Source: Candidatus Saccharimonadia bacterium (lineage in GTDB: Bacteria > Patescibacteriota > Saccharimonadia > UBA4664). From it: a stretch of 64,000 nt of DNA. The notes under the pieces are model-generated. The model did no database searches. It was not told the DNA's origin and was given only the letters and a program-made list of their open reading frames with translations. The stretch spans positions 345,454-409,453 of the forward strand of contig DATKIP010000093.1 of the NCBI GenBank assembly GCA_035544015.1, read 5' to 3'. Below, piece after piece: positions 1 through 64,000 of this stretch. Positions within the stretch are counted from its first letter, which is position 1. Each line of letters opens with the position of its first letter. Both the position numbers and the translations under genes were made by a program.

Positions 1-1
1 C

Positions 2-457
2 GAAAAGCCCGAAATAACACCGGTAAGCGCCCCGACTCCCAGCGGCAAAATAGGGGAGTTATCGGAAGAGGATTTAGCCCAAACCAAACAAGCCGTCACC
101 GCTGCAATGCGCCATATCAAAGCCTATTCAGGACCATCTCGAACTTGGTTCGCCTATCAAGGATCGCTACAAGAGGGTTGCTATCGACTGTCGGACATTG
201 TGTCAAAACTGCCCATAAGCCCACAGGCAGCCAAATTACTCGTAGACATTCTGCTCCGGCTCGATCGCAAACTCATGACCGGCGGGGTTGATGATTCCGA
301 TGGTACCGTCGGCTCGTTCATAGAAGACACGGTTATCGTGCTGAAGCATTTTGTCTACCTAGACCCCAATTGTAAATCAACATTATACCGCCTGACCTAC
401 CGTCCCACCTGCTTTGATTGGGAGGTCCCTCTGGTGGAACTGCTAAACGAGCGATGA
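2..457 (+). CDS. hypothetical protein, C-terminal part (5' end outside window)
   Basis: The reading frame is open from the window edge (no stop between positions 2 and 106 in the frame of the 107..457 ORF). No family recognised. Confidence 0.35.
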   Translation, partial: EKPEITPVSAPTPSGKIGELSEEDLAQTKQAVTAAMRHIKAYSGPSRTWFAYQGSLQEGCYRLSDIVSKLPISPQAAKLLVDILLRLDRKLMTGGVDDSDGTVGSFIEDTVIVLKHFVYLDPNCKSTLYRLTYRPTCFDWEVPLVELLNER

Positions 458-605
458 GGCTCGGCTGACTCCACTCCTGCCCTCATACTGGCCCATCCGG
501 CACGCGGGATCGAAAGAGAGCAGGAGTACTTCCGCGACGTCTAACCGCAACAGGCACCCCGGGTCGGCCCACCCGCCGACCCGGGAGCACCGCCCTTATT
601 CAAAA

Positions 606-640
606 AACAACCCACAAGCCATGGGTTGTTTTTATTTTTG
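606..640. terminator. bidirectional rho-independent terminator
   Basis: Stem caaccca/tgggttg with a loop, flanked by an A-run upstream and a T-run downstream. Lies between the convergent + ORF (ends 457) and the minus-strand tRNA (ends 657). Confidence 0.6.
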
Positions 641-656
641 AGCCAAAATAATACCT

Positions 657-733
657 TGGTAGTCCCGAGGGGATTCGAACCCCTGATCTCCTCCGTGAGA
701 GGGAGGCATCCTAGGCCGCTAGACGACGGGACC
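657..733 (-). tRNA. tRNA-Glu (anticodon CTC), 77 nt with encoded CCA
   Basis: Reverse complement reads GGTCCCGTCGTCTAGCGGCCTAGGATGCCTCCCTCTCACGGAGGAGATCAGGGGTTCGAATCCCCTCGGGACTACCA. It has a 7-bp acceptor stem (one G-U), anticodon stem CCTCC/GGAGG, loop CTCTCAC with U33 and A37, T-loop GGTTCGAATCC, and discriminator A plus CCA. Confidence 0.85.
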
Positions 734-831
734 ACATAAAAGACCGTATGAATATAGCAGGAAACAAGCGTTTTGTCCACCTCGACACCGGCCGAGCAGA
801 GTCTCGACACTCGGACGCTCCCAGTACATAT

Positions 832-904
832 TATCAACGGAATCCGAGGAAAACGGAGATGGATCCTGCTTACAAATACATAAAATCCTCGGATTCCGTT
901 GATA
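832..904. repeat. palindromic repeat element copy 1 (19-bp perfect inverted arms tatcAACGGAATCCGAGGA / TCCTCGGATTCCGTTgata around a 35-nt loop)
   Basis: Seen directly in sequence. The same arm core recurs at 35322..35393. Confidence 0.6.
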
Positions 905-1040
905 ATAGGGAACAGACGCAACCCCCGGGACGAGCCCCAGCCCCACCCAGCGCACACCCACCCCCTGCGCTTGCGAGCCCGGCCCCGAGCGGGCATAATT
1001 AACCACAAGCATAATTGTGTGTTGATGCGCGTATGAACCC

Positions 1041-2831
1041 ATGACCGACCAGCGAACCCGCAGCCTAACCATCCTCGCCCGACTCCAAGCCGCCCTCGGA
1101 GCCGGTATAGCCGTGATTGTGTTTGGGCTCTACGGCCTCGTGCCCAACCTCCTCACCGACACCACCCTTTCGCTTACCGCCGCCATTTTGGGCGCGTTTG
1201 CCGCCGTTTATTTCGGCACGTTGCACCAAATTTTCAAATTCAGCAAACTCGCCCTATCCACGCTGGCACTGAGCATCATCACCGGCATGAATCTCGTACT
1301 CGTCATTACCTCCACCGGCGGGCTCGACTCACCGTTTTACGCCTTCTGGATTCTAGCCATCGTGGTAGCCGGAATCTTTGGCGTCGTCGAGATCATTTTG
1401 GTCGGCAGCCTCACGGTAGGGTACTACGCCTACGAAATTTTCCACGGCGGGCTCCACTCCCAGTACCTCACCGACCACCTCATCGAATTTGGCCTCACGC
1501 TCGCCGCCGCCGGCCTCGCGCAATGGGTGCACATCCGCACCCGCAACGCCGCCGTCGCCACCAGCAAAATCGCCAAGCTCTCCGGCCAGCTCAGCACCGA
1601 GCAAATCAAAGCCGACGCCATCGTTTCGAGCATTGGTGAGGGCGTAATGGTAGTCGACAGCCTACGCCGCATCCAAGTCTTCAACAAAGCCGCCCAAAAC
1701 CTGTCCGGCTGGGACGAATCCAGCGCCCAAAACATCGACTACAATCTGGTATTGCAGCTGCGCACCACCGACGATCAACCCCTCAACGACCTCAACGACC
1801 CGTTCAACGAAGCTTGGCGCAAACAAGCCGAAATCGTCCACGACAATCTCACCACCACCACGCGCAGCGGGCACAAAATTCAACTCAGCCTCTCGATTTC
1901 ACCGCTCTTCGACGACCATGGCGCGCCCAGCGGCGCCATCGCCCTCTTCCGCGACATCAGCAAAGAAAAAGAAGTCGAACGCCAAAAAGACGAGTTTGTG
2001 AGCACCGCCAGCCACGAAATGCGCACCCCCGTAGCCGCTATCGAAGGCTACATTTCGCTCGCCATGAACGCTAATGTAGCCACCGTCGATGACCGTGCCA
2101 AAAAATACCTCGGCAAAGCCCACGACACCATCCAGCATCTCGGCGAGCTCTTCCGCGACCTGCTCAGCGTCACCAAGGCCGAGGAAGGCCAGCTCGGCGG
2201 CCACATCGACGCCATCAACCTTGGCGAGCTCGTCCAAAGCACCGTCGACGACATGCAATTTACCATCCAAAAGAAAAACCTCACCCTGGTATACCAAATC
2301 GGCGGCCAATCCGGCAAAGCCATTGCCCCGCTCTACTACGTAGCCGCCAACCCCGAGCGCCTGCGCGAAGTACTCATGAACCTCATCGACAACGCCGGCA
2401 AATTCACTACCGAGGGCGGCATCAAGGTCACCCTCGAAGGCAACGAAAAAGAGGCCACGGTGGGAATCAGCGACACCGGCGTCGGCATCGCCCCCGAAGA
2501 CATCGGCCACCTGTTCCAAAAATTTTACCGCATCGACAACTCTGCCACCCGCACCATCGGCGGCACCGGCCTCGGTCTCTATCTCTGCCGCCGCGTCATT
2601 GAGCTCTTCAACGGCCGCATCTGGGTAGAATCCAAGGTAGGGGAGGGGAGCACGTTCCGCTTCACCCTGCCACGGCTCACCGACGCTGAAATCACCAAAA
2701 TTAAGCTGGCGGCCACCGCCACCACGCCCGGAGTCACCACCCCGGGCGTTGATTCCATTGCCGCACCCGCCGCCATACCAGCCCCAGCCGCGCATCCCGC
2801 CAGCTCAACCAGCAATCGGCGAATACGTTGA
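1041..2831 (+). CDS. membrane sensor histidine kinase (multi-TM N-terminus, PAS, HisKA, HATPase_c)
   Basis: Hydrophobic N-terminal ~160 aa. H-box SHEMRTPVAAIEGY, N-box LIDNAGKFT, G-boxes DTGVGI and GGTGLGL. C-terminal Pro/Ala-rich tail. Confidence 0.85.
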   Translation: MTDQRTRSLTILARLQAALGAGIAVIVFGLYGLVPNLLTDTTLSLTAAILGAFAAVYFGTLHQIFKFSKLALSTLALSIITGMNLVLVITSTGGLDSPFYAFWILAIVVAGIFGVVEIILVGSLTVGYYAYEIFHGGLHSQYLTDHLIEFGLTLAAAGLAQWVHIRTRNAAVATSKIAKLSGQLSTEQIKADAIVSSIGEGVMVVDSLRRIQVFNKAAQNLSGWDESSAQNIDYNLVLQLRTTDDQPLNDLNDPFNEAWRKQAEIVHDNLTTTTRSGHKIQLSLSISPLFDDHGAPSGAIALFRDISKEKEVERQKDEFVSTASHEMRTPVAAIEGYISLAMNANVATVDDRAKKYLGKAHDTIQHLGELFRDLLSVTKAEEGQLGGHIDAINLGELVQSTVDDMQFTIQKKNLTLVYQIGGQSGKAIAPLYYVAANPERLREVLMNLIDNAGKFTTEGGIKVTLEGNEKEATVGISDTGVGIAPEDIGHLFQKFYRIDNSATRTIGGTGLGLYLCRRVIELFNGRIWVESKVGEGSTFRFTLPRLTDAEITKIKLAATATTPGVTTPGVDSIAAPAAIPAPAAHPASSTSNRRIR

Positions 2832-2888
2832 TCCCGATTGGACCAACCCCCTTGCCAAGCATAAGACGAATAGTCTAGACTAGATACA

Positions 2889-3263
2889 ATGGCAAAAATC
2901 CTGTTAGTCGAAGATGATGTCAACCTTCGTGAGATATATTCGGCCCGGTTTGCGGCCGAGTCATATGAGGTGATCACAGCCTCCGACGGCGAAGAAGCTC
3001 TCGCTACCTCGGTGCGCGAACGGCCCGACCTCATCGTGCTCGACGTCATGATGCCCAAAATATCCGGCTTTGACGTTCTCGACATCATTCGCTCCACCCC
3101 CGAAACCAAAGACACCAAAGTCATCATGATGACCGCCCTCAGCCAAGAAACCGACCGCCAGCGCGGCGAAGCCCTGGGCGCCAACAAATACCTGATCAAA
3201 TCTCAGGTGACCCTCGAAGATGTAGTTAATTCGGTAAGAGAAATTCTCGGCGCCGCCAAGTAA
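2889..3263 (+). CDS. single-domain (REC-only, CheY-like) response regulator
   Basis: LLVEDD...DLIVLDVMMPKISGFDVL...KYLIKS receiver motifs and no output domain. Directly downstream of the HK. Paralogous to 42733..43125 and 52208..52615. Confidence 0.85.
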   Translation: MAKILLVEDDVNLREIYSARFAAESYEVITASDGEEALATSVRERPDLIVLDVMMPKISGFDVLDIIRSTPETKDTKVIMMTALSQETDRQRGEALGANKYLIKSQVTLEDVVNSVREILGAAK

Positions 3264-3272
3264 GGAGCGTCC

Positions 3273-3974
3273 ATGAGCCATACGGTTGCAGTTGGCGAAT
3301 TTGAGGGACCGCTCGGCGTGCTACTCGATCTGGTCGAGCGCAACCAACTCGAAGTCTCGCGCATCTCAGTCGGACGCATCACTACCAATTATCTCGAACA
3401 CGTCCACCAATTAGCCAATGTCGGTCCCGAAGAACTCAGTGAATTCCTCCAACTCGGCGCCCGCCTGCTCTACATCAAGAGCCTGGCCCTCCTTCCGCAA
3501 ACAGATTCCGACGAACAAACCCGCGAGCTCCAACAACTAAGCTTGGAGCTCGATGAATACCGCCGCTTCCAAGCCGCCGCCAAACTCCTGGCCTCACGCG
3601 GCTCACAGCGCACCTGGCAGCGGCCGGCCAGCCCCCGCCGGTCCGGCGCCGATCAGCCGCTGCCAGCACTCAGCCTCGATCAACTCGCCGAAGCCTTTAG
3701 CCGGGCGCTCAAATTCGCCCCGGCCGTACCCCGCCACACCGCACTCCAACCCCACTTGAGCCTCGAAACCGTCACGGCCAAGCTCCACCGAAAACTGCCC
3801 GCCGGCTTCGATCTTCATACTATCATCGAAGGCTGCCGCGACCGGCTCGAAGTCGTCGTCACGTTTCTCGCCCTCCTGGAGCTCATTCGCAACGGCGCCG
3901 CCTACGTCATCCAGGCCGGCCAATTCGATCCCATCCGCGTCGAAGCCGCCTCTGCAAAGGTCGCTCATGAGTAA
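3273..3974 (+). CDS. scpA: segregation and condensation protein A
   Basis: ScpA-like length and sequence. Overlaps scpB start by 8 nt (operon). Confidence 0.75.
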   Translation: MSHTVAVGEFEGPLGVLLDLVERNQLEVSRISVGRITTNYLEHVHQLANVGPEELSEFLQLGARLLYIKSLALLPQTDSDEQTRELQQLSLELDEYRRFQAAAKLLASRGSQRTWQRPASPRRSGADQPLPALSLDQLAEAFSRALKFAPAVPRHTALQPHLSLETVTAKLHRKLPAGFDLHTIIEGCRDRLEVVVTFLALLELIRNGAAYVIQAGQFDPIRVEAASAKVAHE

Positions 3975-4482
3975 CCTCAACCTTGATGCGCTCATCGAAG
4001 CCGTGCTTTTTAGCACCCATGAGCCCCTCACGATGGCCCAGCTCGCCACCATAACTGGCGCCGACACCGACGCCATCCCCGGCGCGCTGGAAAGCCTCAA
4101 AGGCCGGCTTACGGGCGGCATCCGGCTGGCTCATTCCGGCGACACCTTCCGCCTCGTCACCGCCCCCGAAGCCGCACCAGTCATCCAGGCGTTTCTCGAT
4201 GACACGCAGCGCCAAGACCTCACCCGGCCGGCACTCGAAACCCTGGCAATCGTCGCCTACCGCGGACCCATCACCAAATCCCACATCGAGCACATCCGCG
4301 GCGTGGCCTCCGAAAGCATGCTGCGCAACCTCGTAGCGCGCGGCCTCGTAGCCGAAGCCGGCCGCAGCCCCGAGCCAGGCCGGCCGCAGCTCTACGCCGT
4401 CAGCCACACCTTCCTGCAGCATTTTGGTCTCACCAGCACCACCGACCTCCCGCCACTTCCCGCCGAAGAGCCGGCCGCGTGA
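3967..4482 (+). CDS. scpB: segregation and condensation protein B
   Basis: ScpB winged-helix family, ~170 aa, in scpA-scpB order. Confidence 0.75.
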   Translation: MSNLNLDALIEAVLFSTHEPLTMAQLATITGADTDAIPGALESLKGRLTGGIRLAHSGDTFRLVTAPEAAPVIQAFLDDTQRQDLTRPALETLAIVAYRGPITKSHIEHIRGVASESMLRNLVARGLVAEAGRSPEPGRPQLYAVSHTFLQHFGLTSTTDLPPLPAEEPAA

Positions 4483-5165
4483 GAGTTAACCAGTTTGTGG
4501 CCGCCGGCTCTGGTCTCTCGCGCCGCGCCGCCGATACCGCCATCGCCGCCGGACGCGTACTCGTAAACGGGGAGGCCGCCGGCTTGGGACAGCCCATAGC
4601 CCTCGCCGACACCGTTACGCTCGACGGCACCCCGCTCACACTCCCCGCCAATCACACCTACATCATGCTCAATAAACCCGCCGGATACGTATCCAGCCGC
4701 GTTCGCCAGGGCTCAGGTCCCACCCTCTACGACCTACTCCCCGCCACCCACCATCACCTGCGCATCGCCGGCCGGCTCGACCGCGACTCCAGCGGACTCA
4801 TCATACTCACCGATGACGGCGCCTACATCCAGCAACTCACCCATCCCGGCGCCGGCAAATCCAAGCACTATGAACTCAAACTCGCCCGACCCCTCGCCGC
4901 CCCCGACGCCGCTGCTCTCGAACGCGGCGTCATGCTCGGCGACGGTCTCAGCCGAGTCAAAATCCTCAACCACCGCGGCCGGCACGTCACCGTCTCGCTC
5001 AGTGAAGGCCGCAATCGCCAACTCCGCCGCACCTTCGGGGCCCTCGGCTACACGGTCGAGCGGCTCCACCGCACCAAACTCGGGCCATTTGACCTACACG
5101 ACCTCCCTCCGGGAAAATGGATCAAGACCGATCATGCCGATCACTTCGAGGAACCACACCCATGA
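4479..5165 (+). CDS. rluB: rRNA pseudouridine synthase (RsuA/RluB family)
   Basis: N-terminal S4 domain (RVNQFVAAGSGLSRR...). Catalytic motif GRLDRDSSGLIILTDDG. Start overlaps the scpB stop. Confidence 0.8.
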   Translation: MRVNQFVAAGSGLSRRAADTAIAAGRVLVNGEAAGLGQPIALADTVTLDGTPLTLPANHTYIMLNKPAGYVSSRVRQGSGPTLYDLLPATHHHLRIAGRLDRDSSGLIILTDDGAYIQQLTHPGAGKSKHYELKLARPLAAPDAAALERGVMLGDGLSRVKILNHRGRHVTVSLSEGRNRQLRRTFGALGYTVERLHRTKLGPFDLHDLPPGKWIKTDHADHFEEPHP

Positions 5166-6082
5166 AATCCATCACTCTCGCCCTCATGCTAGCCCTACAG
5201 GCCACCGGGCTCTGGAGCCACCTCTCCGCCCCCAGCCGTGCCCACCTTGCCGCCAAGGCCTCCGGTGTCACGGCGCCAGCGACACTGCCCATCACACCGC
5301 CCCCGGCGCCGCTCGTGCCCCTGCCGGTTCGCGGTCCCGCCGGCGCCGAGCCCCATCTGGGCGTCGCCTCGGCCTTTGCCATTGACCGCGACACCGCCAC
5401 CGTCCTGTACGCCCAGAATAGCGGCGCCCACCGGCCCATCGCTAGCGTCACCAAGCTCATTACCGCTCTCGTGATTCTCTCGCGCCATGATCCCACCGAG
5501 ACCATCACTCTCCCCAAACTACCCGATTATCCCCCCGAAGCCGAAACTATTGGCCTTGTTTCCGGCGACACCTTCACGCTCCAGCAAATCCTCGAAGCCG
5601 CCCTGGTGCCCTCGGCCAACGACGCCGCCGACGCCATGGCCATCTGGGACGCCGGCTCCGTAGCCAAATTCACCACCCGCATGAACGCCAAAATGGCCGA
5701 ATGGGGGATCAGCGACACCCATTTCGCCAGCGCCAGTGGCCTCCAAGACTCCGGCAACTACGCCTCCGCCGCGGCGCTCGCCAAAATGGCCGGCTTAGCT
5801 CTGCACAACCCCACCATCGTCAGCATCATCAACAACCCCAACATGACCATCGCGAGCCGCCAAGGCCGCACCTACACCGCCGCTTCCACCAACGAACTCT
5901 TGGATTCTGGTGGGTTTTATGGTATAAAGACGGGGTACACGCTAGCCGCCGGCGAATGCTTCGTCGGCCTTACTCGTATTAAGGGTCATGAAATCATCAC
6001 GGTGGTACTCGGCTCGGATGATCGCTTCGGCTCTACTGTCATACTAACCAATTGGATTGCACGAACTTGGCAATGGCTCTAA
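5162..6082 (+). CDS. D-alanyl-D-alanine carboxypeptidase (S11, PBP5-like)
   Basis: Signal peptide MKSITLALMLALQA. SxxK (SVTKL), SxN (SAND) and KTG (KTGYT) motifs. Start ATG 5162 chosen within the longer 5117 ORF. Confidence 0.75.
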   Translation: MKSITLALMLALQATGLWSHLSAPSRAHLAAKASGVTAPATLPITPPPAPLVPLPVRGPAGAEPHLGVASAFAIDRDTATVLYAQNSGAHRPIASVTKLITALVILSRHDPTETITLPKLPDYPPEAETIGLVSGDTFTLQQILEAALVPSANDAADAMAIWDAGSVAKFTTRMNAKMAEWGISDTHFASASGLQDSGNYASAAALAKMAGLALHNPTIVSIINNPNMTIASRQGRTYTAASTNELLDSGGFYGIKTGYTLAAGECFVGLTRIKGHEIITVVLGSDDRFGSTVILTNWIARTWQWL

Positions 6083-6233
6083 CTCCGAACATTTTACGTG
6101 GCTTACGCCTTCCCGATAGGCTCGGTGTTTTTAGCTCATATATGGTATCAGACCAATCTCATATATGGTATAAATTCGCCTATGCATACAAAGGGGTAGT
6201 ATTCTCCACCGATGCCACCCTGAGAGGCAGCCT

Positions 6234-7616
6234 ATGAGCACCCCCCTCGTCGCCATCGTCGGCCGGCCCAACGTCGGCAAATCCAGCCTGTTCAACCGGC
6301 TCATCGGCACCCGACGCGCCATCACCCACGACACGCCCGGCACCACCCGCGACGCCAATTACGGTCAGATAGCGTGGCGTGGCAAACATTTCACACTCGT
6401 CGACACCGCGGGCCTATCCAAAGGCGCCGGCGATATTGAGCTCCAAGCCCAAGACCAGATCCGCCAAATGGCCAAGGCCGCCAGCGTCATCGTCGTGGTC
6501 GTCGACGCCGCCACCATGATCACCGCCGACGACCAAACCGCCGCGCGCCTAGCGCTCAAATCCGGCAAACCAGTCATCCTGGCCCTCGGCAAGGTCGACA
6601 CGGCCGCCGGCGCCGAGCTCGAAGCCTGGCGCCGTCTGGGCATCCCCACCGTCATCGGCGTGTCGGCCATCCATGGCCGCGGCACCGGCGACCTGCTCGA
6701 CGCCATCACCGAGCTCATCACCGACGCCCCCGAGCCCGACGCCGCCGCGCCCCTCAAGCTCGCGCTCGTCGGCCGGCCCAACGTCGGCAAATCCAGCCTG
6801 CTCAACGCCCTCATCGGCAAGCAAAAAGCCGTCGTATCCGCCACCCCCGGCACCACCCGCGACGTCGCCTCCGAAATCATCAAATACAAAGGCCGCGAAA
6901 TCGAGCTGCTCGACACCGCCGGCATCCGCCGCCGCGGCCGGATCGAAAAGGGGATTGAGAAATTCAGCGCCCTGCGCACCCTCAACGCCATCCACGAAGC
7001 CGATGTTTGCGTGCTCGTGATGGACGGCATCGAAGGCCAAGTCGCCGGCGACCTCAATCTCGCCGGGCAAATCCTCGACGCCGGCAAAGGCCTCATCATC
7101 GCCATGAACAAATGGGACGCCGTACCCGACAAAGACGACAAAACCCAAGACCGCCTCACCGTGCTCCTGCGCAACGAATTCCAATTCGCCTGGTGGGCAC
7201 CGCTCGTTTACACCTCGGCCACCCATGGCCTACACGTGAACCAGCTCATGGAGCTGGCCGTCCAGATCGACGAACGCCGCCGCACCGAGGTCCCCACCGG
7301 CCCCTTCAACCGCCTCATTGAAAAGCTCGTCACCAAGCAGCCGCCGTCCGGCCTCAAAGGCCGCCTGCCCAAAATCAACTATGGCACCCAAACCGGTGCC
7401 CAACCACCCACCTTCACCTTCTTCACTACCTACCCCGATCTCATTCATTTCGGTTATCGCCGCTATCTCGAAAACAACATCCGCACCGAGTGGGACTTCG
7501 GCGGCACCCCCATCCGCCTCGAATTCCGCCACAAGCACGGCGACGACATCCGTCGCGGCGGCGGTAGCGGGAAGAGCAAGGGCTTTAAAGTCGAAAAACT
7601 CAGGAAAACTCCGTGA
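6234..7616 (+). CDS. der: ribosome-associated GTPase Der/EngA (tandem GTPase domains plus KH-like C-terminus)
   Basis: Two G1 motifs GRPNVGKSSL, two DTAG G3 motifs and NKxD motifs. Confidence 0.9.
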   Translation: MSTPLVAIVGRPNVGKSSLFNRLIGTRRAITHDTPGTTRDANYGQIAWRGKHFTLVDTAGLSKGAGDIELQAQDQIRQMAKAASVIVVVVDAATMITADDQTAARLALKSGKPVILALGKVDTAAGAELEAWRRLGIPTVIGVSAIHGRGTGDLLDAITELITDAPEPDAAAPLKLALVGRPNVGKSSLLNALIGKQKAVVSATPGTTRDVASEIIKYKGREIELLDTAGIRRRGRIEKGIEKFSALRTLNAIHEADVCVLVMDGIEGQVAGDLNLAGQILDAGKGLIIAMNKWDAVPDKDDKTQDRLTVLLRNEFQFAWWAPLVYTSATHGLHVNQLMELAVQIDERRRTEVPTGPFNRLIEKLVTKQPPSGLKGRLPKINYGTQTGAQPPTFTFFTTYPDLIHFGYRRYLENNIRTEWDFGGTPIRLEFRHKHGDDIRRGGGSGKSKGFKVEKLRKTP

Positions 7617-8242
7617 AACTCATCATCGGTCTCGGCAACATTGGCAAACGTTACGCCCACACCCGCCACAACCTCGGCTTCATGGTCACAGACGAGCTCG
7701 CCAAAAAGCTCCAATCTACCCAGATCCACGAATTCAACTCTTCACTAATCGGCAAAATCAGCCCGCCCTCCGTCACCCCCCAGTGGCGCCAAGAGCCCAA
7801 ACTCCAAGCCGAAGTAGCCGAATTTACCCTTGCCGAAGACAAAATCATCCTGGCCAAGCCTCAGACCATGATGAACCTCTCCGGCGAAGCCGTGCAGCGC
7901 CTGATGCAAAAATACCGCGCCCGCCCCGCCGATGTCTGGGTGATCTTCGACGACCTCGACGTCCCCTTTGGCCGCCTGCGCATCCGCACCGCCGGCACCT
8001 CCGGCAGCGGCCACCAGGGCGTAAACTCCATCATGAGCCACATCGGCGCCGACTTCGTGCGCGTCAAAGTCGGCATCAGTCTCAACGACCGCACCACCGA
8101 ACCCAGCGAGGTGTATGTGCTCAAACCCTTCACACCCGATGAGCAAGCCAAATTACCCATACTTATCACCACCGCCGCTAGCGTTGTCGCCGATCAATTA
8201 GACCACCCCACAGCCCCCGACACCACCTTCGACCTCGTGTAA
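7613..8242 (+). CDS. pth: peptidyl-tRNA hydrolase
   Basis: MKLIIGLGNIGKRYAHTRHNLGF signature. Overlapping start with der stop. Confidence 0.85.
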   Translation: MKLIIGLGNIGKRYAHTRHNLGFMVTDELAKKLQSTQIHEFNSSLIGKISPPSVTPQWRQEPKLQAEVAEFTLAEDKIILAKPQTMMNLSGEAVQRLMQKYRARPADVWVIFDDLDVPFGRLRIRTAGTSGSGHQGVNSIMSHIGADFVRVKVGISLNDRTTEPSEVYVLKPFTPDEQAKLPILITTAASVVADQLDHPTAPDTTFDLV

Positions 8243-8371
8243 AAAGGAAGCTGTACCGCGCCACTCCAACCTCGCTAGACAACCCCGCCATCAATCGCCA
8301 CAATAAAACAACGTCCCAAAGCCAAAAAGCGCACCTACACATCCCCACCCTCACACCCACTTGGAGCCCTC

Positions 8372-8860
8372 ATGCGAGCCCAAACCACCCGACGCCGCAG
8401 GCACCGCATAATAGCACTCGCAGTGCTACTCGGCTTCCTCAGCCTCGTCAGCCCCGGTGTCACCCACCTCCTGCCACCACGAACCGGCCAAGAAGAGGGT
8501 GGCAACAGCCAGCAATTCAAGCTCGTGGCCATGTGGCGACTGCCAGGTGGCGCCAAAGACATCCAATGGAGCGCGTCCCCCGATGGCGATCATGGCGGCG
8601 GCGCCGACCCCCAGGCCGACCGCAGCCAGGTCAAGAACCAATGGGAGCAGCCAGTCACTGCCCACGAGGGGCAGACGATTTCGTTCACCGTTTTTGCCCA
8701 TCCTGGAGCCAATAGCCGAGCCCACTTCATCTGGTGTTTGATCTTTCGAATACACCAATCACTCGGGGAAACCATCGAGGAACAAGTAAACGAAAACGAC
8801 ACCCGATGGCAACGAGTAGGACCTATCGTAAGCCTCCATTGCCATTGGATTGTGCTCTAG
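8372..8860 (+). CDS. small Cys-containing secreted/anchored protein, divergent outlying member of the 10-22 kb family
   Basis: Same N-terminal logic (MRAQTTRRRRHRIIALAVLLGFLSLV: basic stretch plus one hydrophobic helix). C-terminal Cys-hydrophobic motifs (WCLIFRI, HCHWIVL). Weak; could be non-coding. Confidence 0.3.
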   Translation: MRAQTTRRRRHRIIALAVLLGFLSLVSPGVTHLLPPRTGQEEGGNSQQFKLVAMWRLPGGAKDIQWSASPDGDHGGGADPQADRSQVKNQWEQPVTAHEGQTISFTVFAHPGANSRAHFIWCLIFRIHQSLGETIEEQVNENDTRWQRVGPIVSLHCHWIVL

Positions 8861-8939
8861 ACGGTCTGCTACAACAGCGCTGAGGCCGGGACGCCTTCGC
8901 ACCTGGGACGGCACCCAACATCGTGCCGTCCCAGGTGTC

Positions 8940-10100
8940 CTACCGCCGCGCCAGCACCCTCATTTCCGCCGGCCGCCCCAATACCTCGATCCCCGTCACT
9001 CGCCGTCGCACCACAAAACCCGGTTGCGACTTCAGTGCCCAATCCAGCACCCCCACCTCACTCGTGAGCACCACCACCAAACCGCCCGGGCGCACCACCC
9101 GTACCGCCTCGGCCAGCATCCCCCCGTACAACGCCGGCAAATCCTCAGGGCGACCAATTTGCTTTCCCCAAGGCAAATTTGTCACCAATTTATCCACCGA
9201 CGCGTCTTCCAGCGGCAGCTTGCGTGCATCCATGCGTTCAATGCGCACCGGTTTGTGGCGCGGGCCAAAATTAGCCACCGCCGCTTTTACCGCTCCTACG
9301 TCAATATCACCACCCAGCAGCAAACCATGCCGCCCCGCCAAAGCCCGCTCAAGCAATATTGTCCCCGTGCCGCACAACGGGTCCAAAAACACGTCATCGT
9401 CAGCCGGTTCGCTCAGCCGCACCATGGCTGCCGCAATCGTCGGCCGCAAGGCTGCCGCCCGCTCCACCGCCCGGCCGCCCCGAGCACGATTCACACCGCT
9501 CGTCAGACGCAAGCTCACGGTAAGGTTGCGACCAACCTGGTGCAGCCACACCTCAAACGGCGCTTCCCCTGCATTCAGCCGCCAACCCGGACGCGCCCGG
9601 CCCACCCCAGCCTCCGCCGCCCGCTGCAAATCCACCCGCCGATACCCGCGCCAAGCCGCATCATCCGCCTGCGCTACCACCCGAAACACCACTCGCGCCG
9701 GCGTCGGCCGGCCGGCCAGGTGGCCCTGCGCGCGCAGTGCCGACTCCCACACCTCAGGCCGCCCCAGCGCCGCCGTCACCGCCTTCAAATCCACCGTTTT
9801 GCCGCTCAACGGTATCGTTTCCACCACTACAAACACGTCCTCAACCAACCGTAGTCCCAGCAACCCAGCCGGATCACTCGTCTGCACCCACACCAGCTCA
9901 CTACCCCGCGCGCGGCCCGTCGCCACCGGCGCCAAACCCAAACGAGCCGCCATTTCCTCAACGACCAAAACCCTCAAACCCGGAAACATCGATACCAGAA
10001 GTTTCATACGCCTATCGTACATGAATTCACCACCAGACCCGATGCCAATTCGCAAAAAGCCTTTGCTATCGTAAAATTGTTTTGTCTCACGCCCTGCCAA
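8940..10100 (-). CDS. THUMP-domain RNA (guanine-N2) methyltransferase (RlmL/Trm14-like)
   Basis: SAM motif I LDPLCGTGTILLE and motif IV VTNLPWG. N-terminal THUMP-like region. Confidence 0.7.
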   Translation of the reverse strand: MAGRETKQFYDSKGFLRIGIGSGGEFMYDRRMKLLVSMFPGLRVLVVEEMAARLGLAPVATGRARGSELVWVQTSDPAGLLGLRLVEDVFVVVETIPLSGKTVDLKAVTAALGRPEVWESALRAQGHLAGRPTPARVVFRVVAQADDAAWRGYRRVDLQRAAEAGVGRARPGWRLNAGEAPFEVWLHQVGRNLTVSLRLTSGVNRARGGRAVERAAALRPTIAAAMVRLSEPADDDVFLDPLCGTGTILLERALAGRHGLLLGGDIDVGAVKAAVANFGPRHKPVRIERMDARKLPLEDASVDKLVTNLPWGKQIGRPEDLPALYGGMLAEAVRVVRPGGLVVVLTSEVGVLDWALKSQPGFVVRRRVTGIEVLGRPAEMRVLARR

Positions 10101-10127
10101 CCCGCCTACGCTCGAGGAAGAGGTTAC

Positions 10128-10694
10128 GTGTCAGCCATCCAGGCCGGACGCCGCACACCCTGGCGACTTATCGCCCTCGCGGCAGCCGGTGCAGCCCTCC
10201 TTGCGGTTGCCACCCATGGCACTCCCGCCAGCGCACCCCACACCGGATCCGCGGCCAAGCCAAACAGCGTCGCCACTCCCGAGATCACCGGCCACCGCCC
10301 GCCGCCGGCGCCCCAGGCCGCCACAACCACCCCACCCCGCCGCCCCGACCAACGCCTGTTTAGCGTGTCCGTCTGGTGGATCAATGCCCACGACGCAGGC
10401 GTACAGAGCCAAATAAGCGTCGGCGGCAATGCCTATAACGCCCCCATAACCCCGCACCCAGGCCCACACGGCATCGCCTACTTCACCGTCGCAGCCGCCT
10501 TTGAAGAGACGATTGATGTAATCACTAGCCGCACGTCGCGCTACGGCATCGTCGGCACCCTCAACTGCAGCATCACCGATCAGCGCGGCGAGATCATCGA
10601 CCTGCAGTGGGTCGACGACGGACGACAGGGACTAGCCCGGTGTCAAAAGCTGGTAGGCTGGGGCCCCAACCCCAATCGACGCATCAAGGGCTAG
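10128..10694 (+). CDS. small secreted Cys-pair protein, family member A
   Basis: GTG start with RBS gaggaag. Basic N-terminus, hydrophobic helix, P/T/A linker, then a domain with NCSITD...ARCQKL cysteines. Paralogy to the other members supports coding. Confidence 0.5.
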   Translation: MSAIQAGRRTPWRLIALAAAGAALLAVATHGTPASAPHTGSAAKPNSVATPEITGHRPPPAPQAATTTPPRRPDQRLFSVSVWWINAHDAGVQSQISVGGNAYNAPITPHPGPHGIAYFTVAAAFEETIDVITSRTSRYGIVGTLNCSITDQRGEIIDLQWVDDGRQGLARCQKLVGWGPNPNRRIKG

Positions 10695-10747
10695 ACCGGC
10701 ACGGCCGAGATATATTCCGCGAAACCCATCGCCTTCGCCGGAAAAAC

Positions 10748-10783
10748 CACCCAGGACGGCCCACCGCCGAGCCGTCCTGGGTG
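10748..10783 (+). terminator. GC-rich hairpin CCAGGACGGCCCACCGCCG-N-GCCGTCCTGG (terminator-like, family-conserved)
   Basis: Perfect inverted repeat directly after member A. Near-identical copies at 11498 and 19804. Confidence 0.5.
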
Positions 10784-10811
10784 TACCACCTTACAACCAA
10801 AATTATTCCAA

Positions 10812-10862
10812 TACGCTACACTAAACATTGTCTCGGCCCAAGCCGCGTTCTTGCACATCCCA
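10812..10862 (+). promoter_or_regulatory. conserved ~50-bp upstream element (TACACTAAACAttGTCTCGGCCCAAGCCGCGTTCTTGCACATCCCAAGCC), putative promoter/5'UTR of member B
   Basis: Near-identical copy at 11557..11610 upstream of member C. Contains a -10-like TACACT followed by GTCTCGG. Confidence 0.45.
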
Positions 10863-10892
10863 AGCCTCTTGTCGTCGTTAAGGAGAAGCGCA

Positions 10893-11453
10893 ATGGGTGG
10901 CACCCAAACCCCAACTCGCCGCCGAAACAGCGCCGCAGCAGTATTCGTAGTGGGCGCGTTGCTCATCGGCATCGGAGCCCTCACGGGCAACCTCACCCCT
11001 ACGAATCGGCCCAGCCCGCACGCCACACCGTCGGCCGTCATCGACGCCGAGCCAAGACCAAGCTTCCAGCCAGGGCCACGTGACCGCAGAAGCCACCTCT
11101 ACGACCTGGAGGTTTATCGAGTTAACGCTCCGACTGATATCGCCATCACCTACACGATAGGCGCAGTACTGCATCTAGTCTCACCGAGCGATCAGGCCCG
11201 TGAAACCACCGGAAACATCTGGAAACGACGCGTCACCGCCCGCAACGACGAGACGATTCTGCTAAGAGCTGTCCCGGTCACCCGCGGCGCCCACGTGCCC
11301 ACGCACATGCAGTGCAAAATCTGGCTCATCGTGGTGCGCGGAAAAGGCGAGGTACGTGGTTTTGTCGCAGAGGATCCACCACATAAAGCCACGGTAAACG
11401 CCAACCAGTCGGTGAGTTGCTCGACTCCCGTCGCAGGCCCGTACCCCGACTAA
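10893..11453 (+). CDS. small secreted Cys-pair protein, family member B
   Basis: RBS aaggaga then ATG. N-terminus MGGTQTPTRRRNSAAAVFVVGALLIGIG. Close paralog of C (YDLEVYRVNAP, RETTGNIWKRR, QCKIW...SCST). Confidence 0.65.
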   Translation: MGGTQTPTRRRNSAAAVFVVGALLIGIGALTGNLTPTNRPSPHATPSAVIDAEPRPSFQPGPRDRRSHLYDLEVYRVNAPTDIAITYTIGAVLHLVSPSDQARETTGNIWKRRVTARNDETILLRAVPVTRGAHVPTHMQCKIWLIVVRGKGEVRGFVAEDPPHKATVNANQSVSCSTPVAGPYPD

Positions 11454-11497
11454 TCACCGAGACGTCCACGCCGGCGAGGCCAAGCCCCGCCGAAACC

Positions 11498-11533
11498 ACC
11501 CAGGACGGCCCACCGCCGCGCCGTCCTGGGTGG
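11498..11533 (+). terminator. family hairpin CCAGGACGGCCCACCGCCGCGCCGTCCTGG
   Basis: Perfect inverted repeat after member B. Confidence 0.5.
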
Positions 11534-11639
11534 CCCACCCGCACCAAACCGCCGCAATACGTTACACTAAACAATGTCTCGGCCCAAGCCGCGTTCTTGC
11601 ACATCCCAAGCCATTTCTCACCACGAGGAGACCCCACCT

Positions 11640-12140
11640 ATGGGCAACACTCAGACCCCAACACGCCGAAAATTTGGCGGACTACTGCTCACAGCCGGCC
11701 TGTTGCTTGGCGCCGTGGTAATCACCAGCAACCACCCCATCGGTCAGCCTGAACCATCCGCCACCCCGACCGCCGTCATTGATGCCGCCCCCGGCCCGGA
11801 CGACAACCAGGTATACACCTACGACCTCGAGGTTTTGCGCGTTCACGCACCGTCTGGAATTTCCATTTCCTACTCCATCGGCGCCATACCGTACGTGGTC
11901 CCGGCGAAAGCCCAGAAGCGCGAAACCACCGGAAACCTCTGGAAACGACGGATAACGGTCATCAACAACGAACTCGTCGTCTTAACTGCCGCGCCCAATG
12001 CGCGGGGCGCCCATATCCCTACACACTTGCAGTGCCGAATCAAAGCCGTTATGAGCGCCCATGCCACCTTCCCTCTCTCCGAGGATCCGCCAGGTAGAGC
12101 TACCACAAACGCCAGCGAAACGGTGAGTTGTTCGATCTAG
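11640..12140 (+). CDS. small secreted Cys-pair protein, family member C
   Basis: RBS aggag then ATG. N-terminus MGNTQTPTRRKFGGLLLTAGLLLGAVV. Paralog of B (YDLEVLRVHAP, RETTGNLWKRR, QCRIK...SCSI). Confidence 0.65.
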   Translation: MGNTQTPTRRKFGGLLLTAGLLLGAVVITSNHPIGQPEPSATPTAVIDAAPGPDDNQVYTYDLEVLRVHAPSGISISYSIGAIPYVVPAKAQKRETTGNLWKRRITVINNELVVLTAAPNARGAHIPTHLQCRIKAVMSAHATFPLSEDPPGRATTNASETVSCSI

Positions 12141-12161
12141 CAATCGCGACGGCGCCGAGAC

Positions 12162-12195
12162 ACCGCCGGGGATGGCGCAACGACGCCCCATCCCC
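12162..12195 (+). terminator. hairpin CCGGGGATGG-loop-CCATCCCCGG after member C
   Basis: 10-bp perfect stem. Confidence 0.45.
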
Positions 12196-12224
12196 GGCGC
12201 CGAACCCGAACATAAATCCAACAA

Positions 12225-12290
12225 AATAAAGACCCGAGACTCATTCGCGCAGTGGGTGGTCACCGCACGAAAAAGCTCGGGTCTTTATTA
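12225..12290. repeat. long inverted repeat AATAAAGACCCGAG...CTCGGGTCTTTATT (14-bp perfect arms, ~37-nt loop)
   Basis: Seen in sequence. Borders a ~270-bp low-GC island (12290..12560) upstream of dprA. Confidence 0.5.
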
Positions 12291-12503
12291 CACCCTTCAA
12301 CCTCACCTCGGGGGCGTTTTATGCGAAACGCGTATAGCGTAACGGGTGTGAAGGGACTAATCCGCCTGCAGTGAATAGCTAAAGGAGGGTGCATTTAGAT
12401 ATTCTTACAGGCGAATTAGTGGTATGTTGAGGTGGTTCTTGCCTACGCATTGCAGGCATAACTAAGATGCTAACACACTTTACGGATTCTGTCAACAATA
12501 ATT

Positions 12504-13352
12504 ATGCAAATCTCTAACATTTCTCACAACTCAAACTCGTTTCCAGATATACTCAGGCAAATTACCGAACCGCCCAGAAGCATAAACGTTTTAGGAACTT
12601 TGCCCAAAGACTCCATGGTAGCGGTCGTCGGCACGCGCCGGCCCACCGCTTACGGCGAACGCGTCACCTACCAAATAGCAGGGGAGTTGGCCAAGGCCGG
12701 CGCCGTCATCGTGAGCGGCCTAGCGATCGGCGTGGATTCCATCGCTCACCGCGCCGCCCTCGATGCCGGCGGCCGCACCGTGGCCGTACTAGCTCACGGT
12801 CTCGACCGCATCTACCCGCCCCGCCACCGCGGCCTGGCCAAAGAGATTCTCGCCTCCGGCGGTGCGCTGGTTTCTGAGTACGACATTGGCACCCCGGCCC
12901 ACAAACACCACTTCGTGGAGCGCAACCGCCTCATCGCCGGCCTGTGCGCCGCCACCATCGTGACCGAAGCCGCCACCAAAAGCGGCTCGCTCATCACCGC
13001 CCACCGCGCCGCCAAATACAACCGGCTCGTGATGGCCGTGCCCGGCAACATCACCTCCGTCTACTCAGCCGGCCCCAACAATCTGATCCGCACCAATATT
13101 GCCACCCCCATCACTTCCACGGCCGATGCCATCGTAGCGCTGGGCTTCCACGCCCGCGAGGCTGTGCCCGTGTCGGCCCAAAGCCCCGACGAAGCCAAAA
13201 TCCTCGAGCTCCTCGAAGGCGGCGCCAGCAATAGCGAAGACCTCATCGCCGGCGGCAATTTCAGCGCCGCCCAATTTGCCAACATCATCAGCCTCATGGA
13301 AATCACCGGCAAGGTCCGCAACCTCGGCGCCGGACAATGGGTGGTGCGGTAA
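12504..13352 (+). CDS. dprA: DNA processing protein A (DNA-uptake/recombination mediator)
   Basis: DprA Rossmann-like core (VAVVGTRRPTAYGERVT...SGLAIGVDSIAHRAAL...GGRTVAVLAHGLD). Confidence 0.85.
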   Translation: MQISNISHNSNSFPDILRQITEPPRSINVLGTLPKDSMVAVVGTRRPTAYGERVTYQIAGELAKAGAVIVSGLAIGVDSIAHRAALDAGGRTVAVLAHGLDRIYPPRHRGLAKEILASGGALVSEYDIGTPAHKHHFVERNRLIAGLCAATIVTEAATKSGSLITAHRAAKYNRLVMAVPGNITSVYSAGPNNLIRTNIATPITSTADAIVALGFHAREAVPVSAQSPDEAKILELLEGGASNSEDLIAGGNFSAAQFANIISLMEITGKVRNLGAGQWVVR

Positions 13353-13427
13353 GCATTTGGCTGTCCGCTCCCGCATGATTTACACTGGTACCCGTCTCGT
13401 TGTTTCCCGTCCAAGAGAGCAGGATGC

Positions 13428-13988
13428 ATGGCCACCAAGACCACCAGCACGCCCAGCCGAGCGAGAGGGCGGGTCCGCGCCGTCCTACTGTCTTTGATCC
13501 TCCTCGCTGGCGTCATCACGCTGGGTTCGCAAGTCACCATTAGCAAGAATCCCGCCCTGCCCAGCGAGAGCCCGCAGCCGGCCCAAACGACCTGTGTTCC
13601 GCCGCCGGGAGCCAAGACCTGCAAACCCGATCCCAAGCTCTATGTCGTCCTGGTGAAATGGAGCGGCCTCGACGGTAAACCCGAGGGGCCGGACATCAAG
13701 GTCGCGCCCGAACCACTCGTAGCCGACTCCGCCCCGGTCATCGACGCAGGACGCTGGGTAGCCATCACGACGGCCAATCCCACTGCCGCCAGCAAATTTG
13801 CGGTCACGGTCGGAGTGAGCGCGAAGAAGACTCCGCGAAAGATCGAGCAGGCCCAGACCAGCTGCCGTGTTTTTCCATTCACCGGAACCCAAATCACACT
13901 CCGCGCAGCCGAGGCCAGCATCGCCGGAAGTGACCCGATCACCACTGGCACAGGCAGTGATGTAACTCGCTGCCTGGTACCCCGGTAA
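13428..13988 (+). CDS. small secreted four-Cys protein, family member D (D/E/F subfamily)
   Basis: N-terminus basic plus LLSLILLAGVITL. Cys pair TTCVPPPGAKTCKP plus C-terminal SCRVF...RCLVPR. Shares LYVVLVKWSG / VAPEPL / WVAITTANP blocks with E and F. Confidence 0.6.
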   Translation: MATKTTSTPSRARGRVRAVLLSLILLAGVITLGSQVTISKNPALPSESPQPAQTTCVPPPGAKTCKPDPKLYVVLVKWSGLDGKPEGPDIKVAPEPLVADSAPVIDAGRWVAITTANPTAASKFAVTVGVSAKKTPRKIEQAQTSCRVFPFTGTQITLRAAEASIAGSDPITTGTGSDVTRCLVPR

Positions 13989-14011
13989 TCCGCAGGTACG
14001 AGACGCTCTGC

Positions 14012-14042
14012 CCGGAGGAACGGCCACGAACCGTTCCTCCGG
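14012..14042 (+). terminator. family hairpin CCGGAGGAACGGCCACGAACCGTTCCTCCGG
   Basis: Perfect inverted repeat after D, followed by the conserved GGCACCACC. Confidence 0.5.
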
Positions 14043-14155
14043 GGCACCACCAACTATTCGCTAGCCATAAACCAATCCTTGGCACTACAATAATTTCGTC
14101 TCGTGTCGCTCAGGAAAGCTCGTTCACATCCACGACCCAAGGGAGCTCCCACTCC

Positions 14156-14752
14156 ATGCCCAACGAGCAGCAAACACGCGGGATCAGCGCCGCAGGAGCT
14201 GCTGTCTTCGTCATCGGCCTCATCGCCATAGTAGGCCTAGCCGGTAACAACGATTCCGACAGCCGCCCGTCATCCTGTGGCCAGAAGCCAATAACCCATT
14301 CCGGAATTCCCGGAGCCCGCTTCACGAAGTTCGACTGCCTCCCGGGAGCTACCGCGCTCCCGGCTGTCACCCGGGCCCAGCGCGACCAAGAACTATACCT
14401 GGTCCTAGCCGGCTGGAAGGGCACCTCCAACGCCACCATCGGAGTCGTCCCTCCGCCCCTCGCCTCCACGGACTCGCTCTTCCAGGTCAGTGGCAATGAG
14501 GGCCTATGGTTTGGCCTGACCACCGCCAACACCAACCCTGCCATCAAGAATAGTAAGGGGAAGCCGGTGAAAGTCAGGGTGGTCATCCAAGCCAACCTCA
14601 GGGTAGGCAGCCGTTTGACCTGCGCCATCTATCGCATAACGAACTTCGACACACCCGGAAATGTTGCCAGTCAACACCGGCTGGAGCACAAAGAGTTCCA
14701 CCCCGACCGGCCTCTACGCAACCCGACCTTGGAATGCAGCATTCCCCTCTAG
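14156..14752 (+). CDS. small secreted four-Cys protein, family member E
   Basis: RBS aagggag. LYLVLAGWKG, VVPPPL, WFGLTTANT blocks. Cysteines SSCG...FDCLPG and TCAIYRITN...ECSIPL. Confidence 0.6.
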   Translation: MPNEQQTRGISAAGAAVFVIGLIAIVGLAGNNDSDSRPSSCGQKPITHSGIPGARFTKFDCLPGATALPAVTRAQRDQELYLVLAGWKGTSNATIGVVPPPLASTDSLFQVSGNEGLWFGLTTANTNPAIKNSKGKPVKVRVVIQANLRVGSRLTCAIYRITNFDTPGNVASQHRLEHKEFHPDRPLRNPTLECSIPL

Positions 14753-14779
14753 CACCAGCGGCACGAGACACCCGCACCA

Positions 14780-14814
14780 CCCGAGAACGGCGCCCTCCAG
14801 CGTCGTTCTCGGGG
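14780..14814 (+). terminator. family hairpin CCCGAGAACGGCGCC...CGTCGTTCTCGGGG
   Basis: Inverted repeat after E. 3' flank conserved with the F copy. Confidence 0.5.
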
Positions 14815-14860
14815 CACCACCCACCTAGGCGCTCCTTCACCCCAATCGGAAGGATCCATC

Positions 14861-15502
14861 GTGTCGAGAAGCCGAACAGCAGCGAAAGCACGCCTTCTTG
14901 TGATGGCGCTGATCGGAGCCAGTCTGGTCATCGGCACCACCCAAGTTGGCCGGATGCTTCCCGGCAGCAATGCGGACGCCTGCCCCGTCGCCACCCCCAA
15001 TCCCGCCGACAGCGGCGTGGTGGTAGTCGGAGCCAACGACTGCATCCCCCGGATGCCGCCAGTCCCCAAATCCATCAGAGACCGAGAGCTCTTCGTGGTC
15101 GTGGCTGGCTGGAGCAATCTCTTCGGGGTTCCCTACGAGACCGGCGTCAGCATCAATGTATCGCCGCCACCGCTCGGAATGACCGAACGCACCATTCGCC
15201 TGCCGCAACCTACAGGACACTGGTACGGCGTCACCATCGGCGCCCAACCCGGCGACATACCAGATTTCAAAGACAACAACTACCGGGTCCTCATGGGAGT
15301 GGGGGCTTCAGACGCCACCCACAAACACCACCCCAACTCCGGCCTGGCCTGCGGCATCTATCGCCTCACCACACCCGATGCACCCGAAAACAGCATCGTG
15401 CGAGCAAATTTTCTCAGCGGAGAAATCTCCACTCCCGCAGAAGAGGCCCCCCCCGATTATTCATTGCCGGTATCCCAACCGCAAGTAACGCCAGCGGCCT
15501 GA
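14861..15502 (+). CDS. small secreted four-Cys protein, family member F
   Basis: RBS ggaagga. LFVVVAGWSN, VSPPPL, WYGVTIGAQ blocks. Cysteines ADACP...NDCIP and ACGIYRLTT. Confidence 0.6.
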   Translation: MSRSRTAAKARLLVMALIGASLVIGTTQVGRMLPGSNADACPVATPNPADSGVVVVGANDCIPRMPPVPKSIRDRELFVVVAGWSNLFGVPYETGVSINVSPPPLGMTERTIRLPQPTGHWYGVTIGAQPGDIPDFKDNNYRVLMGVGASDATHKHHPNSGLACGIYRLTTPDAPENSIVRANFLSGEISTPAEEAPPDYSLPVSQPQVTPAA

Positions 15503-15521
15503 GCACGAGACGCCCGCACCA

Positions 15522-15558
15522 CCCGGGAACGGCGCCACACAGCGGTGCCGTTCCCGGG
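15522..15558 (+). terminator. family hairpin CCCGGGAACGGCGCC...GGTGCCGTTCCCGGG
   Basis: Inverted repeat after F. Confidence 0.5.
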
Positions 15559-15602
15559 GCACCACCGCTTGAACCCGCGCCCATACCTGCTACAATATCA
15601 AA

Positions 15603-16559
15603 ATGAAGTTTTGGCAACAGCTACCGCAGCCGTTCTTTGTGCTAGCCCCCATGGACGACGTCACCGACGTGGTTTTTCGGCAGCTCATAGCCGAAATCGC
15701 GCCACCAGACGTCTTCATGACCGAATTCGTCTCGGTGGACGGCCTCCAATCAGCCGGCCGCACCGTCACGCTCGAACGCCTGCGCATCGCCCCCGGCAGC
15801 GCCAGCAACCTCGTGGCCCAAATCTGGGGCAACGACCCCGAGCGCTTCTACCGTTCCGCCCAAGACATCGCCGCGCTGGGCTTCGCCGGCATCGACATCA
15901 ACATGGGCTGCCCCGAGAAGGGGATTGTAGCCCGCGGCTGCGGTGGCGGCCTCATCGGCCACCCCGACGCCGCGGCCGACATCATCGCCGCCACCAAGGC
16001 CGGCGCGCCCCATCTGCCCGTCAGCGTCAAGACTCGCCTCGGCCTCGGCCAACCCATCACCGAAGACTGGGCTGGCTTCCTGCTCGGCCAAGACCTTGCC
16101 GCCCTCACCATCCACGGCCGGACCGTGCGCGAAATGAGCAAAGTCCCGGCGCACTGGGACGAAATCGCCAAAGTAGTGCGCCTACGCAACCAACTGGCCG
16201 TGCCCACCAAGATCATCGGCAACGGCGACATCGAAAGCCGCGCCCACGGCCTGCAATTGGCCTCAGACACCGGCGTCGACGGCCTCATGATCGGCCGTGG
16301 CATCTTCCACGACCCCTTCATCTTCGACCCCGCCCAGGCCACCGCTGACCCCCAAAAACGCCTCGCCATCCTCCTCCGCCACGTCGAGCTCTACGAGCAG
16401 TGGGGGAGTACCAAGTCGTTCCAAACCCTGAAGAAATTCTTCAAAATCTATGCCAACTCCTGGCCCGGCGCCGCCGAACTGCGCGCCGAACTCATGGAGA
16501 CTTCCATGCCAGCGCAGACACGAGGCATTATTGCCGCACATTTAGGAAAAATCCAGTAG
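15603..16559 (+). CDS. dus: tRNA-dihydrouridine synthase
   Basis: Dus/TIM-barrel motifs FVLAPMDDVTDVVFR and GIDINMGCPEK. Confidence 0.85.
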   Translation: MKFWQQLPQPFFVLAPMDDVTDVVFRQLIAEIAPPDVFMTEFVSVDGLQSAGRTVTLERLRIAPGSASNLVAQIWGNDPERFYRSAQDIAALGFAGIDINMGCPEKGIVARGCGGGLIGHPDAAADIIAATKAGAPHLPVSVKTRLGLGQPITEDWAGFLLGQDLAALTIHGRTVREMSKVPAHWDEIAKVVRLRNQLAVPTKIIGNGDIESRAHGLQLASDTGVDGLMIGRGIFHDPFIFDPAQATADPQKRLAILLRHVELYEQWGSTKSFQTLKKFFKIYANSWPGAAELRAELMETSMPAQTRGIIAAHLGKIQ

Positions 16560-16580
16560 AATAATTCACGTCTCGTACAG
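16548..16580 (+). promoter_or_regulatory. putative promoter of member G (TAGAATAAT -10-like box followed by CACGTCTCGTACA); overlaps the last codons of dus
   Basis: Motif shared with the upstream regions of H, E and N. Confidence 0.4.
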
Positions 16581-16628
16581 CCTGAGACGTCCTTCCCATC
16601 CCAACGGTTGCCCCAGGAGGCAAACAAA

Positions 16629-17213
16629 ATGAGCCGCACCGCCCAGCGCGGAGTGATTGCCCGGATCGGTGGCCTCTTGTTCACAGTCGTGGCGCTCTTA
16701 GCCGGCACTGTAGCGATCATGAGCTCGACCGGCACCAAGACCTGCAAGTCCGCACCGGCCCCCGCTCCAGCCGTCCAGTTGGCAGCCCAAACCGCCGCGG
16801 CCCCCGAGAGCACCCGGTACGTCTTCTTGGCCCAATGGACTCGCTTCCAGCCCAACGAAGTCAACATTCTCTACACCGACTACCTGGAAGATGGCCACCC
16901 GCGCAAGCAGATCGTCCTCGACACTGACAAGGGCCCCAGCAGCTGGAAGACCGTGATCACCGCGCCAAACGGCAGCAAGCCCACGCTCGAGATCACGCCG
17001 CCCCCCTGGGCCTGCAACGATGTCCATGGGCTCACCAAAGGCGCCTCTGTGAGCTGTGTCGTTTACCTGGTCAGCACCAGCAAGCCGGAAGACAGCATGA
17101 TCCCGTCCAACGTCCAGGCCCGTGCCACCAACACGACCGGACAAAGCGCAATTTGCAAGGACTTCACCGCCGGGAAGCGGAAGCACGCCTCAGAACTCGA
17201 TCCCGAGCACTAG
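16629..17213 (+). CDS. small secreted Cys-containing protein, family member G
   Basis: RBS aggagg, spacer 8 nt, ATG. MSRTAQRGVIARIGGLLFTVVALLAG...TGTKTCKSAP. C-terminal WACND...SCVVYLVS...ICKDF. Confidence 0.6.
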   Translation: MSRTAQRGVIARIGGLLFTVVALLAGTVAIMSSTGTKTCKSAPAPAPAVQLAAQTAAAPESTRYVFLAQWTRFQPNEVNILYTDYLEDGHPRKQIVLDTDKGPSSWKTVITAPNGSKPTLEITPPPWACNDVHGLTKGASVSCVVYLVSTSKPEDSMIPSNVQARATNTTGQSAICKDFTAGKRKHASELDPEH

Positions 17214-17261
17214 CCGGGCACCGCGTACATCCGAGACTGTCCCGCCGAGGCACAGCACCCC

Positions 17262-17300
17262 GGCACGGGGGCCGCAATGGCGCAAAACAGCGCCATCGCG
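17262..17300 (+). terminator. hairpin GGCCGCAATGGCGC-loop-GCGCCATCGCGGCC after member G
   Basis: Near-perfect 14-bp inverted repeat. Sibling copy at 18508. Confidence 0.5.
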
Positions 17301-17407
17301 GCCCCCCGCACCATCGTCCCAACCCCAGCACCCGTCCGTCGCTCTAGCAGCCCTTTCACAACCACGGCCACGCAAAGCCCCATCAGCCACCCAGCGAGCG
17401 TCAGATC

Positions 17408-17725
17408 GTGCTCCGATTGGCCTGGCGGCAAGCCCCCGACGGCGTCACCATCCGCTACCGGATCGGCCACCAGCGCGAAATCACCATAACCGACGGCCGG
17501 CACGAACACGAAGGGCTTGAGTTTCCCGTCCCCGCCGAAATCGGCGACGAGATCAAGCTTTCTATCACGCCGGTCTTCGAAAACGAATTCACCCCCACGA
17601 ACGTGCGCTGCTTCATCTACCAGATCAAGTTCGGCCGACGCATCGAGGGGCACGTGGATCCGCCACACGGCTATACCCCCGACGCGCTTGAATCTGCCCA
17701 CTGCAAGTGGGTAGTCACGCCCTAG
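17408..17725 (+). pseudogene. N-terminally truncated remnant of the small Cys-pair family (domain only, no anchor or signal)
   Basis: Carries the family C-terminal hallmarks (RCFIYQIKF...HCKWVVTP). The upstream region is occupied by the G hairpin. A P/T/A linker-like stretch is present in another frame (17277 ORF), implying frameshift or deletion decay. Confidence 0.35.
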
Positions 17726-17823
17726 CCGGTTCGGGGACGGCGGCATCACCGTCGTCCCCGAACCCCCAAATCTATTGAAATCCGCGCCGTCCCGAGGCCA
17801 AACCTCAAAAACCCTTTTAAGCA

Positions 17824-17858
17824 AAAATCCAGTAGAATAATTCACGTCTCGTACAACG
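17824..17858 (+). promoter_or_regulatory. putative promoter of member H (TAGAATAAT...CACGTCTCGTACA), part of a ~130-bp duplicated block
   Basis: Near-identical to 16548..16580 including AAAAATCCAGTAG, which is the terminal KIQ-stop of dus at the G locus. Confidence 0.4.
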
Positions 17859-17903
17859 TGAGGCTTCTTTCCATCCCAACTTTTGCCCCAGGAGGCAGAC
17901 AAC

Positions 17904-18461
17904 ATGACTCGCACCGCCCGGCGCGGAGTGATTGCTCGGATCGGTGGCCCCGTGGTCACGGTCTCAATACTAGCGATCGGAGCCATAGTGATCGCCAACT
18001 CAACCGGCACCAAGACCTGCAAGTCCGCACCGGGCCCCGCTACTCCGGCCACCACCAAGCCCGCATCGGCCTCCAGCGACTGCTCCACCCCACCCGGCTC
18101 CCAGACCACCGCTCTTCGGCATGTCCACACGTACTACGGCACCTCCACAAAAACCGGCTACGCTATGGGCGCCCAGTACCAAGTCGGGCCGATTAGCGGC
18201 AATATACTCCCGTTCTCTCGCGGCAAGCGCGAAGCCAGCTGGACCGGCCTACTCACCGCCTTCGAAGGCGACCCACTCACAATCGACATCACCGGGGTCG
18301 GCGACGCTAACCCGACAGCCAAAGTCGCGTGCGCCTTCTACCGCATCACCGACCCGGCCAATCTCAGGGCCAACGCCGTACCTGCCAACCTCGTCGGAGT
18401 ACCCCAGTCCGGCACGGGCCCAAAGGGCCACGCCCACTGCGAAATAATCTCCGGCGAGTAG
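17904..18461 (+). CDS. small secreted four-Cys protein, family member H
   Basis: RBS ggagg then ATG. MTRTARRGVIARIGGPVVTV...TGTKTCKSAP (N-terminus near-identical to G). CST...ACAFYRITD...HCEIISGE. Confidence 0.6.
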   Translation: MTRTARRGVIARIGGPVVTVSILAIGAIVIANSTGTKTCKSAPGPATPATTKPASASSDCSTPPGSQTTALRHVHTYYGTSTKTGYAMGAQYQVGPISGNILPFSRGKREASWTGLLTAFEGDPLTIDITGVGDANPTAKVACAFYRITDPANLRANAVPANLVGVPQSGTGPKGHAHCEIISGE

Positions 18462-18507
18462 TCCCTCACGCCACCCGAGACACCCCGCCGAGGCACAACG
18501 CCCCGGC

Positions 18508-18545
18508 GCAGAGGCCGCAATGGCGCAGCGTTGCGCCATTGCGGC
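18508..18545 (+). terminator. hairpin GGCCGCAATGGCGCAGCGTTGCGCCATTGCGGCC after member H
   Basis: Perfect 15-bp palindrome. Confidence 0.55.
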
Positions 18546-18652
18546 CCACCCGCACCCTGCATTGATATTAAAAATCCGACATTATGCCGTAAAATTAAGT
18601 CGTCTCGCGTCCAGCCCCGCAGCACCCCACAATCCACCACCGGAGGACTTCT

Positions 18653-19135
18653 GTGCTCACTCGTACCCCCACCAGGCCTCGATCAGGCAAGAGATCCAAG
18701 GCCGTGTGGGCGATTATTGCCATAGGGCTCCTGATCCTCGGACTCCAAGCCCTCTCCGCACCCAGCAATCGATCCGCACCCCACAGCGGCGCCACCCCTA
18801 CCACTACCCAAACCGCCGAAGTCATCGAACTCGGCGGCAACTGGAACAGCGTAGATGGTGACGTCAAGATCACCATCACCACCAACGGCCATGCGATCCC
18901 CTTGCCAGAAACCTTCCCCGGCAACCTCTACGACTGGAACCAACCACACGTGGTCGCTCCAGGCGACGAGGTGGTACTCAACATCAGGCCGGTCAACCCG
19001 CAAGACAAGCACTATACGATGTATTGCAAAATCTTCGGTCCGAACGGAATCCCGGTCGACGAACAGCCCGGCATCCACGACGACCATATCAACGACGGGG
19101 TCACCTGCTACTACCCGTTGCGGCCCAAGCCCTAG
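18653..19135 (+). CDS. small secreted Cys-pair protein, family member I
   Basis: RBS ggagga then GTG. Basic N-terminus plus AVWAIIAIGLLILGL. YCKIFGPNG...TCYYPL. Confidence 0.55.
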   Translation: MLTRTPTRPRSGKRSKAVWAIIAIGLLILGLQALSAPSNRSAPHSGATPTTTQTAEVIELGGNWNSVDGDVKITITTNGHAIPLPETFPGNLYDWNQPHVVAPGDEVVLNIRPVNPQDKHYTMYCKIFGPNGIPVDEQPGIHDDHINDGVTCYYPLRPKP

Positions 19136-19162
19136 CTGCCTTCACGAGGCGTGAGACGCCGG

Positions 19163-19197
19163 CCCCAGGATGGCACACCGAAGTGTCATCTTGGGGC
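19163..19197 (+). terminator. hairpin CCCCAGGATGG-loop-TCATCTTGGGG after member I (G-U containing stem as RNA)
   Basis: Seen in sequence. Confidence 0.35.
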
Positions 19198-19243
19198 ACG
19201 CCAGCATGAAACCCTCCACCCTTGATGCCCGAGGAGAACATCC

Positions 19244-19774
19244 GTGCGTACCACCGCTCAGCGCGCCCCCAGTAGGCTGCGCCAAACGCTGCTTGTCATC
19301 CTTGCCGGCGCGCTAGCGATCGGCATCGGAACCAACTTGCCAACCAGCCAATCCGCCACACCCCCAGCCGCACGACCCACCCGGCACCTCTCGGTCGTGC
19401 CGCAGCCCACAGTCAGCACCGAGCCCAGTGCCATCACGAGCGCACCGGTCGCCACGGGGCCCGAAGAGCGATGGTTCCATCTGCAAGGCCACTGGGACCT
19501 GCCGGCCAAGCCCGGCAAACCCCACGTTCGGGTTGTCATTACCGTCATCGTCTTGGGCTCCGCTCCCGACCCAACCCCCTCCGAGGACCCCTTCGGTAAC
19601 TTCGATAGTTGGGTATCCACCCCGGGCCCCGGCGTAATGCTTCGCATTGCCCCCAAAACGCCCGAGCCCCGCACCCCAAAGATGAGCTGCAGCATCCATG
19701 ACGAACATGACCTGCCCATCGGCATCGTCTACCCGGTGGATCGCACGGGCGGAGCGTTGTGCGTGGCCCGGTAA
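19244..19774 (+). CDS. small secreted Cys-pair protein, family member J
   Basis: RBS gaggag then GTG. RLRQTLLVILAGALAIGIG. Long P/T/A linker. SCSIHDEHD...LCVAR. Confidence 0.55.
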   Translation: MRTTAQRAPSRLRQTLLVILAGALAIGIGTNLPTSQSATPPAARPTRHLSVVPQPTVSTEPSAITSAPVATGPEERWFHLQGHWDLPAKPGKPHVRVVITVIVLGSAPDPTPSEDPFGNFDSWVSTPGPGVMLRIAPKTPEPRTPKMSCSIHDEHDLPIGIVYPVDRTGGALCVAR

Positions 19775-19803
19775 ATCGAGCTGAGCTCCACGAGGCACCA
19801 TAG

Positions 19804-19835
19804 CCCAGGACGGCCCACCGCCGGGCCGTCCTGGG
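19804..19835 (+). terminator. family hairpin CCAGGACGGCCCACCGCCGGGCCGTCCTGG
   Basis: Third copy of the A/B-type hairpin. Confidence 0.5.
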
Positions 19836-19897
19836 CTCTTGCCCAACCCGCTCCACGCTTGCATCCTCCACCTCCACCAGATACGGTAGGGAATACC

Positions 19898-20053
19898 ATG
19901 AAGAAAGCTGTCGTACTCATAATCGGCGTTCTGGTATATCTTTGGTTTCTCCAAGCAGCCCAAGACGTGGCCGCCAGCCAGCTCACCGAGCTCCAATACT
20001 TATACACAAGCTCAGGCGCTCAAGCCGCCGCCATTTCAAATCCCAACAGATAG
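19898..20053 (+). CDS. 51-aa small hydrophobic/secreted peptide (MKKAVVLIIGVLVYLWFLQAAQDVAAS...)
   Basis: RBS gggaa then ATG. Signal- or TM-like N-terminus. Codon usage is markedly lower GC3 than neighbouring genes. Followed by an AT-rich region carrying TGGTATAAT. Confidence 0.3.
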   Translation: MKKAVVLIIGVLVYLWFLQAAQDVAASQLTELQYLYTSSGAQAAAISNPNR

Positions 20054-20107
20054 CTCATCTACCCACCACTATTTCGTCAAAACACGCAGGGTAAATTTAT
20101 TATGCTC

Positions 20108-20120
20108 GTGGTATAATCAG
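20108..20120 (+). promoter_or_regulatory. extended -10 promoter TGGTATAAT upstream of member K (followed by CGGCTCGTAC)
   Basis: Consensus TGnTATAAT seen in sequence. Confidence 0.4.
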
Positions 20121-20273
20121 CCACTTTCGGCTCGTACAAATCTAGCGTCATCCCCAAGTTAATGGCCCTGCAACCACAATTATTGGCGTGTCAAAACCAC
20201 AGAGTTCCGATACAATGGTTCCCGGCTTGCGTGGCAAGCCCCGTCCCATACCCACCGCAGGAGGGATTGTGCA

Positions 20274-20771
20274 GTGGTTTTGACCGGGCAACGTCCATCA
20301 ACCCGACGACGAGGCATGCGCAGCGTAGTCACGACCGTGCTCATCGTTGCAGCCGTTCTGTGGGGACTGCCTAGGCTCAACCCCGACACGCAGACCTGCT
20401 CCGCCGTGGCACAAACCAGCTCCCAACCTCAAGGCGACTGCTCCACCGGACCCAAAATCCGATTCCGGCTCTCGTGGTCCGAAGCACCCGAAGGCCTGGT
20501 CGTCGAGTACTACGCCGACGGCCACGGCCTGGGCCCAACGCACCCCGACACTGCATACGACGAATGGGACGTCACGCTGCCGGGAACCGTCGGGTTCATT
20601 AGCCTCAGCGCCCCCAGAGGCTCCTACATCGGCTTCTTGAAGTGCCGGCTTTCAAACCCCGACACCAACGAGCAATACGACGCCGCCGAGTACTTCCCCG
20701 TGGATGGACCCCTACAGCAGCTGCCGAGCGGAAAATGGGGCATTGAATGCCACACGCCGGGCATAGCCTAA
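20274..20771 (+). CDS. small secreted four-Cys protein, family member K
   Basis: RBS ggaggg then GTG. VVTTVLIVAAVLWGL. TQTCS...GDCSTG and KCRLSNPDT...ECHTPG. Confidence 0.55.
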   Translation: MVLTGQRPSTRRRGMRSVVTTVLIVAAVLWGLPRLNPDTQTCSAVAQTSSQPQGDCSTGPKIRFRLSWSEAPEGLVVEYYADGHGLGPTHPDTAYDEWDVTLPGTVGFISLSAPRGSYIGFLKCRLSNPDTNEQYDAAEYFPVDGPLQQLPSGKWGIECHTPGIA

Positions 20772-20901
20772 CACCGGGTGAACCTCCATTCGCCTGATCA
20801 CTCCGGGATGGCCCAATGTCGCGCTATCCCGGAAGGTCCTAGAATTATCATTCTCATCTGCGCTAAAATCATGTGGTCCGCTGTTCGCCCGTCGAAAGGT
20901 A

Positions 20902-21399
20902 GTGTTCGTGACAACCACCCAGCGGCACCGGCCAAAAGCCCGGGGTAGCGGCAGGGTACTCCTGGCGATAGCCGGCCTCATCGCTGCCGTTATTGTCATC
21001 CCGTTCCCAGCCAAAACCCACCCCAACCCCGTCACTACGCCATCGGTAACCCCAGCCGGTCCCCGGGCAGTCGAATTCAAATTCGACGCCACCCTCACCG
21101 GACTGGCCCATACCGAGATCGAAACCGAGGTTGGTGGAGCCGCACAGCCGCATCCCAATATCATCACTCCCACCTGGGAGACCACTCGGCCAGGCACCGA
21201 GTACCAGTCGGCCGAGATGACGATCACGCCCCGGGAAACCACCAACCGGTCGCGCGTAACCGGCGTCAGAACCATCTGCCAAATCTTCGTGCGCATCCTC
21301 CCGAACGGCGCGTTCGAAGGCCAGGCCTACGTGCCCGGGTTTAGTGTGAATGAACAGATCACGTGCCGAGCACATCCACCCTACGCGCTAACCGGGTAG
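20902..21399 (+). CDS. small secreted Cys-pair protein, family member L
   Basis: GTG start (20902 or 20908), RBS gaaagg. VLLAIAGLIAAVIVI. ICQIFVRIL...TCRAHPP. Only 6 bp upstream of M (operon). Confidence 0.55.
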   Translation: MFVTTTQRHRPKARGSGRVLLAIAGLIAAVIVIPFPAKTHPNPVTTPSVTPAGPRAVEFKFDATLTGLAHTEIETEVGGAAQPHPNIITPTWETTRPGTEYQSAEMTITPRETTNRSRVTGVRTICQIFVRILPNGAFEGQAYVPGFSVNEQITCRAHPPYALTG

Positions 21400-21405
21400 G
21401 GCATC

Positions 21406-21933
21406 ATGCTCCGCACCCGCAGTCGCATCGCACCCGCAGTCCTCGCGCTCGCTGCTCTTGCTAGCTTTGCTTGGTTGGCCGCCGTGCCACATCCGCCGGC
21501 CAACCATGATGCCACCATCGTCATCTACTACCCAACCCCAGCCCAGGCCGACGCCGTACCGGCACCCCGACCGCCGACCACGATCGACGACGATCACGTC
21601 CGCTACTGGGCGGTGATCGAATGGGAGCGTTCTGCCGGCGTATCAATCGCCTACCTGATCGGACCAGTAGCGCCAGCCCCCACTACCGACAAACGGCCGG
21701 ATGGGGTCGAAAAAATTCTCATTACGGCACCTCGCGACAGCCTCATTCAGGTACATGTAGTGCCTCACCGGCTGCCTCGTGGAAACAGCTACGCCAGCCA
21801 ATGCGCCGTGTATCTCGTCACCCAGCTCGCACCGCTGGAAGACAACGAAAAGATACCGAACATGCGGGCCCACGACGTCACCACCCCCGGCAAAACCGGC
21901 ATCACCTGCACGCTCACAGCCACCGGCGTGTAG
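21406..21933 (+). CDS. small secreted Cys-pair protein, family member M
   Basis: ATG start. APAVLALAALASFAWLAAV. QCAVYLVT...TCTLTATGV. Confidence 0.55.
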   Translation: MLRTRSRIAPAVLALAALASFAWLAAVPHPPANHDATIVIYYPTPAQADAVPAPRPPTTIDDDHVRYWAVIEWERSAGVSIAYLIGPVAPAPTTDKRPDGVEKILITAPRDSLIQVHVVPHRLPRGNSYASQCAVYLVTQLAPLEDNEKIPNMRAHDVTTPGKTGITCTLTATGV

Positions 21934-21951
21934 CAATTGCCCGCCTCACAC

Positions 21952-21985
21952 CCCCAAGACGGCCCACTGTCGTGCCGTCTTGGGG
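21952..21985 (+). terminator. family hairpin CCCCAAGACGGCCCACTGTCGTGCCGTCTTGGGG
   Basis: Perfect inverted repeat. Sibling at 22552. Confidence 0.5.
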
Positions 21986-22069
21986 CCCTCCATCGCACTA
22001 ATACCACCACATGCGTTACAATAATCGGCGTCTCGTAAACCCAACCCGACCCGCAAAGGATGGCGCAAC

Positions 22070-22531
22070 GTGATCACCGGAACGAGAAGGAGGGGCCGGC
22101 TCCTCCTCGTCGTCCTAGCAGTCATCGGCCTCCTAGCCGGTGTAGCCGAGGGAATGGGGGCCTTCAGCCAGCAACGCACCCTCGTGCTCGTTGCCCAATG
22201 GACCAATACCCCAGGGGGCGTAGAGATCGATGCCGCAGCCAATGGCATTAAGCTGGACCCGACAGATCCCAGCTACACCACCGGTACCCCCCTCGACGCC
22301 GCTACAGGCTTCCGCAGGATCACCGTAACGGCCGCTTTCGCCCACATCATTGTCGGTAACGTCATACCCGCAATACGAATCGATAGCAGGGTCCGCTGCG
22401 CCGTCTTCGACCCCCAGATCAAAGCGCCACTTTTTTCAGATACTGTCACCGGACGAACCGGTGCCCAGGCTACCTGCTACTACAACGAGACGGTACGGCC
22501 AACACCGGCACCACCCACACCGACGAGATAA
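22070..22531 (+). CDS. small secreted Cys-pair protein, family member N
   Basis: GTG start. RRRGRLLLVVLAVIGLLAGVAEG. RCAVFDPQI...TCYYNETV. Upstream TACAATAAT...CGTCTCGTAA motif at 22013..22036. Confidence 0.55.
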   Translation: MITGTRRRGRLLLVVLAVIGLLAGVAEGMGAFSQQRTLVLVAQWTNTPGGVEIDAAANGIKLDPTDPSYTTGTPLDAATGFRRITVTAAFAHIIVGNVIPAIRIDSRVRCAVFDPQIKAPLFSDTVTGRTGAQATCYYNETVRPTPAPPTPTR

Positions 22532-22551
22532 CTCGCCGGCCACAACCACCC

Positions 22552-22583
22552 CCAAGACGGCCCACTGCGGCGCCGTCTTGGGC
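22552..22583 (+). terminator. family hairpin CCCAAGACGGCCCACTGCGGCGCCGTCTTGGG
   Basis: Perfect inverted repeat after N. Confidence 0.5.
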
Positions 22584-22656
22584 TCACCCCGCTCGCATAC
22601 AAAAAGACCCCGCCGCACCGAAGCGCTTGGGGGTCTTTTTGATCAGCCGGTAGCAA

Positions 22657-23265
22657 TTACCAGCTGTGGCGGGCGAGCCAGTGGCTGTAGGCGCTAGCCC
22701 AGGAGCCGAACCGGCCTACTGCGTAGGCGTTAGCCCAGCGCAGCTGCGTGACCGGGTTGGTCAGGTAGTCCGAACCAAACGGTGCCATTTTACTAGCAGG
22801 CATGGCCTGGCCGAGGCCGTACGCACCCGAGCCAGCGTAGTTGCTCTTGGTTACACCCCAACCACTCTCGTGGTCGATGATGTAGTCGACATAGCCAAAA
22901 TCTCGTTCGGCGATGCCGGCGGCTCGCATCCAGTCGGCGTGACTGCCAGCAATCTGGATCGTCACCACCGGGCGAGCTACTACCCGCTTGGCCGCAGCCT
23001 TGGCTTTCTCGGCCGCCAATTTGGCAGCCGCCTCAGCCTGGGCCTGAGCCGCGTGCAGGGGAGCGAGCACTTCGGCATCGTAGTCGGGCTTTTTAGGGCC
23101 GACTATCTCAACCGCCGAAGCAGTGTTGGTATTAAGTTTCACCTCGTAGACTCCAACGGCGCTGTCCGAAGACGTTGCCGTGGCGGCCACATCACTTAAG
23201 AAAGGAATGTGCACCTGAGAAGCTAGCAGCACCAGAGATGCCGCGAACTGCAAGATGTTACGCAT
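22657..23265 (-). CDS. secreted transglycosylase-like / lysozyme-like cell-wall hydrolase domain protein
   Basis: Signal peptide MRNILQFAASLVLLASQVHI. Ala/Lys-rich helical linker. C-terminal DYIIDHESGWGVTKSNYAGSGAYGLGQAMP...LRWANAYAVGRFGSWASAYSHW, resembling the transglycosylase-like (Rpf/SLT-type) fold. Confidence 0.5.
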   Translation of the reverse strand: MRNILQFAASLVLLASQVHIPFLSDVAATATSSDSAVGVYEVKLNTNTASAVEIVGPKKPDYDAEVLAPLHAAQAQAEAAAKLAAEKAKAAAKRVVARPVVTIQIAGSHADWMRAAGIAERDFGYVDYIIDHESGWGVTKSNYAGSGAYGLGQAMPASKMAPFGSDYLTNPVTQLRWANAYAVGRFGSWASAYSHWLARHSW

Positions 23266-23315
23266 GGGAGGGTCACCGAAGCAACCTCTTAGCCCTTTCG
23301 TTAATGGGTGTCACA

Positions 23316-23345
23316 AAAAATGACCCCGCAAAAGGGTCGTTTTGA
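23316..23345. terminator. orphan bidirectional hairpin-plus-T-tract (GACCCCGCAAAAGGGTC-GTTTT)
   Basis: Stem gaccc/gggtc flanked by A and T runs. No convergent gene ends here on either strand. Confidence 0.35.
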
Positions 23346-23595
23346 GTGAACGCGACGTAGTATATACCAATTACCTATTTTTGTCAATAGCATAAGCGGG
23401 TTAATCGGATAACTCCCGCCCCAACGAACCCGCGCCCTCGAGCATTCGAAGTCTAAAACTTAGACAAAATCTGCTCATCTACGCTCAAACTATCCCTCAA
23501 ATTCTAAACTTTAGACCACCCTCTACCCACATCCACCCGAAGGGGGAGTCAAAAATAACCCAAAGCAACCCGACAAAAAATGTTACAATATCCTT

Positions 23596-23958
23596 ATGCT
23601 TCTTGTGGCCTTTGTGCAGTGGTGGTACGGGCCCGGCTGGCGCGACGCCGCCGGCCGTTTGTTGGCGCGTATTCACGATACCTATCTGTTGTTTTCGGTT
23701 CCAAGCCTGCTCACTACCATGTTTGCCCCGTGGCGGCGCATTATTTCGTCACCCGGCCGCAGCATCGGCGACCGTGCCCGGGCCACACTCGACAACCTCA
23801 TTTCGCGGGTCGTCGGCTTCATCGTGCGACTCATCGCCCTTATCGCCGCCGGCGTCATCATCACGCTCTACCTCGTACTGGGCGGAATCCTCCTGCTCGT
23901 GTGGCCGGTGGCGCCGCTGCTGGGCCCCATCCTGATCGTAGGAGGATTAATCTTTTGA
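23596..23958 (+). CDS. small integral membrane protein (120 aa, Trp-rich, 3 predicted TM segments)
   Basis: MLLVAFVQWWYGPGW...LIALIAAGVIITLYLVLGGILLLVWPVAPLLGPILIVGGLIF. Its stop overlaps the TTG start of the downstream Clp-like gene. Confidence 0.5.
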   Translation: MLLVAFVQWWYGPGWRDAAGRLLARIHDTYLLFSVPSLLTTMFAPWRRIISSPGRSIGDRARATLDNLISRVVGFIVRLIALIAAGVIITLYLVLGGILLLVWPVAPLLGPILIVGGLIF

Positions 23959-26363
23959 GCCGGTACACCTTTAATGCCGGGGCCCTGCGCATCACCAAAG
24001 CCCGCACCGCCCGCCTCATACCCGGCACGCTCAAAACCCTGCTCGGCGCCGTCGCCGGGCTCAGCCTCATCTCCGGTGTCGTCCTGATAATCCTGGGCCA
24101 CAACCCCGGACTGAGCCTCACGGGCGTGGCAGTGGCGCTCATCACGACGCTCATCTGGATTCGCCGCGACCTCGACCAATTGCCAGCCGCTGCCGTCGGC
24201 TCCACCACCCAGCTCGAGGCTTTGCTGCCCCTCGAGCTGGCCTCGCATTACCGCGAGCCATTTACTGCCGCCGGATTGTGGCAAGCCCTGGGCGCCGGCT
24301 GGGAGACGCGTTTCATCTGTGTTCGCTTTGGCCTCGATCTCAACCTAATCGCTCAAATCCTCGCCCAAAGCAGCCTCGACCCCGACCAGCTCTGGAGCAC
24401 GGCCGAACAAACCAGCACCGAACTGGGCCTTCCCACGCTCGAAGCCGGCACCATCCTCACCGCCCTGTTTGCCGTCAGCCCCGAGCTCACGGGTTACCTC
24501 ACCAAGATCAAACTCACCCCAGCCGATCTGGCCGAAGGCGCCCGCTGGGTCCATCGCGTCGACGAACTCAGCCATATCAAACGGCCTATTTACGGCGGCA
24601 TCGCGCGCGACTGGGCTTCGGGCTTCACGCCCCAGCTGTCGCGCTTTGGCACCAACATTAGCCTCGAGGTCGAATCCGCCGCCGGCAACCTCGCCACCCA
24701 AGAGCGCACCGACCAGCTCGACGACCTGGTGACCGGCCTCAACAGTGCCTCGGGCAGCGTCGTGCTCATCGGCGAGCCCGGCGTCGGCAAAAGCGCCCTA
24801 CTGCTAGGCCTCGCCGAGCGCCTGCTCCAGGGCCGTGCCAGCCGCAGCTTGGCCCATTACCAGATCTACTCGCTCAGTGCCTCCACCATCCTCTCCAGCT
24901 CCGAGCGCAGCGGCGACATCGAGCGCATCGTGATGACCCTGCTATCCGAAGCCGGCCACGCCGGGAACATCATCATCGCCCTCGACGAAGCCCAGCTGTT
25001 TTTCGGCCAGGGCACCGGCGCCGTCAACCTCAGCCAAGTGTTGCTGCCGCTCCTCCAATCACGCAGCTTCAAGCTCGTGCTCGCGCTCACCCCCGGCGAC
25101 TGGCAGCGGCTCAAAGCCACCAACACCGCCATGGCCAGCCTGCTCACCCCGCTCGTGCTCGCCGAGCCCGGCCAAGCCAATGTTGTGCGCCAGCTCGCCG
25201 ACCGCGCGCTGTATCTGGAAAAAGGCCAACTCCTCACCACCTATTCGGCGCTCGTCGAGGCCTACCGGCTGTCCGGCCGCTACCTCCAAGACGAAGCCTA
25301 CCCCGGCAAAGCCCTCAAGCTCCTCGAGGCCGCCTTCAACCACCCCGATGGCTCGTTCATATCCGAAATATCCGTTGAGCAAGCCATAGAAAGCCAGTTT
25401 GGCGTCAAAGTCCAAACCGCCACCTCGGCCGAATCCGACGTCTTGCTCCACCTCGAAGACAAAATTCACGAGCGCATGATCAACCAAACCCGCGCCGTCA
25501 GCGTGGTCGCCAACGCCCTGCGCCGCGCCCGCGCCGGCGTCGCCAACCCCAAGCGACCCATCGGCAGCTTCTTGTTCCTCGGCCCCACCGGCGTCGGTAA
25601 AACCGAGCTCGCCCGCAGCATTGCCGCGCTCTATTTCGGTAACGAGTCCAACATCATCCGCCTCGACATGTCCGAGTACCAACAGATCGCCGACGTCGAC
25701 CGCATCCTCATGTCGGCCGCCGAAAACCCCTCCGGCCTCCTCCCGCGCGTCCGCCAAACCCCATTTAGCGTCGTGCTGTTCGACGAAATCGAAAAAGCCC
25801 ACCCCAATATCCTCAACCTCCTCCTCCAACTCCTCGACGAGGGCAACCTCACCGACACCACCAGTCATCCCGCGTCATTTAAAGACGCGATCATTATCGC
25901 CACCTCCAACGCCGGGGCCGAAGAAATTCGCCAGCGCATCGAAGCCGGGCAAGCCCTCGAAACCTTCGAACAAGAGTTCACCAATAGCCTCATCGATTCC
26001 GGCGCTTTCCGGCCTGAGCTTCTCAACCGCTTTGACGAAATCGTGCTGTTCAGGCCTCTCAACCAGGCTGAGCTCGCCCAAGTCGTGCGCCTCATGATCA
26101 CCGAGGTCAACAAAACCCTCGCCAACCAAAAAATCATCGTCGCCCTCACCGACGCCGCCGCGGCCGAGCTCGTCGTGGCCGGCTACGACCCCCGCCTCGG
26201 CGCCCGCCCGATGCGCCGCATGGTGACTCGCCGCGTCGAAGACACCGTCGCCGCCATGATCCTGCGCGGCGAGGCTCGCCCCGGCGACACCATCACCCTC
26301 GATGCCGGCCAGCTCGGCGGCGGCAGCGAACCAACCCCAGTTGATCCGCCGCTTGAAGTTTAG
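23955..26363 (+). CDS. ClpB/ClpC-family double-AAA+ ATPase with N-terminal transmembrane segments replacing the canonical Clp N-domain
   Basis: RBS aggagg 9 nt before TTG 23955. The long 23580 ORF extension is Arg-rich junk from another frame. TM helices (LLGAVAGLSLISGVVLIIL, LTGVAVALITTLIWI). D1 Walker A VVLIGEPGVGKSALLLGLAERL. D2 Walker A FLFLGPTGVGKTELARSIA. Sensor-2 RPELLNRFDEIVLFRPL. TSNAG motif. Confidence 0.8.
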   Translation: MSRYTFNAGALRITKARTARLIPGTLKTLLGAVAGLSLISGVVLIILGHNPGLSLTGVAVALITTLIWIRRDLDQLPAAAVGSTTQLEALLPLELASHYREPFTAAGLWQALGAGWETRFICVRFGLDLNLIAQILAQSSLDPDQLWSTAEQTSTELGLPTLEAGTILTALFAVSPELTGYLTKIKLTPADLAEGARWVHRVDELSHIKRPIYGGIARDWASGFTPQLSRFGTNISLEVESAAGNLATQERTDQLDDLVTGLNSASGSVVLIGEPGVGKSALLLGLAERLLQGRASRSLAHYQIYSLSASTILSSSERSGDIERIVMTLLSEAGHAGNIIIALDEAQLFFGQGTGAVNLSQVLLPLLQSRSFKLVLALTPGDWQRLKATNTAMASLLTPLVLAEPGQANVVRQLADRALYLEKGQLLTTYSALVEAYRLSGRYLQDEAYPGKALKLLEAAFNHPDGSFISEISVEQAIESQFGVKVQTATSAESDVLLHLEDKIHERMINQTRAVSVVANALRRARAGVANPKRPIGSFLFLGPTGVGKTELARSIAALYFGNESNIIRLDMSEYQQIADVDRILMSAAENPSGLLPRVRQTPFSVVLFDEIEKAHPNILNLLLQLLDEGNLTDTTSHPASFKDAIIIATSNAGAEEIRQRIEAGQALETFEQEFTNSLIDSGAFRPELLNRFDEIVLFRPLNQAELAQVVRLMITEVNKTLANQKIIVALTDAAAAELVVAGYDPRLGARPMRRMVTRRVEDTVAAMILRGEARPGDTITLDAGQLGGGSEPTPVDPPLEV

Positions 26364-26434
26364 GTAGAAATATTATATAATACCTCCGTCCCCAAAAACC
26401 CGCCCATTTCGAGACGAGAGCAGGTCACAAAGCC

Positions 26435-26782
26435 ATGACTACCGCCAGTAAGGCTCCTGAAATCGCCCCCGAAGTCGCAGAAGCCCTGCGCCGAGCTCAC
26501 GACGCGCGCAACGAGGTCGTATTGGCGCGCGACCAGCTCGACGGTCTCAGGCAGAGCCCCCTCCCTTGGGAGTTCGAAGCCGGGCTCAAGCGTCTGGAAG
26601 CGGCAGAGGCGAAGCTCTACGAATCGCTCTGCCAACTCTTGTCGCTCTCCCTGGCGCTCTTGCCTCCGGAGGCGATCTTCGCGCTCTTCGGCGGACTCAA
26701 CGCCGAACCTCCCAGCGCCGAAGCGCTCACCAACCTCGTGGCAAGCTGCCAGCGGCAATCCCGCGCCCAGCCAGCCAGGTGA
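26435..26782 (+). CDS. hypothetical protein (115 aa, helical, Ala/Leu/Glu-rich)
   Basis: ORF with a hairpin or terminator downstream (26853..26877). No family recognised. Confidence 0.3.
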   Translation: MTTASKAPEIAPEVAEALRRAHDARNEVVLARDQLDGLRQSPLPWEFEAGLKRLEAAEAKLYESLCQLLSLSLALLPPEAIFALFGGLNAEPPSAEALTNLVASCQRQSRAQPAR

Positions 26783-26911
26783 CGCTGCATCCCAGCGCGG
26801 CCACAGCGGCCGCGCTGGGTTCCACCACCCTGCTCTCCGAATATACCCCAGCATAAGGCTGGGCTTTTTTATATCACCATGCACTAGGCCGAGTTAAGAC
26901 CCGACAAACAA

Positions 26912-26936
26912 AAACTCCCCAAAAGGGGAGCATTCT
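26912..26936 (-). terminator. rho-independent terminator of the DEAD-box helicase gene (CTCCCCTTTTGGGGAG plus T-run on minus strand)
   Basis: Seen in sequence immediately 3' of the minus-strand CDS end at 26960. Confidence 0.6.
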
Positions 26937-26959
26937 TACGCGCTAGCTAAAAGCGAACC

Positions 26960-28216
<1,257 letters not shown>

Positions 28217-28455
28217 AGGGACTCCTAAAATTTACTGATAAACTGCCTCGCAAATCTGCAGTTCCAGTAAATAGGTCCGCGGGTTCACGATCAACAATTA
28301 GGCGTACTGTAGCATAGTTCCAAGATTTTGTCGAGGACGAGCCTCGCCACCTGTAATTCCTCACTTGACGCCCCTGGCACCGAGCTGTTACCGTCAGTCT
28401 CCTAAGTGCACCGCCCCAGACCATAAAGCACAAGAACTGTGATACGTTATTCACC

Positions 28456-30762
28456 ATGAGCAAAAACCTCGTCATCGTAGAGAGCCCCGCGAAGGGCAAA
28501 ACCATCGCCGGCTTCCTGGGCAAAGATTACCAGGTTGAGGCTTCGTACGGCCATATTCGTGACTTACCCAAATCTGGCATGTCTATCGACATTGAGCACG
28601 GCTTCGAGCCCACCTACGAAATCAGCCCCGACAAGAAAAAGCGCGTAAACGAGCTCAAAAAGCTCGCCAAAACCGCCGACGCCGTCTGGCTGGCCTCCGA
28701 TGAAGACCGCGAAGGGGAGGCCATCAGCTGGCACCTCTGCCTGGCGCTGGGACTCGACCCCAAAACCACCAAGCGGATTGTGTTTCACGAAATCACCAAG
28801 CCTGCCATCGAACGCGCCATCGCCAGCCCCCGCACCGTCGACCAACACCTCGTAGACGCCCAACAAGCCCGCCGCGTGCTCGACCGGCTCGTGGGCTACG
28901 AACTCTCGCCGGTACTGTGGAAAAAAGTGCAGGGCGGCTTGAGCGCCGGCCGCGTACAGAGCGTGGCCGTCCGCCTCATCGTCGAACGCGAACGCGAAAT
29001 CGAAAACTTCACCTCGGGATTTAGCTACAAAATCACCGCCCAATTCGACGCCGCCGGCGCCGGCTTCAAAGCCGAGCTTCCCGCGCGCTTCAAGACCGAC
29101 ACCGAAGCCAAAAAATTCCTCGAAGACGTCGCCACTGCCTCATTTAGCGTCGCCAGCCTCGAAACCAAGCCCGGCGAGCGCAAACCCGCCGCACCGTTCA
29201 CCACCTCCACGCTCCAGCAAGAAGCCAGCCGCAAGCTCGGCTTCTCGGTAAAACAAACCATGGTGCTCGCCCAACGCCTCTACGAATCCGGCAAAATTAC
29301 CTATATGCGTACCGATTCTGTGCACCTCTCCGACCAAGCCATCGACGGCGCCGCCAGCATGATCAAGCAAAAATTCGGCGACAAGTATTACAAAAAACGC
29401 CAGTACACCACCAAATCCGCCGGCGCCCAAGAAGCCCACGAGGCCATTCGGCCCTCAGATTTCACCCGCGACACCGTCACCGGCGAATCCGGCGAAATAC
29501 GCCTGTACGAACTCATCTGGAAGCGCACCGTGGCCTCCCAAATGGCCGACGCCGTACTCGAACGCACCACGGTGGGCGTTGCCACCTCTACCCGCCCCGA
29601 AAATCTCGTTGCCAAGGGCGAAATCATCAAATTCGATGGCTTCCTCAAGCTCTATCTCGCCCAAGACACCGACGAAGAAGCCGAGGAAGAGGGAATATTG
29701 CCCCCGCTCACCGTCGGCCAAACCGTCGTCCTCGACACCATGCAGGCCGTGCAAGTTTACGACCGCCCCAAGCCCCGCTACACCGAGGCCAGCCTGGTTA
29801 AAAACCTCGAAGAAATGGGCATCGGCCGCCCATCCACCTACGCCCCCACCATCTCCACCATCCAAGACCGCGAATACATCATCAAAGGCGACCTCGAAGG
29901 CAAAGAGCGCCCAGTGAAGCGCTTCGAGCTCAAAGCCGGCACGGTCACCGAAGCCAACACGGTCGAGACCTACGGCGCCGACCGCAACAAGCTGTTTCCC
30001 ACCTCTATCGGCATGCTTGTATCCGATTTCCTCGTAAAACACTTTCCCAAAGTGGTCGACTACGACTTCACCCGCAAGGTCGAGGAAGAATTCGACGAAA
30101 TCGCCGACGGCAAGCAAACCTGGAACAAAATGATCGCCGAATTCTACGAAGGCTTCCACCCCACCATCCTCGCCGCCGACTCCATCAGCCGCCAGGAAGC
30201 CGCCGGCGCCCGCGAGCTCGGCGCCGATCCGAAATCCGGCAAACCGATCATCGCCCGCCTCGGCCGCTACGGACCCATGCTGCAGCTCGGCTCGGCCGAA
30301 GACGAAGAAAAGCCCAAATTCGCCCCCCTGCCCACCGGCCGCCGCATCGACGACGTTACGCTCGAAGAGGCCCTGGAGCTCTTCAAGCTACCCCGCGTGC
30401 TCGGCCAAACCGCCGACGGCGCCGATATCGCCGTAAACTTCGGCCGCTTCGGCCCGTACGCCAAATGGGGAAGCAATTACGTCTCCATCAAGCCCGACGA
30501 CCCCTTCACCATTACGCTCGAACGCGCCCGCGAGCTCATCACCGAAAAAGCCGCCACCGACGCCGCCAAGCGCATCAAGAACTTTGACGACAGCCCCATC
30601 GTGATTCTCAACGGTCGCTTCGGCCCCTACATCACCGACGGCAAGAAAAACGCCAAAATCCCCAAGGGCACCGAACCAGCCGAAATTACCCTTGATGAAG
30701 CCAAAAAACTCCTAGCCGACGCTCCCGCCAAATCAAAACGCCGTCGCATCGTCAAATCTTAA
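28456..30762 (+). CDS. topA: DNA topoisomerase I
   Basis: TOPRIM N-terminus LVIVESPAKGKTIAGFLG...SYGHIRDLP. Active-site Tyr region. 768 aa with a Lys-rich C-terminal tail. Confidence 0.9.
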   Translation: MSKNLVIVESPAKGKTIAGFLGKDYQVEASYGHIRDLPKSGMSIDIEHGFEPTYEISPDKKKRVNELKKLAKTADAVWLASDEDREGEAISWHLCLALGLDPKTTKRIVFHEITKPAIERAIASPRTVDQHLVDAQQARRVLDRLVGYELSPVLWKKVQGGLSAGRVQSVAVRLIVEREREIENFTSGFSYKITAQFDAAGAGFKAELPARFKTDTEAKKFLEDVATASFSVASLETKPGERKPAAPFTTSTLQQEASRKLGFSVKQTMVLAQRLYESGKITYMRTDSVHLSDQAIDGAASMIKQKFGDKYYKKRQYTTKSAGAQEAHEAIRPSDFTRDTVTGESGEIRLYELIWKRTVASQMADAVLERTTVGVATSTRPENLVAKGEIIKFDGFLKLYLAQDTDEEAEEEGILPPLTVGQTVVLDTMQAVQVYDRPKPRYTEASLVKNLEEMGIGRPSTYAPTISTIQDREYIIKGDLEGKERPVKRFELKAGTVTEANTVETYGADRNKLFPTSIGMLVSDFLVKHFPKVVDYDFTRKVEEEFDEIADGKQTWNKMIAEFYEGFHPTILAADSISRQEAAGARELGADPKSGKPIIARLGRYGPMLQLGSAEDEEKPKFAPLPTGRRIDDVTLEEALELFKLPRVLGQTADGADIAVNFGRFGPYAKWGSNYVSIKPDDPFTITLERARELITEKAATDAAKRIKNFDDSPIVILNGRFGPYITDGKKNAKIPKGTEPAEITLDEAKKLLADAPAKSKRRRIVKS

Positions 30763-30833
30763 TCTTGTAATAAATCCCAAGGCTCGTTACGATAATTGTC
30801 TAATATCACAACGTAGCCTCGTCTACTAGTACT

Positions 30834-33320
30834 ATGGCCAAGTCTAAACCCAAACCCCGCAAGTCACCCCGCGGCCTCTTTTACGAGGCGCTTCCGGTTG
30901 CTCAACCATCGCAACTCGGCCTTAGCGACGCCGGGCAACAACTCCGCGACGCCCTCCAAACTCTCGGCGAGCTATGGCAGACCCTGCGCGAACAATCCGG
31001 CCCCGTCTCACGCGCCTGGTCGGCCTGGCTGATCCGCACCGGCCTCGCCACCTCCGCAACCCTCGGCCAATGGGCCCGCGCCGGAATAGTCGCCACCCGC
31101 TATGCCGGCGACGCCACCCGCACCTACGCCCCGGCCGCCGTCGCCGACGCCGGCGTATTTGCCGGCCGCGTGCGCCGGCGCCTAGGGGATCGGCGCGCTC
31201 GCGCCCTGTATCTGTCGCTAGCCGCCGGCGCCCTGTTTGGCCTGGTGGCCGTCACCGCCGTCACTGCCACCAACACCCTGCGTTCCTACGCCCAAGACAT
31301 TTCCAGCCCCGGCGCCCTGCTCGACAAAAAGAAAACCGGCATCACCATTCTCGATCGCAACAACCAAGTCTTGTATCAAGGCTACGGCGCCCAATCCAAC
31401 ACCCCCGTGCAGCTCGGCGACATCCCTCCCACGCTCAAAAATGCCACCCTAGCAGCTGAAGACCCCAGTTTTTACGAACACCCCGGCTTTTCCTGGCGAG
31501 GCACCATTCGCGCCGCCGTCACCGACCTCACTCACCAAAACCGCGCCGAAGGCGGCTCCACGCTCACCCAGCAACTCATCAAGAACGCTCTGCTCACCTC
31601 CGACAAGAAATTCCAGCGCAAGTACCAAGAGTTGCTGCTAGCCATGGAGCTCGAGCAGCGCTACTCCAAAGATGACATCCTCTTGATGTACCTCAACGAC
31701 ACCTACTACGGCCAGGGTTCATCGGGGGTCGAAGCCGCCAGCCAGACCTACTTTCACAAGCCCGTCAGCCAACTCACGCTCGGCGAATCAGCGCTGCTAG
31801 CCGGCCTGCCGCTCGGCCCTTCGCGCCTCGACCCCAATGTCAACCTCGACGCCGCCCTCGGCCGGCGCGATTATGTGCTCACCCGCCTGGCCGAGCTGGG
31901 CAAAATCACCCCTGCCGAGGCCACCGCTGCCAAAGCCCAGCCTCTCGCCCTCGCCGATTCACCCGGCGCCAGCCCCAATGCCCTGATCGTCTACGCCAAG
32001 CCTATTATTATCCGCGCCCCCCATTTTGTGTTTTACGTGCTCGACCAACTCCGGTCCAAATACGGCTCAGACGCCGTCGAAAATGGCGGTCTCACCGTCC
32101 ACACCACGCTCGACCTCACCAAGCAAGATTTAGCCCAACAAACCATCCAAACCCAAATCAGCAAGCTAGGCTCGCACCACGTCACCAACGGCGGACTCAT
32201 CTCGATCGAGCCGTCCACCGGCAACATCGTCGCCATGGTTGGCAGCGTCGACTACAACGCACCCGGATTTGGCAACGTCAACGTGACGCTCTCCCAGCTC
32301 CAACCTGGCTCCAGCTTCAAGCCCATCGCCTACGCCACTGCCTTCAAAAAAGGCTACACCGGCGCCACCCATGTCGACGACACGCCCATGTCGGTCCCCA
32401 ACGGCGATGGCACACTCTACGTACCCCAAAACTACGACCTCAAATTCCGCGGCTCCGTGTCACTGCGCCAAGCCTTGGCCAATTCACTCAACATCCCAGC
32501 CATTAAAGTGCTGCAATTTGCCGGCATCCACGACACCATCCAAACCGCTCACGACATGGGCATCACCACCCTGCAAGACGAATCGCGTTTTGGCCTCGCC
32601 CTCGTACTCGGAGGCGGGGAAGTGCGCCCCCTCGACATGGCTACTGTTTACGCCACCTTTGCCAACAACGGCACCAAAGTTGAACCGCGAGCCATCCTAA
32701 AAGTCCAAAATCGTTACGGCCAAGACATCACCAAACCAGCCAACACCACTCCCCAAGCGGTCCTCGATCCCCGCATCGCCTATATGATCACCAACATTCT
32801 CTCCGACAACCCCGCCCGCACCCCCGAATTCGGCCCCAACTCACCACTCAAACTCAGCCGCCCCACCGCCGCCAAAACCGGTACCACCAATGACTTCCGC
32901 GACAACTGGACCGTCGGCTACACGCCCCAGCTCGCCACCGCCGTATGGGTGGGCAACAACGACCACACGCCGATGAACAATGTCGACGGCATCACCGGCG
33001 CCGCCCCCATTTGGGGCACCTTCATGGAAGCCGCCCTGGCCGACCAACCCGTCGTCGACTTCAGCATTCCCGCCGGCATCGGCACGGCCAAGGTCTGCGC
33101 CGCCGACGGGGGGCTTGCCAACCCCTGGGACGCCGGCTACACCGAGATATTCATGACCTCAGCCATGCCCACCAAACCCTGCGCCAGCCGAGCTCCACAG
33201 GTCGACATACCGCCGACCCCAGCCAGTCCCACCGCACCCACGATTCCGCTCCTCACGTTGCCCAATCTTCCCCCTATAATCCTGCCCCACACCAAGCCAT
33301 TCTTGAACCCCTTTCAATAG
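30834..33320 (+). CDS. bifunctional penicillin-binding protein 1A (glycosyltransferase plus transpeptidase)
   Basis: N-terminal TM. GT51 motifs [12 protein letters not shown] and [20 protein letters not shown]. TPase motifs SSFKP, SLN and KTGTT. Pro-rich C-terminal tail. Confidence 0.85.
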
Positions 33321-33417
33321 CACCCCGCGCCTAAACTATTGACAAAATAGAGTATATGTAGTAAAGTGTATCGATTCGCTCATAACCCGAGCGATTGAGA
33401 AGGAGATTACTACTATT

Positions 33418-34104
33418 ATGATCACCATGAATCAAACCTCGGCTCGCCGCCTCACCCAGGCCGGCGTCGCCATGGGTACCCTCGCGGTACTGGGCGTTGG
33501 CCTGGCCGGCGCCTGCCACCCCCAGGGCGTCATCACCAAAGATGTCCAAAACCTCACCACTGGTTCTGCCCTGTCCAAAGCCGATACCCTCGGTACCGCC
33601 GTTATGGCTCGCCCCGGCGACACGCTCGTCTACACCGTTAGCATCTCAAACCTGGCTACCGGCAACCAAGACCAGCTCATCAACACTGCCATCACCGACG
33701 CTTTGCCGGCCGGCCTCACGCTCGTGAAGACCGACTCGTACAACGTTGGTACCATCCAGATGAAGCAAACCGCCAAGCGCACCATTACCGTCAAGGTCAG
33801 CGCCACCACGGCCGGTGCCATCAAAAACACCGCTTGCTTCACCGGCGACTCGGTCGACCACAAGGTACCCCAAAGGGGTTGTGACGTAGCCTACGTGAAC
33901 GTCGTGGTTCCGACCCCGACCCCCACGCCTACGCACACGCCCGACCCCACGCCCACCCCGACCCCGGGCGTTACGCTCGGCACCAGCACCGTGGCTCCGG
34001 CCATCCTGCCGGTAACCGGTGCGGGCGACGCCAGCGCCATCATCGGCCTCACGGCCATGATCGGCACGGCTACGGCTTACATCAAGTCGCGCCGCCGCAA
34101 GTAA
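33418..34104 (+). CDS. LPXTG cell-wall-anchored surface protein with DUF11-like repeat domain and PT-rich linker
   Basis: Signal peptide. Domain PGDTLVYTVSISNLATG...DALPAGLTLV. (PT)n linker. Sorting signal LPVTG, then a hydrophobic segment, then KSRRRK. Confidence 0.7.
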   Translation: MITMNQTSARRLTQAGVAMGTLAVLGVGLAGACHPQGVITKDVQNLTTGSALSKADTLGTAVMARPGDTLVYTVSISNLATGNQDQLINTAITDALPAGLTLVKTDSYNVGTIQMKQTAKRTITVKVSATTAGAIKNTACFTGDSVDHKVPQRGCDVAYVNVVVPTPTPTPTHTPDPTPTPTPGVTLGTSTVAPAILPVTGAGDASAIIGLTAMIGTATAYIKSRRRK

Positions 34105-34121
34105 ACCCAAACCGAGCCTCG

Positions 34122-34152
34122 GCTCAGCCAAAAAGACCCTCGCCATGAGGGT
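34122..34152. terminator. bidirectional terminator AAAAAGACCCTC-GCCA-TGAGGGTCTTTTT
   Basis: Perfect hairpin with flanking A and T runs, directly after the LPXTG gene. Confidence 0.65.
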
Positions 34153-34174
34153 CTTTTTGAGTTGTCGAGCTATA

Positions 34175-35290
34175 ATGAGCACCATGCAAGACCTCATCCG
34201 CCAACTCGAAGCCCTCGCAAGCAGCATCCGCGAGGCCACCACCAAACTCGGCCTCGACGCCGATCGCCGCCGCGTGGCCGAGCTCCAAGCCCAAGCCACC
34301 GCGCCGGACTTCTGGAGCGATTCGCAGGCCGCCGGCGCCGTCAGCAAACAGCTCGCGGAGCTCGAGCGTCACGTGGCCTCCTGGGACAACCTTCAAACCG
34401 ACGCCAACGAGGCCCTCGAGCTCGCACACCTCGAGGTCGGCGGCACCGACGAAGCCGCTCAGGCGCAAGTCCGCGAACTCTACGACCACACCCAGGCCGA
34501 ATTCGACCGCCGCCAATTCGAGCTCAAACTCTCCGGCCCGCACGACCGCTCCTCAGCCATTGTCGAAATCCACGCCGGCACCGGCGGCACCGACGCTCAA
34601 GATTGGGCCCAGATGCTCCAACGCATGTACTTGCGCTACGCCGAACGCGCCGGTTTCAGCGCCGAAGTCGACTCCACCTCGCACGGCGAAGAAGCCGGCA
34701 TCAAAAGCACCACCTTCGAGATCAACGGCCCCTATGCCTATGGCAAGCTCAAAGGCGAAGCCGGCGTGCATCGCCTGGTGCGCCTGAGCCCCTTCAACTC
34801 CGACAACCTGCGCCAAACCTCGTTCGCGCTCGTCGAGGTCCTGCCCCAGATCGCAGCCGGCCCCGAGCTCGAAATCGACCCCGACGACCTCCGCATCGAT
34901 GTCTACCGCTCCGGCGGCCACGGCGGCCAATCCGTCAACACCACCGACTCCGCCGTGCGCATTACGCACCTCCCCTCCGGCCTCGTGGTCGCCATCCAAA
35001 ACGAACGCTCCCAGCTCCAAAACAAAGAAAAAGCCATGGCCATCCTCAAATCCCGCCTGGCCACCCTCATGGAAGCCCAAGCCAAGGCCAGTCTCACCGA
35101 GCTGCGCGCCAGCGACAAATCGGCCGAGTGGGGGAGCCAGATCCGCAACTACGTCCTCCACCCCTACACCAAGGTCAAAGATGTCCGCACCGGTGCCGAA
35201 ACCAACCAGGCTCAAGACGTGCTTGACGGCGACCTTGATCTATTTATCGAAGCCTATCTAAACTCCCAAATCGGCGCCGACAGAGCCTAG
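34175..35290 (+). CDS. prfB: peptide chain release factor 2 (no programmed +1 frameshift)
   Basis: SPF motif (RLSPFNS) and GGQ motif (GGHGGQSVNTT). The ORF is continuous through the region homologous to the E. coli frameshift site. Confidence 0.85.
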   Translation: MSTMQDLIRQLEALASSIREATTKLGLDADRRRVAELQAQATAPDFWSDSQAAGAVSKQLAELERHVASWDNLQTDANEALELAHLEVGGTDEAAQAQVRELYDHTQAEFDRRQFELKLSGPHDRSSAIVEIHAGTGGTDAQDWAQMLQRMYLRYAERAGFSAEVDSTSHGEEAGIKSTTFEINGPYAYGKLKGEAGVHRLVRLSPFNSDNLRQTSFALVEVLPQIAAGPELEIDPDDLRIDVYRSGGHGGQSVNTTDSAVRITHLPSGLVVAIQNERSQLQNKEKAMAILKSRLATLMEAQAKASLTELRASDKSAEWGSQIRNYVLHPYTKVKDVRTGAETNQAQDVLDGDLDLFIEAYLNSQIGADRA

Positions 35291-35321
35291 CCCATGACCG
35301 CGGAGTTGACCCACCCAGTAC

Positions 35322-35393
35322 GTATAACGGAATCCGAGGAATTGACCCATTAGCGAGGGAGAATCTCGCCCCATTCCTCGGATTCCGTTATAC
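35322..35393. repeat. palindromic repeat element copy 2 (21-bp perfect arms GTATAACGGAATCCGAGGAAT / ATTCCTCGGATTCCGTTATAC around a 30-nt loop)
   Basis: Shares the arm core AACGGAATCCGAGGA with copy 1 at 832..904. Intergenic between prfB and ftsE. Confidence 0.6.
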
Positions 35394-35453
35394 CCGCTAC
35401 AAATGGGCACACCGCACCACCAGAGCCAGCCCCATATGCTACACTAAGGTCAA

Positions 35454-36146
35454 ATGATTCTCTTCGACCGAGTCACTAAAGTGTACCCGAACCAGATGGT
35501 CGCGCTCAGCGGCCTGAATTTGCACATTCAGCCCAAAGAATTCGTGACCATTGTGGGATCGAGCGGGGCAGGGAAGTCCACGCTCATCAAGCTCCTCACG
35601 CGCGAGGAAGTCCACAGCTCAGGCAAAATCATTGTCGGCGGCCTCGATTACGACACCATCACCGCCCGCGACGTGCCGCTGGTGCGCCGCCGCATCGGTG
35701 TGGTATTCCAAGACTTCAAACTCCTGCCCGGCCGCCGCGTCGGCGAAAACGTCGCCTTCGCGCTCGAAGTCTCCGGTGCCCGCGGCCGCGAAATCAAGCG
35801 CGCCGTGCCCAAAATGCTCACCCTCGTCGGCCTCAGCCCCAAGGAAAACAGCTTCCCCACGGAGCTTTCCGGCGGCGAGCGCCAACGCGTCGCTATCGCC
35901 CGCGCCCTCATCCGCCAGCCCAAAATCCTCATCGCCGACGAGCCCACCGGCAATCTCGATCCCAAAAACGCCTGGGAAATCATCGAGCTCCTGCTCAAAA
36001 TCAACCGTTTCGGCACCACTGTCGTGCTCACCACGCACAACAAAGAAATCGTCAACGCCCTCAAGCGCCGCGTGATCACCATCAACCGCGGGCGCATCAT
36101 CAAAGACGAAGAGCAGGGCCGCTACACCTTGGAGGGCGGCAAATGA
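35454..36146 (+). CDS. ftsE: cell division ATP-binding protein FtsE
   Basis: Walker A GSSGAGKST. ABC signature LSGGERQRVAIARAL. Walker B ILIADEPTGNLD. Confidence 0.85.
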   Translation: MILFDRVTKVYPNQMVALSGLNLHIQPKEFVTIVGSSGAGKSTLIKLLTREEVHSSGKIIVGGLDYDTITARDVPLVRRRIGVVFQDFKLLPGRRVGENVAFALEVSGARGREIKRAVPKMLTLVGLSPKENSFPTELSGGERQRVAIARALIRQPKILIADEPTGNLDPKNAWEIIELLLKINRFGTTVVLTTHNKEIVNALKRRVITINRGRIIKDEEQGRYTLEGGK

Positions 36147-37060
36147 TACTTCAACTATGGCGGGTCATGCACGCCGGCCTGCGCAATTTCATCCGCAACG
36201 CCTGGCTATCCACCGCCGCCACCGCCGTGATGACCATCACGCTGTCGATCATCGTGCTGTCGTTTATTTCCAACTCGGCCCTCACCAGCACCATTAAAGG
36301 TGTCACTGACAAAATCGACGTCTCGGTCTACCTCAACGACACCATCACGCCCGCGCAGCGCAACACCTTCCAAGCCGCACTGAAAAACAACCCTAACGTC
36401 GACGCCATCCACTACACGTCCAAAGCCGACGCCGTAGCGCTGTACAAGGCCCAACACGCCAACGACCCCAGCCTGCTCAGGGCCCTCGATGTCGCCGGCA
36501 ACGCCCTCCCGGCCTCATTCCAGGTGAAAGCCAAAGACCCCAAGAAAATCGACAGCATCATCGCCGTCACCAACCAACCCGACTACAAGCCTCTGCTCGA
36601 CCCCGACAAAGGCACCACCTACTCTGGCAAGGACAAATCCACCATCGACCGCATCGTTTCGGTGTCAAACTTCTTCAAATCCACCGGCCTCTACGCCAGC
36701 ATTATCTTCGTGATCATCTCCACGCTCATCATCTTCAACACCATCCGCATGGCCATCTTTACCCGCAAAGAAGAAATCGAGATCATGAAGCTCGTCGGCG
36801 CCACCAAATGGTTTATTCGCGGACCATTCCTGTTCGAAGCCGCCCTCTACGGCATCGTCGCCGCCGTCATCGCCGCCAGCCTGTCCTACGCGCTCTTGCT
36901 CGGCGCCGGGCCCAAGCTCTCTGGGTACATCGACGTCAAATCCACCATTGAGTTCTTCCGTAGCTACCCCGCCTTCGTCATCATCGGCGAGCTCGTGATC
37001 GGCATATTCATCGGCGCATTCTCCTCGCTACTCGCCATGAGCCGGTACCTGAAGCTATGA
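36143..37060 (+). CDS. ftsX: cell division permease-like protein FtsX
   Basis: Overlapping start with ftsE. N-terminal TM, large extracellular loop, three C-terminal TM segments. Confidence 0.8.
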   Translation: MILQLWRVMHAGLRNFIRNAWLSTAATAVMTITLSIIVLSFISNSALTSTIKGVTDKIDVSVYLNDTITPAQRNTFQAALKNNPNVDAIHYTSKADAVALYKAQHANDPSLLRALDVAGNALPASFQVKAKDPKKIDSIIAVTNQPDYKPLLDPDKGTTYSGKDKSTIDRIVSVSNFFKSTGLYASIIFVIISTLIIFNTIRMAIFTRKEEIEIMKLVGATKWFIRGPFLFEAALYGIVAAVIAASLSYALLLGAGPKLSGYIDVKSTIEFFRSYPAFVIIGELVIGIFIGAFSSLLAMSRYLKL

Positions 37061-37833
37061 ATAACACACCACCATATTTCAGCATTATCATGCCCACATA
37101 CAACCGAGCCAAGCTGCTCAAACGTGCGATCGACTCGGCCCTAAACCAAACCTTCGCCGACTTTGAGCTAATCGTGGTTGACGATGGATCTACCGATAAT
37201 ACAGGTGAAGTCCTAGCCCGCATAGCCGACCAACGCCTTCAGATCATCAAGCAACCCAATGCCGGACCGGCCGCCGCTCGCAACACCGCCCTAGAGTCGG
37301 CCAAAGGTACATTTATTGCCTACCTCGATTCAGATAACACCTTCCATCCAGATTTCTTAAAAGTCCTAGCCGATGAATTAACAGAGCCTTTTGTAGCAGC
37401 CTATACCGGTCAAAATCTATTCCTGGTCGACGGCAATTTAGACGAACCGCACGTAATCGGGCGCAAAACCCGCAGCCTACCCTTCAACCCGGCAGCCTTT
37501 CAAAATGGCAATTATATCGACATTGGTTGTTTTGTCCATCGCGCCGACATTATAAAAATCGTGGGGACATTCGACCCCTCTCAGCCATGGGCCGAAGACT
37601 GGGATTTGATCGCGCGGATAGCTATCCAATATCCTTTTTACATTAAGCATATCGACCAGGTTCTCTGCGATTATTACGCTTATCTGCCCGAAGCACTACC
37701 TACCATGACAAACCAATCAAAGGCTTGGGCCGTTAATATCAAACGCGCTTTTGGGGTTGGGCCGACAGAGGCCCGCGACAAAAAATTGGCCGAGCACATC
37801 ACAACGCTGGTCCGTAAGCGCTACCCTCGCTGA
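37057..37833 (+). CDS. family-2 glycosyltransferase
   Basis: FSIIMPTYNRAKLL...DFELIVVDDGSTDNT...YLDSDN (GT2 DxD motifs). Confidence 0.7.
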   Translation: MNNTPPYFSIIMPTYNRAKLLKRAIDSALNQTFADFELIVVDDGSTDNTGEVLARIADQRLQIIKQPNAGPAAARNTALESAKGTFIAYLDSDNTFHPDFLKVLADELTEPFVAAYTGQNLFLVDGNLDEPHVIGRKTRSLPFNPAAFQNGNYIDIGCFVHRADIIKIVGTFDPSQPWAEDWDLIARIAIQYPFYIKHIDQVLCDYYAYLPEALPTMTNQSKAWAVNIKRAFGVGPTEARDKKLAEHITTLVRKRYPR

Positions 37834-37907
37834 ATTTTGAGTTAAATTCTCAAGTTTGAGCCTCGATCTCTCCATAATTTAGTAATTACGTCAAGAGCAC
37901 AACCAGT

Positions 37908-39101
37908 TTGACAGATAGGGCTACCGAGGCTACTATTGGGGTACCTTGGAGGGGCCAGACCATTCGTTTCTACCGCGACCCAAAACCAAAAATCAATCAG
38001 GCGTGCATCGCTCTCGTAAGCCTGGTTGCGATGGTATTCTCGAGCGCTGGGCCGGCATTCGCGGACAGCTTCGACGATCAGATCGCCGCCCTCAAGCAGC
38101 AAATGAGCGGACAGGCCCAACAGGCCGCTAGTCTCCACACCCAGGCCAACGACTACCGCTCCAAAGTGGCCGAACTCCAGGCCCAATCCGCCGCGCTCCA
38201 GACGCAAATCAACCTCAATCAAGCGCTCTTCAACAAAGTCACCGCCAACATTGCCGAGAACGAAGCCAAACTCGCCGAGCAAAAGACTGTGCTCGCCGCC
38301 AACCTCAAGTCGATGTACCTCGACAGCAACGTCACGCCCATCGAGATGCTCGCTTCGAGCCACAACATCTCGGAGTTTCTCGATCAGCAGCAATATCAGG
38401 ACCGTATCAAAACCAAAATTCAATCCGCCATGGCCGACATCCAAACCCTCCAGCAGCAGCTCCAAGGCCAGCGCGAGCAGGTGGCGTCCATCCTTTCCGG
38501 CCAAAAACTGCAACAGCAACAGCTCATCGCCTCTCGAAACGAGATCAACCAGCTCCTCGCACTCGCTCAGCAGAATGCCGGCGCCGCCGATCAGCAAGTC
38601 AAAGACTCAAACACCAAGATTGCCAGCCTCAAATCCCAGCAAGCCGCCATTTTGGCCGCTTCATCCCGCAGTTTCAACGGCTCCATCCCGGGCGCATCGG
38701 GCGGCTCGGGCGGTGCCTGTGACAACGGCCACGGCAACGGCGGCTACCCCATGCTCTGGTGCAACGCCGCCCAAGATTACCCCGGCTACGGCGGACCCTG
38801 GGGCTACAACCGCGAATGCGTGTCCTGGGCTGGCTGGCGGCGTCAGCAAATGGGCCACCCGGTCTACGCCTGGGGCAACGCCAATCAATGGGACGACGGC
38901 GCCCGAAACGCCGGTTACCGCGTCGACAGCTCTCCCGAAGTCGGCGCCGTAGCCCAAACCGACGCCGGCTACTTCGGCCACGTCACGGTCGTGGAGGCGA
39001 TTCAGGGCAGCAACGTCATCGTCAGCGAGATGAACTACGACGGCGACGGCCACTTCCGGTATGGCAGCTACCCGGCGACGTACTTCAAATATATTCACTA
39101 G
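37908..39101 (+). CDS. PcsB-like secreted peptidoglycan hydrolase (N-terminal coiled-coil plus C-terminal CHAP domain)
   Basis: Signal-like segment ALVSLVAMVFSSAGPAFA. ~220 aa Gln/Ala/Leu-rich heptad region. CHAP motifs CDNGHGNGG...NAAQ(D)YP...GHVTVVEA. Located downstream of ftsEX. Exact start uncertain. Confidence 0.65.
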   Translation: MTDRATEATIGVPWRGQTIRFYRDPKPKINQACIALVSLVAMVFSSAGPAFADSFDDQIAALKQQMSGQAQQAASLHTQANDYRSKVAELQAQSAALQTQINLNQALFNKVTANIAENEAKLAEQKTVLAANLKSMYLDSNVTPIEMLASSHNISEFLDQQQYQDRIKTKIQSAMADIQTLQQQLQGQREQVASILSGQKLQQQQLIASRNEINQLLALAQQNAGAADQQVKDSNTKIASLKSQQAAILAASSRSFNGSIPGASGGSGGACDNGHGNGGYPMLWCNAAQDYPGYGGPWGYNRECVSWAGWRRQQMGHPVYAWGNANQWDDGARNAGYRVDSSPEVGAVAQTDAGYFGHVTVVEAIQGSNVIVSEMNYDGDGHFRYGSYPATYFKYIH

Positions 39102-39109
39102 AAAGGCCC

Positions 39110-40288
39110 GTGGTTTTGAAAAAAGTCCAACTCAACCCGCTCATTTTAGCGGCCATCATTATCGCGGTGGCCGGCAGCTCATTTTACGCCGGCGATGCTT
39201 CCGGCAGCCTAGTTTCGCTACCATTTCTCAAACCCGTTCACAAAGCCGATTTCTCCAGTCTCAACGACATTTATGCCCTTATGCAGCGCAATTTTGACGG
39301 TCAAATCGACAATCAAAAAGCCGTCGACGGCGCCAAAGCCGGTCTGGTGGCGGCCGGCGGCGACCCCTATACCGTCTTCCTCGACGCCAAATCCGCCAAA
39401 GAATTATCCGACGACCTCACCGGCAAACTCTCGGGCATCGGCGCCGAAATCGGCATCAAGAACAACATCCTCACCATCATCGCTCCCATCGCCGACACCC
39501 CCGCCGCCGCTGCCGGACTCAAGAGCGGCGACCTCATCGCCAAAATCAACAACGAAGATACCTCGGGCATGACCGTCGACACCGCCGTTTCCAAGATCCG
39601 CGGCGACGCCGGCACGAAAGTGACGCTCAAAATCGTCCGCACCGGCACTCCCCAGGCGTTTGACGTCACCATCACGCGCGCCAACATCACCGTGCCAAGC
39701 GTGAAATCCAGCCTCAAAAACGGCAATGTCGCCTACATCAACATCACCCGCTTCAGCCCCGACACCGCCGACCTCGTCGACAAGGCCGCCACCGACCTCA
39801 AGGCCCAAGGCGCCACTCGCGTCGTCCTCGACCTGCGCAACGACCCGGGCGGCTATCTCGACGCCGGCGTATCGGTCGCCAGCCAATTCCTCGATACCGG
39901 CAAAACCGTCGTCTCCGAACGCACCGGCGGCAAAACCACCAACACGCTCACGGCCTCGAGCGGCGGCAAGTTCAAGGGCCTGCCCACCATCGTGCTCATC
40001 AACGCCGGCTCCGCCAGTGCCTCCGAGATCGTCGCCGGCGCCCTCCACGACAACAAAGCCGCTCAACTCGTGGGCGAAAAGAGCTTCGGCAAAGGCAGCG
40101 TGCAAGAAATCAAAGACCTGCCCGACGGCGCCCAGCTCAAAGTCACCGTGGCGCACTGGTACACTCCCGCCGGCGTCAACATCAACAAAGAGGGGATTAA
40201 GCCCGACGTCGAGGCCGCCCTCACCCCCGACGACTTCAACGCCGGCCGCGACCCTCAGCTCGACAAAGCCCTCGAATTACTGAAATAA
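39110..40288 (+). CDS. ctpA: carboxyl-terminal processing protease (S41) with PDZ domain
   Basis: GTG start with RBS gaaagg; the 38759 ORF is over-extended. PDZ region GIGAEIGIKNNILTIIAP...GLKSGDLIAKIN. Catalytic region LINAGSASASEIVAGAL...EKSFGKGSVQ. Confidence 0.8.
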   Translation: MVLKKVQLNPLILAAIIIAVAGSSFYAGDASGSLVSLPFLKPVHKADFSSLNDIYALMQRNFDGQIDNQKAVDGAKAGLVAAGGDPYTVFLDAKSAKELSDDLTGKLSGIGAEIGIKNNILTIIAPIADTPAAAAGLKSGDLIAKINNEDTSGMTVDTAVSKIRGDAGTKVTLKIVRTGTPQAFDVTITRANITVPSVKSSLKNGNVAYINITRFSPDTADLVDKAATDLKAQGATRVVLDLRNDPGGYLDAGVSVASQFLDTGKTVVSERTGGKTTNTLTASSGGKFKGLPTIVLINAGSASASEIVAGALHDNKAAQLVGEKSFGKGSVQEIKDLPDGAQLKVTVAHWYTPAGVNINKEGIKPDVEAALTPDDFNAGRDPQLDKALELLK

Positions 40289-40304
40289 CCGGAGGCGCCC
40301 GCCC

Positions 40305-40976
40305 GTGACTGCCAGTCGCATCGCCGTTCTCGATTTTGACAGCACCCTGTTTGACGTAAACAGCTTCGTAACAGCCCTCTCGCAAGCCGTAGAAGCCGAG
40401 TTTGGCATCGATGCCCAGGCGTTCGCCGCTCAAATCAACCAACATTACGTTCGTGACGAAACCGGCGAAGGCATCGGCTACGACGTGCAGGCACATCTGC
40501 GCCAACACGGTCACGACCCAGCCGACCAAACCGTCCAGGACCGCCTCGTTCACCGCATACTCGCGATCCACCACCTCCGGACCGGCGAACCCGACTTGAT
40601 GTTCCCCGACGCCCGGAGGTTCGTGCAGCGCCTCATAGCCGACCCCCACACCAAGACGGCCATCCTTACGGTCAACCTCGAGTTTGGCTTTTGGTTCAAG
40701 CAGCGCCTCTGCAGCCCGCAGCTAGACGCCATCTCCGCCCGCGTTATCGCCACCAATAAGGGCCTGATGCTTGCCGGCGAATGGGCAACCGCGATCACCT
40801 ACGATCACCATCCCTACGACACCGCTCTCGTCGTCGACGACTCTCCGGCCCAGATAGAAGCCGTGCCGTCCCGACCCAGCATTCGCCGCGTCCAGATCGT
40901 GCGCCCCGGTCACCGTTATCCCCAAACCACCGATCCCTCGATCGAAATCGTCCGCACCCTCGACGATGTCCAATAG
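40305..40976 (+). CDS. HAD-superfamily hydrolase
   Basis: Motif I IAVLDFDSTLFD (DxDxT). Confidence 0.55.
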   Translation: MTASRIAVLDFDSTLFDVNSFVTALSQAVEAEFGIDAQAFAAQINQHYVRDETGEGIGYDVQAHLRQHGHDPADQTVQDRLVHRILAIHHLRTGEPDLMFPDARRFVQRLIADPHTKTAILTVNLEFGFWFKQRLCSPQLDAISARVIATNKGLMLAGEWATAITYDHHPYDTALVVDDSPAQIEAVPSRPSIRRVQIVRPGHRYPQTTDPSIEIVRTLDDVQ

Positions 40977-41086
40977 CCATCTACCAACCAGAGCATAAAA
41001 ATTTTGCTTGCCCTCGCCCGCAGTCTCAGGTATTATCTGAACCAATTGGTGTTACCGATGAAACGAGTGTGTTGGAAAGGAGACGT

Positions 41087-42736
41087 GTGGCGAAAGGAAG
41101 CCAGACAAAATTTATTTTTGTAACAGGGGGAGTACTTTCCGGACTCGGAAAGGGCATTACCGCAGCTTCGATCGGCACCATCCTCAAAGCTCGCGGTTTT
41201 TCTGTTAATATCCAAAAATGTGACCCTTACCTCAATACCGATGCCGGCACCATGAACCCCGCCGAGCACGGCGAGGTCTTCGTCACCAAAGACGGCGCCG
41301 AAACCGATCTCGACCTCGGCCACTACGAGCGCTTCTTGGATGAAGAACTCGGCCGCTCCAGCTCGCTCATGAATGGCCGCATCTACGCCAACGTCCTCGC
41401 CGACGAGCGCGCCGGCAAATACCTCGGCAAAACCGTCCAAATCATCCCGCATGTCACCGGCGAAATCGTCAAGCGCATCCTCGAAGCGGGGGAGGGCTTC
41501 GACTTCCACATCGTCGAGATCGGCGGCACCGTTGGCGATATCGAATCGCTGGCATTTCTCGAAGGCATCCGCCAACTCCGCCGCAAAGTCGGCCACCAAA
41601 ACACGCTGTATGTGCACGTAGTCTACCTGCCGTATCTCGAAGCCTCGCACGAAATCAAAACCAAGCCGGCCCAAAATACCGTCCGCGATCTGCGCGAAGC
41701 CGGCATCCAGCCGGATGTCATCGTGGCCCGCGCCGAAAAACCCGTCAGCCAAAATGTACTCCACAAGCTTAGCCTCTTCTGCGACGTCGATGAAGCCGGC
41801 ATTGTGCCTATGCAGACGGTAAAAACCGTCTACGAAGTACCGCTATTGCTCGAGCAAGCCGGCATCGGCAATTACATCACTACTCAGCTCGGCCTGAGCA
41901 ACCGCCGTGTCAAACTCGCCGACTGGCAGCGCCTCGTCGACCTCATCAAGCACCCCGACCACCGCAAGCTCAAAATCGGCGTCGTGGCCAAGTACATGGA
42001 AAACGAAGATACCTACCTCTGCGTCTTCGAGGCCATCAAAGCCGCCGGTTGGGCCAACCGCATCCAGCCCGAAATCTGCTGGATCGACTCCGAACAAATT
42101 GTCGACAATTCATCATTGCTGGAGGGCTACGACGGTCTGGTCGTTCCCGGCGGGTTTGGTAGCCGCGGCGTGGAAGGCAAAATTGCCGCCGCCAATTATG
42201 CCATCGAGCACAACATCCCGTACCTGGGTCTCTGCTACGGCCTCCACATGGCCGTCATCGCCCTGGCCCGACGCGCCGGCCTCACCGGCGCCAACACCAC
42301 TGAAGTCGACGCCCAGACACCCCACCCCGTTATCGACATCATGGCCGACCAAAAAGACATCACCAACAAGGGCGGCACCATGCGGCTGGGCAATTACCCC
42401 TGCGTCATCACCAAGGGCACCAAAACCGCCGCTGCTTACAACCAAAAAGAAGTTCTGGAGCGCCATCGTCACCGCTACGAGGTCAACAATGATTACCGCG
42501 AACAGCTCACCGCGGCCGGCCTGGTGATCGCCGGCCTGTCGCCCGATAAACGCCTCGTCGAGATTATCGAGATCGCCCAACATCCCTACTTCGTCGCCAG
42601 CCAATTCCATCCCGAATTCAAGTCGCGTCCCAACCGCCCGCACCCGCTCTTCGACGGCTTCATCAAAGCCGCCGGTCGCCAGCATGAGCAGCATGGTACT
42701 CATGCCGAGGCAAAACGTAGTATAGTTGAGTTATGA
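41087..42736 (+). CDS. pyrG: CTP synthase
   Basis: GTG start with RBS ggaaaggag; the 40781 ORF is over-extended. KFIFVTGGVLSGLGKGITAASIG. C-terminal GATase LGLCYGLHM with catalytic Cys. Confidence 0.9.
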   Translation: MAKGSQTKFIFVTGGVLSGLGKGITAASIGTILKARGFSVNIQKCDPYLNTDAGTMNPAEHGEVFVTKDGAETDLDLGHYERFLDEELGRSSSLMNGRIYANVLADERAGKYLGKTVQIIPHVTGEIVKRILEAGEGFDFHIVEIGGTVGDIESLAFLEGIRQLRRKVGHQNTLYVHVVYLPYLEASHEIKTKPAQNTVRDLREAGIQPDVIVARAEKPVSQNVLHKLSLFCDVDEAGIVPMQTVKTVYEVPLLLEQAGIGNYITTQLGLSNRRVKLADWQRLVDLIKHPDHRKLKIGVVAKYMENEDTYLCVFEAIKAAGWANRIQPEICWIDSEQIVDNSSLLEGYDGLVVPGGFGSRGVEGKIAAANYAIEHNIPYLGLCYGLHMAVIALARRAGLTGANTTEVDAQTPHPVIDIMADQKDITNKGGTMRLGNYPCVITKGTKTAAAYNQKEVLERHRHRYEVNNDYREQLTAAGLVIAGLSPDKRLVEIIEIAQHPYFVASQFHPEFKSRPNRPHPLFDGFIKAAGRQHEQHGTHAEAKRSIVEL

Positions 42737-43125
42737 AAGAGAGCAAGAAGCCGCGCATTCTCCTCGTCGAAGACGATCTTGCTCTCGCCACGGCCTATCA
42801 GGTCCGCATGGAAGCCGAAGGCTTTGACGTTCATCACTGCCCCGATGGTGAAGCCGCCATGCAAGAAGCATTGGAATACCACCCCGATCTCATCTTGCTC
42901 GACATCATGATGCCCAAGATCTCCGGTTTCGATGTCCTTGACATCATCCGCAACACCAGGGAAACCGCCCACACCAAAATCATCATCCTCACGGCTCTAT
43001 CGCAGCCTTCCGATCGCCAACGCGCCAAAGATCTGGGTGCCGATGAATTCCTCGTGAAGTCCCAAGCCGTCATCGCTGACGTCATGAAACGCATCCGATT
43101 TCATCTCGGCATCAAAGAAACCTAA
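42733..43125 (+). CDS. single-domain (REC-only) response regulator, translationally coupled to pyrG (ATGA overlap)
   Basis: ILLVEDD...DLILLDIMMPKISGFDVLDIIR...EFLVKS. Paralog of 2889 and 52208. Confidence 0.8.
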   Translation: MKESKKPRILLVEDDLALATAYQVRMEAEGFDVHHCPDGEAAMQEALEYHPDLILLDIMMPKISGFDVLDIIRNTRETAHTKIIILTALSQPSDRQRAKDLGADEFLVKSQAVIADVMKRIRFHLGIKET

Positions 43126-43135
43126 AAACTACGAG

Positions 43136-43708
43136 CTAGAAGCCAACCGAGCCGCGCAGTTTAGCCACAAACCGCTTTATTTGCGGGTCCATGGTATCGG
43201 CGTCCGCTCCCAAAACTTCCTCAAAGCTCCGCCATGCCCAGCCGCGAAACTCGCGGGGATCCGGCATCATCGGCATATCTTCCGATCCATCCACAACATA
43301 CCACAAGCTAACATCTACATGCCCGTGAGCACCGCGGGTCTGATTAGCCGTCACAAACAACGGCACCGACGCGATCACCGCCGCTTTGGCCGCCGCCAAA
43401 CCCAGCTCCTCGATCAGCTCGCGCGCCGCGGTAGCCGCCGGGTCTTCACCGCGCTCAACATGCCCACCCGCCGGCAACCATAGGCCCGACTTGCGATGGT
43501 CAAACAGCAGCACCGTTTGCCGCCGCCGATCCACCAACACCACATAAGCCACCAGATGAGGGCTCGGCTCATCGGGCTGATCGCCACGATACAGCTCAGC
43601 ATCCGACCGAATCCACGCCCGCACCTCGGTCAACACCCGCTTCTCATCATCGTCATAAGGCACGATACTACGCAGCAATTCTAAAAGCTTAGTTCGGCTT
43701 TTGTTCAT
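43136..43708 (-). CDS. NUDIX hydrolase
   Basis: Nudix box GGHVERGEDPAATAARELIEELG. Confidence 0.7.
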   Translation of the reverse strand: MNKSRTKLLELLRSIVPYDDDEKRVLTEVRAWIRSDAELYRGDQPDEPSPHLVAYVVLVDRRRQTVLLFDHRKSGLWLPAGGHVERGEDPAATAARELIEELGLAAAKAAVIASVPLFVTANQTRGAHGHVDVSLWYVVDGSEDMPMMPDPREFRGWAWRSFEEVLGADADTMDPQIKRFVAKLRGSVGF

Positions 43709-43791
43709 ATTTCAATAATACCCGACCCAGTCCACCTATGGCAAGCAAAAACCGCCCGAAGGCGGATTTTCTCAATCAAAATTGCGAGCGA

Positions 43792-44073
43792 CTAATTGTC
43801 CGAAACGACCGAAACAATCGTGCGGCGGACCTTGGTACCGGTGAATTTCTGCACTTTCTTCACCGAAAACTTCACAATGCCATCGGTGAGTGCAAACAAC
43901 GTGTGGTCATTACCCACGCCCACACCCACGCCGGCCTCCATGCGAGTACCACGCTGGCGCACCAGCACCCCGCCGGAGCGCACAAACTGATCACCAAAGA
44001 GCTTTACGCCGAGACGCTTAGCCTGACTATCGCGGCCAGTCTTGACTGAACCACCAGCTTTTGTATGTGACAT
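43792..44073 (-). CDS. rpmA: 50S ribosomal protein L27
   Basis: [27 protein letters not shown]...[10 protein letters not shown]...[16 protein letters not shown]. No rplU adjacent. Confidence 0.85.
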
Positions 44074-45207
44074 TTAGTTCTTCCTCAGTAACAATAATTG
44101 CCGTCCGACCACTTGATCGTCCCGCGCGTAGAGCAGGGGAGTGCGGACATGCTCAAAACCCTTCAGAGTGTAGCCTAAATCAGGTAATTCGTCAACCAAT
44201 CCCAGATACTGCCAGCGACGGCCATCCCGCCACGCCGGCGCACACAGGCTCACCTCAGCTCCCGCCGGCAATTGCGCCGCAAAATTGCGCAAACTCATGC
44301 GGTACAATTCCCGCAGTTCAGCCCGCATCCGGTCGAGCTCCGCCGGCCCTGGCAGCCGCATCAGGTTGGGCCCCAGGTAGCCCTCGCTCACCACGGCACA
44401 CCCGGGCGGCAGCCGCACCAAGCGGGCGTCAGCCTCGGCCGCACTCCAAGCCGGCAGGGGAGTCGACACCTGCTCGGCCAGCCAAGCAAGATTCGCGCTG
44501 GTCGCCGTCACCATCTCCGCCGCCAGATCCGAACCCGCCACCACCCGCCCCGCCAGCAGCGCCTCCTGCAGCACCACTCCCGTACCGCAAAACGGATCGC
44601 ACACCACCTCGGCTCGCACCGTATTCACGAGCACCTGCGCCAATTTCGGCGGCAGCATGCCTACGGTAGCACTCCGGGCCGGCCGGCCGTAGTCGCGCTT
44701 GGAGTACCAGTCGATATCCTGCACCCCCACCGTACGCGCCACGATCATTTCATGCTCGGCCACCACCACGAGCAGCTCAAAACCATCCTCGATCACGCGG
44801 TTGTGGCGCAACTCCGCCGCCGATACCGCCAGCCCCTTCGCCGGCTGCACCAACCGCACCGATCCGCGCTCACGCAGCCGCTTCTTCAATTCCAGCCCCG
44901 CCGCCGTCAGCGACCGTGCCGTCTCGCGCCCACCGTAGCAGCTGATGGCAAACGGCGTCTTCGTGGCGCGCATCGGCAGCGCCTCGAAATCCACCGGCAA
45001 CTCCCGCAACGGCTTCACCGCACCCCGGTACAATACCTCGCCCAGCTTCAACACCCCACCCAGCTGGTCCACGGGCACCATTTCACCCACCAAGGCAACC
45101 TGCCGTCCAAACGGTCGCACCCCCTGCGCACCCAACACAGATTCTAGCTCCACCAAGCCAAGTTCCGGCTGACGACCCAAAATTGCCACGAAATTAAGTA
45201 ATGACAT
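44074..45207 (-). CDS. THUMP-domain RNA methyltransferase (second paralog)
   Basis: Motif I CDPFCGTGVVLQEA. Abuts rpmA on the same strand (44073/44074). Confidence 0.65.
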   Translation of the reverse strand: MSLLNFVAILGRQPELGLVELESVLGAQGVRPFGRQVALVGEMVPVDQLGGVLKLGEVLYRGAVKPLRELPVDFEALPMRATKTPFAISCYGGRETARSLTAAGLELKKRLRERGSVRLVQPAKGLAVSAAELRHNRVIEDGFELLVVVAEHEMIVARTVGVQDIDWYSKRDYGRPARSATVGMLPPKLAQVLVNTVRAEVVCDPFCGTGVVLQEALLAGRVVAGSDLAAEMVTATSANLAWLAEQVSTPLPAWSAAEADARLVRLPPGCAVVSEGYLGPNLMRLPGPAELDRMRAELRELYRMSLRNFAAQLPAGAEVSLCAPAWRDGRRWQYLGLVDELPDLGYTLKGFEHVRTPLLYARDDQVVGRQLLLLRKN

Positions 45208-45220
45208 AATTGTATAATTA

Positions 45221-45250
45221 TAGCAATTTGACTAACAACACGCAAATATC
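45221..45250 (+). promoter_or_regulatory. sigma-70-like promoter TTGACT-N18-CATAAT
   Basis: Seen in sequence in the AT-rich region tataattatagcaatTTGACTaacaacacgcaaatatccCATAAT. Confidence 0.35.
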
Positions 45251-45257
45251 CCATAAT

Positions 45258-45365
45258 AGAGCCATGAGATGCGCAGCCACCATCCGGGCGGTCCCCATCG
45301 GACCCTTCGCGGTCACCGCGCCTCTTAGCACGACCTGAGCCACCCCACGCGGGCGGCTCTTTTGC
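45258..45365 (+). ncRNA. candidate ~100-nt small RNA or structured leader, bounded by the promoter above and a hairpin-plus-T-tract (GAGCCACC...GGCGGCTC TTTTGCTCGTT)
   Basis: GC-rich and probably structured. No ORF. A terminator on the + strand with no + strand CDS upstream. Family not identified. Confidence 0.25.
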
Positions 45366-45368
45366 TCG

Positions 45369-45881
45369 TTGACATGCCCCCAACCCGAGGGAGAACTCGT
45401 GGCAATTGTAGCAAACTACCGCCATCCACCCACCCACCGGCCCACCGGCCGACCACCACGGTGCACCCTCGGAAGCGGCCGATCTCGCTCCAGCCGGCAC
45501 CACGGCGCCAGCGGCACCTACAGGCGCGGGCCCCGGAACCCCAGCGAGCGCATGGTAGACCGATGGCTCAGCGAGGCAGACATCGAGCCCCAGTACGAGC
45601 CCCACGAGCTCGAGACGGGGCTCACCGGCCGCGGGATGAGCATCCTCCGGCCCGATTTCTACCTGCCCGATCAGGGCATCTACATCGAGGTCACCCTCGC
45701 GCGCCGCTGCCTGCACCTCAAGCAGGCCAAGGTGCGCGCAGCAGCCAGCCTCAACCAGGTAGCAATCCTGCTCATCACCCGCGATGAGCTCGAGGCCCTG
45801 CACTCCCGCCACTACAGCATCCGCGATTTCATCAAGGATGGGATCGCCGACCACGCCATGGAGCTCAAGCTAGCCGCCTAG
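45369..45881 (+). CDS. hypothetical protein (possible start at the internal ATG near 45552)
   Basis: ORF only. The N-terminal part is Arg/Pro-rich and likely not translated. The C-terminal ~110 aa look protein-like (RPDFYLPDQGIYIEVTLARR). Confidence 0.3.
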   Translation: MTCPQPEGELVAIVANYRHPPTHRPTGRPPRCTLGSGRSRSSRHHGASGTYRRGPRNPSERMVDRWLSEADIEPQYEPHELETGLTGRGMSILRPDFYLPDQGIYIEVTLARRCLHLKQAKVRAAASLNQVAILLITRDELEALHSRHYSIRDFIKDGIADHAMELKLAA

Positions 45882-45984
45882 CACCACCAAGGGGGAACAC
45901 GATGCACACTGCGACGCCGTCCCGCCACACGGTCGGAGCCAACGCCGTCTAAGGGGGTGATCAGAGTCTCCCGCTGCCCCGGGT

Positions 45985-46030
45985 AATGGGCAGTCCGCCG
46001 CCGGGCCCTCGTCTCACGCCGAGACGAGGG
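45985..46030. terminator. strong hairpin GCCCTCGTCTC-ACGCC-GAGACGAGGGC
   Basis: 11-bp perfect stem upstream of xseA. Confidence 0.4.
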
Positions 46031-46067
46031 CCCGCGCGCCAACCCATCCGTACGCTATAATCCAATC

Positions 46068-47249
46068 ATGACCCCCCAAACCATCACCGTCAGCGAATTC
46101 CTCGCCATCATCAACGAAACCCTGAATTTTGCCTACCCCGAGGTAATAATCGAAGGCGAGGTATCGAGCTTTAAGGTCAACCAGGGCAAATTCATCTTTT
46201 TCGACCTCAAAGACGACACCAACACCCTCGGCTGCTTCATGATGATTCACCAGCTCAAGCTGCCCATCGAAGATGGCATGAAGATTCGCGTCACCGGCTC
46301 GCCCAAAGTTACCAAATATTCCAAATTTAGCCTGACTGTCCGCGAAATCGAACTAGCCGGAGAAGGGGAGCTGCGCCGGGCCATGCAGCTGCTCAAGAAA
46401 AAACTCGAGACCGAAGGCCTGTTCGACCCCAGCCGCAAACGACCCATTCCCAAATTCCCCGTGCGCCTGGGGCTCATTACCTCCGGCGCCTCCGCCGCCT
46501 ACGCCGACTTCATCAAAATTCTGGGCTCCCGATGGGGTGGGGTAGAGGTATTGCTGGCCGATGTCAGCGTTCAGGGCGTAGCGGCTCCCGACCAAATTTT
46601 GGGCGCACTCGATTACTTCAACCACCTCAGCCCGCCCGCCGACGTACTGGTACTCATTCGCGGCGGCGGTTCGCTCGAAGACCTCATGGCCTTCTCGACC
46701 GAACCCGTCGCCCGCGCCGTGGCCGCCAGCCGCACCCCCACGGTCGTCGGCGTCGGCCACGAAGTCGACTTCTCGCTCGCCGACTACGCCGCCGACCTAC
46801 GCGCCGCCACGCCCACCGACGCCGCGCGCCTTGTGGTGCCCGACCGCACCGAAATCACCGCCCACATTACGCACTTGGCCGGCCGCCAAAGCGCCGCCGT
46901 GAGTGCGCTCATCGCCGGCTACCACCGCCGCACCGACGGCGCGCTCGGCCGGCTCGAAGCCGCCTTGCGCTACCCGCGCGAACATTTGGCCGCGCTACGC
47001 CAGGCCCTCGAGCGAGGCCTCGAGCACGTGCTCACCGAGCGCCACACGCGCGTCACGAGCCTCACCCGCCTCCTGCAAAGTCTCGACCCCAAAGCCGTGC
47101 TGGGCCGCGGCTACGCCATCGTGCGCAGCCCACAGCGCATCGTGCGCCGCGCCGCCGACGCCGGGCCCGGCACTCCGCTCATGATACAATTGGCCGAGGA
47201 AACTATCGCCGCGGAGGTAACGCAAGCCAGTGACAACCAAACCATTTGA
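46068..47249 (+). CDS. xseA: exodeoxyribonuclease VII large subunit
   Basis: N-terminal OB fold (TVSEFLAIINETL...IEGEVSSFKVNQGKFIFFDLKD). Catalytic core GGGSLEDL. A TATAAT sits only ~10 nt upstream of the ATG. Confidence 0.85.
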   Translation: MTPQTITVSEFLAIINETLNFAYPEVIIEGEVSSFKVNQGKFIFFDLKDDTNTLGCFMMIHQLKLPIEDGMKIRVTGSPKVTKYSKFSLTVREIELAGEGELRRAMQLLKKKLETEGLFDPSRKRPIPKFPVRLGLITSGASAAYADFIKILGSRWGGVEVLLADVSVQGVAAPDQILGALDYFNHLSPPADVLVLIRGGGSLEDLMAFSTEPVARAVAASRTPTVVGVGHEVDFSLADYAADLRAATPTDAARLVVPDRTEITAHITHLAGRQSAAVSALIAGYHRRTDGALGRLEAALRYPREHLAALRQALERGLEHVLTERHTRVTSLTRLLQSLDPKAVLGRGYAIVRSPQRIVRRAADAGPGTPLMIQLAEETIAAEVTQASDNQTI

Positions 47250-47523
47250 ATTCGAAAAATCCCTCGGTGAGCTCGAGGAAATCACCGCCTGGTTCGAATC
47301 GAGCGACGTCGACCTCGATGCCGGCCTCGCCAAATTCGAGCGCGGCATGGAGCTCGCCGGCGAGCTCAAAACCCACCTCACCACCATCGAGAACCGGGTC
47401 GAAAAAATCCGCCAGCGCTTTAGCGCTCCCGCGGCCGGCCCCGCCGCCACACCCACCGACACCACTACGGCACCCGAACCCGCCGACGACCAAGGTGACC
47501 AAACCGGCCTCTTCGGGGCCTAG
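47230..47523 (+). CDS. xseB: exodeoxyribonuclease VII small subunit
   Basis: FEKSLGELEEITAWFESSDVDLDAGLAKFERGMELAGELK. Overlaps the xseA end. Confidence 0.8.
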   Translation: MTTKPFEFEKSLGELEEITAWFESSDVDLDAGLAKFERGMELAGELKTHLTTIENRVEKIRQRFSAPAAGPAATPTDTTTAPEPADDQGDQTGLFGA

Positions 47524-47537
47524 AGCTACCGGCAGCC

Positions 47538-48047
47538 GTGGAAGCCATCGCTCTCATAGCCCTCGCCATCGTTTTGCCCTTTGGCATTGGTGCCGTACTG
47601 GGTGCGCCCTACGTCCCCATTTTGCACCGCGATAGCCGGCGACTACTCGAGATCGCCAACCTCAAGCCCGGCCAAACCCTCATCGATCTGGGCTCCGGCG
47701 ACGGCCGCCTTTTGCGCGCCGCCGCCGCGCGGGGCATTCGCTGCATCGGCTACGAGATCAATCCGTACCTGGTGCTCATCTCGCGCCTCGTGTGTTGGCG
47801 TTATCGAAAGCTTGTCACCATCCACACCGCCGACATCTGGCACGTCAAACTCCCGCCCGCCGACGTCATCTACATCTTCATCCTCGACAAGTACATGGCC
47901 CGGCTCCATGAAAAATTCCGCACCGAAATCACCGCACCCACCAGGGTCATCTCATACGTCTTTCAACTCCCCGGACAAACCCCCATCCACGAGACGCACA
48001 ACACCTACGTCTATCAGTACGGCGCGCCCGTCGCCACCTTGAAATAA
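47538..48047 (+). CDS. small class-I SAM-dependent methyltransferase with N-terminal TM helix
   Basis: Motif I LIDLGSGDGRLL. Acidic motif IGYEINPY. Confidence 0.5.
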   Translation: MEAIALIALAIVLPFGIGAVLGAPYVPILHRDSRRLLEIANLKPGQTLIDLGSGDGRLLRAAAARGIRCIGYEINPYLVLISRLVCWRYRKLVTIHTADIWHVKLPPADVIYIFILDKYMARLHEKFRTEITAPTRVISYVFQLPGQTPIHETHNTYVYQYGAPVATLK

Positions 48048-48078
48048 CCCACCTATCGCTGTAGCATAAGCATTAATT

Positions 48079-48780
48079 ATGGATACTCAGACACTCATGC
48101 CCGACAGTTCCGGGCCCTTCAACACTGCCCCCGGCAGGGGAGGCAGTGGACGCCCGGCGGGCATTCTCATTATTCTGGTTCTGTTGCTCGGCCTCGGCAC
48201 CGTCGGGTTCGGAGTACTCACGCTCACATTCTCGAGCAAAGCCGCCACCGCTACCAAAACCCTCGAGGCGCAAAAAGCCGCGGCCGCAGCCAAAGCCCGT
48301 GATGAGCAGAAAAAAACCGACCAGGCCGATTTCACCAAACAAAACGAATCACCCTTTCGCTCGTACACCGCCCCCGAACCCTTTGGCGCCTTTGTAATCA
48401 ACTTCCCCAAAACCTGGACCAGCACCGTCGACGAAGAAAACACCGGCACCCAAGTAAAGCTCATCGTAAACCCCGACTTCGTTCGGCGCAAAAACGGTCA
48501 AGACGACAAAATCGCCGCCAAAGTAATATTTCTCGACCAGCCCAAAGATAAGTACCTGGCCCAGTACGCCAGCCTCTTCAAGAAAGGCACTCTCAAACAA
48601 AGTAGTACGGAGGTCTCCGGCCAGCCCGCTATCAACATCGTCGGCCAATTCGGCGATCTCAAAACCGTTCGCTTAGTCGTAGTACCCATTCGCGACAAAG
48701 TCTTACTCTTTAGCACCGAAAACGATCAATTGAGCACCGAATTTAATCAAATTATCAGCCAAGCCAAGATCAATCCCTAG
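48079..48780 (+). CDS. hypothetical membrane-anchored/secreted protein
   Basis: N-terminal TM GILIILVLLLGLGTVGFGVLTL followed by a Lys/Ala/Glu-rich helical region. Confidence 0.45.
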   Translation: MDTQTLMPDSSGPFNTAPGRGGSGRPAGILIILVLLLGLGTVGFGVLTLTFSSKAATATKTLEAQKAAAAAKARDEQKKTDQADFTKQNESPFRSYTAPEPFGAFVINFPKTWTSTVDEENTGTQVKLIVNPDFVRRKNGQDDKIAAKVIFLDQPKDKYLAQYASLFKKGTLKQSSTEVSGQPAINIVGQFGDLKTVRLVVVPIRDKVLLFSTENDQLSTEFNQIISQAKINP

Positions 48781-48824
48781 CGCCCGGCACCATCCGTCTC
48801 ATGCTTGAGTGATACAAGAACAAG

Positions 48825-51800
48825 GTGCTACCGTTAGAACCAGAAAGGCGGAGCCAACTTCTCGTGCCACACTCCAAATCAGCGCCCATCACTTTAGCGC
48901 CCATGCCCACCGAGGTCCATGAGCTCTTGGCCGCCGCCACTTCGGCCAAAACCCCCAGTGGGTTCCTGCAGCAAGCCTGCAAAATCCTCAGCCGCACCCT
49001 CCAGGCACCGGTCTGCGGCTTCATTGCGGCGGTCGGCGACGGGCATCACACGATCGCCGAGCAAACGCTGCCCATGGCTGCCCGCGGGCTCCTGCGCTAC
49101 CCCGGCGACCTGTCGGCCGAAACCTTGCGTACCTGGCCGGGAACCGACCAATCCGCCGTCGCCACCGCCGCGGGAGGCCGGCCTCAACACCACATCCTCA
49201 ACTGGCGCGAAGAATACCTAGGCGGCATCATCATCTGGACCGACACCGAGCTCTCCACCGAAAACCAAACCAACCTTCAACATCTCATCAACACCATCGC
49301 CGCCGGCATCAAAACCCTCCTGCTCGAGCAATCCAACAAAAACAGCCTAGCCGAAGCCATCACCCTCCAGCGCATCACTCAGGTCATCACCGGTTCGCTC
49401 GATTTCGACAAAGTCTCGTCGACCCTCTTGCAACAGGCCCGCAAATTCTTTCGCGTCGACGCCGTAGCGCTCGCCTTGGCCAGCCCCGGCGGCCGAGAAT
49501 ACTACGTCGACCAGACCGTAGGACTTTCCCCCGAACTCGTCGCCCACATGCGCGCCTCCAAAGATTCTCCCTTCATCAAGCGACTCATGAAGGCCGACAG
49601 CCCCATCCAGCTCGACAACCTCGAAACTGCCCCGCTTACCCACAACCCCGAGTTGGCCCGGCGCGAGGGCCTGCGCTCAGCCTTGCTAGCGCCTATCTTT
49701 ACCGGCGGCCGGCTGGTGGGCGCGCTCAGCCTCATCTCCAAAACCCCCCGCACCTTCACCTACGCCGAGATTCGCTTCGCCCAAAGTCTGGCCGAGCACA
49801 CCGGCATCGCTATCGCCAACGCCAATCTCCATGCCGGCTTGCGCAAAGCCACGGGCGAAATCGAACAAACCCGCAATCTCATGCGCGACGGCTTGCTCGT
49901 CTTCGACCTTGACCACAAGATGCACTACTACAACGCCGCCGCCGGCAGCACCCTGGGACTAGGACCCGAGCATCTCATGAAACACCTCCCCCTCCGCGCC
50001 CTCAAACGCATTCCGGGCCTCAAAATCGACACCGTCCGGCTCGAAGCCGCTATCGAGCAAGCCCTGCAGGGCCACATCGGCCGCACCCAGTTCTCACTCG
50101 ACGAACACGGCGATACCCGTTACTTCGAAGCCGTCTACTCGCCCTACCGCGACAGCAAAGGCATTCGCATCGGGGCGCTCATGAGCATCCGCGACGTCAG
50201 CTCGCTCTACCTCGAAAAAGAAAAATTGCAAGCCATCCAAAACGGCATCTCGGACGGACTGATTTTGGTCGGCGAGCAAGGCGAAACCATCGAGTGCAAC
50301 CAAGAATGGCTACGACTCTTCAATATCACCGACAACCCGATCGGCCGGCCGTTCTTCGAGCAAATCGCCGCCCGCAAAAACTTCACCTGCGATCACGATC
50401 CCCTCGAAGTGATCAAAAACGTCCTCCGCGGCAAACGCATCACCTGCTACGGGCATGATCTCCAATCCGGCCGTCACGTTCAAATCTCGGTCAATCCCAT
50501 CACCCTCGGCGGCCGCGTCACCGGCGCCGTCGCCACCGCTCGCGACATTACCTCGCTCATCGAAAAAACCGTCGAGGCCAATGAAATGGCAGCCAAAGCC
50601 CACCGTCACCTCCGCGAGCTTTCGCAACTCGCCGAGTTATCGGGCATCGTCGGCTTCAATGTCGCCAACATCTACCAAAAATATCTCGCCAAAACCGCCA
50701 ACTTACTCGAATCGTCTTCAGTGTCGCTCTATCTGTACAACCCCAGCAAACAGCTGCTCGTCCAAGACCAAGCCGTCAGTCCCGACCCCAGTGACACCCT
50801 CACGCTCGAGCTCAACTCACCACACCTAGCTGCCCGAGCCTTCACCAGCCGCCAACCCGTCACTCTTACGGGCCAAAGCGGGGGATTGCACCGCATCGCC
50901 CTGCCCATCACCCACCACTCCAAGACCCTGGGCGTGCTCATCGCCGGCCGCGCCGGCCGCGCCTACGGCGAACACGAAGCCAAATTGTTGCGCATGGTAG
51001 CCACCCGCCTCGCCGTGCTCGTCGAAAACGCCGCGCTCTACCACGACGTCAATGCTCGACGCGAACGCTGGGAAGCCGTATTCCGCTTCACCGAGGAGGG
51101 GATCGTGATTTTCGACCGCAGCGGCACCATCGTCGGGTTCAACCCCGCCTGCACCCAGATCACCCAATACCACCCCGCCGAAGCCATCGGCAAGCCGTTT
51201 AGCAAGGTCATCAAAAACGTCAGCCCCGACACCATCAGCGGCACCAATGTCGGCCCCATCGAGCGCGTGCTCGAAGAAGGCGTCACCATCGCCAAAAGCG
51301 AACAACTCATCGAAAACCGCGGCGGCACCCGCGTCTGGACCGAGATCAGCTACTCGCCGATCTTCGACGACGCCGGCCGAGTCACCTCCGGCATCGCCAT
51401 TATCCGCAACACCACCAAAGACCGCGAAGTCGAAGAGATCAAATCCGACTTCATTTCGATCGTGTCCCACGAACTCCGCACCCCGCTCACCGCGATCAAA
51501 GGCTTTCTCTCCATGACCCTCAAGCACGATTTTGGCGAGCTCAGCGACAAACAGTTTCACTATCTCAGCCGCGTCTACCAATCAAACCAACGCATGATCG
51601 ACCTCGTCGAAGATCTCATGGATGCCACCTACATCGAATCAGGCAAAATTACCCTCAACATCGCCCCTGTCGCCCTCGACAGTGTCATCGCGAGCGTCGT
51701 CTCCGAGGTGGCCGCCAAAGGTGCCGCCAGCCACATCATGATCAATGTCCGCCGCCGCCAACGCCTGCCGCTAGTGCTCGCCGACGAGACCAGGCTCCAT

Positions 51801-52139
51801 CAAATCATCCTCAACCTCGTCGACAACGCCATCAAATACTCAATGCCAGGCACCGAGGTCCAAATAAACTTCCGCATCCAGGGCGACGAGCTCATCACCA
51901 CCGTAGCCGATCACGGCGTAGGCATTGGCAAGTCCCAGATCGACCGCCTGTTCACCAAATTCGGCCGCATTTTCAATCCCCTGAGCGTCCAAGCCGGCGG
52001 CACCGGCCTCGGCCTCTACATCGTCAAAAACCTCATCGAGTCACACGACGGCCGCATTTGGGTCACGAGTATCGAGGGCAAAGGCAGCCGATTTAACTTC
52101 AGTTTGCCCATTGCCAAGCAATTACCGCTCATAGAGTAA
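48825..52139 (+). CDS. multi-sensor hybrid-type histidine kinase (GAF plus multiple PAS, HisKA, HATPase_c), cytoplasmic
   Basis: H-box SHELRTPLTAIKGF. N-box LVDNAIKYS. G-boxes DHGVGI and GGTGLGLYIVK. Upstream GAF- and PAS-like repeats. Confidence 0.85.
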   Translation: MLPLEPERRSQLLVPHSKSAPITLAPMPTEVHELLAAATSAKTPSGFLQQACKILSRTLQAPVCGFIAAVGDGHHTIAEQTLPMAARGLLRYPGDLSAETLRTWPGTDQSAVATAAGGRPQHHILNWREEYLGGIIIWTDTELSTENQTNLQHLINTIAAGIKTLLLEQSNKNSLAEAITLQRITQVITGSLDFDKVSSTLLQQARKFFRVDAVALALASPGGREYYVDQTVGLSPELVAHMRASKDSPFIKRLMKADSPIQLDNLETAPLTHNPELARREGLRSALLAPIFTGGRLVGALSLISKTPRTFTYAEIRFAQSLAEHTGIAIANANLHAGLRKATGEIEQTRNLMRDGLLVFDLDHKMHYYNAAAGSTLGLGPEHLMKHLPLRALKRIPGLKIDTVRLEAAIEQALQGHIGRTQFSLDEHGDTRYFEAVYSPYRDSKGIRIGALMSIRDVSSLYLEKEKLQAIQNGISDGLILVGEQGETIECNQEWLRLFNITDNPIGRPFFEQIAARKNFTCDHDPLEVIKNVLRGKRITCYGHDLQSGRHVQISVNPITLGGRVTGAVATARDITSLIEKTVEANEMAAKAHRHLRELSQLAELSGIVGFNVANIYQKYLAKTANLLESSSVSLYLYNPSKQLLVQDQAVSPDPSDTLTLELNSPHLAARAFTSRQPVTLTGQSGGLHRIALPITHHSKTLGVLIAGRAGRAYGEHEAKLLRMVATRLAVLVENAALYHDVNARRERWEAVFRFTEEGIVIFDRSGTIVGFNPACTQITQYHPAEAIGKPFSKVIKNVSPDTISGTNVGPIERVLEEGVTIAKSEQLIENRGGTRVWTEISYSPIFDDAGRVTSGIAIIRNTTKDREVEEIKSDFISIVSHELRTPLTAIKGFLSMTLKHDFGELSDKQFHYLSRVYQSNQRMIDLVEDLMDATYIESGKITLNIAPVALDSVIASVVSEVAAKGAASHIMINVRRRQRLPLVLADETRLHQIILNLVDNAIKYSMPGTEVQINFRIQGDELITTVADHGVGIGKSQIDRLFTKFGRIFNPLSVQAGGTGLGLYIVKNLIESHDGRIWVTSIEGKGSRFNFSLPIAKQLPLIE

Positions 52140-52207
52140 TATTTTGATCCCCAGGGGTGGTTGCCATCTGGGATTATCTGTTAAACTAGGGGAAGAGGAG
52201 TTAGGGT

Positions 52208-52615
52208 ATGGCAAAAATTTTACTGGTCGAAGACGACACCATCTTGGTCGAGATGTACCAAGCCAAATTTGAACTTGAAGGCCACAGCGTCAAAGTAGCC
52301 ACCAACGGCGAAGAATGCCTAGCCGTACTCAAAGAATTCCAACCCGAACTCATTTTGCTCGACATCCTCATGCCCAAGCTCAATGGCTTCCATGTGCTCA
52401 AAGAGATCAAGAAGCAACCCGACCTGCGCCAAATTCCAGTCATTTTGCTCACCAACTTGGGCCAAGCCGAAGTCGACATGAACCAAGAGCTCGCCAAAGC
52501 TTTAGGGGTCAACGATTACCTCATCAAGAGCCACCACACGCCCGACGAAGTCGTCCAAAAAGCCGTGAAAGTGCTCGGCGCGACTGGACACAAAGCCGCC
52601 GCCAGCGACAAATAG
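52208..52615 (+). CDS. single-domain (REC-only) response regulator
   Basis: MAKILLVEDD...ELILLDILMPKLNGFHVL...DYLIKS. Follows the HK. Confidence 0.85.
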   Translation: MAKILLVEDDTILVEMYQAKFELEGHSVKVATNGEECLAVLKEFQPELILLDILMPKLNGFHVLKEIKKQPDLRQIPVILLTNLGQAEVDMNQELAKALGVNDYLIKSHHTPDEVVQKAVKVLGATGHKAAASDK

Positions 52616-52619
52616 GGGC

Positions 52620-53066
52620 GTGGACGCCGTTGATCCGCGCCTCGATGCCATCTGCAACAGCCTGTATCGGGTGGCTGTCAAAGCCGTCATCATCCGCGAC
52701 CACAAAATTCTGCTTGTCAAAGAGCGCGACGATGAGTGGTGGAGCCTACCGGGCGGCGGCATTGACCACGGCGAAACCCCGGCCGAGGCCCTCATCCGCG
52801 AACTAGCCGAAGAGCTCGGCCTCGCCCCCGCCGACATCAAAACCGACGGCCGCGTCATCCTGGCCACCGCCGGCGCCGTTGTGGGCGGCATCCCCAAAGC
52901 TAATTTGTTTTATCGCGTCAACGTTGCCATCGAGCACATCCACCCCAGCACGGCCGATGTCGAAAAATCCGGCTGGTTTACGGCCACCGAACTCGCCACG
53001 CTTTACCTCAGTCCGTCAGCCGGCGACGTCAACAGCCATCTTGTTGGCCTTCTGACCGAAGCCTAA
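52620..53066 (+). CDS. NUDIX hydrolase
   Basis: Nudix box GGGIDHGETPAEALIRELAEELG. Confidence 0.7.
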   Translation: MDAVDPRLDAICNSLYRVAVKAVIIRDHKILLVKERDDEWWSLPGGGIDHGETPAEALIRELAEELGLAPADIKTDGRVILATAGAVVGGIPKANLFYRVNVAIEHIHPSTADVEKSGWFTATELATLYLSPSAGDVNSHLVGLLTEA

Positions 53067-53233
53067 CCACAGACGACGCTCAAATGCGCCCAGGAAGCGC
53101 CGGACACCGGCTTGTTCCGCGAACTCATCCTTATTTGCAAAATCCGTACCCGTCGTCTTGTCTGGCGCTTCACGGCGCCGGTGTCCAGCGCTTCCTGAGG
53201 CGTTTCCGGAGCAACACGACCTATAATGACTTT

Positions 53234-53989
53234 ATGCCCAGCAAACCCGCCTACCAAACCCAAGGCATCGTCATCGGCCGCACCAACTTTGGCGAAGCCG
53301 ATAGAGTAGTGCGGTTCCTCACCGCAGGCTACGGCAAAGTCAGCGCCGTGGCCAAAGGCGTACGCAAGATCAAATCGCGCTCCGGCGGCCATCTCGAGCT
53401 CTTCGGTGAGGTCAATCTCATGCTCATCGCCGGCCGCAATCTCGACACCGTCACCAGCGCACGCCTCCTATGGTATCCCCACGATTTTGTCAGCCACTAC
53501 GACCGGCTCGAGCTAGCCTTCATCATCGCCCGCACCGTCGACCGTCTCACCGAGCCAGGGCAGCCCACCCCCGGCCTCTACGAGCTCACGCGCGAGGCCC
53601 TAGGCGCCCTCGATGACGGCCCCAGCGATATCGTGCTCATTGAGCTCTGGTTCAAGCTCCGCCTGCTCGATGTGCTCGGCTACCGCCCAGAGCTGGGCGC
53701 CTGCATTATCTGCGGTCAACAATCCGCCGAGACCACCTACGCCTTCAGCACCGAACGCGGCGGCATCGTCTGCCACGCCGACAGCAACCCGCTAGACACC
53801 CCCATGAGCACCGAGCAAATCAAATTTTGGCGCTTGCTTTCCGACTACCCTTACCAAACCATAGCGCACATCGCCGATGCGCCCGCCCTCGCAACCGCTA
53901 CGTTGAGTCTTTGTAATACATTTTACGAACACCATCTCAGCTATTCATTCCTCGCAACATCAACTTTTGACAAAAACGATAAAAAATGA
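53234..53989 (+). CDS. recO: DNA repair protein RecO
   Basis: N-terminal OB fold QGIVIGRTNFGEADRVVRFLT. Zinc motif CIICGQQ...CHAD. ATG 53234 chosen within the longer ORF. Confidence 0.8.
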   Translation: MPSKPAYQTQGIVIGRTNFGEADRVVRFLTAGYGKVSAVAKGVRKIKSRSGGHLELFGEVNLMLIAGRNLDTVTSARLLWYPHDFVSHYDRLELAFIIARTVDRLTEPGQPTPGLYELTREALGALDDGPSDIVLIELWFKLRLLDVLGYRPELGACIICGQQSAETTYAFSTERGGIVCHADSNPLDTPMSTEQIKFWRLLSDYPYQTIAHIADAPALATATLSLCNTFYEHHLSYSFLATSTFDKNDKK

Positions 53990-54015
53990 CAACGTATTAA
54001 AGCTTAATCAGCAAA

Positions 54016-54489
54016 TTGGAACCCCGCAACTCGTGGAGGCACGCCATGTCCATCGGCACCCCCATCGCCGTCACCCTCGAGCCCGTAACCGGGCCGAACG
54101 GAGAACTCACCGGCGGACTCCTCCGTCTGCCCGACGGTACCGTGTACTACATCACGGGAGCCGAACCGGTCGACCGGCACGACAAGCCCAACGACACGCC
54201 CTACGTCTACCTGTACCGGAGCGAGGATGGGTCGTGCTGGAGGATCCACCCATCGGATGGCGCCACCGTGCGCGTCGTACCGTACAAGTTCCACTCTATG
54301 CACCACTTGGACGCCGCGGCCATCGAGGCGCTCGCCATCGGCGTGCACTACCCACCGGAGTGCACAGTGCTCAAACTGGCAGGAGCAGCGTTCATCGCCC
54401 CTCGGCGCTGGACGCCCGAGACCCTGGCCGCCGCCGCTCAGCAGGCGTGGCCCGACGCGTGGGCGGAATTCGCCCCGACCACCAGCTGA
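54016..54489 (+). CDS. hypothetical protein
   Basis: ORF with protein-like composition. No family recognised. The start may be the MSIGTP ATG at 54046. Confidence 0.3.
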   Translation: MEPRNSWRHAMSIGTPIAVTLEPVTGPNGELTGGLLRLPDGTVYYITGAEPVDRHDKPNDTPYVYLYRSEDGSCWRIHPSDGATVRVVPYKFHSMHHLDAAAIEALAIGVHYPPECTVLKLAGAAFIAPRRWTPETLAAAAQQAWPDAWAEFAPTTS

Positions 54490-54612
54490 CCAAGCACCAC
54501 CCCGGACCCAGCGCCCCGCGCTGGGTCCGGGCCGACCCCAGTCTTCAACCCACTTGAAGCCTGAGGCCGGGATGCTACAATAACGCCCATAATCCTCATC
54601 GAAAGCCACCCC

Positions 54613-54915
54613 ATGACCTCCCAATCCGAACTCAGCTGGACCCTCGCCGACTACCAGCATGCCCACATCGACCCACCGGAGCGCATTATCAGCCACCCCG
54701 AGCGCACCGAAGGCCAGATGATGACCGACGACGAAATCGAAGAGTTTATCAAACACTCCATCGCCACCTGCCGTATCCTGCTCGACAAGCGCTCACCGCG
54801 CTACGAGCAAGTAGTCGGAAACTACGTCGCCGATCTCACGTATCTGCTAAGCCTTGGCCGAATCAGTGATGACGACTATAATGAGCTCACCGAACCCGAT
54901 AATCTCAGATTTTAG
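54613..54915 (+). CDS. hypothetical small acidic protein (100 aa)
   Basis: ORF. No family recognised. Confidence 0.3.
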   Translation: MTSQSELSWTLADYQHAHIDPPERIISHPERTEGQMMTDDEIEEFIKHSIATCRILLDKRSPRYEQVVGNYVADLTYLLSLGRISDDDYNELTEPDNLRF

Positions 54916-54924
54916 GTAGTTTCT

Positions 54925-56319
54925 ATGGCCACATCTCACCCCACCCCTTCGCTCGAAACCATCGTCGCGCTCGCCAAGCGGCGCGGTTTTATTTTTCAAG
55001 GCTCCGATATTTACGGGGGGCTGGCCGGCACCTGGGACTACGGCCCCTACGGCACGCTGCTCAAAAACAACCTCAAGACCCTCTGGTGGAGCCATTTCGT
55101 CACCGAGCGCGAAGACATGTACGGCCTCGATAGCGCCATCCTCATGAACCCCCGCGTGTGGGAGGCCAGCGGCCATACCGGCGCCGGCTTTGCCGATGCG
55201 CTCGTGGAAGACCTGGGGACCAACAAACGTTACCGCGCCGACCACCTGCTCGAAGATGCCGGCGTCGAAGACGTTGCCGAGCTCACCATGGCGCAAATGA
55301 GCCTCAAAATCCGCGAGCTCGGCCTCAAAAGCCCCGAGGGCAACGAGCTCAGCGAAGCCCGCACCTTCAACCTCATGTTTTCCACCCAAGCCGGCCCCGT
55401 CGACGACACCTCCGCCAAGGTTTACCTGCGCCCCGAAACCGCCCAGGGCATGTTCGTGAATTTCAAAAACGTTCTCGATTCCATCCACCCCAAATTACCC
55501 TTTGGCATAGCCCAAATCGGCAAAAACTTCCGCAATGAAATCACCCCCCGTGATTTCATTTTCCGCGTGCGCGAGCTTGAGATTATGGAGTTTGAATACT
55601 TCGTGCGGGAGGGGGACTGGGAAAAAATCTTCGACGAGCTCCACCAGCTCACCCTCGCCTGGTACGAGCGCATCGGCCTACCGGCATCCGCCATCCATGA
55701 GCTCGACGTCCCCGCCGCCGACCGCGCGCATTACTCCAAGAAAACCATCGATTTTGAATACGAATTCCCGATCGGCACCAAAGAAATCGGCGGCCTGGCC
55801 TACCGCACCGATTTCGACCTCACCAACCACATGAAGCACTCCGGCGTCGACCTCACGTATTTGGATTCAGCCACCGGCGAGCGCTTCGTGCCCCACGTCA
55901 TCGAGCCCACCTTTGGCCTCGACCGCAACGTGCTAGCCGTACTCACCGCCGCCTATCGCGAGGAGGCGGTAGGGGAGGGGGACACCCGCGTCGTGCTGGG
56001 GCTCAAGCCCGCCCTCGCCCCGATCAAGATCGCCGTCAGCCCGCTCCTGCGCAACAAACCCGAGCTCATGGACAAAGCCCGCGAGGTCTTCAAAACCCTC
56101 AAAGCTAGGTACGGCAGCGTCATGTTCGACGACAACGGCAACATCGGCAAACGCTACCGCCGCCAAGACGAAATCGGCACCCCCCTGTGCGTCGTCATCG
56201 ACTTCGACACCCTCTCAGACCACACCGTCACCGTCCGCCATCGCGACACCATGGAGCAAACCCGCGTCAAAATTGCCGATTTGCCCACCAAACTCGATAA
56301 CCAATTGGAGGCGTTTTAA
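54925..56319 (+). CDS. glyQS: glycine--tRNA ligase, single-chain (alpha2) type
   Basis: RRGFIFQGSDIYGGLAGTWDYGPYG. Class II motifs. C-terminal anticodon-binding domain. Confidence 0.9.
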   Translation: MATSHPTPSLETIVALAKRRGFIFQGSDIYGGLAGTWDYGPYGTLLKNNLKTLWWSHFVTEREDMYGLDSAILMNPRVWEASGHTGAGFADALVEDLGTNKRYRADHLLEDAGVEDVAELTMAQMSLKIRELGLKSPEGNELSEARTFNLMFSTQAGPVDDTSAKVYLRPETAQGMFVNFKNVLDSIHPKLPFGIAQIGKNFRNEITPRDFIFRVRELEIMEFEYFVREGDWEKIFDELHQLTLAWYERIGLPASAIHELDVPAADRAHYSKKTIDFEYEFPIGTKEIGGLAYRTDFDLTNHMKHSGVDLTYLDSATGERFVPHVIEPTFGLDRNVLAVLTAAYREEAVGEGDTRVVLGLKPALAPIKIAVSPLLRNKPELMDKAREVFKTLKARYGSVMFDDNGNIGKRYRRQDEIGTPLCVVIDFDTLSDHTVTVRHRDTMEQTRVKIADLPTKLDNQLEAF

Positions 56320-56323
56320 GATT

Positions 56324-57319
56324 ATGGCTGCTGTCACGGGCCCTAAAGTCGTCGTCATCGGTGCCGGTACCGGCACGTTCACCATTCTCACTGCACTCAA
56401 ATATTACGCTCGCGACATCACCGCCATCGTCAACATGTCCGACGATGGCGGCTCCACCGGCATTCTGCGCGATGAACTCGGCGCCCTGCCGCCCGGCGAC
56501 GTCCGCCAGTGCCTCGTGGCACTGAGCGAATCCGATCAAAAACTCCGCGATCTTTTCAACTATCGCTTCGACGAGGGCACCTTCGGCGGCCACTCGTTTG
56601 GCAATATCTTCCTCAGTGCCCTCGAAAAAACCACTGGCAGCTTCGCCGACGCGGTCAAAACCGCTGGCGAAATCCTCAACATCTCGGGGCACGTCGTGCC
56701 GGTCACCCTGTCGAACGTCAAGCTTGTGCTCACCAAGGCTAGTGGGGAAGTCGTAAAAGGAGAGTACCAAATCGTGGGGCACGATTTCGACAGCAACCGG
56801 CCCCAGCTTTCGCTCGAGCCCAACGCCCAGCTCAACCCCGAGGCCAAAACCGCCATTGAGGCCGCCGACATCGTCGTAATCGCCCCCGGCAACCTCTACA
56901 CCTCGCTCGCACCCACGCTTATCGTCAGCGGCATGAGCGAGGCTCTGGCCAAAACTCGCGCCAAACTCGTCTATATCTCGAATCTCGTCACCAAACCCGG
57001 CCAAACCGATGGCTTCAAAGTCGACGATTACGTCCGCGAGATCGAGCGTTTTATCGGCTCCAAAACCGTCGACTATGTCATTTACAACAGCCACAAACCC
57101 AGCGACGAATTGCTCCGCCGCTACGCCAAAGCCGGCGAGTTTGCGGTCGAATTCGACCCCGAAGCCTTCAAGAAACACCACGCCCAGGCCATCGGCGAAG
57201 ACCTCGTATCGGCCGCCATACCACAGCTCAAACCCTCCGAGCAGCTCATCCCGCGCACGCTCATTCGCCATGATTCCGACAAAGTCGCCCGGCTCATAAT
57301 GCGAGTCTACTTTAGCTAA
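56324..57319 (+). CDS. YvcK/CofD-family protein (gluconeogenesis factor / UPF0052)
   Basis: KVVVIGAGTGTFTILTALK...ITAIVNMSDDGGSTGILR. Confidence 0.7.
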   Translation: MAAVTGPKVVVIGAGTGTFTILTALKYYARDITAIVNMSDDGGSTGILRDELGALPPGDVRQCLVALSESDQKLRDLFNYRFDEGTFGGHSFGNIFLSALEKTTGSFADAVKTAGEILNISGHVVPVTLSNVKLVLTKASGEVVKGEYQIVGHDFDSNRPQLSLEPNAQLNPEAKTAIEAADIVVIAPGNLYTSLAPTLIVSGMSEALAKTRAKLVYISNLVTKPGQTDGFKVDDYVREIERFIGSKTVDYVIYNSHKPSDELLRRYAKAGEFAVEFDPEAFKKHHAQAIGEDLVSAAIPQLKPSEQLIPRTLIRHDSDKVARLIMRVYFS

Positions 57320-58161
57320 TGAAACCCACCACCGCTGTCATCATGGCCGCCGGGCTCGGCACCCGCATGCTGCCGGTCACTGCCGCCGTCCAGAAGGAAA
57401 TGCTGCCTATTCTCAACCGGCCGGTGATCGACTACACCGTAGCCGATCTGGTAGCTGCCGGCATCACCCGCATTCTCTTCATCACCCGCGCCGGCCAAAC
57501 CGGACTCAAAGACTACTACCAAGGCAACCCGCCCTACATCGCCGCCCTCAAGCGACTTGGCAAAACCGAAGTCGCCAAAAGCCTGGCCGCCATCCATGCC
57601 CAAGCGCGGTTTGAATTCATCGAGCAGTCCGAAGACGCCGGCTACGGTACCGCCGTCCCGCTCATCACCGCGCTCCCACACCTCGATCCCTCCGAGACCA
57701 TCATCTACTGCAGCGGGGATGATTTCGTCTGGCGCGCCGATGCCAAGTCCGAAATGACCGATTTCGTCACCGCCTATACCGCCGGCGATGCCGAGGGCGC
57801 GCTCATGGTCACTACCGTCCCCGCCTCCGAGCTCACTCGCTACGGCGTCCTGGCCACCAACGAGCAGGGGAGCCGGCACTACCTCACGAGCATTGCCGAC
57901 CAACCTCAACCCAGCCAAGCCCCGTCGCGTCAAGCCAATATCTCCAAATACATCCTGACGCCCCAGCTCCAACGCTACGCCACCGCCACCACACCCAACC
58001 CCAACGGCGAGCTCTCCATTACCGACGCCTTAACGAGCGCTGCCACCACACACAAAATCCTCGTCCACCCCATCAGCGGCACGTATCTCGACACCGGTAC
58101 GCCCGCCGCGTGGCTTGGGGCCAACCGCATCGTCGCAGACAGCGTGCTTACCAAAAGCTAA
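57319..58161 (+). CDS. UTP--glucose-1-phosphate uridylyltransferase-like nucleotidyltransferase
   Basis: AVIMAAGLGTRMLPVTAAVQKEMLPI (GalU N-terminal signature). Confidence 0.6.
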   Translation: MKPTTAVIMAAGLGTRMLPVTAAVQKEMLPILNRPVIDYTVADLVAAGITRILFITRAGQTGLKDYYQGNPPYIAALKRLGKTEVAKSLAAIHAQARFEFIEQSEDAGYGTAVPLITALPHLDPSETIIYCSGDDFVWRADAKSEMTDFVTAYTAGDAEGALMVTTVPASELTRYGVLATNEQGSRHYLTSIADQPQPSQAPSRQANISKYILTPQLQRYATATTPNPNGELSITDALTSAATTHKILVHPISGTYLDTGTPAAWLGANRIVADSVLTKS

Positions 58162-58257
58162 TTTGGCCAAGCGCCTATTTACATTGAGAAAAAAATGTTA
58201 TAGTATTATAATCAAATTGAGACGAAACAGGCCCAAACATAAATATTGCCGTAGCTA

Positions 58258-58286
58258 TTGACGCGACATATTATATGTTTTATAAT
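58258..58286 (+). promoter_or_regulatory. near-consensus sigma-70 promoter TTGACG-N17-TATAAT
   Basis: ttgacgcgacatattatatgttttataat, ~10 nt before the 58295 start. Confidence 0.5.
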
Positions 58287-58294
58287 TTCAGACG

Positions 58295-59329
58295 ATGACA
58301 AATTCCGTTACCACCAAATCGAATATCACCTACGATTACAAATCGGCCGTTGAGCAAATCCTCAAGGAACTCCGGCGCGACCGTGACCGGCAAATCATTG
58401 CCCGCCGGTTTGGCTTTGGTTTGGCGCGCCGCCAAACGCTCGAGAAAATCGGCAGCGACTTCGAGATCACCCGCGAACGCGTCCGCCAGATCGAGAAAGC
58501 CGCCATTGCCAAAATGCGCACCAGCGACGCCGCCGAAATCGCCACGGGTAGCGAACTCTTGCGCGCCATCACCGCCGATCAGGGCGGAATCGTGCCCACC
58601 GCCGACGTTGCCGAAATGCTCGGCGCCCCCGAAACCGACGTACCATATCTCGTTTTTCTAGCCCTCCTGTCGCCCAGCGTTGACCTCATCGAAGACAACG
58701 ACGATACCCGTCAAGCCGCCGGCCTCGCCGGTATCTATTCGCCGTCGCAAGTCAACCAGTTGCTCACCGAAATCGCCAAAACCGTCAAAGACCACGCCAA
58801 ACCGATCACGCTTGCCAAGCTCAAGATCAAACTCCCTTCCGAGCTCGATAGCCGCACCCTCGAGCAGCTCATGCGCATCTCCAAGCGCCTAGCCTACTTC
58901 GACGGCAAATGGGGCCTCATCACCTGGCCCGAGGTCAACCCCAAGAGCATCCGCGACAAAACCTACCTGGTGCTGTCGCGCCACGGCCGGCCGCTGCACT
59001 TCTCGGAGATCGCCAAGCACGTCCGCGGCCTCGGCGCCACCAAGCGCAACGTCACCATCCAAGCCGTGCACAACGAGCTCATCAAAGACGTCCGATTCAT
59101 TCTCATCGGCCGCGGTATTTACGCGCTCGCCGAATGGGGCTACACCCCCGGCACCGTCGCCGAAATCATCGCCAGCGTCTTGCGCGAAGAGCAGCCGCTC
59201 CACAAAGACGAAATCGTGCGCCGCGTCTTACTCAAACGCCAGGTCAAAACCACCACCATCATCCTCAACCTGCAAGAAAAAGACCAGTTCCAGCGCACCG
59301 CCAAAGCCACCTACAAGCTCAACGACTAG
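58295..59329 (+). CDS. sigma-70 region-4 (HTH) domain protein with C-terminal winged-helix-like domain
   Basis: LRRDRDRQIIARRFGFG...RQTLEKIGSDFEITRERVRQIEKAAIAKMR matches the sigma-70 region 4.2 HTH. No region 2 seen. Confidence 0.6.
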   Translation: MTNSVTTKSNITYDYKSAVEQILKELRRDRDRQIIARRFGFGLARRQTLEKIGSDFEITRERVRQIEKAAIAKMRTSDAAEIATGSELLRAITADQGGIVPTADVAEMLGAPETDVPYLVFLALLSPSVDLIEDNDDTRQAAGLAGIYSPSQVNQLLTEIAKTVKDHAKPITLAKLKIKLPSELDSRTLEQLMRISKRLAYFDGKWGLITWPEVNPKSIRDKTYLVLSRHGRPLHFSEIAKHVRGLGATKRNVTIQAVHNELIKDVRFILIGRGIYALAEWGYTPGTVAEIIASVLREEQPLHKDEIVRRVLLKRQVKTTTIILNLQEKDQFQRTAKATYKLND

Positions 59330-59359
59330 ACTAGTACCGACCGTCCCAGTGGCGTAAAC

Positions 59360-62203
59360 TTGGGGGGAGGGTACCTGCTAGGCATGAACATTTCTACACT
59401 CCTAAGCCCCATCACGGCCATTTTTCAGATTATCGGCCTGGTGCTGTTTCATTTCTACGGTTGGGTCGTGGTGGTCGCGATCCTGGGCTATCTGTTGCTG
59501 CAAAACCGCCGCAAAACCAAGTGGATCAACACCACCGAAAACATCCTCTTGCTCGTGGAGGTCCCCAAAGACAACGAGAAAAAAGAGCTCTCAGCCGAGC
59601 AGATGTTCGCCTCACTCCATGGCATTTTGCGCCCCAAATCCGAACTAACCCGTGAAGGCTCCGTCCAGGAGCATGTTTCGTTCGAGATCGTCGCCCGGCG
59701 CAACTCGATCCAATTCTATGTCTGGACCCCTCGCCATCTCAAAGATTTTGTCGAAAGCCAGATCTACGCCCAATATCCCACGGTGCAGATCAAAGAAGGC
59801 CCCCAAGACTACGCCGCGGCCGATATCGCCGGCCGTACCATCTACGGCACCGAGCTCGGCCTCACCAAAGATACCCATCTGCCCATCAAAACCTTCGCCT
59901 CATTCGAGGTCGACCCGCTGGCCGGCATCACGGGCGTGCTCGCCAAACTCGAGCAAACGGGGGAGGAGGTGTGGATTCAAATTCTAGCCCGCCCCGTCGA
60001 CGACGCCTGGCAAGATCAGGGCAAATCCTACGTCGAAAACGTCAAAGCCGGCGGGGCCAAGGGCGGCCTCGGCTCACTATTCAAAAATAGCCTCCTCGAG
60101 CTCCCGTCCTATATCGTCAGCAATTTCTTTGGCGCACTGTTTGCGCCCCCCAGCTCCAAAGAAAAAGCCGCTCCCGGCAAAGTCGAGCTCGGCACCGGCC
60201 AACAAGCCGTCATCAAGGCGGTCGAAGAAAAAATCACCAAGCTCGGCTACGAGGTCAAAATCCGCATCGCCTACCTTGGTCCCGACGACGCCTCGGCTCG
60301 CCAGCGCCTCCAGGCCATCGTGGGCGGCTTCAAGCAATTCAACACCACCAACCTCAACGGCTTCACCAACGCCAGGATGTACAACTCACCCGAGTTCATC
60401 GGCGATTACCAAGCCCGGCTGTTTTTCGACACCGGCTATATCCTCAACATCGAGGAACTCGCTTCGCTCTACCACTTGCCCCACAAATCCGTCGAGACGC
60501 CCAATATGGTCTGGACCACCGCCAAAACCAGCGAACCACCCTCAAACATCCCGGTCGAAGGCATTGGCGAAGCCGGCGATCTGAGCCTGTTTGGCCTCAC
60601 CAACTTCCGCGGCCGTCACCTCAAATTCGGCATCAAGCGCAAAGACCGCGGCCGGCACATGTACATCATTGGCCAAACCGGGGCAGGAAAGTCGTTTCTG
60701 CTACAGCTCCTCACGCTGTCCGACATCTACCACGACGTCGGCTTTGCCATCGTCGACCCGCACGGCGACTACGCCACCGACATCATGAAGTACATCCCCG
60801 AACACCGTCTCAACGACGTCATCTACCTCAACCCGGCCGACCGCGAATTTCCCATGGCCTTCAACCCCATGGAAATCACCGACCCCGCCATGAAAGACCA
60901 CATCAGCTCCGAACTCGTGGGTGTACTCAAGCGCATGTTTGAGAGCTGGGGACCACGGCTCGAATACATCTTGCGCTACACCATCCTGGCCCTCCTCGAC
61001 CACCCCGACTCCACCATGCTCGACATTCCCCGCATGCTCAATGAGAAAGACTTCCGCAAAGAAGTCATCCGCAGCGTCCAAGACCCGGTCGTGAAAAGCT
61101 TCTGGGTCACAGAATTTGCCTCCTGGAACGAAAAATTCGCCTCCGAAGCCGTCGCTCCGGTACTCAATAAGGTCGGCGCGTTCGTAGCCAACCCCCTCGT
61201 GCGCAACATCATCGGTCAAAAAAAGAGCGCCTTCAACATCCGGCAAATTATGGATGAAGGCAAAATCCTGCTCGTAAACCTCAGCCGCGGTCAGGTCGGT
61301 GAAGACAACGCCGCCATTCTGGGCGCGCTCATGGTCACCAAAATCCAGCTGGCCGCCATGTCCCGCGCCGACATGCCGCTCGAAGACCGCCGGCCGTTTT
61401 ACCTCTACGTCGATGAGTTCCAAAACTTCGCCACCGACTCGTTCGCCGTCATCCTCTCCGAGGCGCGCAAGTACGGCCTCAATCTCACCGTCGCCAACCA
61501 ATACGTGTCCCAAATGCCCGAGGTCGTGCGCGACGCCGTCTTCGGCAACGTCGGCACCATGGTGAGCTTCCGCATCGGTCCCAGCGACTCCACCGTGCTC
61601 GGCAAATACTTCGAGCCCGTCTTCGAAGCTATCGACCTCACCAAGCTCCACAACCAAAATATCTTCATCTCCATGATCATCGACGGCGAAAAAGCCCCAC
61701 CGTTTTCCGCCGCCACCCTGCGCATGCCCGATCCCGAAAACGACCTCACGCCCACCATCATCCAGATGACCCGCGACCGACTCGCCTCGGCGCGCGCCGT
61801 CGTGGAAGCCGACATCCGGACTCGTACCGCCGGGGGACACGACGAAGGCAACCGGGCTGTCGGCGCTCCCGATCAAAAACCGAACAAAGATCTTCTCAAC
61901 GCCCTCAAGAATCCCACCCCGCCACCCGGCAGCCCGCGGACAGGGGAGCAGGGGAGTGCGCGCCGAACCGAACCGCCACGCCACGACAACCGCGGCGGAA
62001 ACCGGCCCAGCGGTGGCGGAGGAGGCGGCGGGGGACTCAGCAGCCGACCCGTCAGCCAGGATGTCCCCTACCGTCCCGCCGAGCGACGCGAGCCGGCGAT
62101 CCACCAGGCCGCCGCGCCCATTACAGCCGCCCCACCCGCGCCGCCGCCCGCCCAGCCCCCCGCAGGCAGCCTGGAGCCCGGCCAACCCATCAATTTGCGC
62201 TAA
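59360..62203 (+). CDS. type IV secretion coupling-protein-like (VirD4/TraD/TrwB family) membrane ATPase with a long Gly/Pro-rich disordered C-terminal tail
   Basis: Two N-terminal TM helices. Walker A IIGQTGAGKSFLL followed by AIVDPHGDY (DPxGD as in coupling proteins). Walker B YLYVDEFQNF. ~150-aa low-complexity tail (GGGGGGG...PPAPPPAQPPAG). The likely start is ATG 59384. Confidence 0.6.
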   Translation: MGGGYLLGMNISTLLSPITAIFQIIGLVLFHFYGWVVVVAILGYLLLQNRRKTKWINTTENILLLVEVPKDNEKKELSAEQMFASLHGILRPKSELTREGSVQEHVSFEIVARRNSIQFYVWTPRHLKDFVESQIYAQYPTVQIKEGPQDYAAADIAGRTIYGTELGLTKDTHLPIKTFASFEVDPLAGITGVLAKLEQTGEEVWIQILARPVDDAWQDQGKSYVENVKAGGAKGGLGSLFKNSLLELPSYIVSNFFGALFAPPSSKEKAAPGKVELGTGQQAVIKAVEEKITKLGYEVKIRIAYLGPDDASARQRLQAIVGGFKQFNTTNLNGFTNARMYNSPEFIGDYQARLFFDTGYILNIEELASLYHLPHKSVETPNMVWTTAKTSEPPSNIPVEGIGEAGDLSLFGLTNFRGRHLKFGIKRKDRGRHMYIIGQTGAGKSFLLQLLTLSDIYHDVGFAIVDPHGDYATDIMKYIPEHRLNDVIYLNPADREFPMAFNPMEITDPAMKDHISSELVGVLKRMFESWGPRLEYILRYTILALLDHPDSTMLDIPRMLNEKDFRKEVIRSVQDPVVKSFWVTEFASWNEKFASEAVAPVLNKVGAFVANPLVRNIIGQKKSAFNIRQIMDEGKILLVNLSRGQVGEDNAAILGALMVTKIQLAAMSRADMPLEDRRPFYLYVDEFQNFATDSFAVILSEARKYGLNLTVANQYVSQMPEVVRDAVFGNVGTMVSFRIGPSDSTVLGKYFEPVFEAIDLTKLHNQNIFISMIIDGEKAPPFSAATLRMPDPENDLTPTIIQMTRDRLASARAVVEADIRTRTAGGHDEGNRAVGAPDQKPNKDLLNALKNPTPPPGSPRTGEQGSARRTEPPRHDNRGGNRPSGGGGGGGGLSSRPVSQDVPYRPAERREPAIHQAAAPITAAPPAPPPAQPPAGSLEPGQPINLR

Positions 62204-62562
62204 TCCACCACCCCACAAACCAGAACAGCCTAAGTCGCAAACGGGAAGGAGTTAGAGTCCCGCACAACCCTTCACCAGAAGATTTGACCGACACCAAGCC
62301 AAGAAACCGGTACTACGTGTCATCTTCAATCGAAATGAGATTACGTCGCACAATGTATATTTTACGGCGCGAACCAGCTAAAACGCCATTTTAGAGCAAA
62401 AATCACCGTCAAAATCAGATCTTCAATTTTTCAAACTTTTTGCGTTTTTCTACCCCCCAACGAAAGGGGAATCTTCTTTCGCTCTCACTCGTTTACCCCC
62501 GTGCAAAAACCACCCAAACAGGCACATACAAAAACCGAACTTAAACTAGGGGAGTGGAAACA

Positions 62563-63369
62563 TCATTTATAGTACGCTTTGCCCGCGATGCGCAGGTCAA
62601 TGTATTCCGCCGGAGTACGCTTCTGGGCCACCAGCAGCCGCTGCACCGCCTGCAGATCGGCCAGCTCCTCAGGTACCTCCCTCCCCGTATCAAACAACAA
62701 GCGATACCCCTTGTTCGTCGTCGCCGCCAGATCCAGCGTCGTATCCTTAATATCAAGCCGCGCTACCTGTATCCCCGTCGCCGCCAACGCCGGCACCACC
62801 TGCCCGGCAAACGCCACGAAGTGCGCCGACACCGCTTTTTGGCCCACCTGCACCGGCAAGTTGCTGCCGTCGTACACCACCGGGAAAGCCGGCGCACCGA
62901 CGACCGTACCAATCACCGTACCGTCACGATCGAGCACATAGGTCTGATTACCCGTACTCCAGCCGAGGCTTGGCTGCTTCAGCGTCGCCGTCACCACGAT
63001 CGTATGCAGCCAGCGCCGCCGCACCGACACACTCCGCAGCAACGGATCATCTTGTTGTAATTTTGACACGAAGGCCCCATCGTCAAACGTCAGCAGGTTC
63101 CCCCACTGCCACCTACTCGCCACCAGTTTGCGCACCTCAGATTCAATTTCAGCCTTGCGCACCGGCGCTTCCACCTTCACGACGGTCAGCGCAAACAACT
63201 GCCCTATCCCCCACCCGGCCGCGATCACTAGCCCCAGCAGCACCAGGAGTCGCCGCTGCAATGGGCCCAGCCCCGGCGGCTTCACTCCCCTCCTGCGCGA
63301 CGGCCGAGCCAACGGCGCCGCCCGGCCATACACCTGCCGCCCTGATACCCTCACCCGTCGCTCATTCAT
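62563..63369 (-). CDS. ftsQ: cell division protein FtsQ/DivIB (POTRA domain)
   Basis: Cytoplasmic basic N-terminus, single TM LLVLLGLVIAAGWGIG, extracellular POTRA-like region. Immediately downstream of murG, with the stop and start overlapping. Confidence 0.7.
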   Translation of the reverse strand: MNERRVRVSGRQVYGRAAPLARPSRRRGVKPPGLGPLQRRLLVLLGLVIAAGWGIGQLFALTVVKVEAPVRKAEIESEVRKLVASRWQWGNLLTFDDGAFVSKLQQDDPLLRSVSVRRRWLHTIVVTATLKQPSLGWSTGNQTYVLDRDGTVIGTVVGAPAFPVVYDGSNLPVQVGQKAVSAHFVAFAGQVVPALAATGIQVARLDIKDTTLDLAATTNKGYRLLFDTGREVPEELADLQAVQRLLVAQKRTPAEYIDLRIAGKAYYK

Positions 63370-64000
63370 GCCCGAGACTCCGTGTTCGGTTTTTGTTTGC
63401 TCGAGCCAACCTGCTGCCCCACCTGCAAAACCAACCGAGCCAAATCCGCCGCCGCCGTGGGCCGCGAAAACGCGCCGATCGCCGCCGACAGCCGCGTCTG
63501 CTCGGCTTCATCGCCCAAAATGTGATCAATCTCTGCCACCAAACCACCGGCCGTCAAGCGCGCCCCATCAAGCACTCGCACCGCCCCTTGCCGGCTCAAA
63601 ACCCGCGCATTCTCCACCTGGTGCCCCGCCATCTCATAATTCGGAATCAAAATCGTTGGCTTACCCAGCGCTGCCGAATCATTGATCGTATTTACCCCCG
63701 CTCGGCCGATCACGAGGTCTGCCGCCGCCAGCGCCAACCCCATATCTGCCATCAGAAAACCATAAGGATGATACCGGTCCATATGCGGCTCTTTGCGCCG
63801 CCGGCTCAATTCAAAATTAATCCGTCCAATTTCACCCTCGCCGGCTTGGTGAATAAGTTGGTACTTGGCCAGCAATTCCGGCAGAGCCGCCAGGACCACG
63901 TTGTTGATCTGCGCCGCTCCCTGCGAACCACCCGTCACCAGCACCACGGGCAACGATTCCGTCAATTTGAAGTGCGCGATGCCCTCCAGCCGGTGCACCC
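63366..64000 (-). CDS. murG: UDP-N-acetylglucosamine--N-acetylmuramyl-(pentapeptide) pyrophosphoryl-undecaprenol N-acetylglucosamine transferase, C-terminal half (N-terminus beyond window)
   Basis: VLVTGGSQGAAQIN...LIHQAGEGE (MurG C-terminal GT-B domain). Confidence 0.8.
   Translation of the reverse strand, partial: VHRLEGIAHFKLTESLPVVLVTGGSQGAAQINNVVLAALPELLAKYQLIHQAGEGEIGRINFELSRRRKEPHMDRYHPYGFLMADMGLALAAADLVIGRAGVNTINDSAALGKPTILIPNYEMAGHQVENARVLSRQGAVRVLDGARLTAGGLVAEIDHILGDEAEQTRLSAAIGAFSRPTAAADLARLVLQVGQQVGSSKQKPNTESRA

What the first reader, a model, noticed from the sequence alone, without database searches (positions are those of the whole stretch)
23596..26363. Membrane-anchored ClpB/ClpC-like double-AAA+ ATPase translationally coupled to a small Trp-rich membrane protein
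The Clp-like protein has two complete AAA+ modules with classic Clp signatures: D1 GEPGVGKSAL, D2 FLFLGPTGVGKTELA, and sensor-2 RPELLNRFDEIVLF. Where Clp ATPases normally carry the soluble N-domain, this one has ~60 residues with two predicted TM helices. Its TTG start overlaps the stop of a 120-aa three-TM protein (ttTGa coupling, RBS aggagg).

A long M-domain coiled coil is not apparent. The D1 Walker B reads ALDEAQ rather than the usual DE(I/L)H.

Membrane-tethered Clp-type unfoldases are unusual. The pairing suggests a dedicated membrane-protein extraction or quality-control machine, or a secretion-associated unfoldase, rather than a canonical cytosolic disaggregase. The 927-aa annotated ORF is an artefact of the GC-rich upstream frame.
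Basis: partly seen in the sequence, partly recalled or inferred. Interest (0 to 1): 0.7.

Follow-up and report, generated by a model that had tools for sequence, protein, structure and literature searches.

The report
Membrane-anchored Clp-like ATPase without gripping loops
A two-gene unit conserved across the ultra-small Patescibacteria encodes a small membrane protein and a membrane-tethered relative of the Clp/Hsp100 protein-unfolding motors that has lost the tyrosine loops such motors use to pull on proteins, so it probably works differently from any characterised family member.

Summary
The core observation holds. Window 23596-23958 encodes a 120-aa membrane protein. Its stop overlaps (TTGA) the TTG start of an 802-aa Clp/Hsp100-type double-AAA+ ATPase (23955-26363) that begins with a transmembrane helical hairpin.

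Two corrections:
- The partner more likely has a two-helix hairpin than three TM helices.

All 115 homologues lack the pore-loop tyrosines in both rings; a 4-aa deletion removes GYVG from D2. They also lack the D1 arginine fingers, an M-domain and a ClpP-docking loop, while the D2 catalytic residues are invariant.

The two genes are adjacent in 77 of 77 testable genomes, and 63 have an NTGA overlap. The pair also occurs in Parcubacteria-type lineages and once as a natural fusion. A conserved leaderless-type promoter precedes it.

One cultivated Saccharibacterium (S. epibionticum) also encodes an ordinary ClpC, ClpP and FtsH. Published Tn-seq for probable orthologues calls both genes dispensable, with a late growth defect.

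Best reading: an uncharacterised, Patescibacteria-wide, membrane-tethered Hsp100 derivative with an obligate small membrane subunit, doing D2-driven work without canonical threading or proteolysis. New variant of a known kind.

The parts
23581..23589 (+). Extended -10 promoter element TGTTACAAT, ending 6 nt before the partner's ATG. No Shine-Dalgarno follows, so the mRNA is probably leaderless.
   Evidence: Sequence read. A TANNNT hexamer (mostly TGnTACAAT) ends 5-9 nt before the start codon, 6-7 nt in the rows printed, in 71 of 78 loci, against 6.6% at random positions. An SD-like motif is present in only 2 of 78. Promoter function is inferred, not shown.
23596..23958 (+). Partner gene: a 120-aa small membrane protein. 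It has a Trp/Arg-rich cytoplasmic part (aa 1-71; motifs WWYGxGW, FSxxxLLxTLFxPWRR, DNxxSRxxGxxxR) and a hydrophobic helical hairpin (aa 72-120; WPxxP).
   Evidence: Identical to P0121. 121 homologues of about 119-120 aa. 18 invariant residues. AlphaFold2 pLDDT 90. Charge and hydropathy profile. No Pfam, NCBIfam, PHROGs, PADLOC or PDB sequence match. 1312 clusters at 50% identity in 1.84 billion representatives.
23940..23945 (+). AGGAGG Shine-Dalgarno for the ATPase, inside the partner's last codons (V-G-G), 9 nt before the TTG start.
   Evidence: GGnGG-type sequences sit at the same place in most of the 77 loci.
23955..23958 (+). TTGA start/stop overlap (translational coupling).
   Evidence: An NTGA overlap occurs in 63 of 77 loci, a 1-nt overlap in 6, and a 0-3 nt gap in 8.
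23955..26363 (+). ATPase gene, 802 aa: TM hairpin, then Clp N-like domain, conserved linker, D1 and D2.
24039..24161 (+). Transmembrane helical hairpin (aa 29-69), with both ends in the cytoplasm. W68 is invariant.
   Evidence: Charge-free columns flanked by K/R-rich segments. AlphaFold2 helices 24-46 and 51-73 at pLDDT 93-97. The topology is inferred from the positive-inside rule.
24204..24575 (+). Divergent Clp N-terminal domain (aa 84-207).
24585..24632 (+). Family-specific invariant linker P-x-Y-G-G-I-A-R-D-W-A-S-G-F-T-P (aa 211-226) between the N-domain and D1.
   Evidence: G214, G215, R218, D219, W220, G223 and P226 are invariant in alignment A2. A related motif is kept in the Parcubacteria-type branch. 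Its role is unknown.
24738..25352 (+). D1 AAA+ module (aa 262-466). Walker A (GEPGVGKS) and Walker B (ALDEAQ) are kept. The pore-loop Tyr is replaced by variable small or polar residues (aa 313-320). The arginine fingers RR are replaced by S-L (aa 395-396).
   Evidence: HMMER alignment to S. aureus ClpC 6em8. Counts over 115 family sequences. Alignment with true ClpB and TssH.
25452..26309 (+). D2 AAA+ module with the ClpB D2-small domain (aa 500-785). Walker A, Walker B, sensor-1 N652, arginine finger R692 and sensor-2 R751 are all invariant.
   Evidence: Pfam AAA_2 E = 4.9e-42 and ClpB_D2-small E = 1.3e-21. Conservation is 115 of 115. About 42% identity to ClpB in D2.
25710..25736 (+). Truncated D2 pore loop (aa 586-594, MSAAENPSG). 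The four residues carrying GYVG are deleted and no aromatic residue remains.
   Evidence: The deletion is shared by all Saccharimonadia and Parcubacteria-type members and is absent from the ClpB and TssH references.

Best explanation
Shown:
- The locus is a compact two-gene operon conserved across Patescibacteria.
- Gene 1 encodes a 120-aa protein with a positively charged, Trp-rich N-terminal part and a C-terminal hydrophobic helical hairpin.
- Gene 2 is translationally coupled to gene 1 through a TTGA overlap. It encodes a Clp/Hsp100-family ATPase ordered as TM hairpin, divergent Clp N-domain, invariant linker, D1, D2.
- D2 keeps every catalytic residue.
- D1 keeps the Walker motifs in Saccharimonadia but has no arginine finger. 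It degenerates further in the Parcubacteria-type branch.
- Both pore loops lack the aromatic residue.
- There is no M-domain and no ClpP-docking loop.

Inferred:
- The two proteins are made in fixed ratio and form one membrane complex.
- By homology this is a hexameric double ring, held with its N-domain/D1 face against the cytoplasmic side of the membrane by the hairpins of both proteins.
- D1 serves as a nucleotide-binding assembly ring, and D2 is the only motor.
- Because the gripping loops are gone, the ATP cycle does not drive processive threading. Instead it remodels, releases or gates a membrane-associated client, possibly the partner itself, through the N-domain, the linker and the partner's cytoplasmic part.
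- No proteolysis is involved.
- The role is auxiliary rather than essential.
For: - Domain identity.
- TM hairpin conserved in 112-115 sequences: with the model.
- Clp N-domain fold.
- D2 catalytic residues invariant in 115 of 115.
- D1 arginine fingers absent, and pore-loop aromatics absent in both rings (0-3 of 115 per D1 column, 0 of 115 in the D2 loop proper).
- The same derived characters are shared by the distant Parcubacteria-type branch and absent from true ClpB and TssH.
- No [ILVM]G[FLIM] motif in 0 of 115, and no M-domain insertion.
- Obligate pairing: 77 of 77 loci. Overlap or gaps of at most 3 nt in all 77 loci where a start could be assigned. Also 4 of 4 Parcubacteria-type loci.
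- One natural fusion, P0447. Its first 114 residues match the partner profile (E = 1.4e-8) and replace the ATPase's own hairpin.
- Nothing else is consistently linked.
- In S. epibionticum a canonical ClpC (two Clp_N domains plus UVR), ClpP and FtsH coexist with the probable orthologue pair SEML1_0700/0701. Both genes of that pair score NE, NE, GD in Tn-seq (PMC10633639 Tables S1 and S2).
- Precedent for a Clp-related, membrane-associated AAA+ without aromatic pore loops that depends on membrane cofactors: torsins (PMC5425593).
Against: - No direct evidence of complex formation, oligomeric state, ATPase activity or a client.
- A non-canonical substrate-gripping element cannot be excluded. One candidate is the invariant aromatic-rich linker Y213/W220/F224.
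- A few Parcubacteria-type members have a Phe in the D1 loop.
- The fusion is a single 2.8-kb contig.
- Orthology of SEML1_0700/0701 rests on annotation, size, Pfam coordinates and gene order, not on sequence.
- Topology is inferred from charge distribution only.
Confidence: 0.55

Rival explanations
1. It is a canonical threading unfoldase that extracts membrane proteins or feeds a secretion route. The hexamer pulls membrane proteins out of the bilayer through its axial pore, and the small protein acts as adaptor.
For: - The membrane anchor sits at the N-terminal (substrate-entry) face of a Clp-type double ring.
- A Clp N-domain, the usual substrate or adaptor site, is retained.
- The D2 motor is intact.
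- The TssH references also lack an aromatic residue in D1 yet are threaders. They do keep GYVGY in D2.
Against: - No aromatic residue in either pore loop in 115 of 115 Saccharimonadia members.
- The D2 loop is shortened by the four GYVG residues in every member of both branches.
- D1 has no arginine finger.
- No secretion genes are linked.
Confidence: 0.2
2. The partner is the client rather than a subunit. The ATPase assembles, disassembles or gates an oligomer or channel made of the small hairpin protein.
For: - Strict co-occurrence and coupling.
- The partner is very highly conserved for a 120-aa protein, with 18 invariant residues.
- Both genes show the same Tn-seq phenotype.
Against: - Translational coupling and the natural fusion suggest a fixed 1:1 assembly rather than enzyme and substrate.
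- Nothing shows that the partner oligomerises.
Confidence: 0.15
3. It is a ClpP-dependent protease subunit ('ClpC', as JGI annotation names many homologues).
For: JGI names. Best PDB sequence matches are ClpC proteins.
Against: - No ClpP-docking tripeptide in 0 of 115.
- Scores lie far below the curated ClpA cut-off (327 against 993) and ClpB cut-off (397 against 1232).
- No UVR or M-domain.
- A separate canonical ClpC exists in S. epibionticum.
Confidence: 0.03
4. It is a catalytically dead scaffold or pseudo-enzyme.
For: D1 is degenerate. In the Parcubacteria-type branch Walker A reads GKM and Walker B reads IEDIE, and P0447 reads GVARH.
Against: D2 Walker A, Walker B, sensor-1, arginine finger and sensor-2 are invariant across 115 sequences. 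They are kept in the distant branch at about 45% identity.
Confidence: 0.05

Closest known systems
ClpB / ClpC (class-1 Clp/Hsp100 ATPases)
   Same: Clp N-domain fold, tandem D1 and D2, D2 of the AAA_2 type with the ClpB D2-small domain. D2 is about 42% identical to ClpB. The best sequence matches in the PDB are ClpC and ClpB.
   Different: - It has an N-terminal TM hairpin.
- No M-domain or UVR.
- No pore-loop tyrosines in D1 or D2, with a 4-aa deletion in D2.
- No D1 arginine fingers.
- No ClpP loop.
- It has an obligate small membrane partner.
- Scores are far below the curated family cut-offs.
Torsin ATPases with LAP1/LULL1 (eukaryotic ER and nuclear envelope)
   Same: Clp/Hsp100-related AAA+, membrane-associated, lacking aromatic pore loops, and dependent on transmembrane partner proteins (PMC5425593).
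   Different: - Torsins have one AAA+ module and lack their own arginine finger, which the cofactor supplies.
- Here D2 has its own arginine finger.
- The partner here is a 120-aa helical hairpin with no AAA-like fold.
- No homology of the partners is implied. The resemblance is functional and architectural only.
FtsH
   Same: A bacterial AAA+ ring tethered to the cytoplasmic membrane by two N-terminal TM helices per protomer.
   Different: - FtsH has a single AAA module with an aromatic pore loop, a periplasmic domain and a fused Zn-protease. None of these is present here.
- FtsH coexists in Saccharibacteria and becomes essential there (GD, GD, ES).
ClpV / TssH (type VI secretion)
   Different: TssH keeps GYVGY in D2 and the RR fingers in D1, is soluble, and sits in T6SS gene clusters. 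The score here is 251 bits against a cut-off of 885.
Plasmodium PTEX HSP101
   Different: From my own knowledge of the published PTEX structures, HSP101 is not itself membrane-anchored, keeps its pore-loop tyrosines, and docks on the EXP2 pore by its D2 face. Here the anchor is at the N-terminal face.

Membership tests
Clp/Hsp100 class-1 superfamily | Two tandem AAA+ modules, the second of AAA_2 type followed by the ClpB D2-small domain | tested here: met
   Pfam AAA_2 E = 4.9e-42 and ClpB_D2-small E = 1.3e-21. D1 aligns to ClpC residues 201-400.
Clp/Hsp100 class-1 superfamily | Clp N-terminal domain | tested here: met
Clp/Hsp100 class-1 superfamily | Aromatic pore-loop residues (KYR in D1, GYVG in D2) used for threading | tested here: not met
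   Absent in 115 of 115 sequences. GYVG is removed by a 4-aa deletion in both family branches.
Clp/Hsp100 class-1 superfamily | D1 trans-acting arginine fingers (RRF) | tested here: not met
   Replaced by [SGN]-[LMV] in all members.
ClpB / Hsp104 disaggregases | M-domain coiled coil inserted in the D1 small domain, and the NCBIfam equivalog cut-off | tested here: not met
   The D1 small domain runs straight into the D2 linker. TIGR03346 scores 397 bits against a cut-off of 1232.
ClpA / ClpC / ClpE (ClpP partners) | ClpP-docking loop ([ILV]-G-[FL]) in D2 | tested here: not met
   0 of 115 members have such a tripeptide between sensor-1 and the arginine finger. ClpA TIGR02639 scores 327 bits against a cut-off of 993.
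ClpV / TssH | T6SS gene context and the TIGR03345 cut-off | tested here: not met
   251 bits against 885. The neighbours are housekeeping genes.
Hexameric ring assembly (all Clp/Hsp100) | Formation of a double-ring hexamer | not testable with these tools
   Inferred by homology only.
Anti-phage defence AAA+ systems (PADLOC) | Match of both genes to a defence-system model | tested here: not met
   Only generic D2 similarity to DolB and PDC-M37B. The partner has no hit. The pair lies in conserved housekeeping synteny.

The most novel reading that the evidence does not exclude
The pair forms a new type of AAA+ membrane machine. A Clp-derived double ring has had its axial channel widened and stripped of gripping loops, and it docks by its entry face onto a ring of about 24 TM helices (six ATPase hairpins plus six partner hairpins). 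This would act as an ATP-gated conduit or membrane remodeller specific to Patescibacteria. It could serve, for example, uptake or handover of host-derived macromolecules or lipids, or envelope biogenesis in these episymbionts. It would not be a protein unfoldase.
Probability: 0.12. Interest if true: 0.9.

Novelty: new variant of a known kind. Interest (0 to 1): 0.64.

Why it matters
- Clp/Hsp100 motors are a textbook case of substrate threading by pore-loop tyrosines.
- This is a large, ancient subfamily. The partner alone forms about 1300 clusters at 50% identity, spanning at least two major Patescibacteria lineages.
- The subfamily keeps an intact D2 motor but has lost the gripping loops in both rings. 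It is bolted to the membrane and always comes with a small hairpin protein. That argues for a mode of action not yet described for bacterial Hsp100s. The only loose parallel is the eukaryotic torsins, whose mechanism is itself unresolved.
- The family is also one of the few conserved, still unannotated modules of Patescibacteria that can now be tested genetically, in S. epibionticum and N. lyticus.
- Databases currently label it 'ClpC' or 'AAA family ATPase', which is misleading.

Tried and rejected
- Partner protein: no hit in Pfam, NCBIfam, PHROGs, PADLOC, or a PDB sequence and profile search.
- A sequence-profile search of the N-region against the PDB gave only insignificant hits: ACE2 at E = 0.08, Hsp104-N at E = 0.3. 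The N-domain assignment therefore rests on fold.
- Neighbour-gene analysis of 77 loci found no third conserved component.
- Rfam and tRNA scans found nothing in the locus.
- Literature searches for a membrane-anchored or patescibacterial Clp found no description of the family. The Cell 2023 Tn-seq paper lists the probable orthologues only in its supplementary tables.
- The afdb50 fold library was unavailable.
- Cluster look-ups did not connect any hit to a cultivated strain.
- A full phylogeny against ClpA, ClpC, ClpE and ClpL could not be built, because only ClpB and TssH references were retrievable.
- Rejected readings: ClpP partner, defence system, dead pseudo-enzyme (see the rival explanations).
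Full report
**What is in the sequence.**
- The window comes from a Candidatus Saccharimonadia (TM7, Patescibacteria) genome. The ATPase is 100% identical to an 802-aa NCBI protein named 'AAA family ATPase [Candidatus Saccharimonadia bacterium]' (P0001). The small protein is identical to hypothetical protein VMT30_08435 (P0121).
- The mechanical ORF list gives a 927-aa frame (23580-26363) and, in another frame, a 120-aa ORF (23596-23958).
- Reading the DNA: the partner's TGA stop (23956-23958) overlaps a TTG (23955-23957). AGGAGG lies at 23940-23945, 9 nt upstream.
- Translation from 23955 gives 802 aa, the length of the database protein and of nearly all homologues.
- The first 28 residues are conserved at the amino-acid level: M1, Y4, F6, N7, R12 in 105 of 111, K15 and R17.

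**The pairing is real and general.**
- A profile of 42 partner homologues (A1) was used to scan one genome per GTDB species. It found 323 genomes. The 80 best loci are almost all Saccharimonadia or Saccharibacteria.
- In 77 of these the ATPase lies directly downstream on the same strand. The other three contigs end within 640 nt of the partner.
- The junction is an NTGA overlap in 63 of 77, a 1-nt overlap in 6 and a gap of 0-3 nt in 8.
- Nothing else is constantly linked. A MacB-like ABC ATPase and permease, pyrH, exonuclease III or an SLT-like gene flank the pair in different sub-clades.
- An exhaustive HMMER search of 1.84 billion representatives with the partner profile returned 1312 clusters with E at most 1e-3. 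The top 150 are all stand-alone proteins of about 120 aa.
- One cluster is from Candidatus Sungbacteria. There the 127-aa partner is followed after 7 nt by an 872-aa AAA protein.
- Three further Parcubacteria-type ATPase homologues each have a partner homologue (E 1e-23 to 1e-27) 2-5 nt upstream or overlapping.
- One protein, P0447 (826 aa, an uninterrupted ORF on a 2.8-kb contig), is a natural fusion. Residues 6-114 match the partner profile (E = 1.4e-8) and take the place of the ATPase's own hairpin. The N-domain, linker, D1 and D2 follow.
- This single Rosetta-stone case supports physical association. It also places the partner's C-terminus on the cytoplasmic side.
- An extended -10 element (TGnTACAAT) ends 6-7 nt before the partner's ATG in 71 of 78 loci, against 6.6% at random positions. 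A Shine-Dalgarno motif is present in only 2 of 78. The operon is therefore probably transcribed as a leaderless mRNA, and the second gene depends on coupling plus an internal GGnGG.

**Anatomy of the ATPase.**
- Pfam gives a strong AAA_2 plus ClpB_D2-small match for D2, and only generic P-loop hits for D1.
- NCBIfam places it nearest ClpB (397 bits), ClpA (327), ClpG/ClpK (about 300) and ClpV (251). All are far below the curated cut-offs.
- The best PDB sequence matches are ClpC and ClpB. D2 scores about 265 bits and D1 about 74 bits.
- In a 115-sequence family alignment, the columns for aa 29-46 and 52-65 contain no charged residue, and those for aa 47-51 and 66-69 almost none. They are separated by a 4-residue G-H-H-x turn and flanked by a K/R-rich N-terminus and R70-R71-D72. 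This is a helical hairpin with both ends in the cytoplasm, which places the ATPase modules in the cytoplasm.
- AlphaFold2 of residues 1-262 (pLDDT 84) predicts the hairpin (24-46, 51-73) and a helical domain at 84-207.
- Between the N-domain and D1 lies an invariant motif with no ClpB counterpart: P-x-Y-G-G-I-A-R-D-W-A-S-G-F-T-P.

**The catalytic and pore features.**
- I aligned the family with S. aureus ClpC and with bona fide ClpB and TssH sequences recovered.
- D1 keeps Walker A (GxxGxGK[ST]) and Walker B (hhhhD[ED]) in Saccharimonadia.
- The D1 pore-loop K-Y/F-R-G is replaced by variable small or polar residues, with 0-3 aromatics per column in 115 sequences.
- The RR arginine fingers of D1 are [SGN]-[LMV] in every member.
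- In the Parcubacteria-type branch D1 is more degenerate still: GKM, IEDIE, and GVARH in P0447.
- D2 keeps Walker A, Walker B (DE in 115 of 115), sensor-1 N, arginine finger R692 and sensor-2 GAR, all invariant.
- The D2 pore loop is four residues shorter than in ClpB and TssH. The deletion removes GYVG, and no aromatic residue remains.
- This deletion, the missing RR, the hairpin and the partner are shared by both branches. Those branches are only about 45% (D2) and about 28% (D1) identical to each other, roughly as far apart as either is from ClpB. These are therefore old, defining characters of the family.
- There is no M-domain insertion. No ClpP-docking tripeptide occurs in 0 of 115.

**The partner.**
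- 18 residues are invariant across 42 diverse members: W9, W10, Y11, G14, S34, L38, T41, P45, W46, D66, N67, S70, R71, G74, R78, W103, P104 and P107.
- Residues 13-71 carry on average 9 K/R against 3.5 D/E. Residues 72-120 form one 49-residue hydrophobic stretch with a single invariant Arg.
- AlphaFold2 (pLDDT 90) gives helices 2-11, 13-32, 35-40 and 57-119.
- Together with the fusion, this fits a cytoplasmic N-terminal part plus a two-pass hairpin better than three TM helices. No dedicated topology predictor was available.

**Biological context from the literature.**
- The supplementary tables of Wang et al. 2023 (PMC10633639) cover S. epibionticum ML1.
- They list a canonical ClpC (SEML1_0512: two Clp_N domains, UVR, AAA_lid_9; non-essential), ClpP (SEML1_0493; non-essential) and FtsH (SEML1_0729; scored GD, GD, ES).
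- They list no ClpX, Lon protease or HslU by name, and no gene product named ClpB.
- They also list SEML1_0700, 'AAA family ATPase', with AAA_2 at 544-706, D2-small at 713-792 and no Clp_N hit. It is preceded on the same strand by the 127-aa hypothetical SEML1_0701.
- Both of these are scored NE, NE, GD at T0, T1 and T2. Read counts fall 2.5-fold and 5-fold.
- I take these as probable orthologues on the basis of architecture and gene order. The sequences could not be checked here. If correct, the module is additional to ClpCP and FtsH and contributes modestly to fitness in co-culture.
- The paper does not discuss the two genes. No paper in the library describes the family.

**Mechanism.**
- Shown: composition, conservation, coupling, fold, and motif loss and retention.
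- Inferred:
  - There is a stoichiometric membrane complex.
  - By homology it is a hexameric double ring whose N-domain/D1 (entry) face is held at the membrane by short linkers of about 12 residues.
  - D1 acts as a nucleotide-binding assembly ring.
  - D2 is the only motor.
- The residues that couple ATP hydrolysis to polypeptide translocation are missing from both rings. I therefore think processive threading unlikely. I favour ATP-driven remodelling or gating of a membrane-associated client, or of the partner itself.
- The closest functional parallel is the torsin system. Torsins are Clp-related, membrane-associated, have no aromatic pore loops and depend on membrane cofactors (PMC5425593).
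- The threading/extraction model remains possible if another element grips the substrate. The invariant aromatic linker is one candidate.

**Verdict.**
- It is an uncharacterised, Patescibacteria-wide variant of the Clp/Hsp100 family, not a new kind of protein.
- The function is unknown and only indirectly constrained.

Noticed in passing
window 8372-22531 (+), e.g. 10851-11453, 11574-12140, 13428-13988, 14156-14752, 20274-20771, 22070-22531: There are at least 12 small ORFs (153-205 aa). Each has an Arg-rich N-terminus, one TM helix and a domain of about 110 aa with two conserved cysteines. Some pairs are detectably paralogous (46% identity for 10851/11574). The three tested have no Pfam hit. 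This may be an expanded family of surface-anchored proteins.
   Followed up: partly
window 1-64000: Every 2-kb bin has a strongly negative GC skew (-0.11 to -0.30) and a positive AT skew. Nearly all long ORFs are on the + strand.
   Followed up: no
window 22657-23265 (-) and 23359-23387 (-): A divergently transcribed 202-aa protein has a weak SLT/lytic-transglycosylase match (E = 0.0096, below the cut-off). It is conserved at position -1 in 16 of 77 loci. A near-consensus promoter-like site, TTGACA-17-TATACT, lies upstream of it.
   Followed up: partly
L087:139-2619 (protein P0447): A natural fusion of the partner with the ATPase. The partner's hairpin replaces the ATPase's own, and the D1 Walker A lysine is lost (GVARH). 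It is a single 2.8-kb contig.
   Followed up: yes
proteins P0468, P0470, P0477 (TssH/ClpV references): These T6SS ATPases have no aromatic residue in the D1 pore loop (ASMKGEFE) but keep GYVGY in D2.
   Followed up: no
proteins P0466, P0467, P0469, P0472, P0473: Proteins of about 1100 aa with AAA_2 plus ClpB_D2-small and no Clp_N, of unknown kind. They were returned by the search with the Sungbacteria ATPase.
   Followed up: no
L081, L082, L083 and L084, upstream of the Parcubacteria-type pairs: A DUF5666 protein of about 300 aa lies two to three genes upstream of the partner in the Sungbacteria and Parcubacteria loci examined.
   Followed up: no

Follow-up and report, generated by a model that had tools for sequence, protein, structure and literature searches.

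What does an ATPase that resembles the coupling proteins of T4SSs (T4CPs) do on a chromosome, with no conjugation genes beside it? The question is raised by a gene in a 64,000-nt stretch of DNA (hereafter, the window) from a Candidatus Saccharimonadia bacterium, and it concerns the Patescibacteria in general, tiny and host-dependent bacteria of which nearly all carry this ATPase as a core gene.

The ATPase gene and its operon

The original prediction of a long ORF at 59360..62203 (plus strand), encoding a membrane hairpin, Walker motifs and a disordered tail, was borne out. The gene and the sequences preceding it are as follows.

58184..58286, plus strand: two strong sigma-70-like promoter matches (TTGAGA-17-TATAAT and TTGACG-17-TATAAT), each with 11/12 consensus positions
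58295..59329, plus strand: partner gene, here named SIGHARE (344 aa), with a Sigma70 region 4 (aa 29-75) followed by HARE-HTH/winged-helix repeats
59384..62203, plus strand: ATPase gene, 939 aa from ATG 59384; the longest ORF, from TTG 59360, has 947 aa

Of the two possible start codons, ATG 59384 is the likelier one because a GGAGGG Shine-Dalgarno-like run precedes it and overlaps TTG 59360; the public annotation (P0001, 939 aa, 100% identical) also starts at this ATG. Amino acids of the ATPase are numbered here in the 947-aa frame. A homology search returned more than 6,600 homologues, the best 120 of which are 63-86% identical, which is far more than chance would be expected to give.

The SIGHARE protein scores 46.2 bits with Pfam Sigma70_r4 and 36.4 bits with HARE-HTH, and it has no sigma region 2. 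Its gene lies directly 5' of the ATPase gene, in the same orientation, in 50 of 63 related loci (~80%), or in 50-51 if we count one further locus in which the ORF finder merged the two genes, and it occupies the same position in other Patescibacteria classes. The promoter matches are likely to represent the promoter of a two-gene operon. Since only 54 bp separate the genes (59329-59384), a scan of this gap found neither a promoter-like nor a terminator-like site, the promoter matches lie only 5' of SIGHARE, and the arrangement is conserved, the two genes are probably co-transcribed.

Domain architecture

The ATPase contains the following features, all on the plus strand.

59387..59503: N-terminal membrane hairpin of two TM helices (aa ~10-48)
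59516..60559: DUF8128 (PF26449), an alpha/beta domain, predicted to be cytoplasmic (aa ~53-400)
60533..60553: EPPSNIP, the junction motif EPPxx(L/I)P that ends DUF8128
60572..61804: TrwB/VirD4-type nucleotide-binding domain (aa ~405-815), identified by Pfam, Foldseek, PDB profiles and phmmer
60671-60694: intact Walker A, GQTGAGKS (aa 438-445)
aa 463-470: IVDPHGDY, the motif after Walker A
~60881-61258: all-alpha insertion of about eight helices between Walker A and B (predicted secondary structure)
61400-61417: intact Walker B, YLYVDEFQNF (aa 681-690)
61838..62200: disordered Gly/Pro/Arg/Ala-rich tail (aa ~827-947; pLDDT below 50)
62177..62200: conserved C-terminal motif PGQPINLR, consensus PG(Q/E)x(I/V)x(L/F)R

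The predicted coupling-protein type of the engine was confirmed by several searches. TrwB_AAD_bind scores 40.4 bits against a Pfam cutoff of 20.5, and DUF87, T4SS-DNA_transf and TraG-D_C reach or exceed their cutoffs, whereas CagE_TrbE_VirB gives no match and AAA_10 and FtsK_SpoIIIE (17.5 bits; cutoff 24) stay under theirs. The profiles assign the protein neither to VirB4/TraC nor to a non-T4SS HerA/DUF87 ATPase. TrwB and DotL were the sole matches at E < 0.01 in a sequence-profile search of the PDB, and Foldseek aligned the model with TrwB at a TM of 0.65 (rmsd ~5 Å, 18% identity). With R388 TrwB as a query, phmmer retrieved 71 Patescibacteria proteins of the family, versus 0 with TrwK, F TraC, phage G gp155 or a haloarchaeal VirB4-like protein. 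The NCBIfam T4CP equivalog models all score far under their cutoffs, and the full-length model gives collinear alignments of ~900 columns with TrwK/VirB4. We assign the ATPase, a membrane-anchored P-loop translocase, to the VirB4/VirD4 branch within the FtsK-HerA superfamily; by analogy with TrwB, it is presumed to be hexameric. The proposed label of a VirD4/TraD-like protein thus suits the engine, but the protein is not an ordinary VirD4/TraD, as DUF8128 precedes Walker A.

The two N-terminal TM helices that had been claimed are supported by hydropathy and by AlphaFold helices at residues 3-24 and 26-50. Because the positive-inside signal QNRRKTKW comes after the second helix, the rest of the protein is predicted to be cytoplasmic. 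Some Saccharibacteria variants have no membrane hairpin.

PF26449 is precomputed on all close homologues. Structure prediction of this ~350-aa region before the P-loop (pLDDT 86, pTM 0.83) gave a model for which the PDB yields significant matches to 13 TrwK/VirB4 chains (E 1.7e-5 to 5.6e-4) and to no other structure; it also matches the VirB4-like gp155 of phage G (E 9e-8) and a protein annotated as a 'type IV transporter'. The likeness to the VirB4 N-terminal domain is confined to structure, with TM values of about 0.4-0.47; a profile-profile comparison with an alignment of that domain by hhalign found no match (probability 0.4%). As modelled, DUF8128 has a VirB4-N-terminal-domain-like fold, which is a new observation. 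With a front that is VirB4-like in fold and an engine that is TrwB/VirD4-like by sequence, the ATPase therefore is a VirB4/VirD4 hybrid, an architecture also new here. The junction motif is present in 114 of 120 homologues. It forms the C-terminal end of stand-alone DUF8128 proteins, which stop at EPPxNLP, and recurs at the very C-terminus of longer ones.

The Gly/Pro-rich tail is real and of low complexity, although it comprises about 120 aa rather than the ~150 first estimated; Gly and Pro make up 31-44% of its last 100 residues, and a semi-conserved PNxx(F/L)LxxLK motif lies near its start. All relatives have such a tail (median 121 aa, range 56-268), although without conservation of its sequence; split ATPases from other classes have one too. 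The exception to this lack of conservation is the terminal motif, which is newly described here: it occurs within the last 22 residues of 64 of 120 homologues, compared with 0.1% of shuffled tails, and recurs in more remote members of the family and at the terminus of one split ATPase.

Distribution and genomic neighbourhood

The ATPase is a vertically inherited core chromosomal family of the Patescibacteria: all named homologues among the more than 6,600 belong to this phylum, DUF8128 is carried by 2,575 clusters at 50% identity, and the GC content and skew of the gene match those of the rest of the window. In other classes of the phylum, and also in haloarchaeal plasmids, TM+DUF8128 and the ATPase are encoded by two adjacent genes, and the Saccharimonadia gene is best described as a fusion of the two, an observation new here. 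The order SIGHARE - DUF8128 - ATPase is found at loci L002 and L004, while L003 and L060 have no adjacent SIGHARE. The gene is consequently not 'stand-alone', as originally supposed: SIGHARE and DUF8128/ATPase constitute a conserved two- or three-gene module, and the phylum has a chromosomal T4SS elsewhere (PMC12102498, PMC10633639).

As predicted, the gene follows that of the sigma-70 region-4 HTH protein and is convergent to ftsQ and murG, which lie downstream; the next 10 kb past the window hold the remainder of the dcw cluster. This placement had been taken as a cell-envelope context, but it is specific to Saccharimonadia (ftsQ adjacency in 23/50 loci), and the neighbours in other classes, and in one Saccharibacteria subclade, are secA-secDF. 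Being confined to one lineage, dcw adjacency is weak evidence for a role in the envelope or in division. Also in agreement with the prediction, Pfam searches of 20 other large ORFs in the window and of the immediately upstream genes, which are housekeeping genes or have no Pfam family, revealed no relaxase, VirB4 or VirB6, and neither the window nor the next 10 kb contains an adjacent complete conjugative element. Likewise, the ~80 Patescibacteria loci examined are free of T4SS genes for about 8-10 kb around the ATPase. The window does contain dprA (12504..13352), as stated, at 46 kb from the ATPase gene. In Southlakia and at L060, the gene adjoins a CRISPR-Cas9 locus.

These surroundings bear on three explanations. 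That the gene belongs to an integrated conjugative element or plasmid, as a remnant or a component, is effectively refuted: T4CP-type domains are typical of such elements, and homologues exist on haloarchaeal and Bacillaceae plasmids and in phages, but here housekeeping genes flank the gene on both sides over more than 60 kb, no integrase, relaxase, VirB4 or VirB6 was found among them, the base composition fits the genome, and the chromosomal position is kept across dozens of species at 63-86% identity. It is hardly more probable that the protein is an anti-phage defence ATPase of the MADS, Dnd or HerA type. PADLOC reports mad8 (64.8 bits, E 2e-18) besides HerA and DndH, SIGHARE matches the sigma-4 part of MzaA, and Cas9 is a neighbour in the two cases just mentioned; however, the matches are confined to generic ATPase or sigma-4 regions, the neighbourhood contains no methyltransferase, nuclease or other Mad/Dnd/Mza gene, the Cas9 adjacency is lineage-specific, and a universal, syntenic, vertically inherited gene is unlike a defence island. 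A role in chromosome segregation as an FtsK-like pump associated with the dcw cluster, suggested by the membrane anchor, the FtsK-HerA membership, the adjacent ftsQ and the DNA-binding HTH partner, is very unlikely in view of the sub-cutoff FtsK_SpoIIIE score, the limited ftsQ adjacency, absent in other classes, and the presence in Southlakia of a canonical FtsK, which is essential and comprises alpha, beta and gamma domains.

Relatives outside the Patescibacteria and comparison with known systems

Sequence comparisons point to gp156 of Bacillus phage G (24% identity over 756 aa, E 1e-54) and to a pair of haloarchaeal proteins, one DUF8128-like and the other a 'TraM recognition domain' ATPase (hhalign probabilities: N-terminal domain, 97.4%; ATPase, 99.6%), as true homologues; others are found on Bacillaceae plasmids. 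Outside the Patescibacteria, the homologous pairs adjoin T4SS-type genes (VirB4-like, VirB6-like, pilin), another observation new here. The order in phage G is gp153 (TrbL-like), gp155 (VirB4-like) and gp156, and on three haloarchaeal plasmids the pair directly follows a gene for an ATPase of ~1,050-1,100 aa, which has only weak Pfam matches and is annotated in Natrinema as a 'conjugal transfer protein'; the Natrinema cluster includes a T4SS pilin gene (PF18895). Some of these homologues are fused and others split. They differ from the gene studied here in residing on mobile elements beside VirB4-like, VirB6/TrbL-like and pilin genes and in having no SIGHARE, although Pontibacillus has a sigma-like HTH gene 3 kb away.

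With T4CPs (VirD4, R388 TrwB, F TraD, DotL) the ATPase shares the N-terminal membrane anchor, the Walker A/B nucleotide-binding domain with an all-alpha insertion, and the flexible C-terminal tail, which in F TraD also ends in a conserved peptide. The F TraD tail binds TraM. Unlike T4CPs, the ATPase has the ~350-aa DUF8128 between anchor and engine, is encoded by a chromosomal core gene unlinked to relaxase or T4SS genes, and has a Sigma70_r4/HARE-HTH protein rather than a relaxosome protein as its partner. The order of a membrane element, an alpha/beta N-terminal domain and a RecA-like ATPase is that of VirB4/TrwK and of VirB3-VirB4 fusions, but the engine carries a TrwB-like all-alpha domain, the N-terminal domain has no sequence-level similarity to that of VirB4, and VirB4 queries do not retrieve the protein. 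CedB and CedD of Sulfolobales likewise combine a TM segment, a VirB4-N-terminal-like domain and an FtsK-HerA-type ATPase, and are encoded on the chromosome, off mobile elements, within a relaxase-less T4SS-like system; such proteins can replace VirB4, and CedD is required for DNA import in the crenarchaeal Ced system (PMC11868833). The Ced ATPases belong to the HerA/VirB4 clade, however, whereas the ATPase studied here is TrwB-like, and its locus has neither a UV-inducible context nor CedA neighbours. The protein is not a CedD orthologue, since its match to the NCBIfam CedD model is weak, lies at the P-loop and scores 33 bits against a cutoff of 600.

The ATPase is the apparent orthologue of SEML1_0293 of Southlakia epibionticum, judged by synteny, length and domain coordinates. 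The Pfam coordinates of SEML1_0293/SEML1_0294 agree with those of the pair studied here, and both are flagged as 'core family' and 'Patescibacteria enriched' (PMC10633639); the Southlakia pair is flanked by topA and Cas9 and the present one by galU and ftsQ. SEML1_0293, which the literature already lists as a VirD4-type coupling-protein homologue distant from virB4, was non-essential at all three Tn-seq time points, whereas T4SS genes were essential (Wang et al. 2023, PMC10633639). Also essential are SEML1_0294, the SIGHARE counterpart, and a second T4CP-like gene, SEML1_0142 (PMC10633639), whose product may be the actual coupling protein. Unlinked chromosomal T4CP homologues in Patescibacteria have been published before: VirD4-type homologues are present in 2,918/3,035 genomes and VirB4 in only 2,417, and just 148/5,713 of the former lie near virB4 (PMC12102498). 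The T4SS of this phylum is chromosomal, has pilins and no relaxase, and includes a VirB4 that falls within the monoderm/archaeal MPF-FATA clade (PMC12102498).

Possible function

We estimate the chance at about one in two (0.5) that the protein is a coupling/translocation ATPase serving the pilus-bearing, monoderm/archaeal-type T4SS encoded elsewhere on the Patescibacteria chromosome. DUF8128 and the hairpin would dock the ATPase at a membrane platform, as do the VirB4 N-terminal domain and VirB3, and the ATPase ring would feed a substrate (DNA, nucleoprotein or protein cargo) into the channel. The flexible tail and its terminal peptide may recruit an adaptor or cargo in the way the TraD tail recruits TraM; the co-operonic SIGHARE is the obvious candidate for this partner, and the ATPase probably works together with this DNA-binding protein. 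This reading draws on the T4SS-type genes beside the homologous pairs outside the phylum and on the T4SS that Patescibacteria themselves encode. Counted against a T4SS coupling role are the dispensability of SEML1_0293, the essential second T4CP-like gene SEML1_0142, the wider and mostly unlinked distribution of T4CP homologues relative to VirB4, the T4SS-free surroundings in ~80 loci, the hairpin-less variants, the purely structural VirB4-like front and the missed T4CP equivalogs.

Several of these points would suit a possible, though less probable, alternative, namely that SIGHARE, DUF8128 and the ATPase form an autonomous, exapted, Patescibacteria-specific machine with no physical tie to the T4SS channel. 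Such a machine might be a DNA or nucleoprotein translocase that is tethered to the membrane and that the multi-winged-helix protein loads, or it might control, as a membrane ATPase, a sigma-4/delta-like factor associated with RNA polymerase. Linkage to SIGHARE is kept across classes while that to virB4 is lost, the secA-secDF linkage recurs in several classes, the ATPase is non-essential where the T4SS is essential, and the authors of the survey of T4CP homologues themselves allow for exaptation (PMC12102498). However, outside the Patescibacteria the same gene pair sits within T4SS-like clusters, SIGHARE is not adjacent at L003 and L060, and its interaction with the ATPase is putative. Moreover, SIGHARE is essential and the ATPase is not, so that SIGHARE must have another primary job. 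We consider it unlikely that the ATPase is a second VirB4, that is, an assembly or dislocase paralogue resembling a VirB3-VirB4 fusion that powers pilus or membrane-protein extraction instead of receiving substrates. In favour of this, hairpin, front and engine follow one another as in VirB3-VirB4, the best Foldseek E-values over the full length are those with TrwK, and CedB/CedD set a precedent for replacement of VirB4, but the engine is TrwB-like by sequence, the VirB4-type Pfam profiles fail, and these genomes already encode a canonical, essential VirB4. The homologue in phage G and on the haloarchaeal plasmids adjoins a separate ATPase gene rather than replacing one; the product of that gene has a clear likeness to VirB4 in the phage but only a weak one on the plasmids.

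The ATPase gene and its membrane anchor

The locus consists of two adjacent genes:
58295-59329, forward strand, SIGHARE, the partner gene (Sigma70_r4 plus HARE-HTH)
59384-62203, forward strand, coupling-type ATPase (59360-62203 if begun at TTG)

The open reading frame originally predicted at 59360-62203 (+) is present and encodes 947 aa if begun at TTG. The identical public protein (P0001, 939 aa) begins at the ATG at 59384, which is the probable true start, because a GGAGGG run lies just 5' of this codon, overlapping the TTG. The two predicted N-terminal transmembrane (TM) helices are found at aa ~10-48 by both hydropathy and the AlphaFold model (numbering of the 947-aa frame), and the sequence QNRRKTKW follows directly after the second helix of this hairpin, so the remainder of the protein should be cytoplasmic. 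The ATPase motifs were likewise recovered: Walker A GQTGAGKS at aa 438-445, IVDPHGDY at 463-470 and Walker B YLYVDEFQNF at 681-690. The full-length model has a pLDDT of 74 overall and of about 90 within the ATPase. Three Saccharibacteria orthologues (L069, L082 and L084; 51-54% identical) have their apparent start just before DUF8128 and do not have the membrane hairpin; they are either real soluble variants or cases of mis-set start codons.

A coupling-protein-type engine

The predicted membership in the T4SS coupling-protein (T4CP) class of ATPases is borne out by Pfam, in which TrwB_AAD_bind scores 40.4 bits against a cutoff of 20.5 (aa 430-722), T4SS-DNA_transf 22.2 against 20.1, and TraG-D_C 22 against 22. 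DUF87 also passes (36.3 against 23.2), though it is generic to the superfamily; HerA equivalogs of NCBIfam score 16 against 970, and the gene has no NurA-like neighbour. When the family profile was compared with all PDB sequences, only TrwB, the VirD4-type ATPase of plasmid R388 (E 2.8e-6), and DotL (E 0.008) fell below E = 0.01. In phmmer searches of all the ORFs of the related loci, the R388 TrwB query (NC_028464 being the source of R388 sequences) recovered 71 members of the family, and queries with TrwK (the VirB4-type ATPase of R388), TraC of plasmid F, gp155 of phage G and one haloarchaeal VirB4-like protein recovered none. Single-sequence hhalign comparisons of the family profiles with F TraC and F TraD returned only P-loop or Walker-B snippets of low probability. 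In the structural model, about eight helices form an all-alpha domain that is inserted after Walker A and before Walker B (aa ~500-625 in the numbering of the 939-aa protein, pLDDT around 90), and Foldseek aligns the model with TrwB at a TM of 0.65 over ~445 columns.

None of the NCBIfam T4CP equivalogs was satisfied (conju_CD1115 37.7 against 250, SXT_TraD 33.8 against 366, conj_TOL_TraD 25.3 against 648). Because every one of these models is missed by an order of magnitude, the family is, as judged by sequence, a distant T4CP branch and the orthologue of no named T4CP. Unlike the arrangement by which T4CPs are recognised, the anchor is not joined straight to the nucleotide-binding domain, as the ~350-aa DUF8128 lies between them.

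The homologues number more than 6,600, of which the best 120 are 63-86% identical to the ATPase over the structured part. According to precomputed Pfam assignments, PF26449 (DUF8128) is present in P0001 and 119 other listed homologues, and all of the best 120 homologues carry PF26449, PF10412 (TrwB_AAD_bind) and PF01935 (DUF87). Among the matches listed, the closest proteins all belong to Candidatus Saccharimonadales/Saccharibacteria. This high conservation, together with a fixed chromosomal position, makes the ATPase gene a vertically inherited core gene and not a gene of a mobile element.

An N-terminal domain resembling VirB4 in its predicted fold

A literature search for DUF8128 found no mention of the domain in any paper. 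Its predicted structure is confident (pLDDT 86, pTM 0.83), and the sole significant matches in the PDB are 13 TrwK/VirB4 chains of R388 (E 1.7e-5 to 5.6e-4, probability 1.0, TM 0.35-0.44). Since no other P-loop protein is matched, the part concerned should be the VirB4-specific N-terminal domain. Among viral models, the domain matches gp156 of phage G and proteins of the Bacillus phages JL and Slash and, independently, gp155 of phage G (E 9e-8, TM 0.47), which has a VirB4-type P-loop in its C-terminal part. The full-length model is collinear with TrwK across about 900 columns. The likeness is at the level of the fold only, because an hhalign comparison of DUF8128 with a profile of the VirB4 N-terminal domain (TrwK plus 40 homologues, 41 sequences) gave a probability of 0.4%; a PDB sequence-profile search with the N-terminal domain returned only low-complexity noise. 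We put the odds that DUF8128 is homologous to the VirB4 N-terminal domain at roughly two in three.

The order of hairpin, VirB4-N-terminal-like domain and T4CP-like engine is thus that of a VirB3-VirB4/VirD4 hybrid. The nearest described analogue is CedD of the Sulfolobales, in which a TM segment is likewise succeeded by a VirB4-N-terminal-like domain and then an ATPase, and which is chromosomally encoded and needed for DNA import (PMC11868833). The architecture is analogous, but CedD is not an orthologue: the CedD model scores 33.2 bits on the ATPase against a cutoff of 600, and the CedB model 13.9 against 700.

Split and fused forms

Queried with aa 9-425 (the N-terminal domain), a set of 1.84 billion cluster representatives yielded 2,575 clusters bearing DUF8128, in two architectures: a fused form of 800-1,100 aa and a stand-alone form of about 410-550 aa. 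The stand-alone proteins stop exactly at a conserved ...EELA(S/T)xYHxP...EPPxNLP(I/V) junction, which in the longer ones is followed by an acidic linker and by another PPNLP right at the C-terminal end. Their sources are other classes of Patescibacteria (Torok-, Kerfeld-, Magasanik-, Komeili- and Pacebacteria), in which the gene order is secA - secD - secF - [Sigma70_r4+HARE-HTH] - [TM+DUF8128] - [ATPase]. The split ATPase (~560 aa, TrwB_AAD_bind/DUF87) also has a disordered tail; one split-type locus has no adjoining ATPase gene. As TM+DUF8128 and the ATPase are adjoining separate genes in these classes, the Saccharimonadia protein reads as the product of a fusion of two neighbouring genes.

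The C-terminal tail

The tail had been described as a Gly/Pro-rich stretch of ~150 aa. It is indeed of low complexity (Gly, Pro, Arg, Ala), but it comprises about 120 residues, from aa ~827, and it is predicted to be disordered (pLDDT below 50). Every relative has a tail (56-268 aa, median 121 aa), and these tails are unconserved in sequence except for two short motifs: PNxx(F/L)LxxLK lies close to where the tail begins, and PG(Q/E)x(I/V)x(L/F)R closes it. This C-terminal motif is present in 64 of the best 120 homologues of more than 6,600, against 0.1% of shuffled tails, and recurs in distant family members and in one split ATPase. In plasmid F, the coupling protein TraD engages TraM via a disordered linker with a terminal docking peptide. 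An origin of the tail from tandem repeats was rejected, as just two trivial short DNA repeats were found.

A conserved partner gene

The upstream gene predicted to encode a sigma-70 region 4 HTH protein was assigned both Sigma70_r4 and HARE-HTH by Pfam. In the SIGHARE protein (344 aa), sigma-70 region 4, unaccompanied by region 2, precedes three or four HARE-HTH/winged-helix repeats; the protein cannot be a normal sigma factor. A literature search on HARE-HTH with sigma returned nothing relevant to Patescibacteria. SIGHARE and the ATPase gene very probably form one operon, because the 54-bp gap between them has no promoter-like or terminator-like site, and two matches to the sigma-70 consensus (11/12 positions each) lie just upstream of SIGHARE.

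We compared 80 loci from species-representative genomes, mostly of Saccharimonadia, 63 of which have enough upstream DNA. SIGHARE is directly upstream on the same strand in 50 of these 63, at a median gap of about 60 bp, and in one additional locus the two genes were merged by the ORF finder. The convergent ftsQ and murG genes that had been reported downstream are indeed there in the window; a convergent ftsQ follows in only 23 of 50 loci. Relaxase or MPF genes were not found within ±8 kb in the ~80 related loci. The absence of relaxase and conjugation genes around the locus itself likewise held for the 20 largest ORFs of the window, the immediate neighbours and the next 10 kb. In a Pfam scan, 20 other large ORFs and the genes immediately upstream were housekeeping genes or had no Pfam family (among them a histidine kinase, Der, ClpB, a DEAD helicase, TopA, PBP1, RF, FtsX, CtpA, PyrG, XseA, GlyRS, CofD and GalU). 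Beyond the window, the public contig runs into ftsW-mraY-PBP-rsmH-mraZ, and the base composition of the ATPase gene agrees with that of the rest of the window.

In a subclade of Saccharibacteria, two ATPase paralogues flank SIGHARE, and secF-secD follow. The downstream copy is taken to be the orthologue because of its long tail, its terminal motif and its identity of 47-48% to the focal ATPase; the upstream copy is 35-38% identical. Eight two-paralogue loci (Saccharibacteria/Berkelbacteria: L066, L067, L070, L071, L075, L077, L078, L080) were seen, and the paralogues are mutually 36-38% identical in the three compared (L067, L070, L075). The pair flanks SIGHARE in 6 of the 8 loci, and secF-secD come next on the opposite strand in 7 of the 8, so the Sec linkage of other Patescibacteria classes persists there. 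In human-associated Saccharibacteria, the ATPase gene has topA on one side and a type II CRISPR-Cas9 locus on the other (L060, 7196-7872 and 12461-16174; Southlakia SEML1_0289-0296 is similar), and in L060 a SIGHARE ORF was not detected in the 676-bp gap upstream of the ATPase gene. In L050 (CP064960.1, a 'complete genome'), the genes for the ATPase, GlyRS and FtsQ are each broken into pieces, which suggests frameshift errors of long-read assembly and not real pseudogenes.

Relatives on plasmids and phages

A tblastn search with the N-terminal domain matched phage G and 44 plasmid records; the plasmids are megaplasmids of Bacillaceae and many plasmids of haloarchaea (identity 23-27%, coverage 77-93%). 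On plasmids of Actinarchaeum, Haladaptatus and Natrinema (L087, L092, L093), a stand-alone DUF8128-like gene lies between two ATPase genes, of which the upstream one encodes ~1,050-1,100 aa and the downstream, T4CP-like one ~900-1,030 aa. The upstream ATPase matches Pfam AAA_10 or TraG-D_C weakly, under the cutoff. In Natrinema it is annotated as 'conjugal transfer protein' and stands downstream of three unannotated genes and a T4SS pilin gene (PF18895). Compared by hhalign with the corresponding haloarchaeal proteins, the family reaches probabilities of 97.4% (DUF8128-like protein) and 99.6% (T4CP-like ATPase). This haloarchaeal core looks like an undescribed T4SS or conjugation-like apparatus; the plasmids that carry it are classed as 'non-mobilizable' in PLSDB.

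The giant phage G (L089, NC_023719, 3854-9418) has a compact, T4SS-like gene set, in which a TrbL/VirB6-like gp153 and the VirB4-like gp155 accompany gp156, a fused homologue made up of DUF8128 and a T4CP-like ATPase that is 24% identical to the focal protein over 756 aa (E 1e-54). gp156 carries an 'MsbA-like' annotation, and related proteins occur in the Bacillus phages JL and Slash. From the gene arrangements on the haloarchaeal plasmids and phage G it follows that, outside Patescibacteria, the DUF8128-ATPase pair is part of T4SS-like clusters, at the position where a coupling protein would be expected.

The Southlakia counterpart and the published record

Much of bacterial diversity belongs to Patescibacteria, which live attached to their hosts' cells, and their T4SS is chromosomal, relaxase-less, pilus-bearing and essential to epibiotic growth. 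The same gene pair appears in the supplementary tables for Southlakia epibionticum ML1 (Wang et al. 2023, PMC10633639). There, SEML1_0294, the SIGHARE counterpart, is annotated 'RpoS' (349 aa, Sigma70_r4 plus HARE-HTH) and is essential and Patescibacteria-enriched, and SEML1_0293, marked as core family and as Patescibacteria-enriched, scores as non-essential at all three time points (PMC10633639). From synteny, length and domain coordinates we infer that SEML1_0293 is orthologous to the focal ATPase. Its normalised Tn-seq reads fall from 5817 (T0) to 2940 and then to 1372 (T2) while those of the neighbouring genes stay flat (PMC10633639), which hints at a mild fitness cost of its loss. A second T4CP-like protein of Southlakia, SEML1_0142 (1,019 aa, essential), has a TraM-recognition domain, and here too the P-loop domain is separated from the TM segment, by about 310 aa. 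Possibly this protein is a paralogue of the DUF8128 type and the T4SS coupling protein proper; no counterpart of it was found in the 64-kb window.

The bare observation behind the original prediction, a coupling-protein homologue unlinked to T4SS genes, is already published. Among 3,035 Patescibacteria genomes, Quinonero-Coronel et al. (2025) counted 5,713 VirD4-type homologues, spread over 2,918 of the genomes; just 148 of the homologues lie near virB4. They remarked that the Southlakia homologue, being unlinked, is not essential, 'so exaptation cannot be ruled out' (PMC12102498). The Patescibacteria T4SS is placed in the monoderm/archaeal MPF-FATA lineage (PMC12102498) and has VirB2-like pilins as well. 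No recognisable coupling protein was seen in the Patescibacteria T4SS cluster (Wang et al. 2023, PMC10633639). The locus is an ordinary member of a very large, catalogued and uncharacterised family. None of the following appears in the literature searched: the likeness of DUF8128 to VirB4, the existence of split and fused forms, the linkage to SIGHARE across the phylum, the terminal motifs, or the homologues inside haloarchaeal and phage T4SS-like clusters.

Possible roles of the family

Our preferred reading, to which we give about an even chance, is that the protein is a DUF8128-type coupling ATPase of Patescibacteria that has kept its role in the chromosomal T4SS. VirB4/VirB3-like docking would then fall to DUF8128 and the hairpin, and the tail peptide would recruit cargo or an adaptor, for which SIGHARE is a possible candidate. 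Three facts speak against this reading: SEML1_0293 is non-essential, while the Southlakia T4SS and SEML1_0142 are essential; the family is distributed more widely than VirB4; and there is no linkage to T4SS genes in the Patescibacteria loci examined. The main rival, which we find less likely, is an exapted, T4SS-independent machine around the conserved SIGHARE partnership. A bolder version, which we regard as rather doubtful, makes SIGHARE, DUF8128 and the ATPase a phylum-wide autonomous machine outside any T4SS, with a VirB4/VirD4-hybrid, membrane-tethered motor. The disordered tail and terminal peptide might then capture the SIGHARE protein or its bound DNA, and DNA or nucleoprotein might be moved or organised at the membrane, or transcription coupled to the neighbouring Sec machinery. 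If so, the family would be a surviving VirB4-VirD4 intermediate, in which the VirB4 N-terminal domain was kept with a VirD4 engine.

The ATPase is unlikely to be a VirB4-like assembly ATPase; of the VirB4-type Pfam profiles, CagE_TrbE_VirB does not match it, and AAA_10 (21.5 against 27.5) and P-loop_TraG (12.2 against 25.8) stay below their cutoffs. Still less probable is an FtsK-like division pump: FtsK_SpoIIIE scores 17.5 against a cutoff of 24, over the P-loop only, the protein has no gamma domain, and the idea of a substitute for FtsK was rejected because Southlakia has a separate, canonical and essential FtsK. A role as a defence ATPase is suggested by PADLOC matches to mad8 (64.8 bits), HerA and DndH, but these are confined to the generic engine, and we consider it highly improbable. 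The mad operon (8 genes including a methyltransferase) is absent, the neighbours being galU, SIGHARE and ftsQ. The MADS preprint gives no description of Mad8 domains. We give almost no credence to a remnant of an ICE, and an ICE or plasmid origin was rejected on gene context and conservation.

The near-universal, unlinked 'T4CP homologue' represents a distinct architectural type, with a VirD4-like engine behind a VirB4-like front end, split and fused forms, a fixed DNA-binding partner gene and a conserved, putative C-terminal docking peptide. In T4SS evolution, the family is thereby a candidate for connecting the VirB4 lineage with that of VirD4. For work in the genetically tractable Southlakia, the family offers as handles its tail peptide and EPPxNLP junction, along with SIGHARE and the candidate paralogue SEML1_0142.

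Other features of the window

The remaining features concern the following genes:
12504-13352, dprA, reported earlier and present
8923-10074, forward strand, ORF without a Pfam match at E <= 1e-5
14734-15606, forward strand, the same
17210-18130, reverse strand, the same
44074-45207, reverse strand, the same
1041-2831, forward strand, sensor histidine kinase
48825-52139, forward strand, sensor histidine kinase

The four Pfam-less ORFs encode 290-383 aa, and, the sequence being GC-rich, some may be non-coding shadow ORFs. Most genes of the window (1-64000) are on the forward strand, yet this strand shows a strong and uniformly negative GC skew (-0.11 to -0.30) and a positive AT skew throughout, so the coding strand has a marked excess of C and A, which is unusual. 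One of the histidine kinases, of 1,104 aa, has multiple GAF/PAS domains, and a stand-alone response regulator comes after it; two sensor histidine kinases are a notable investment in signalling for a reduced genome.
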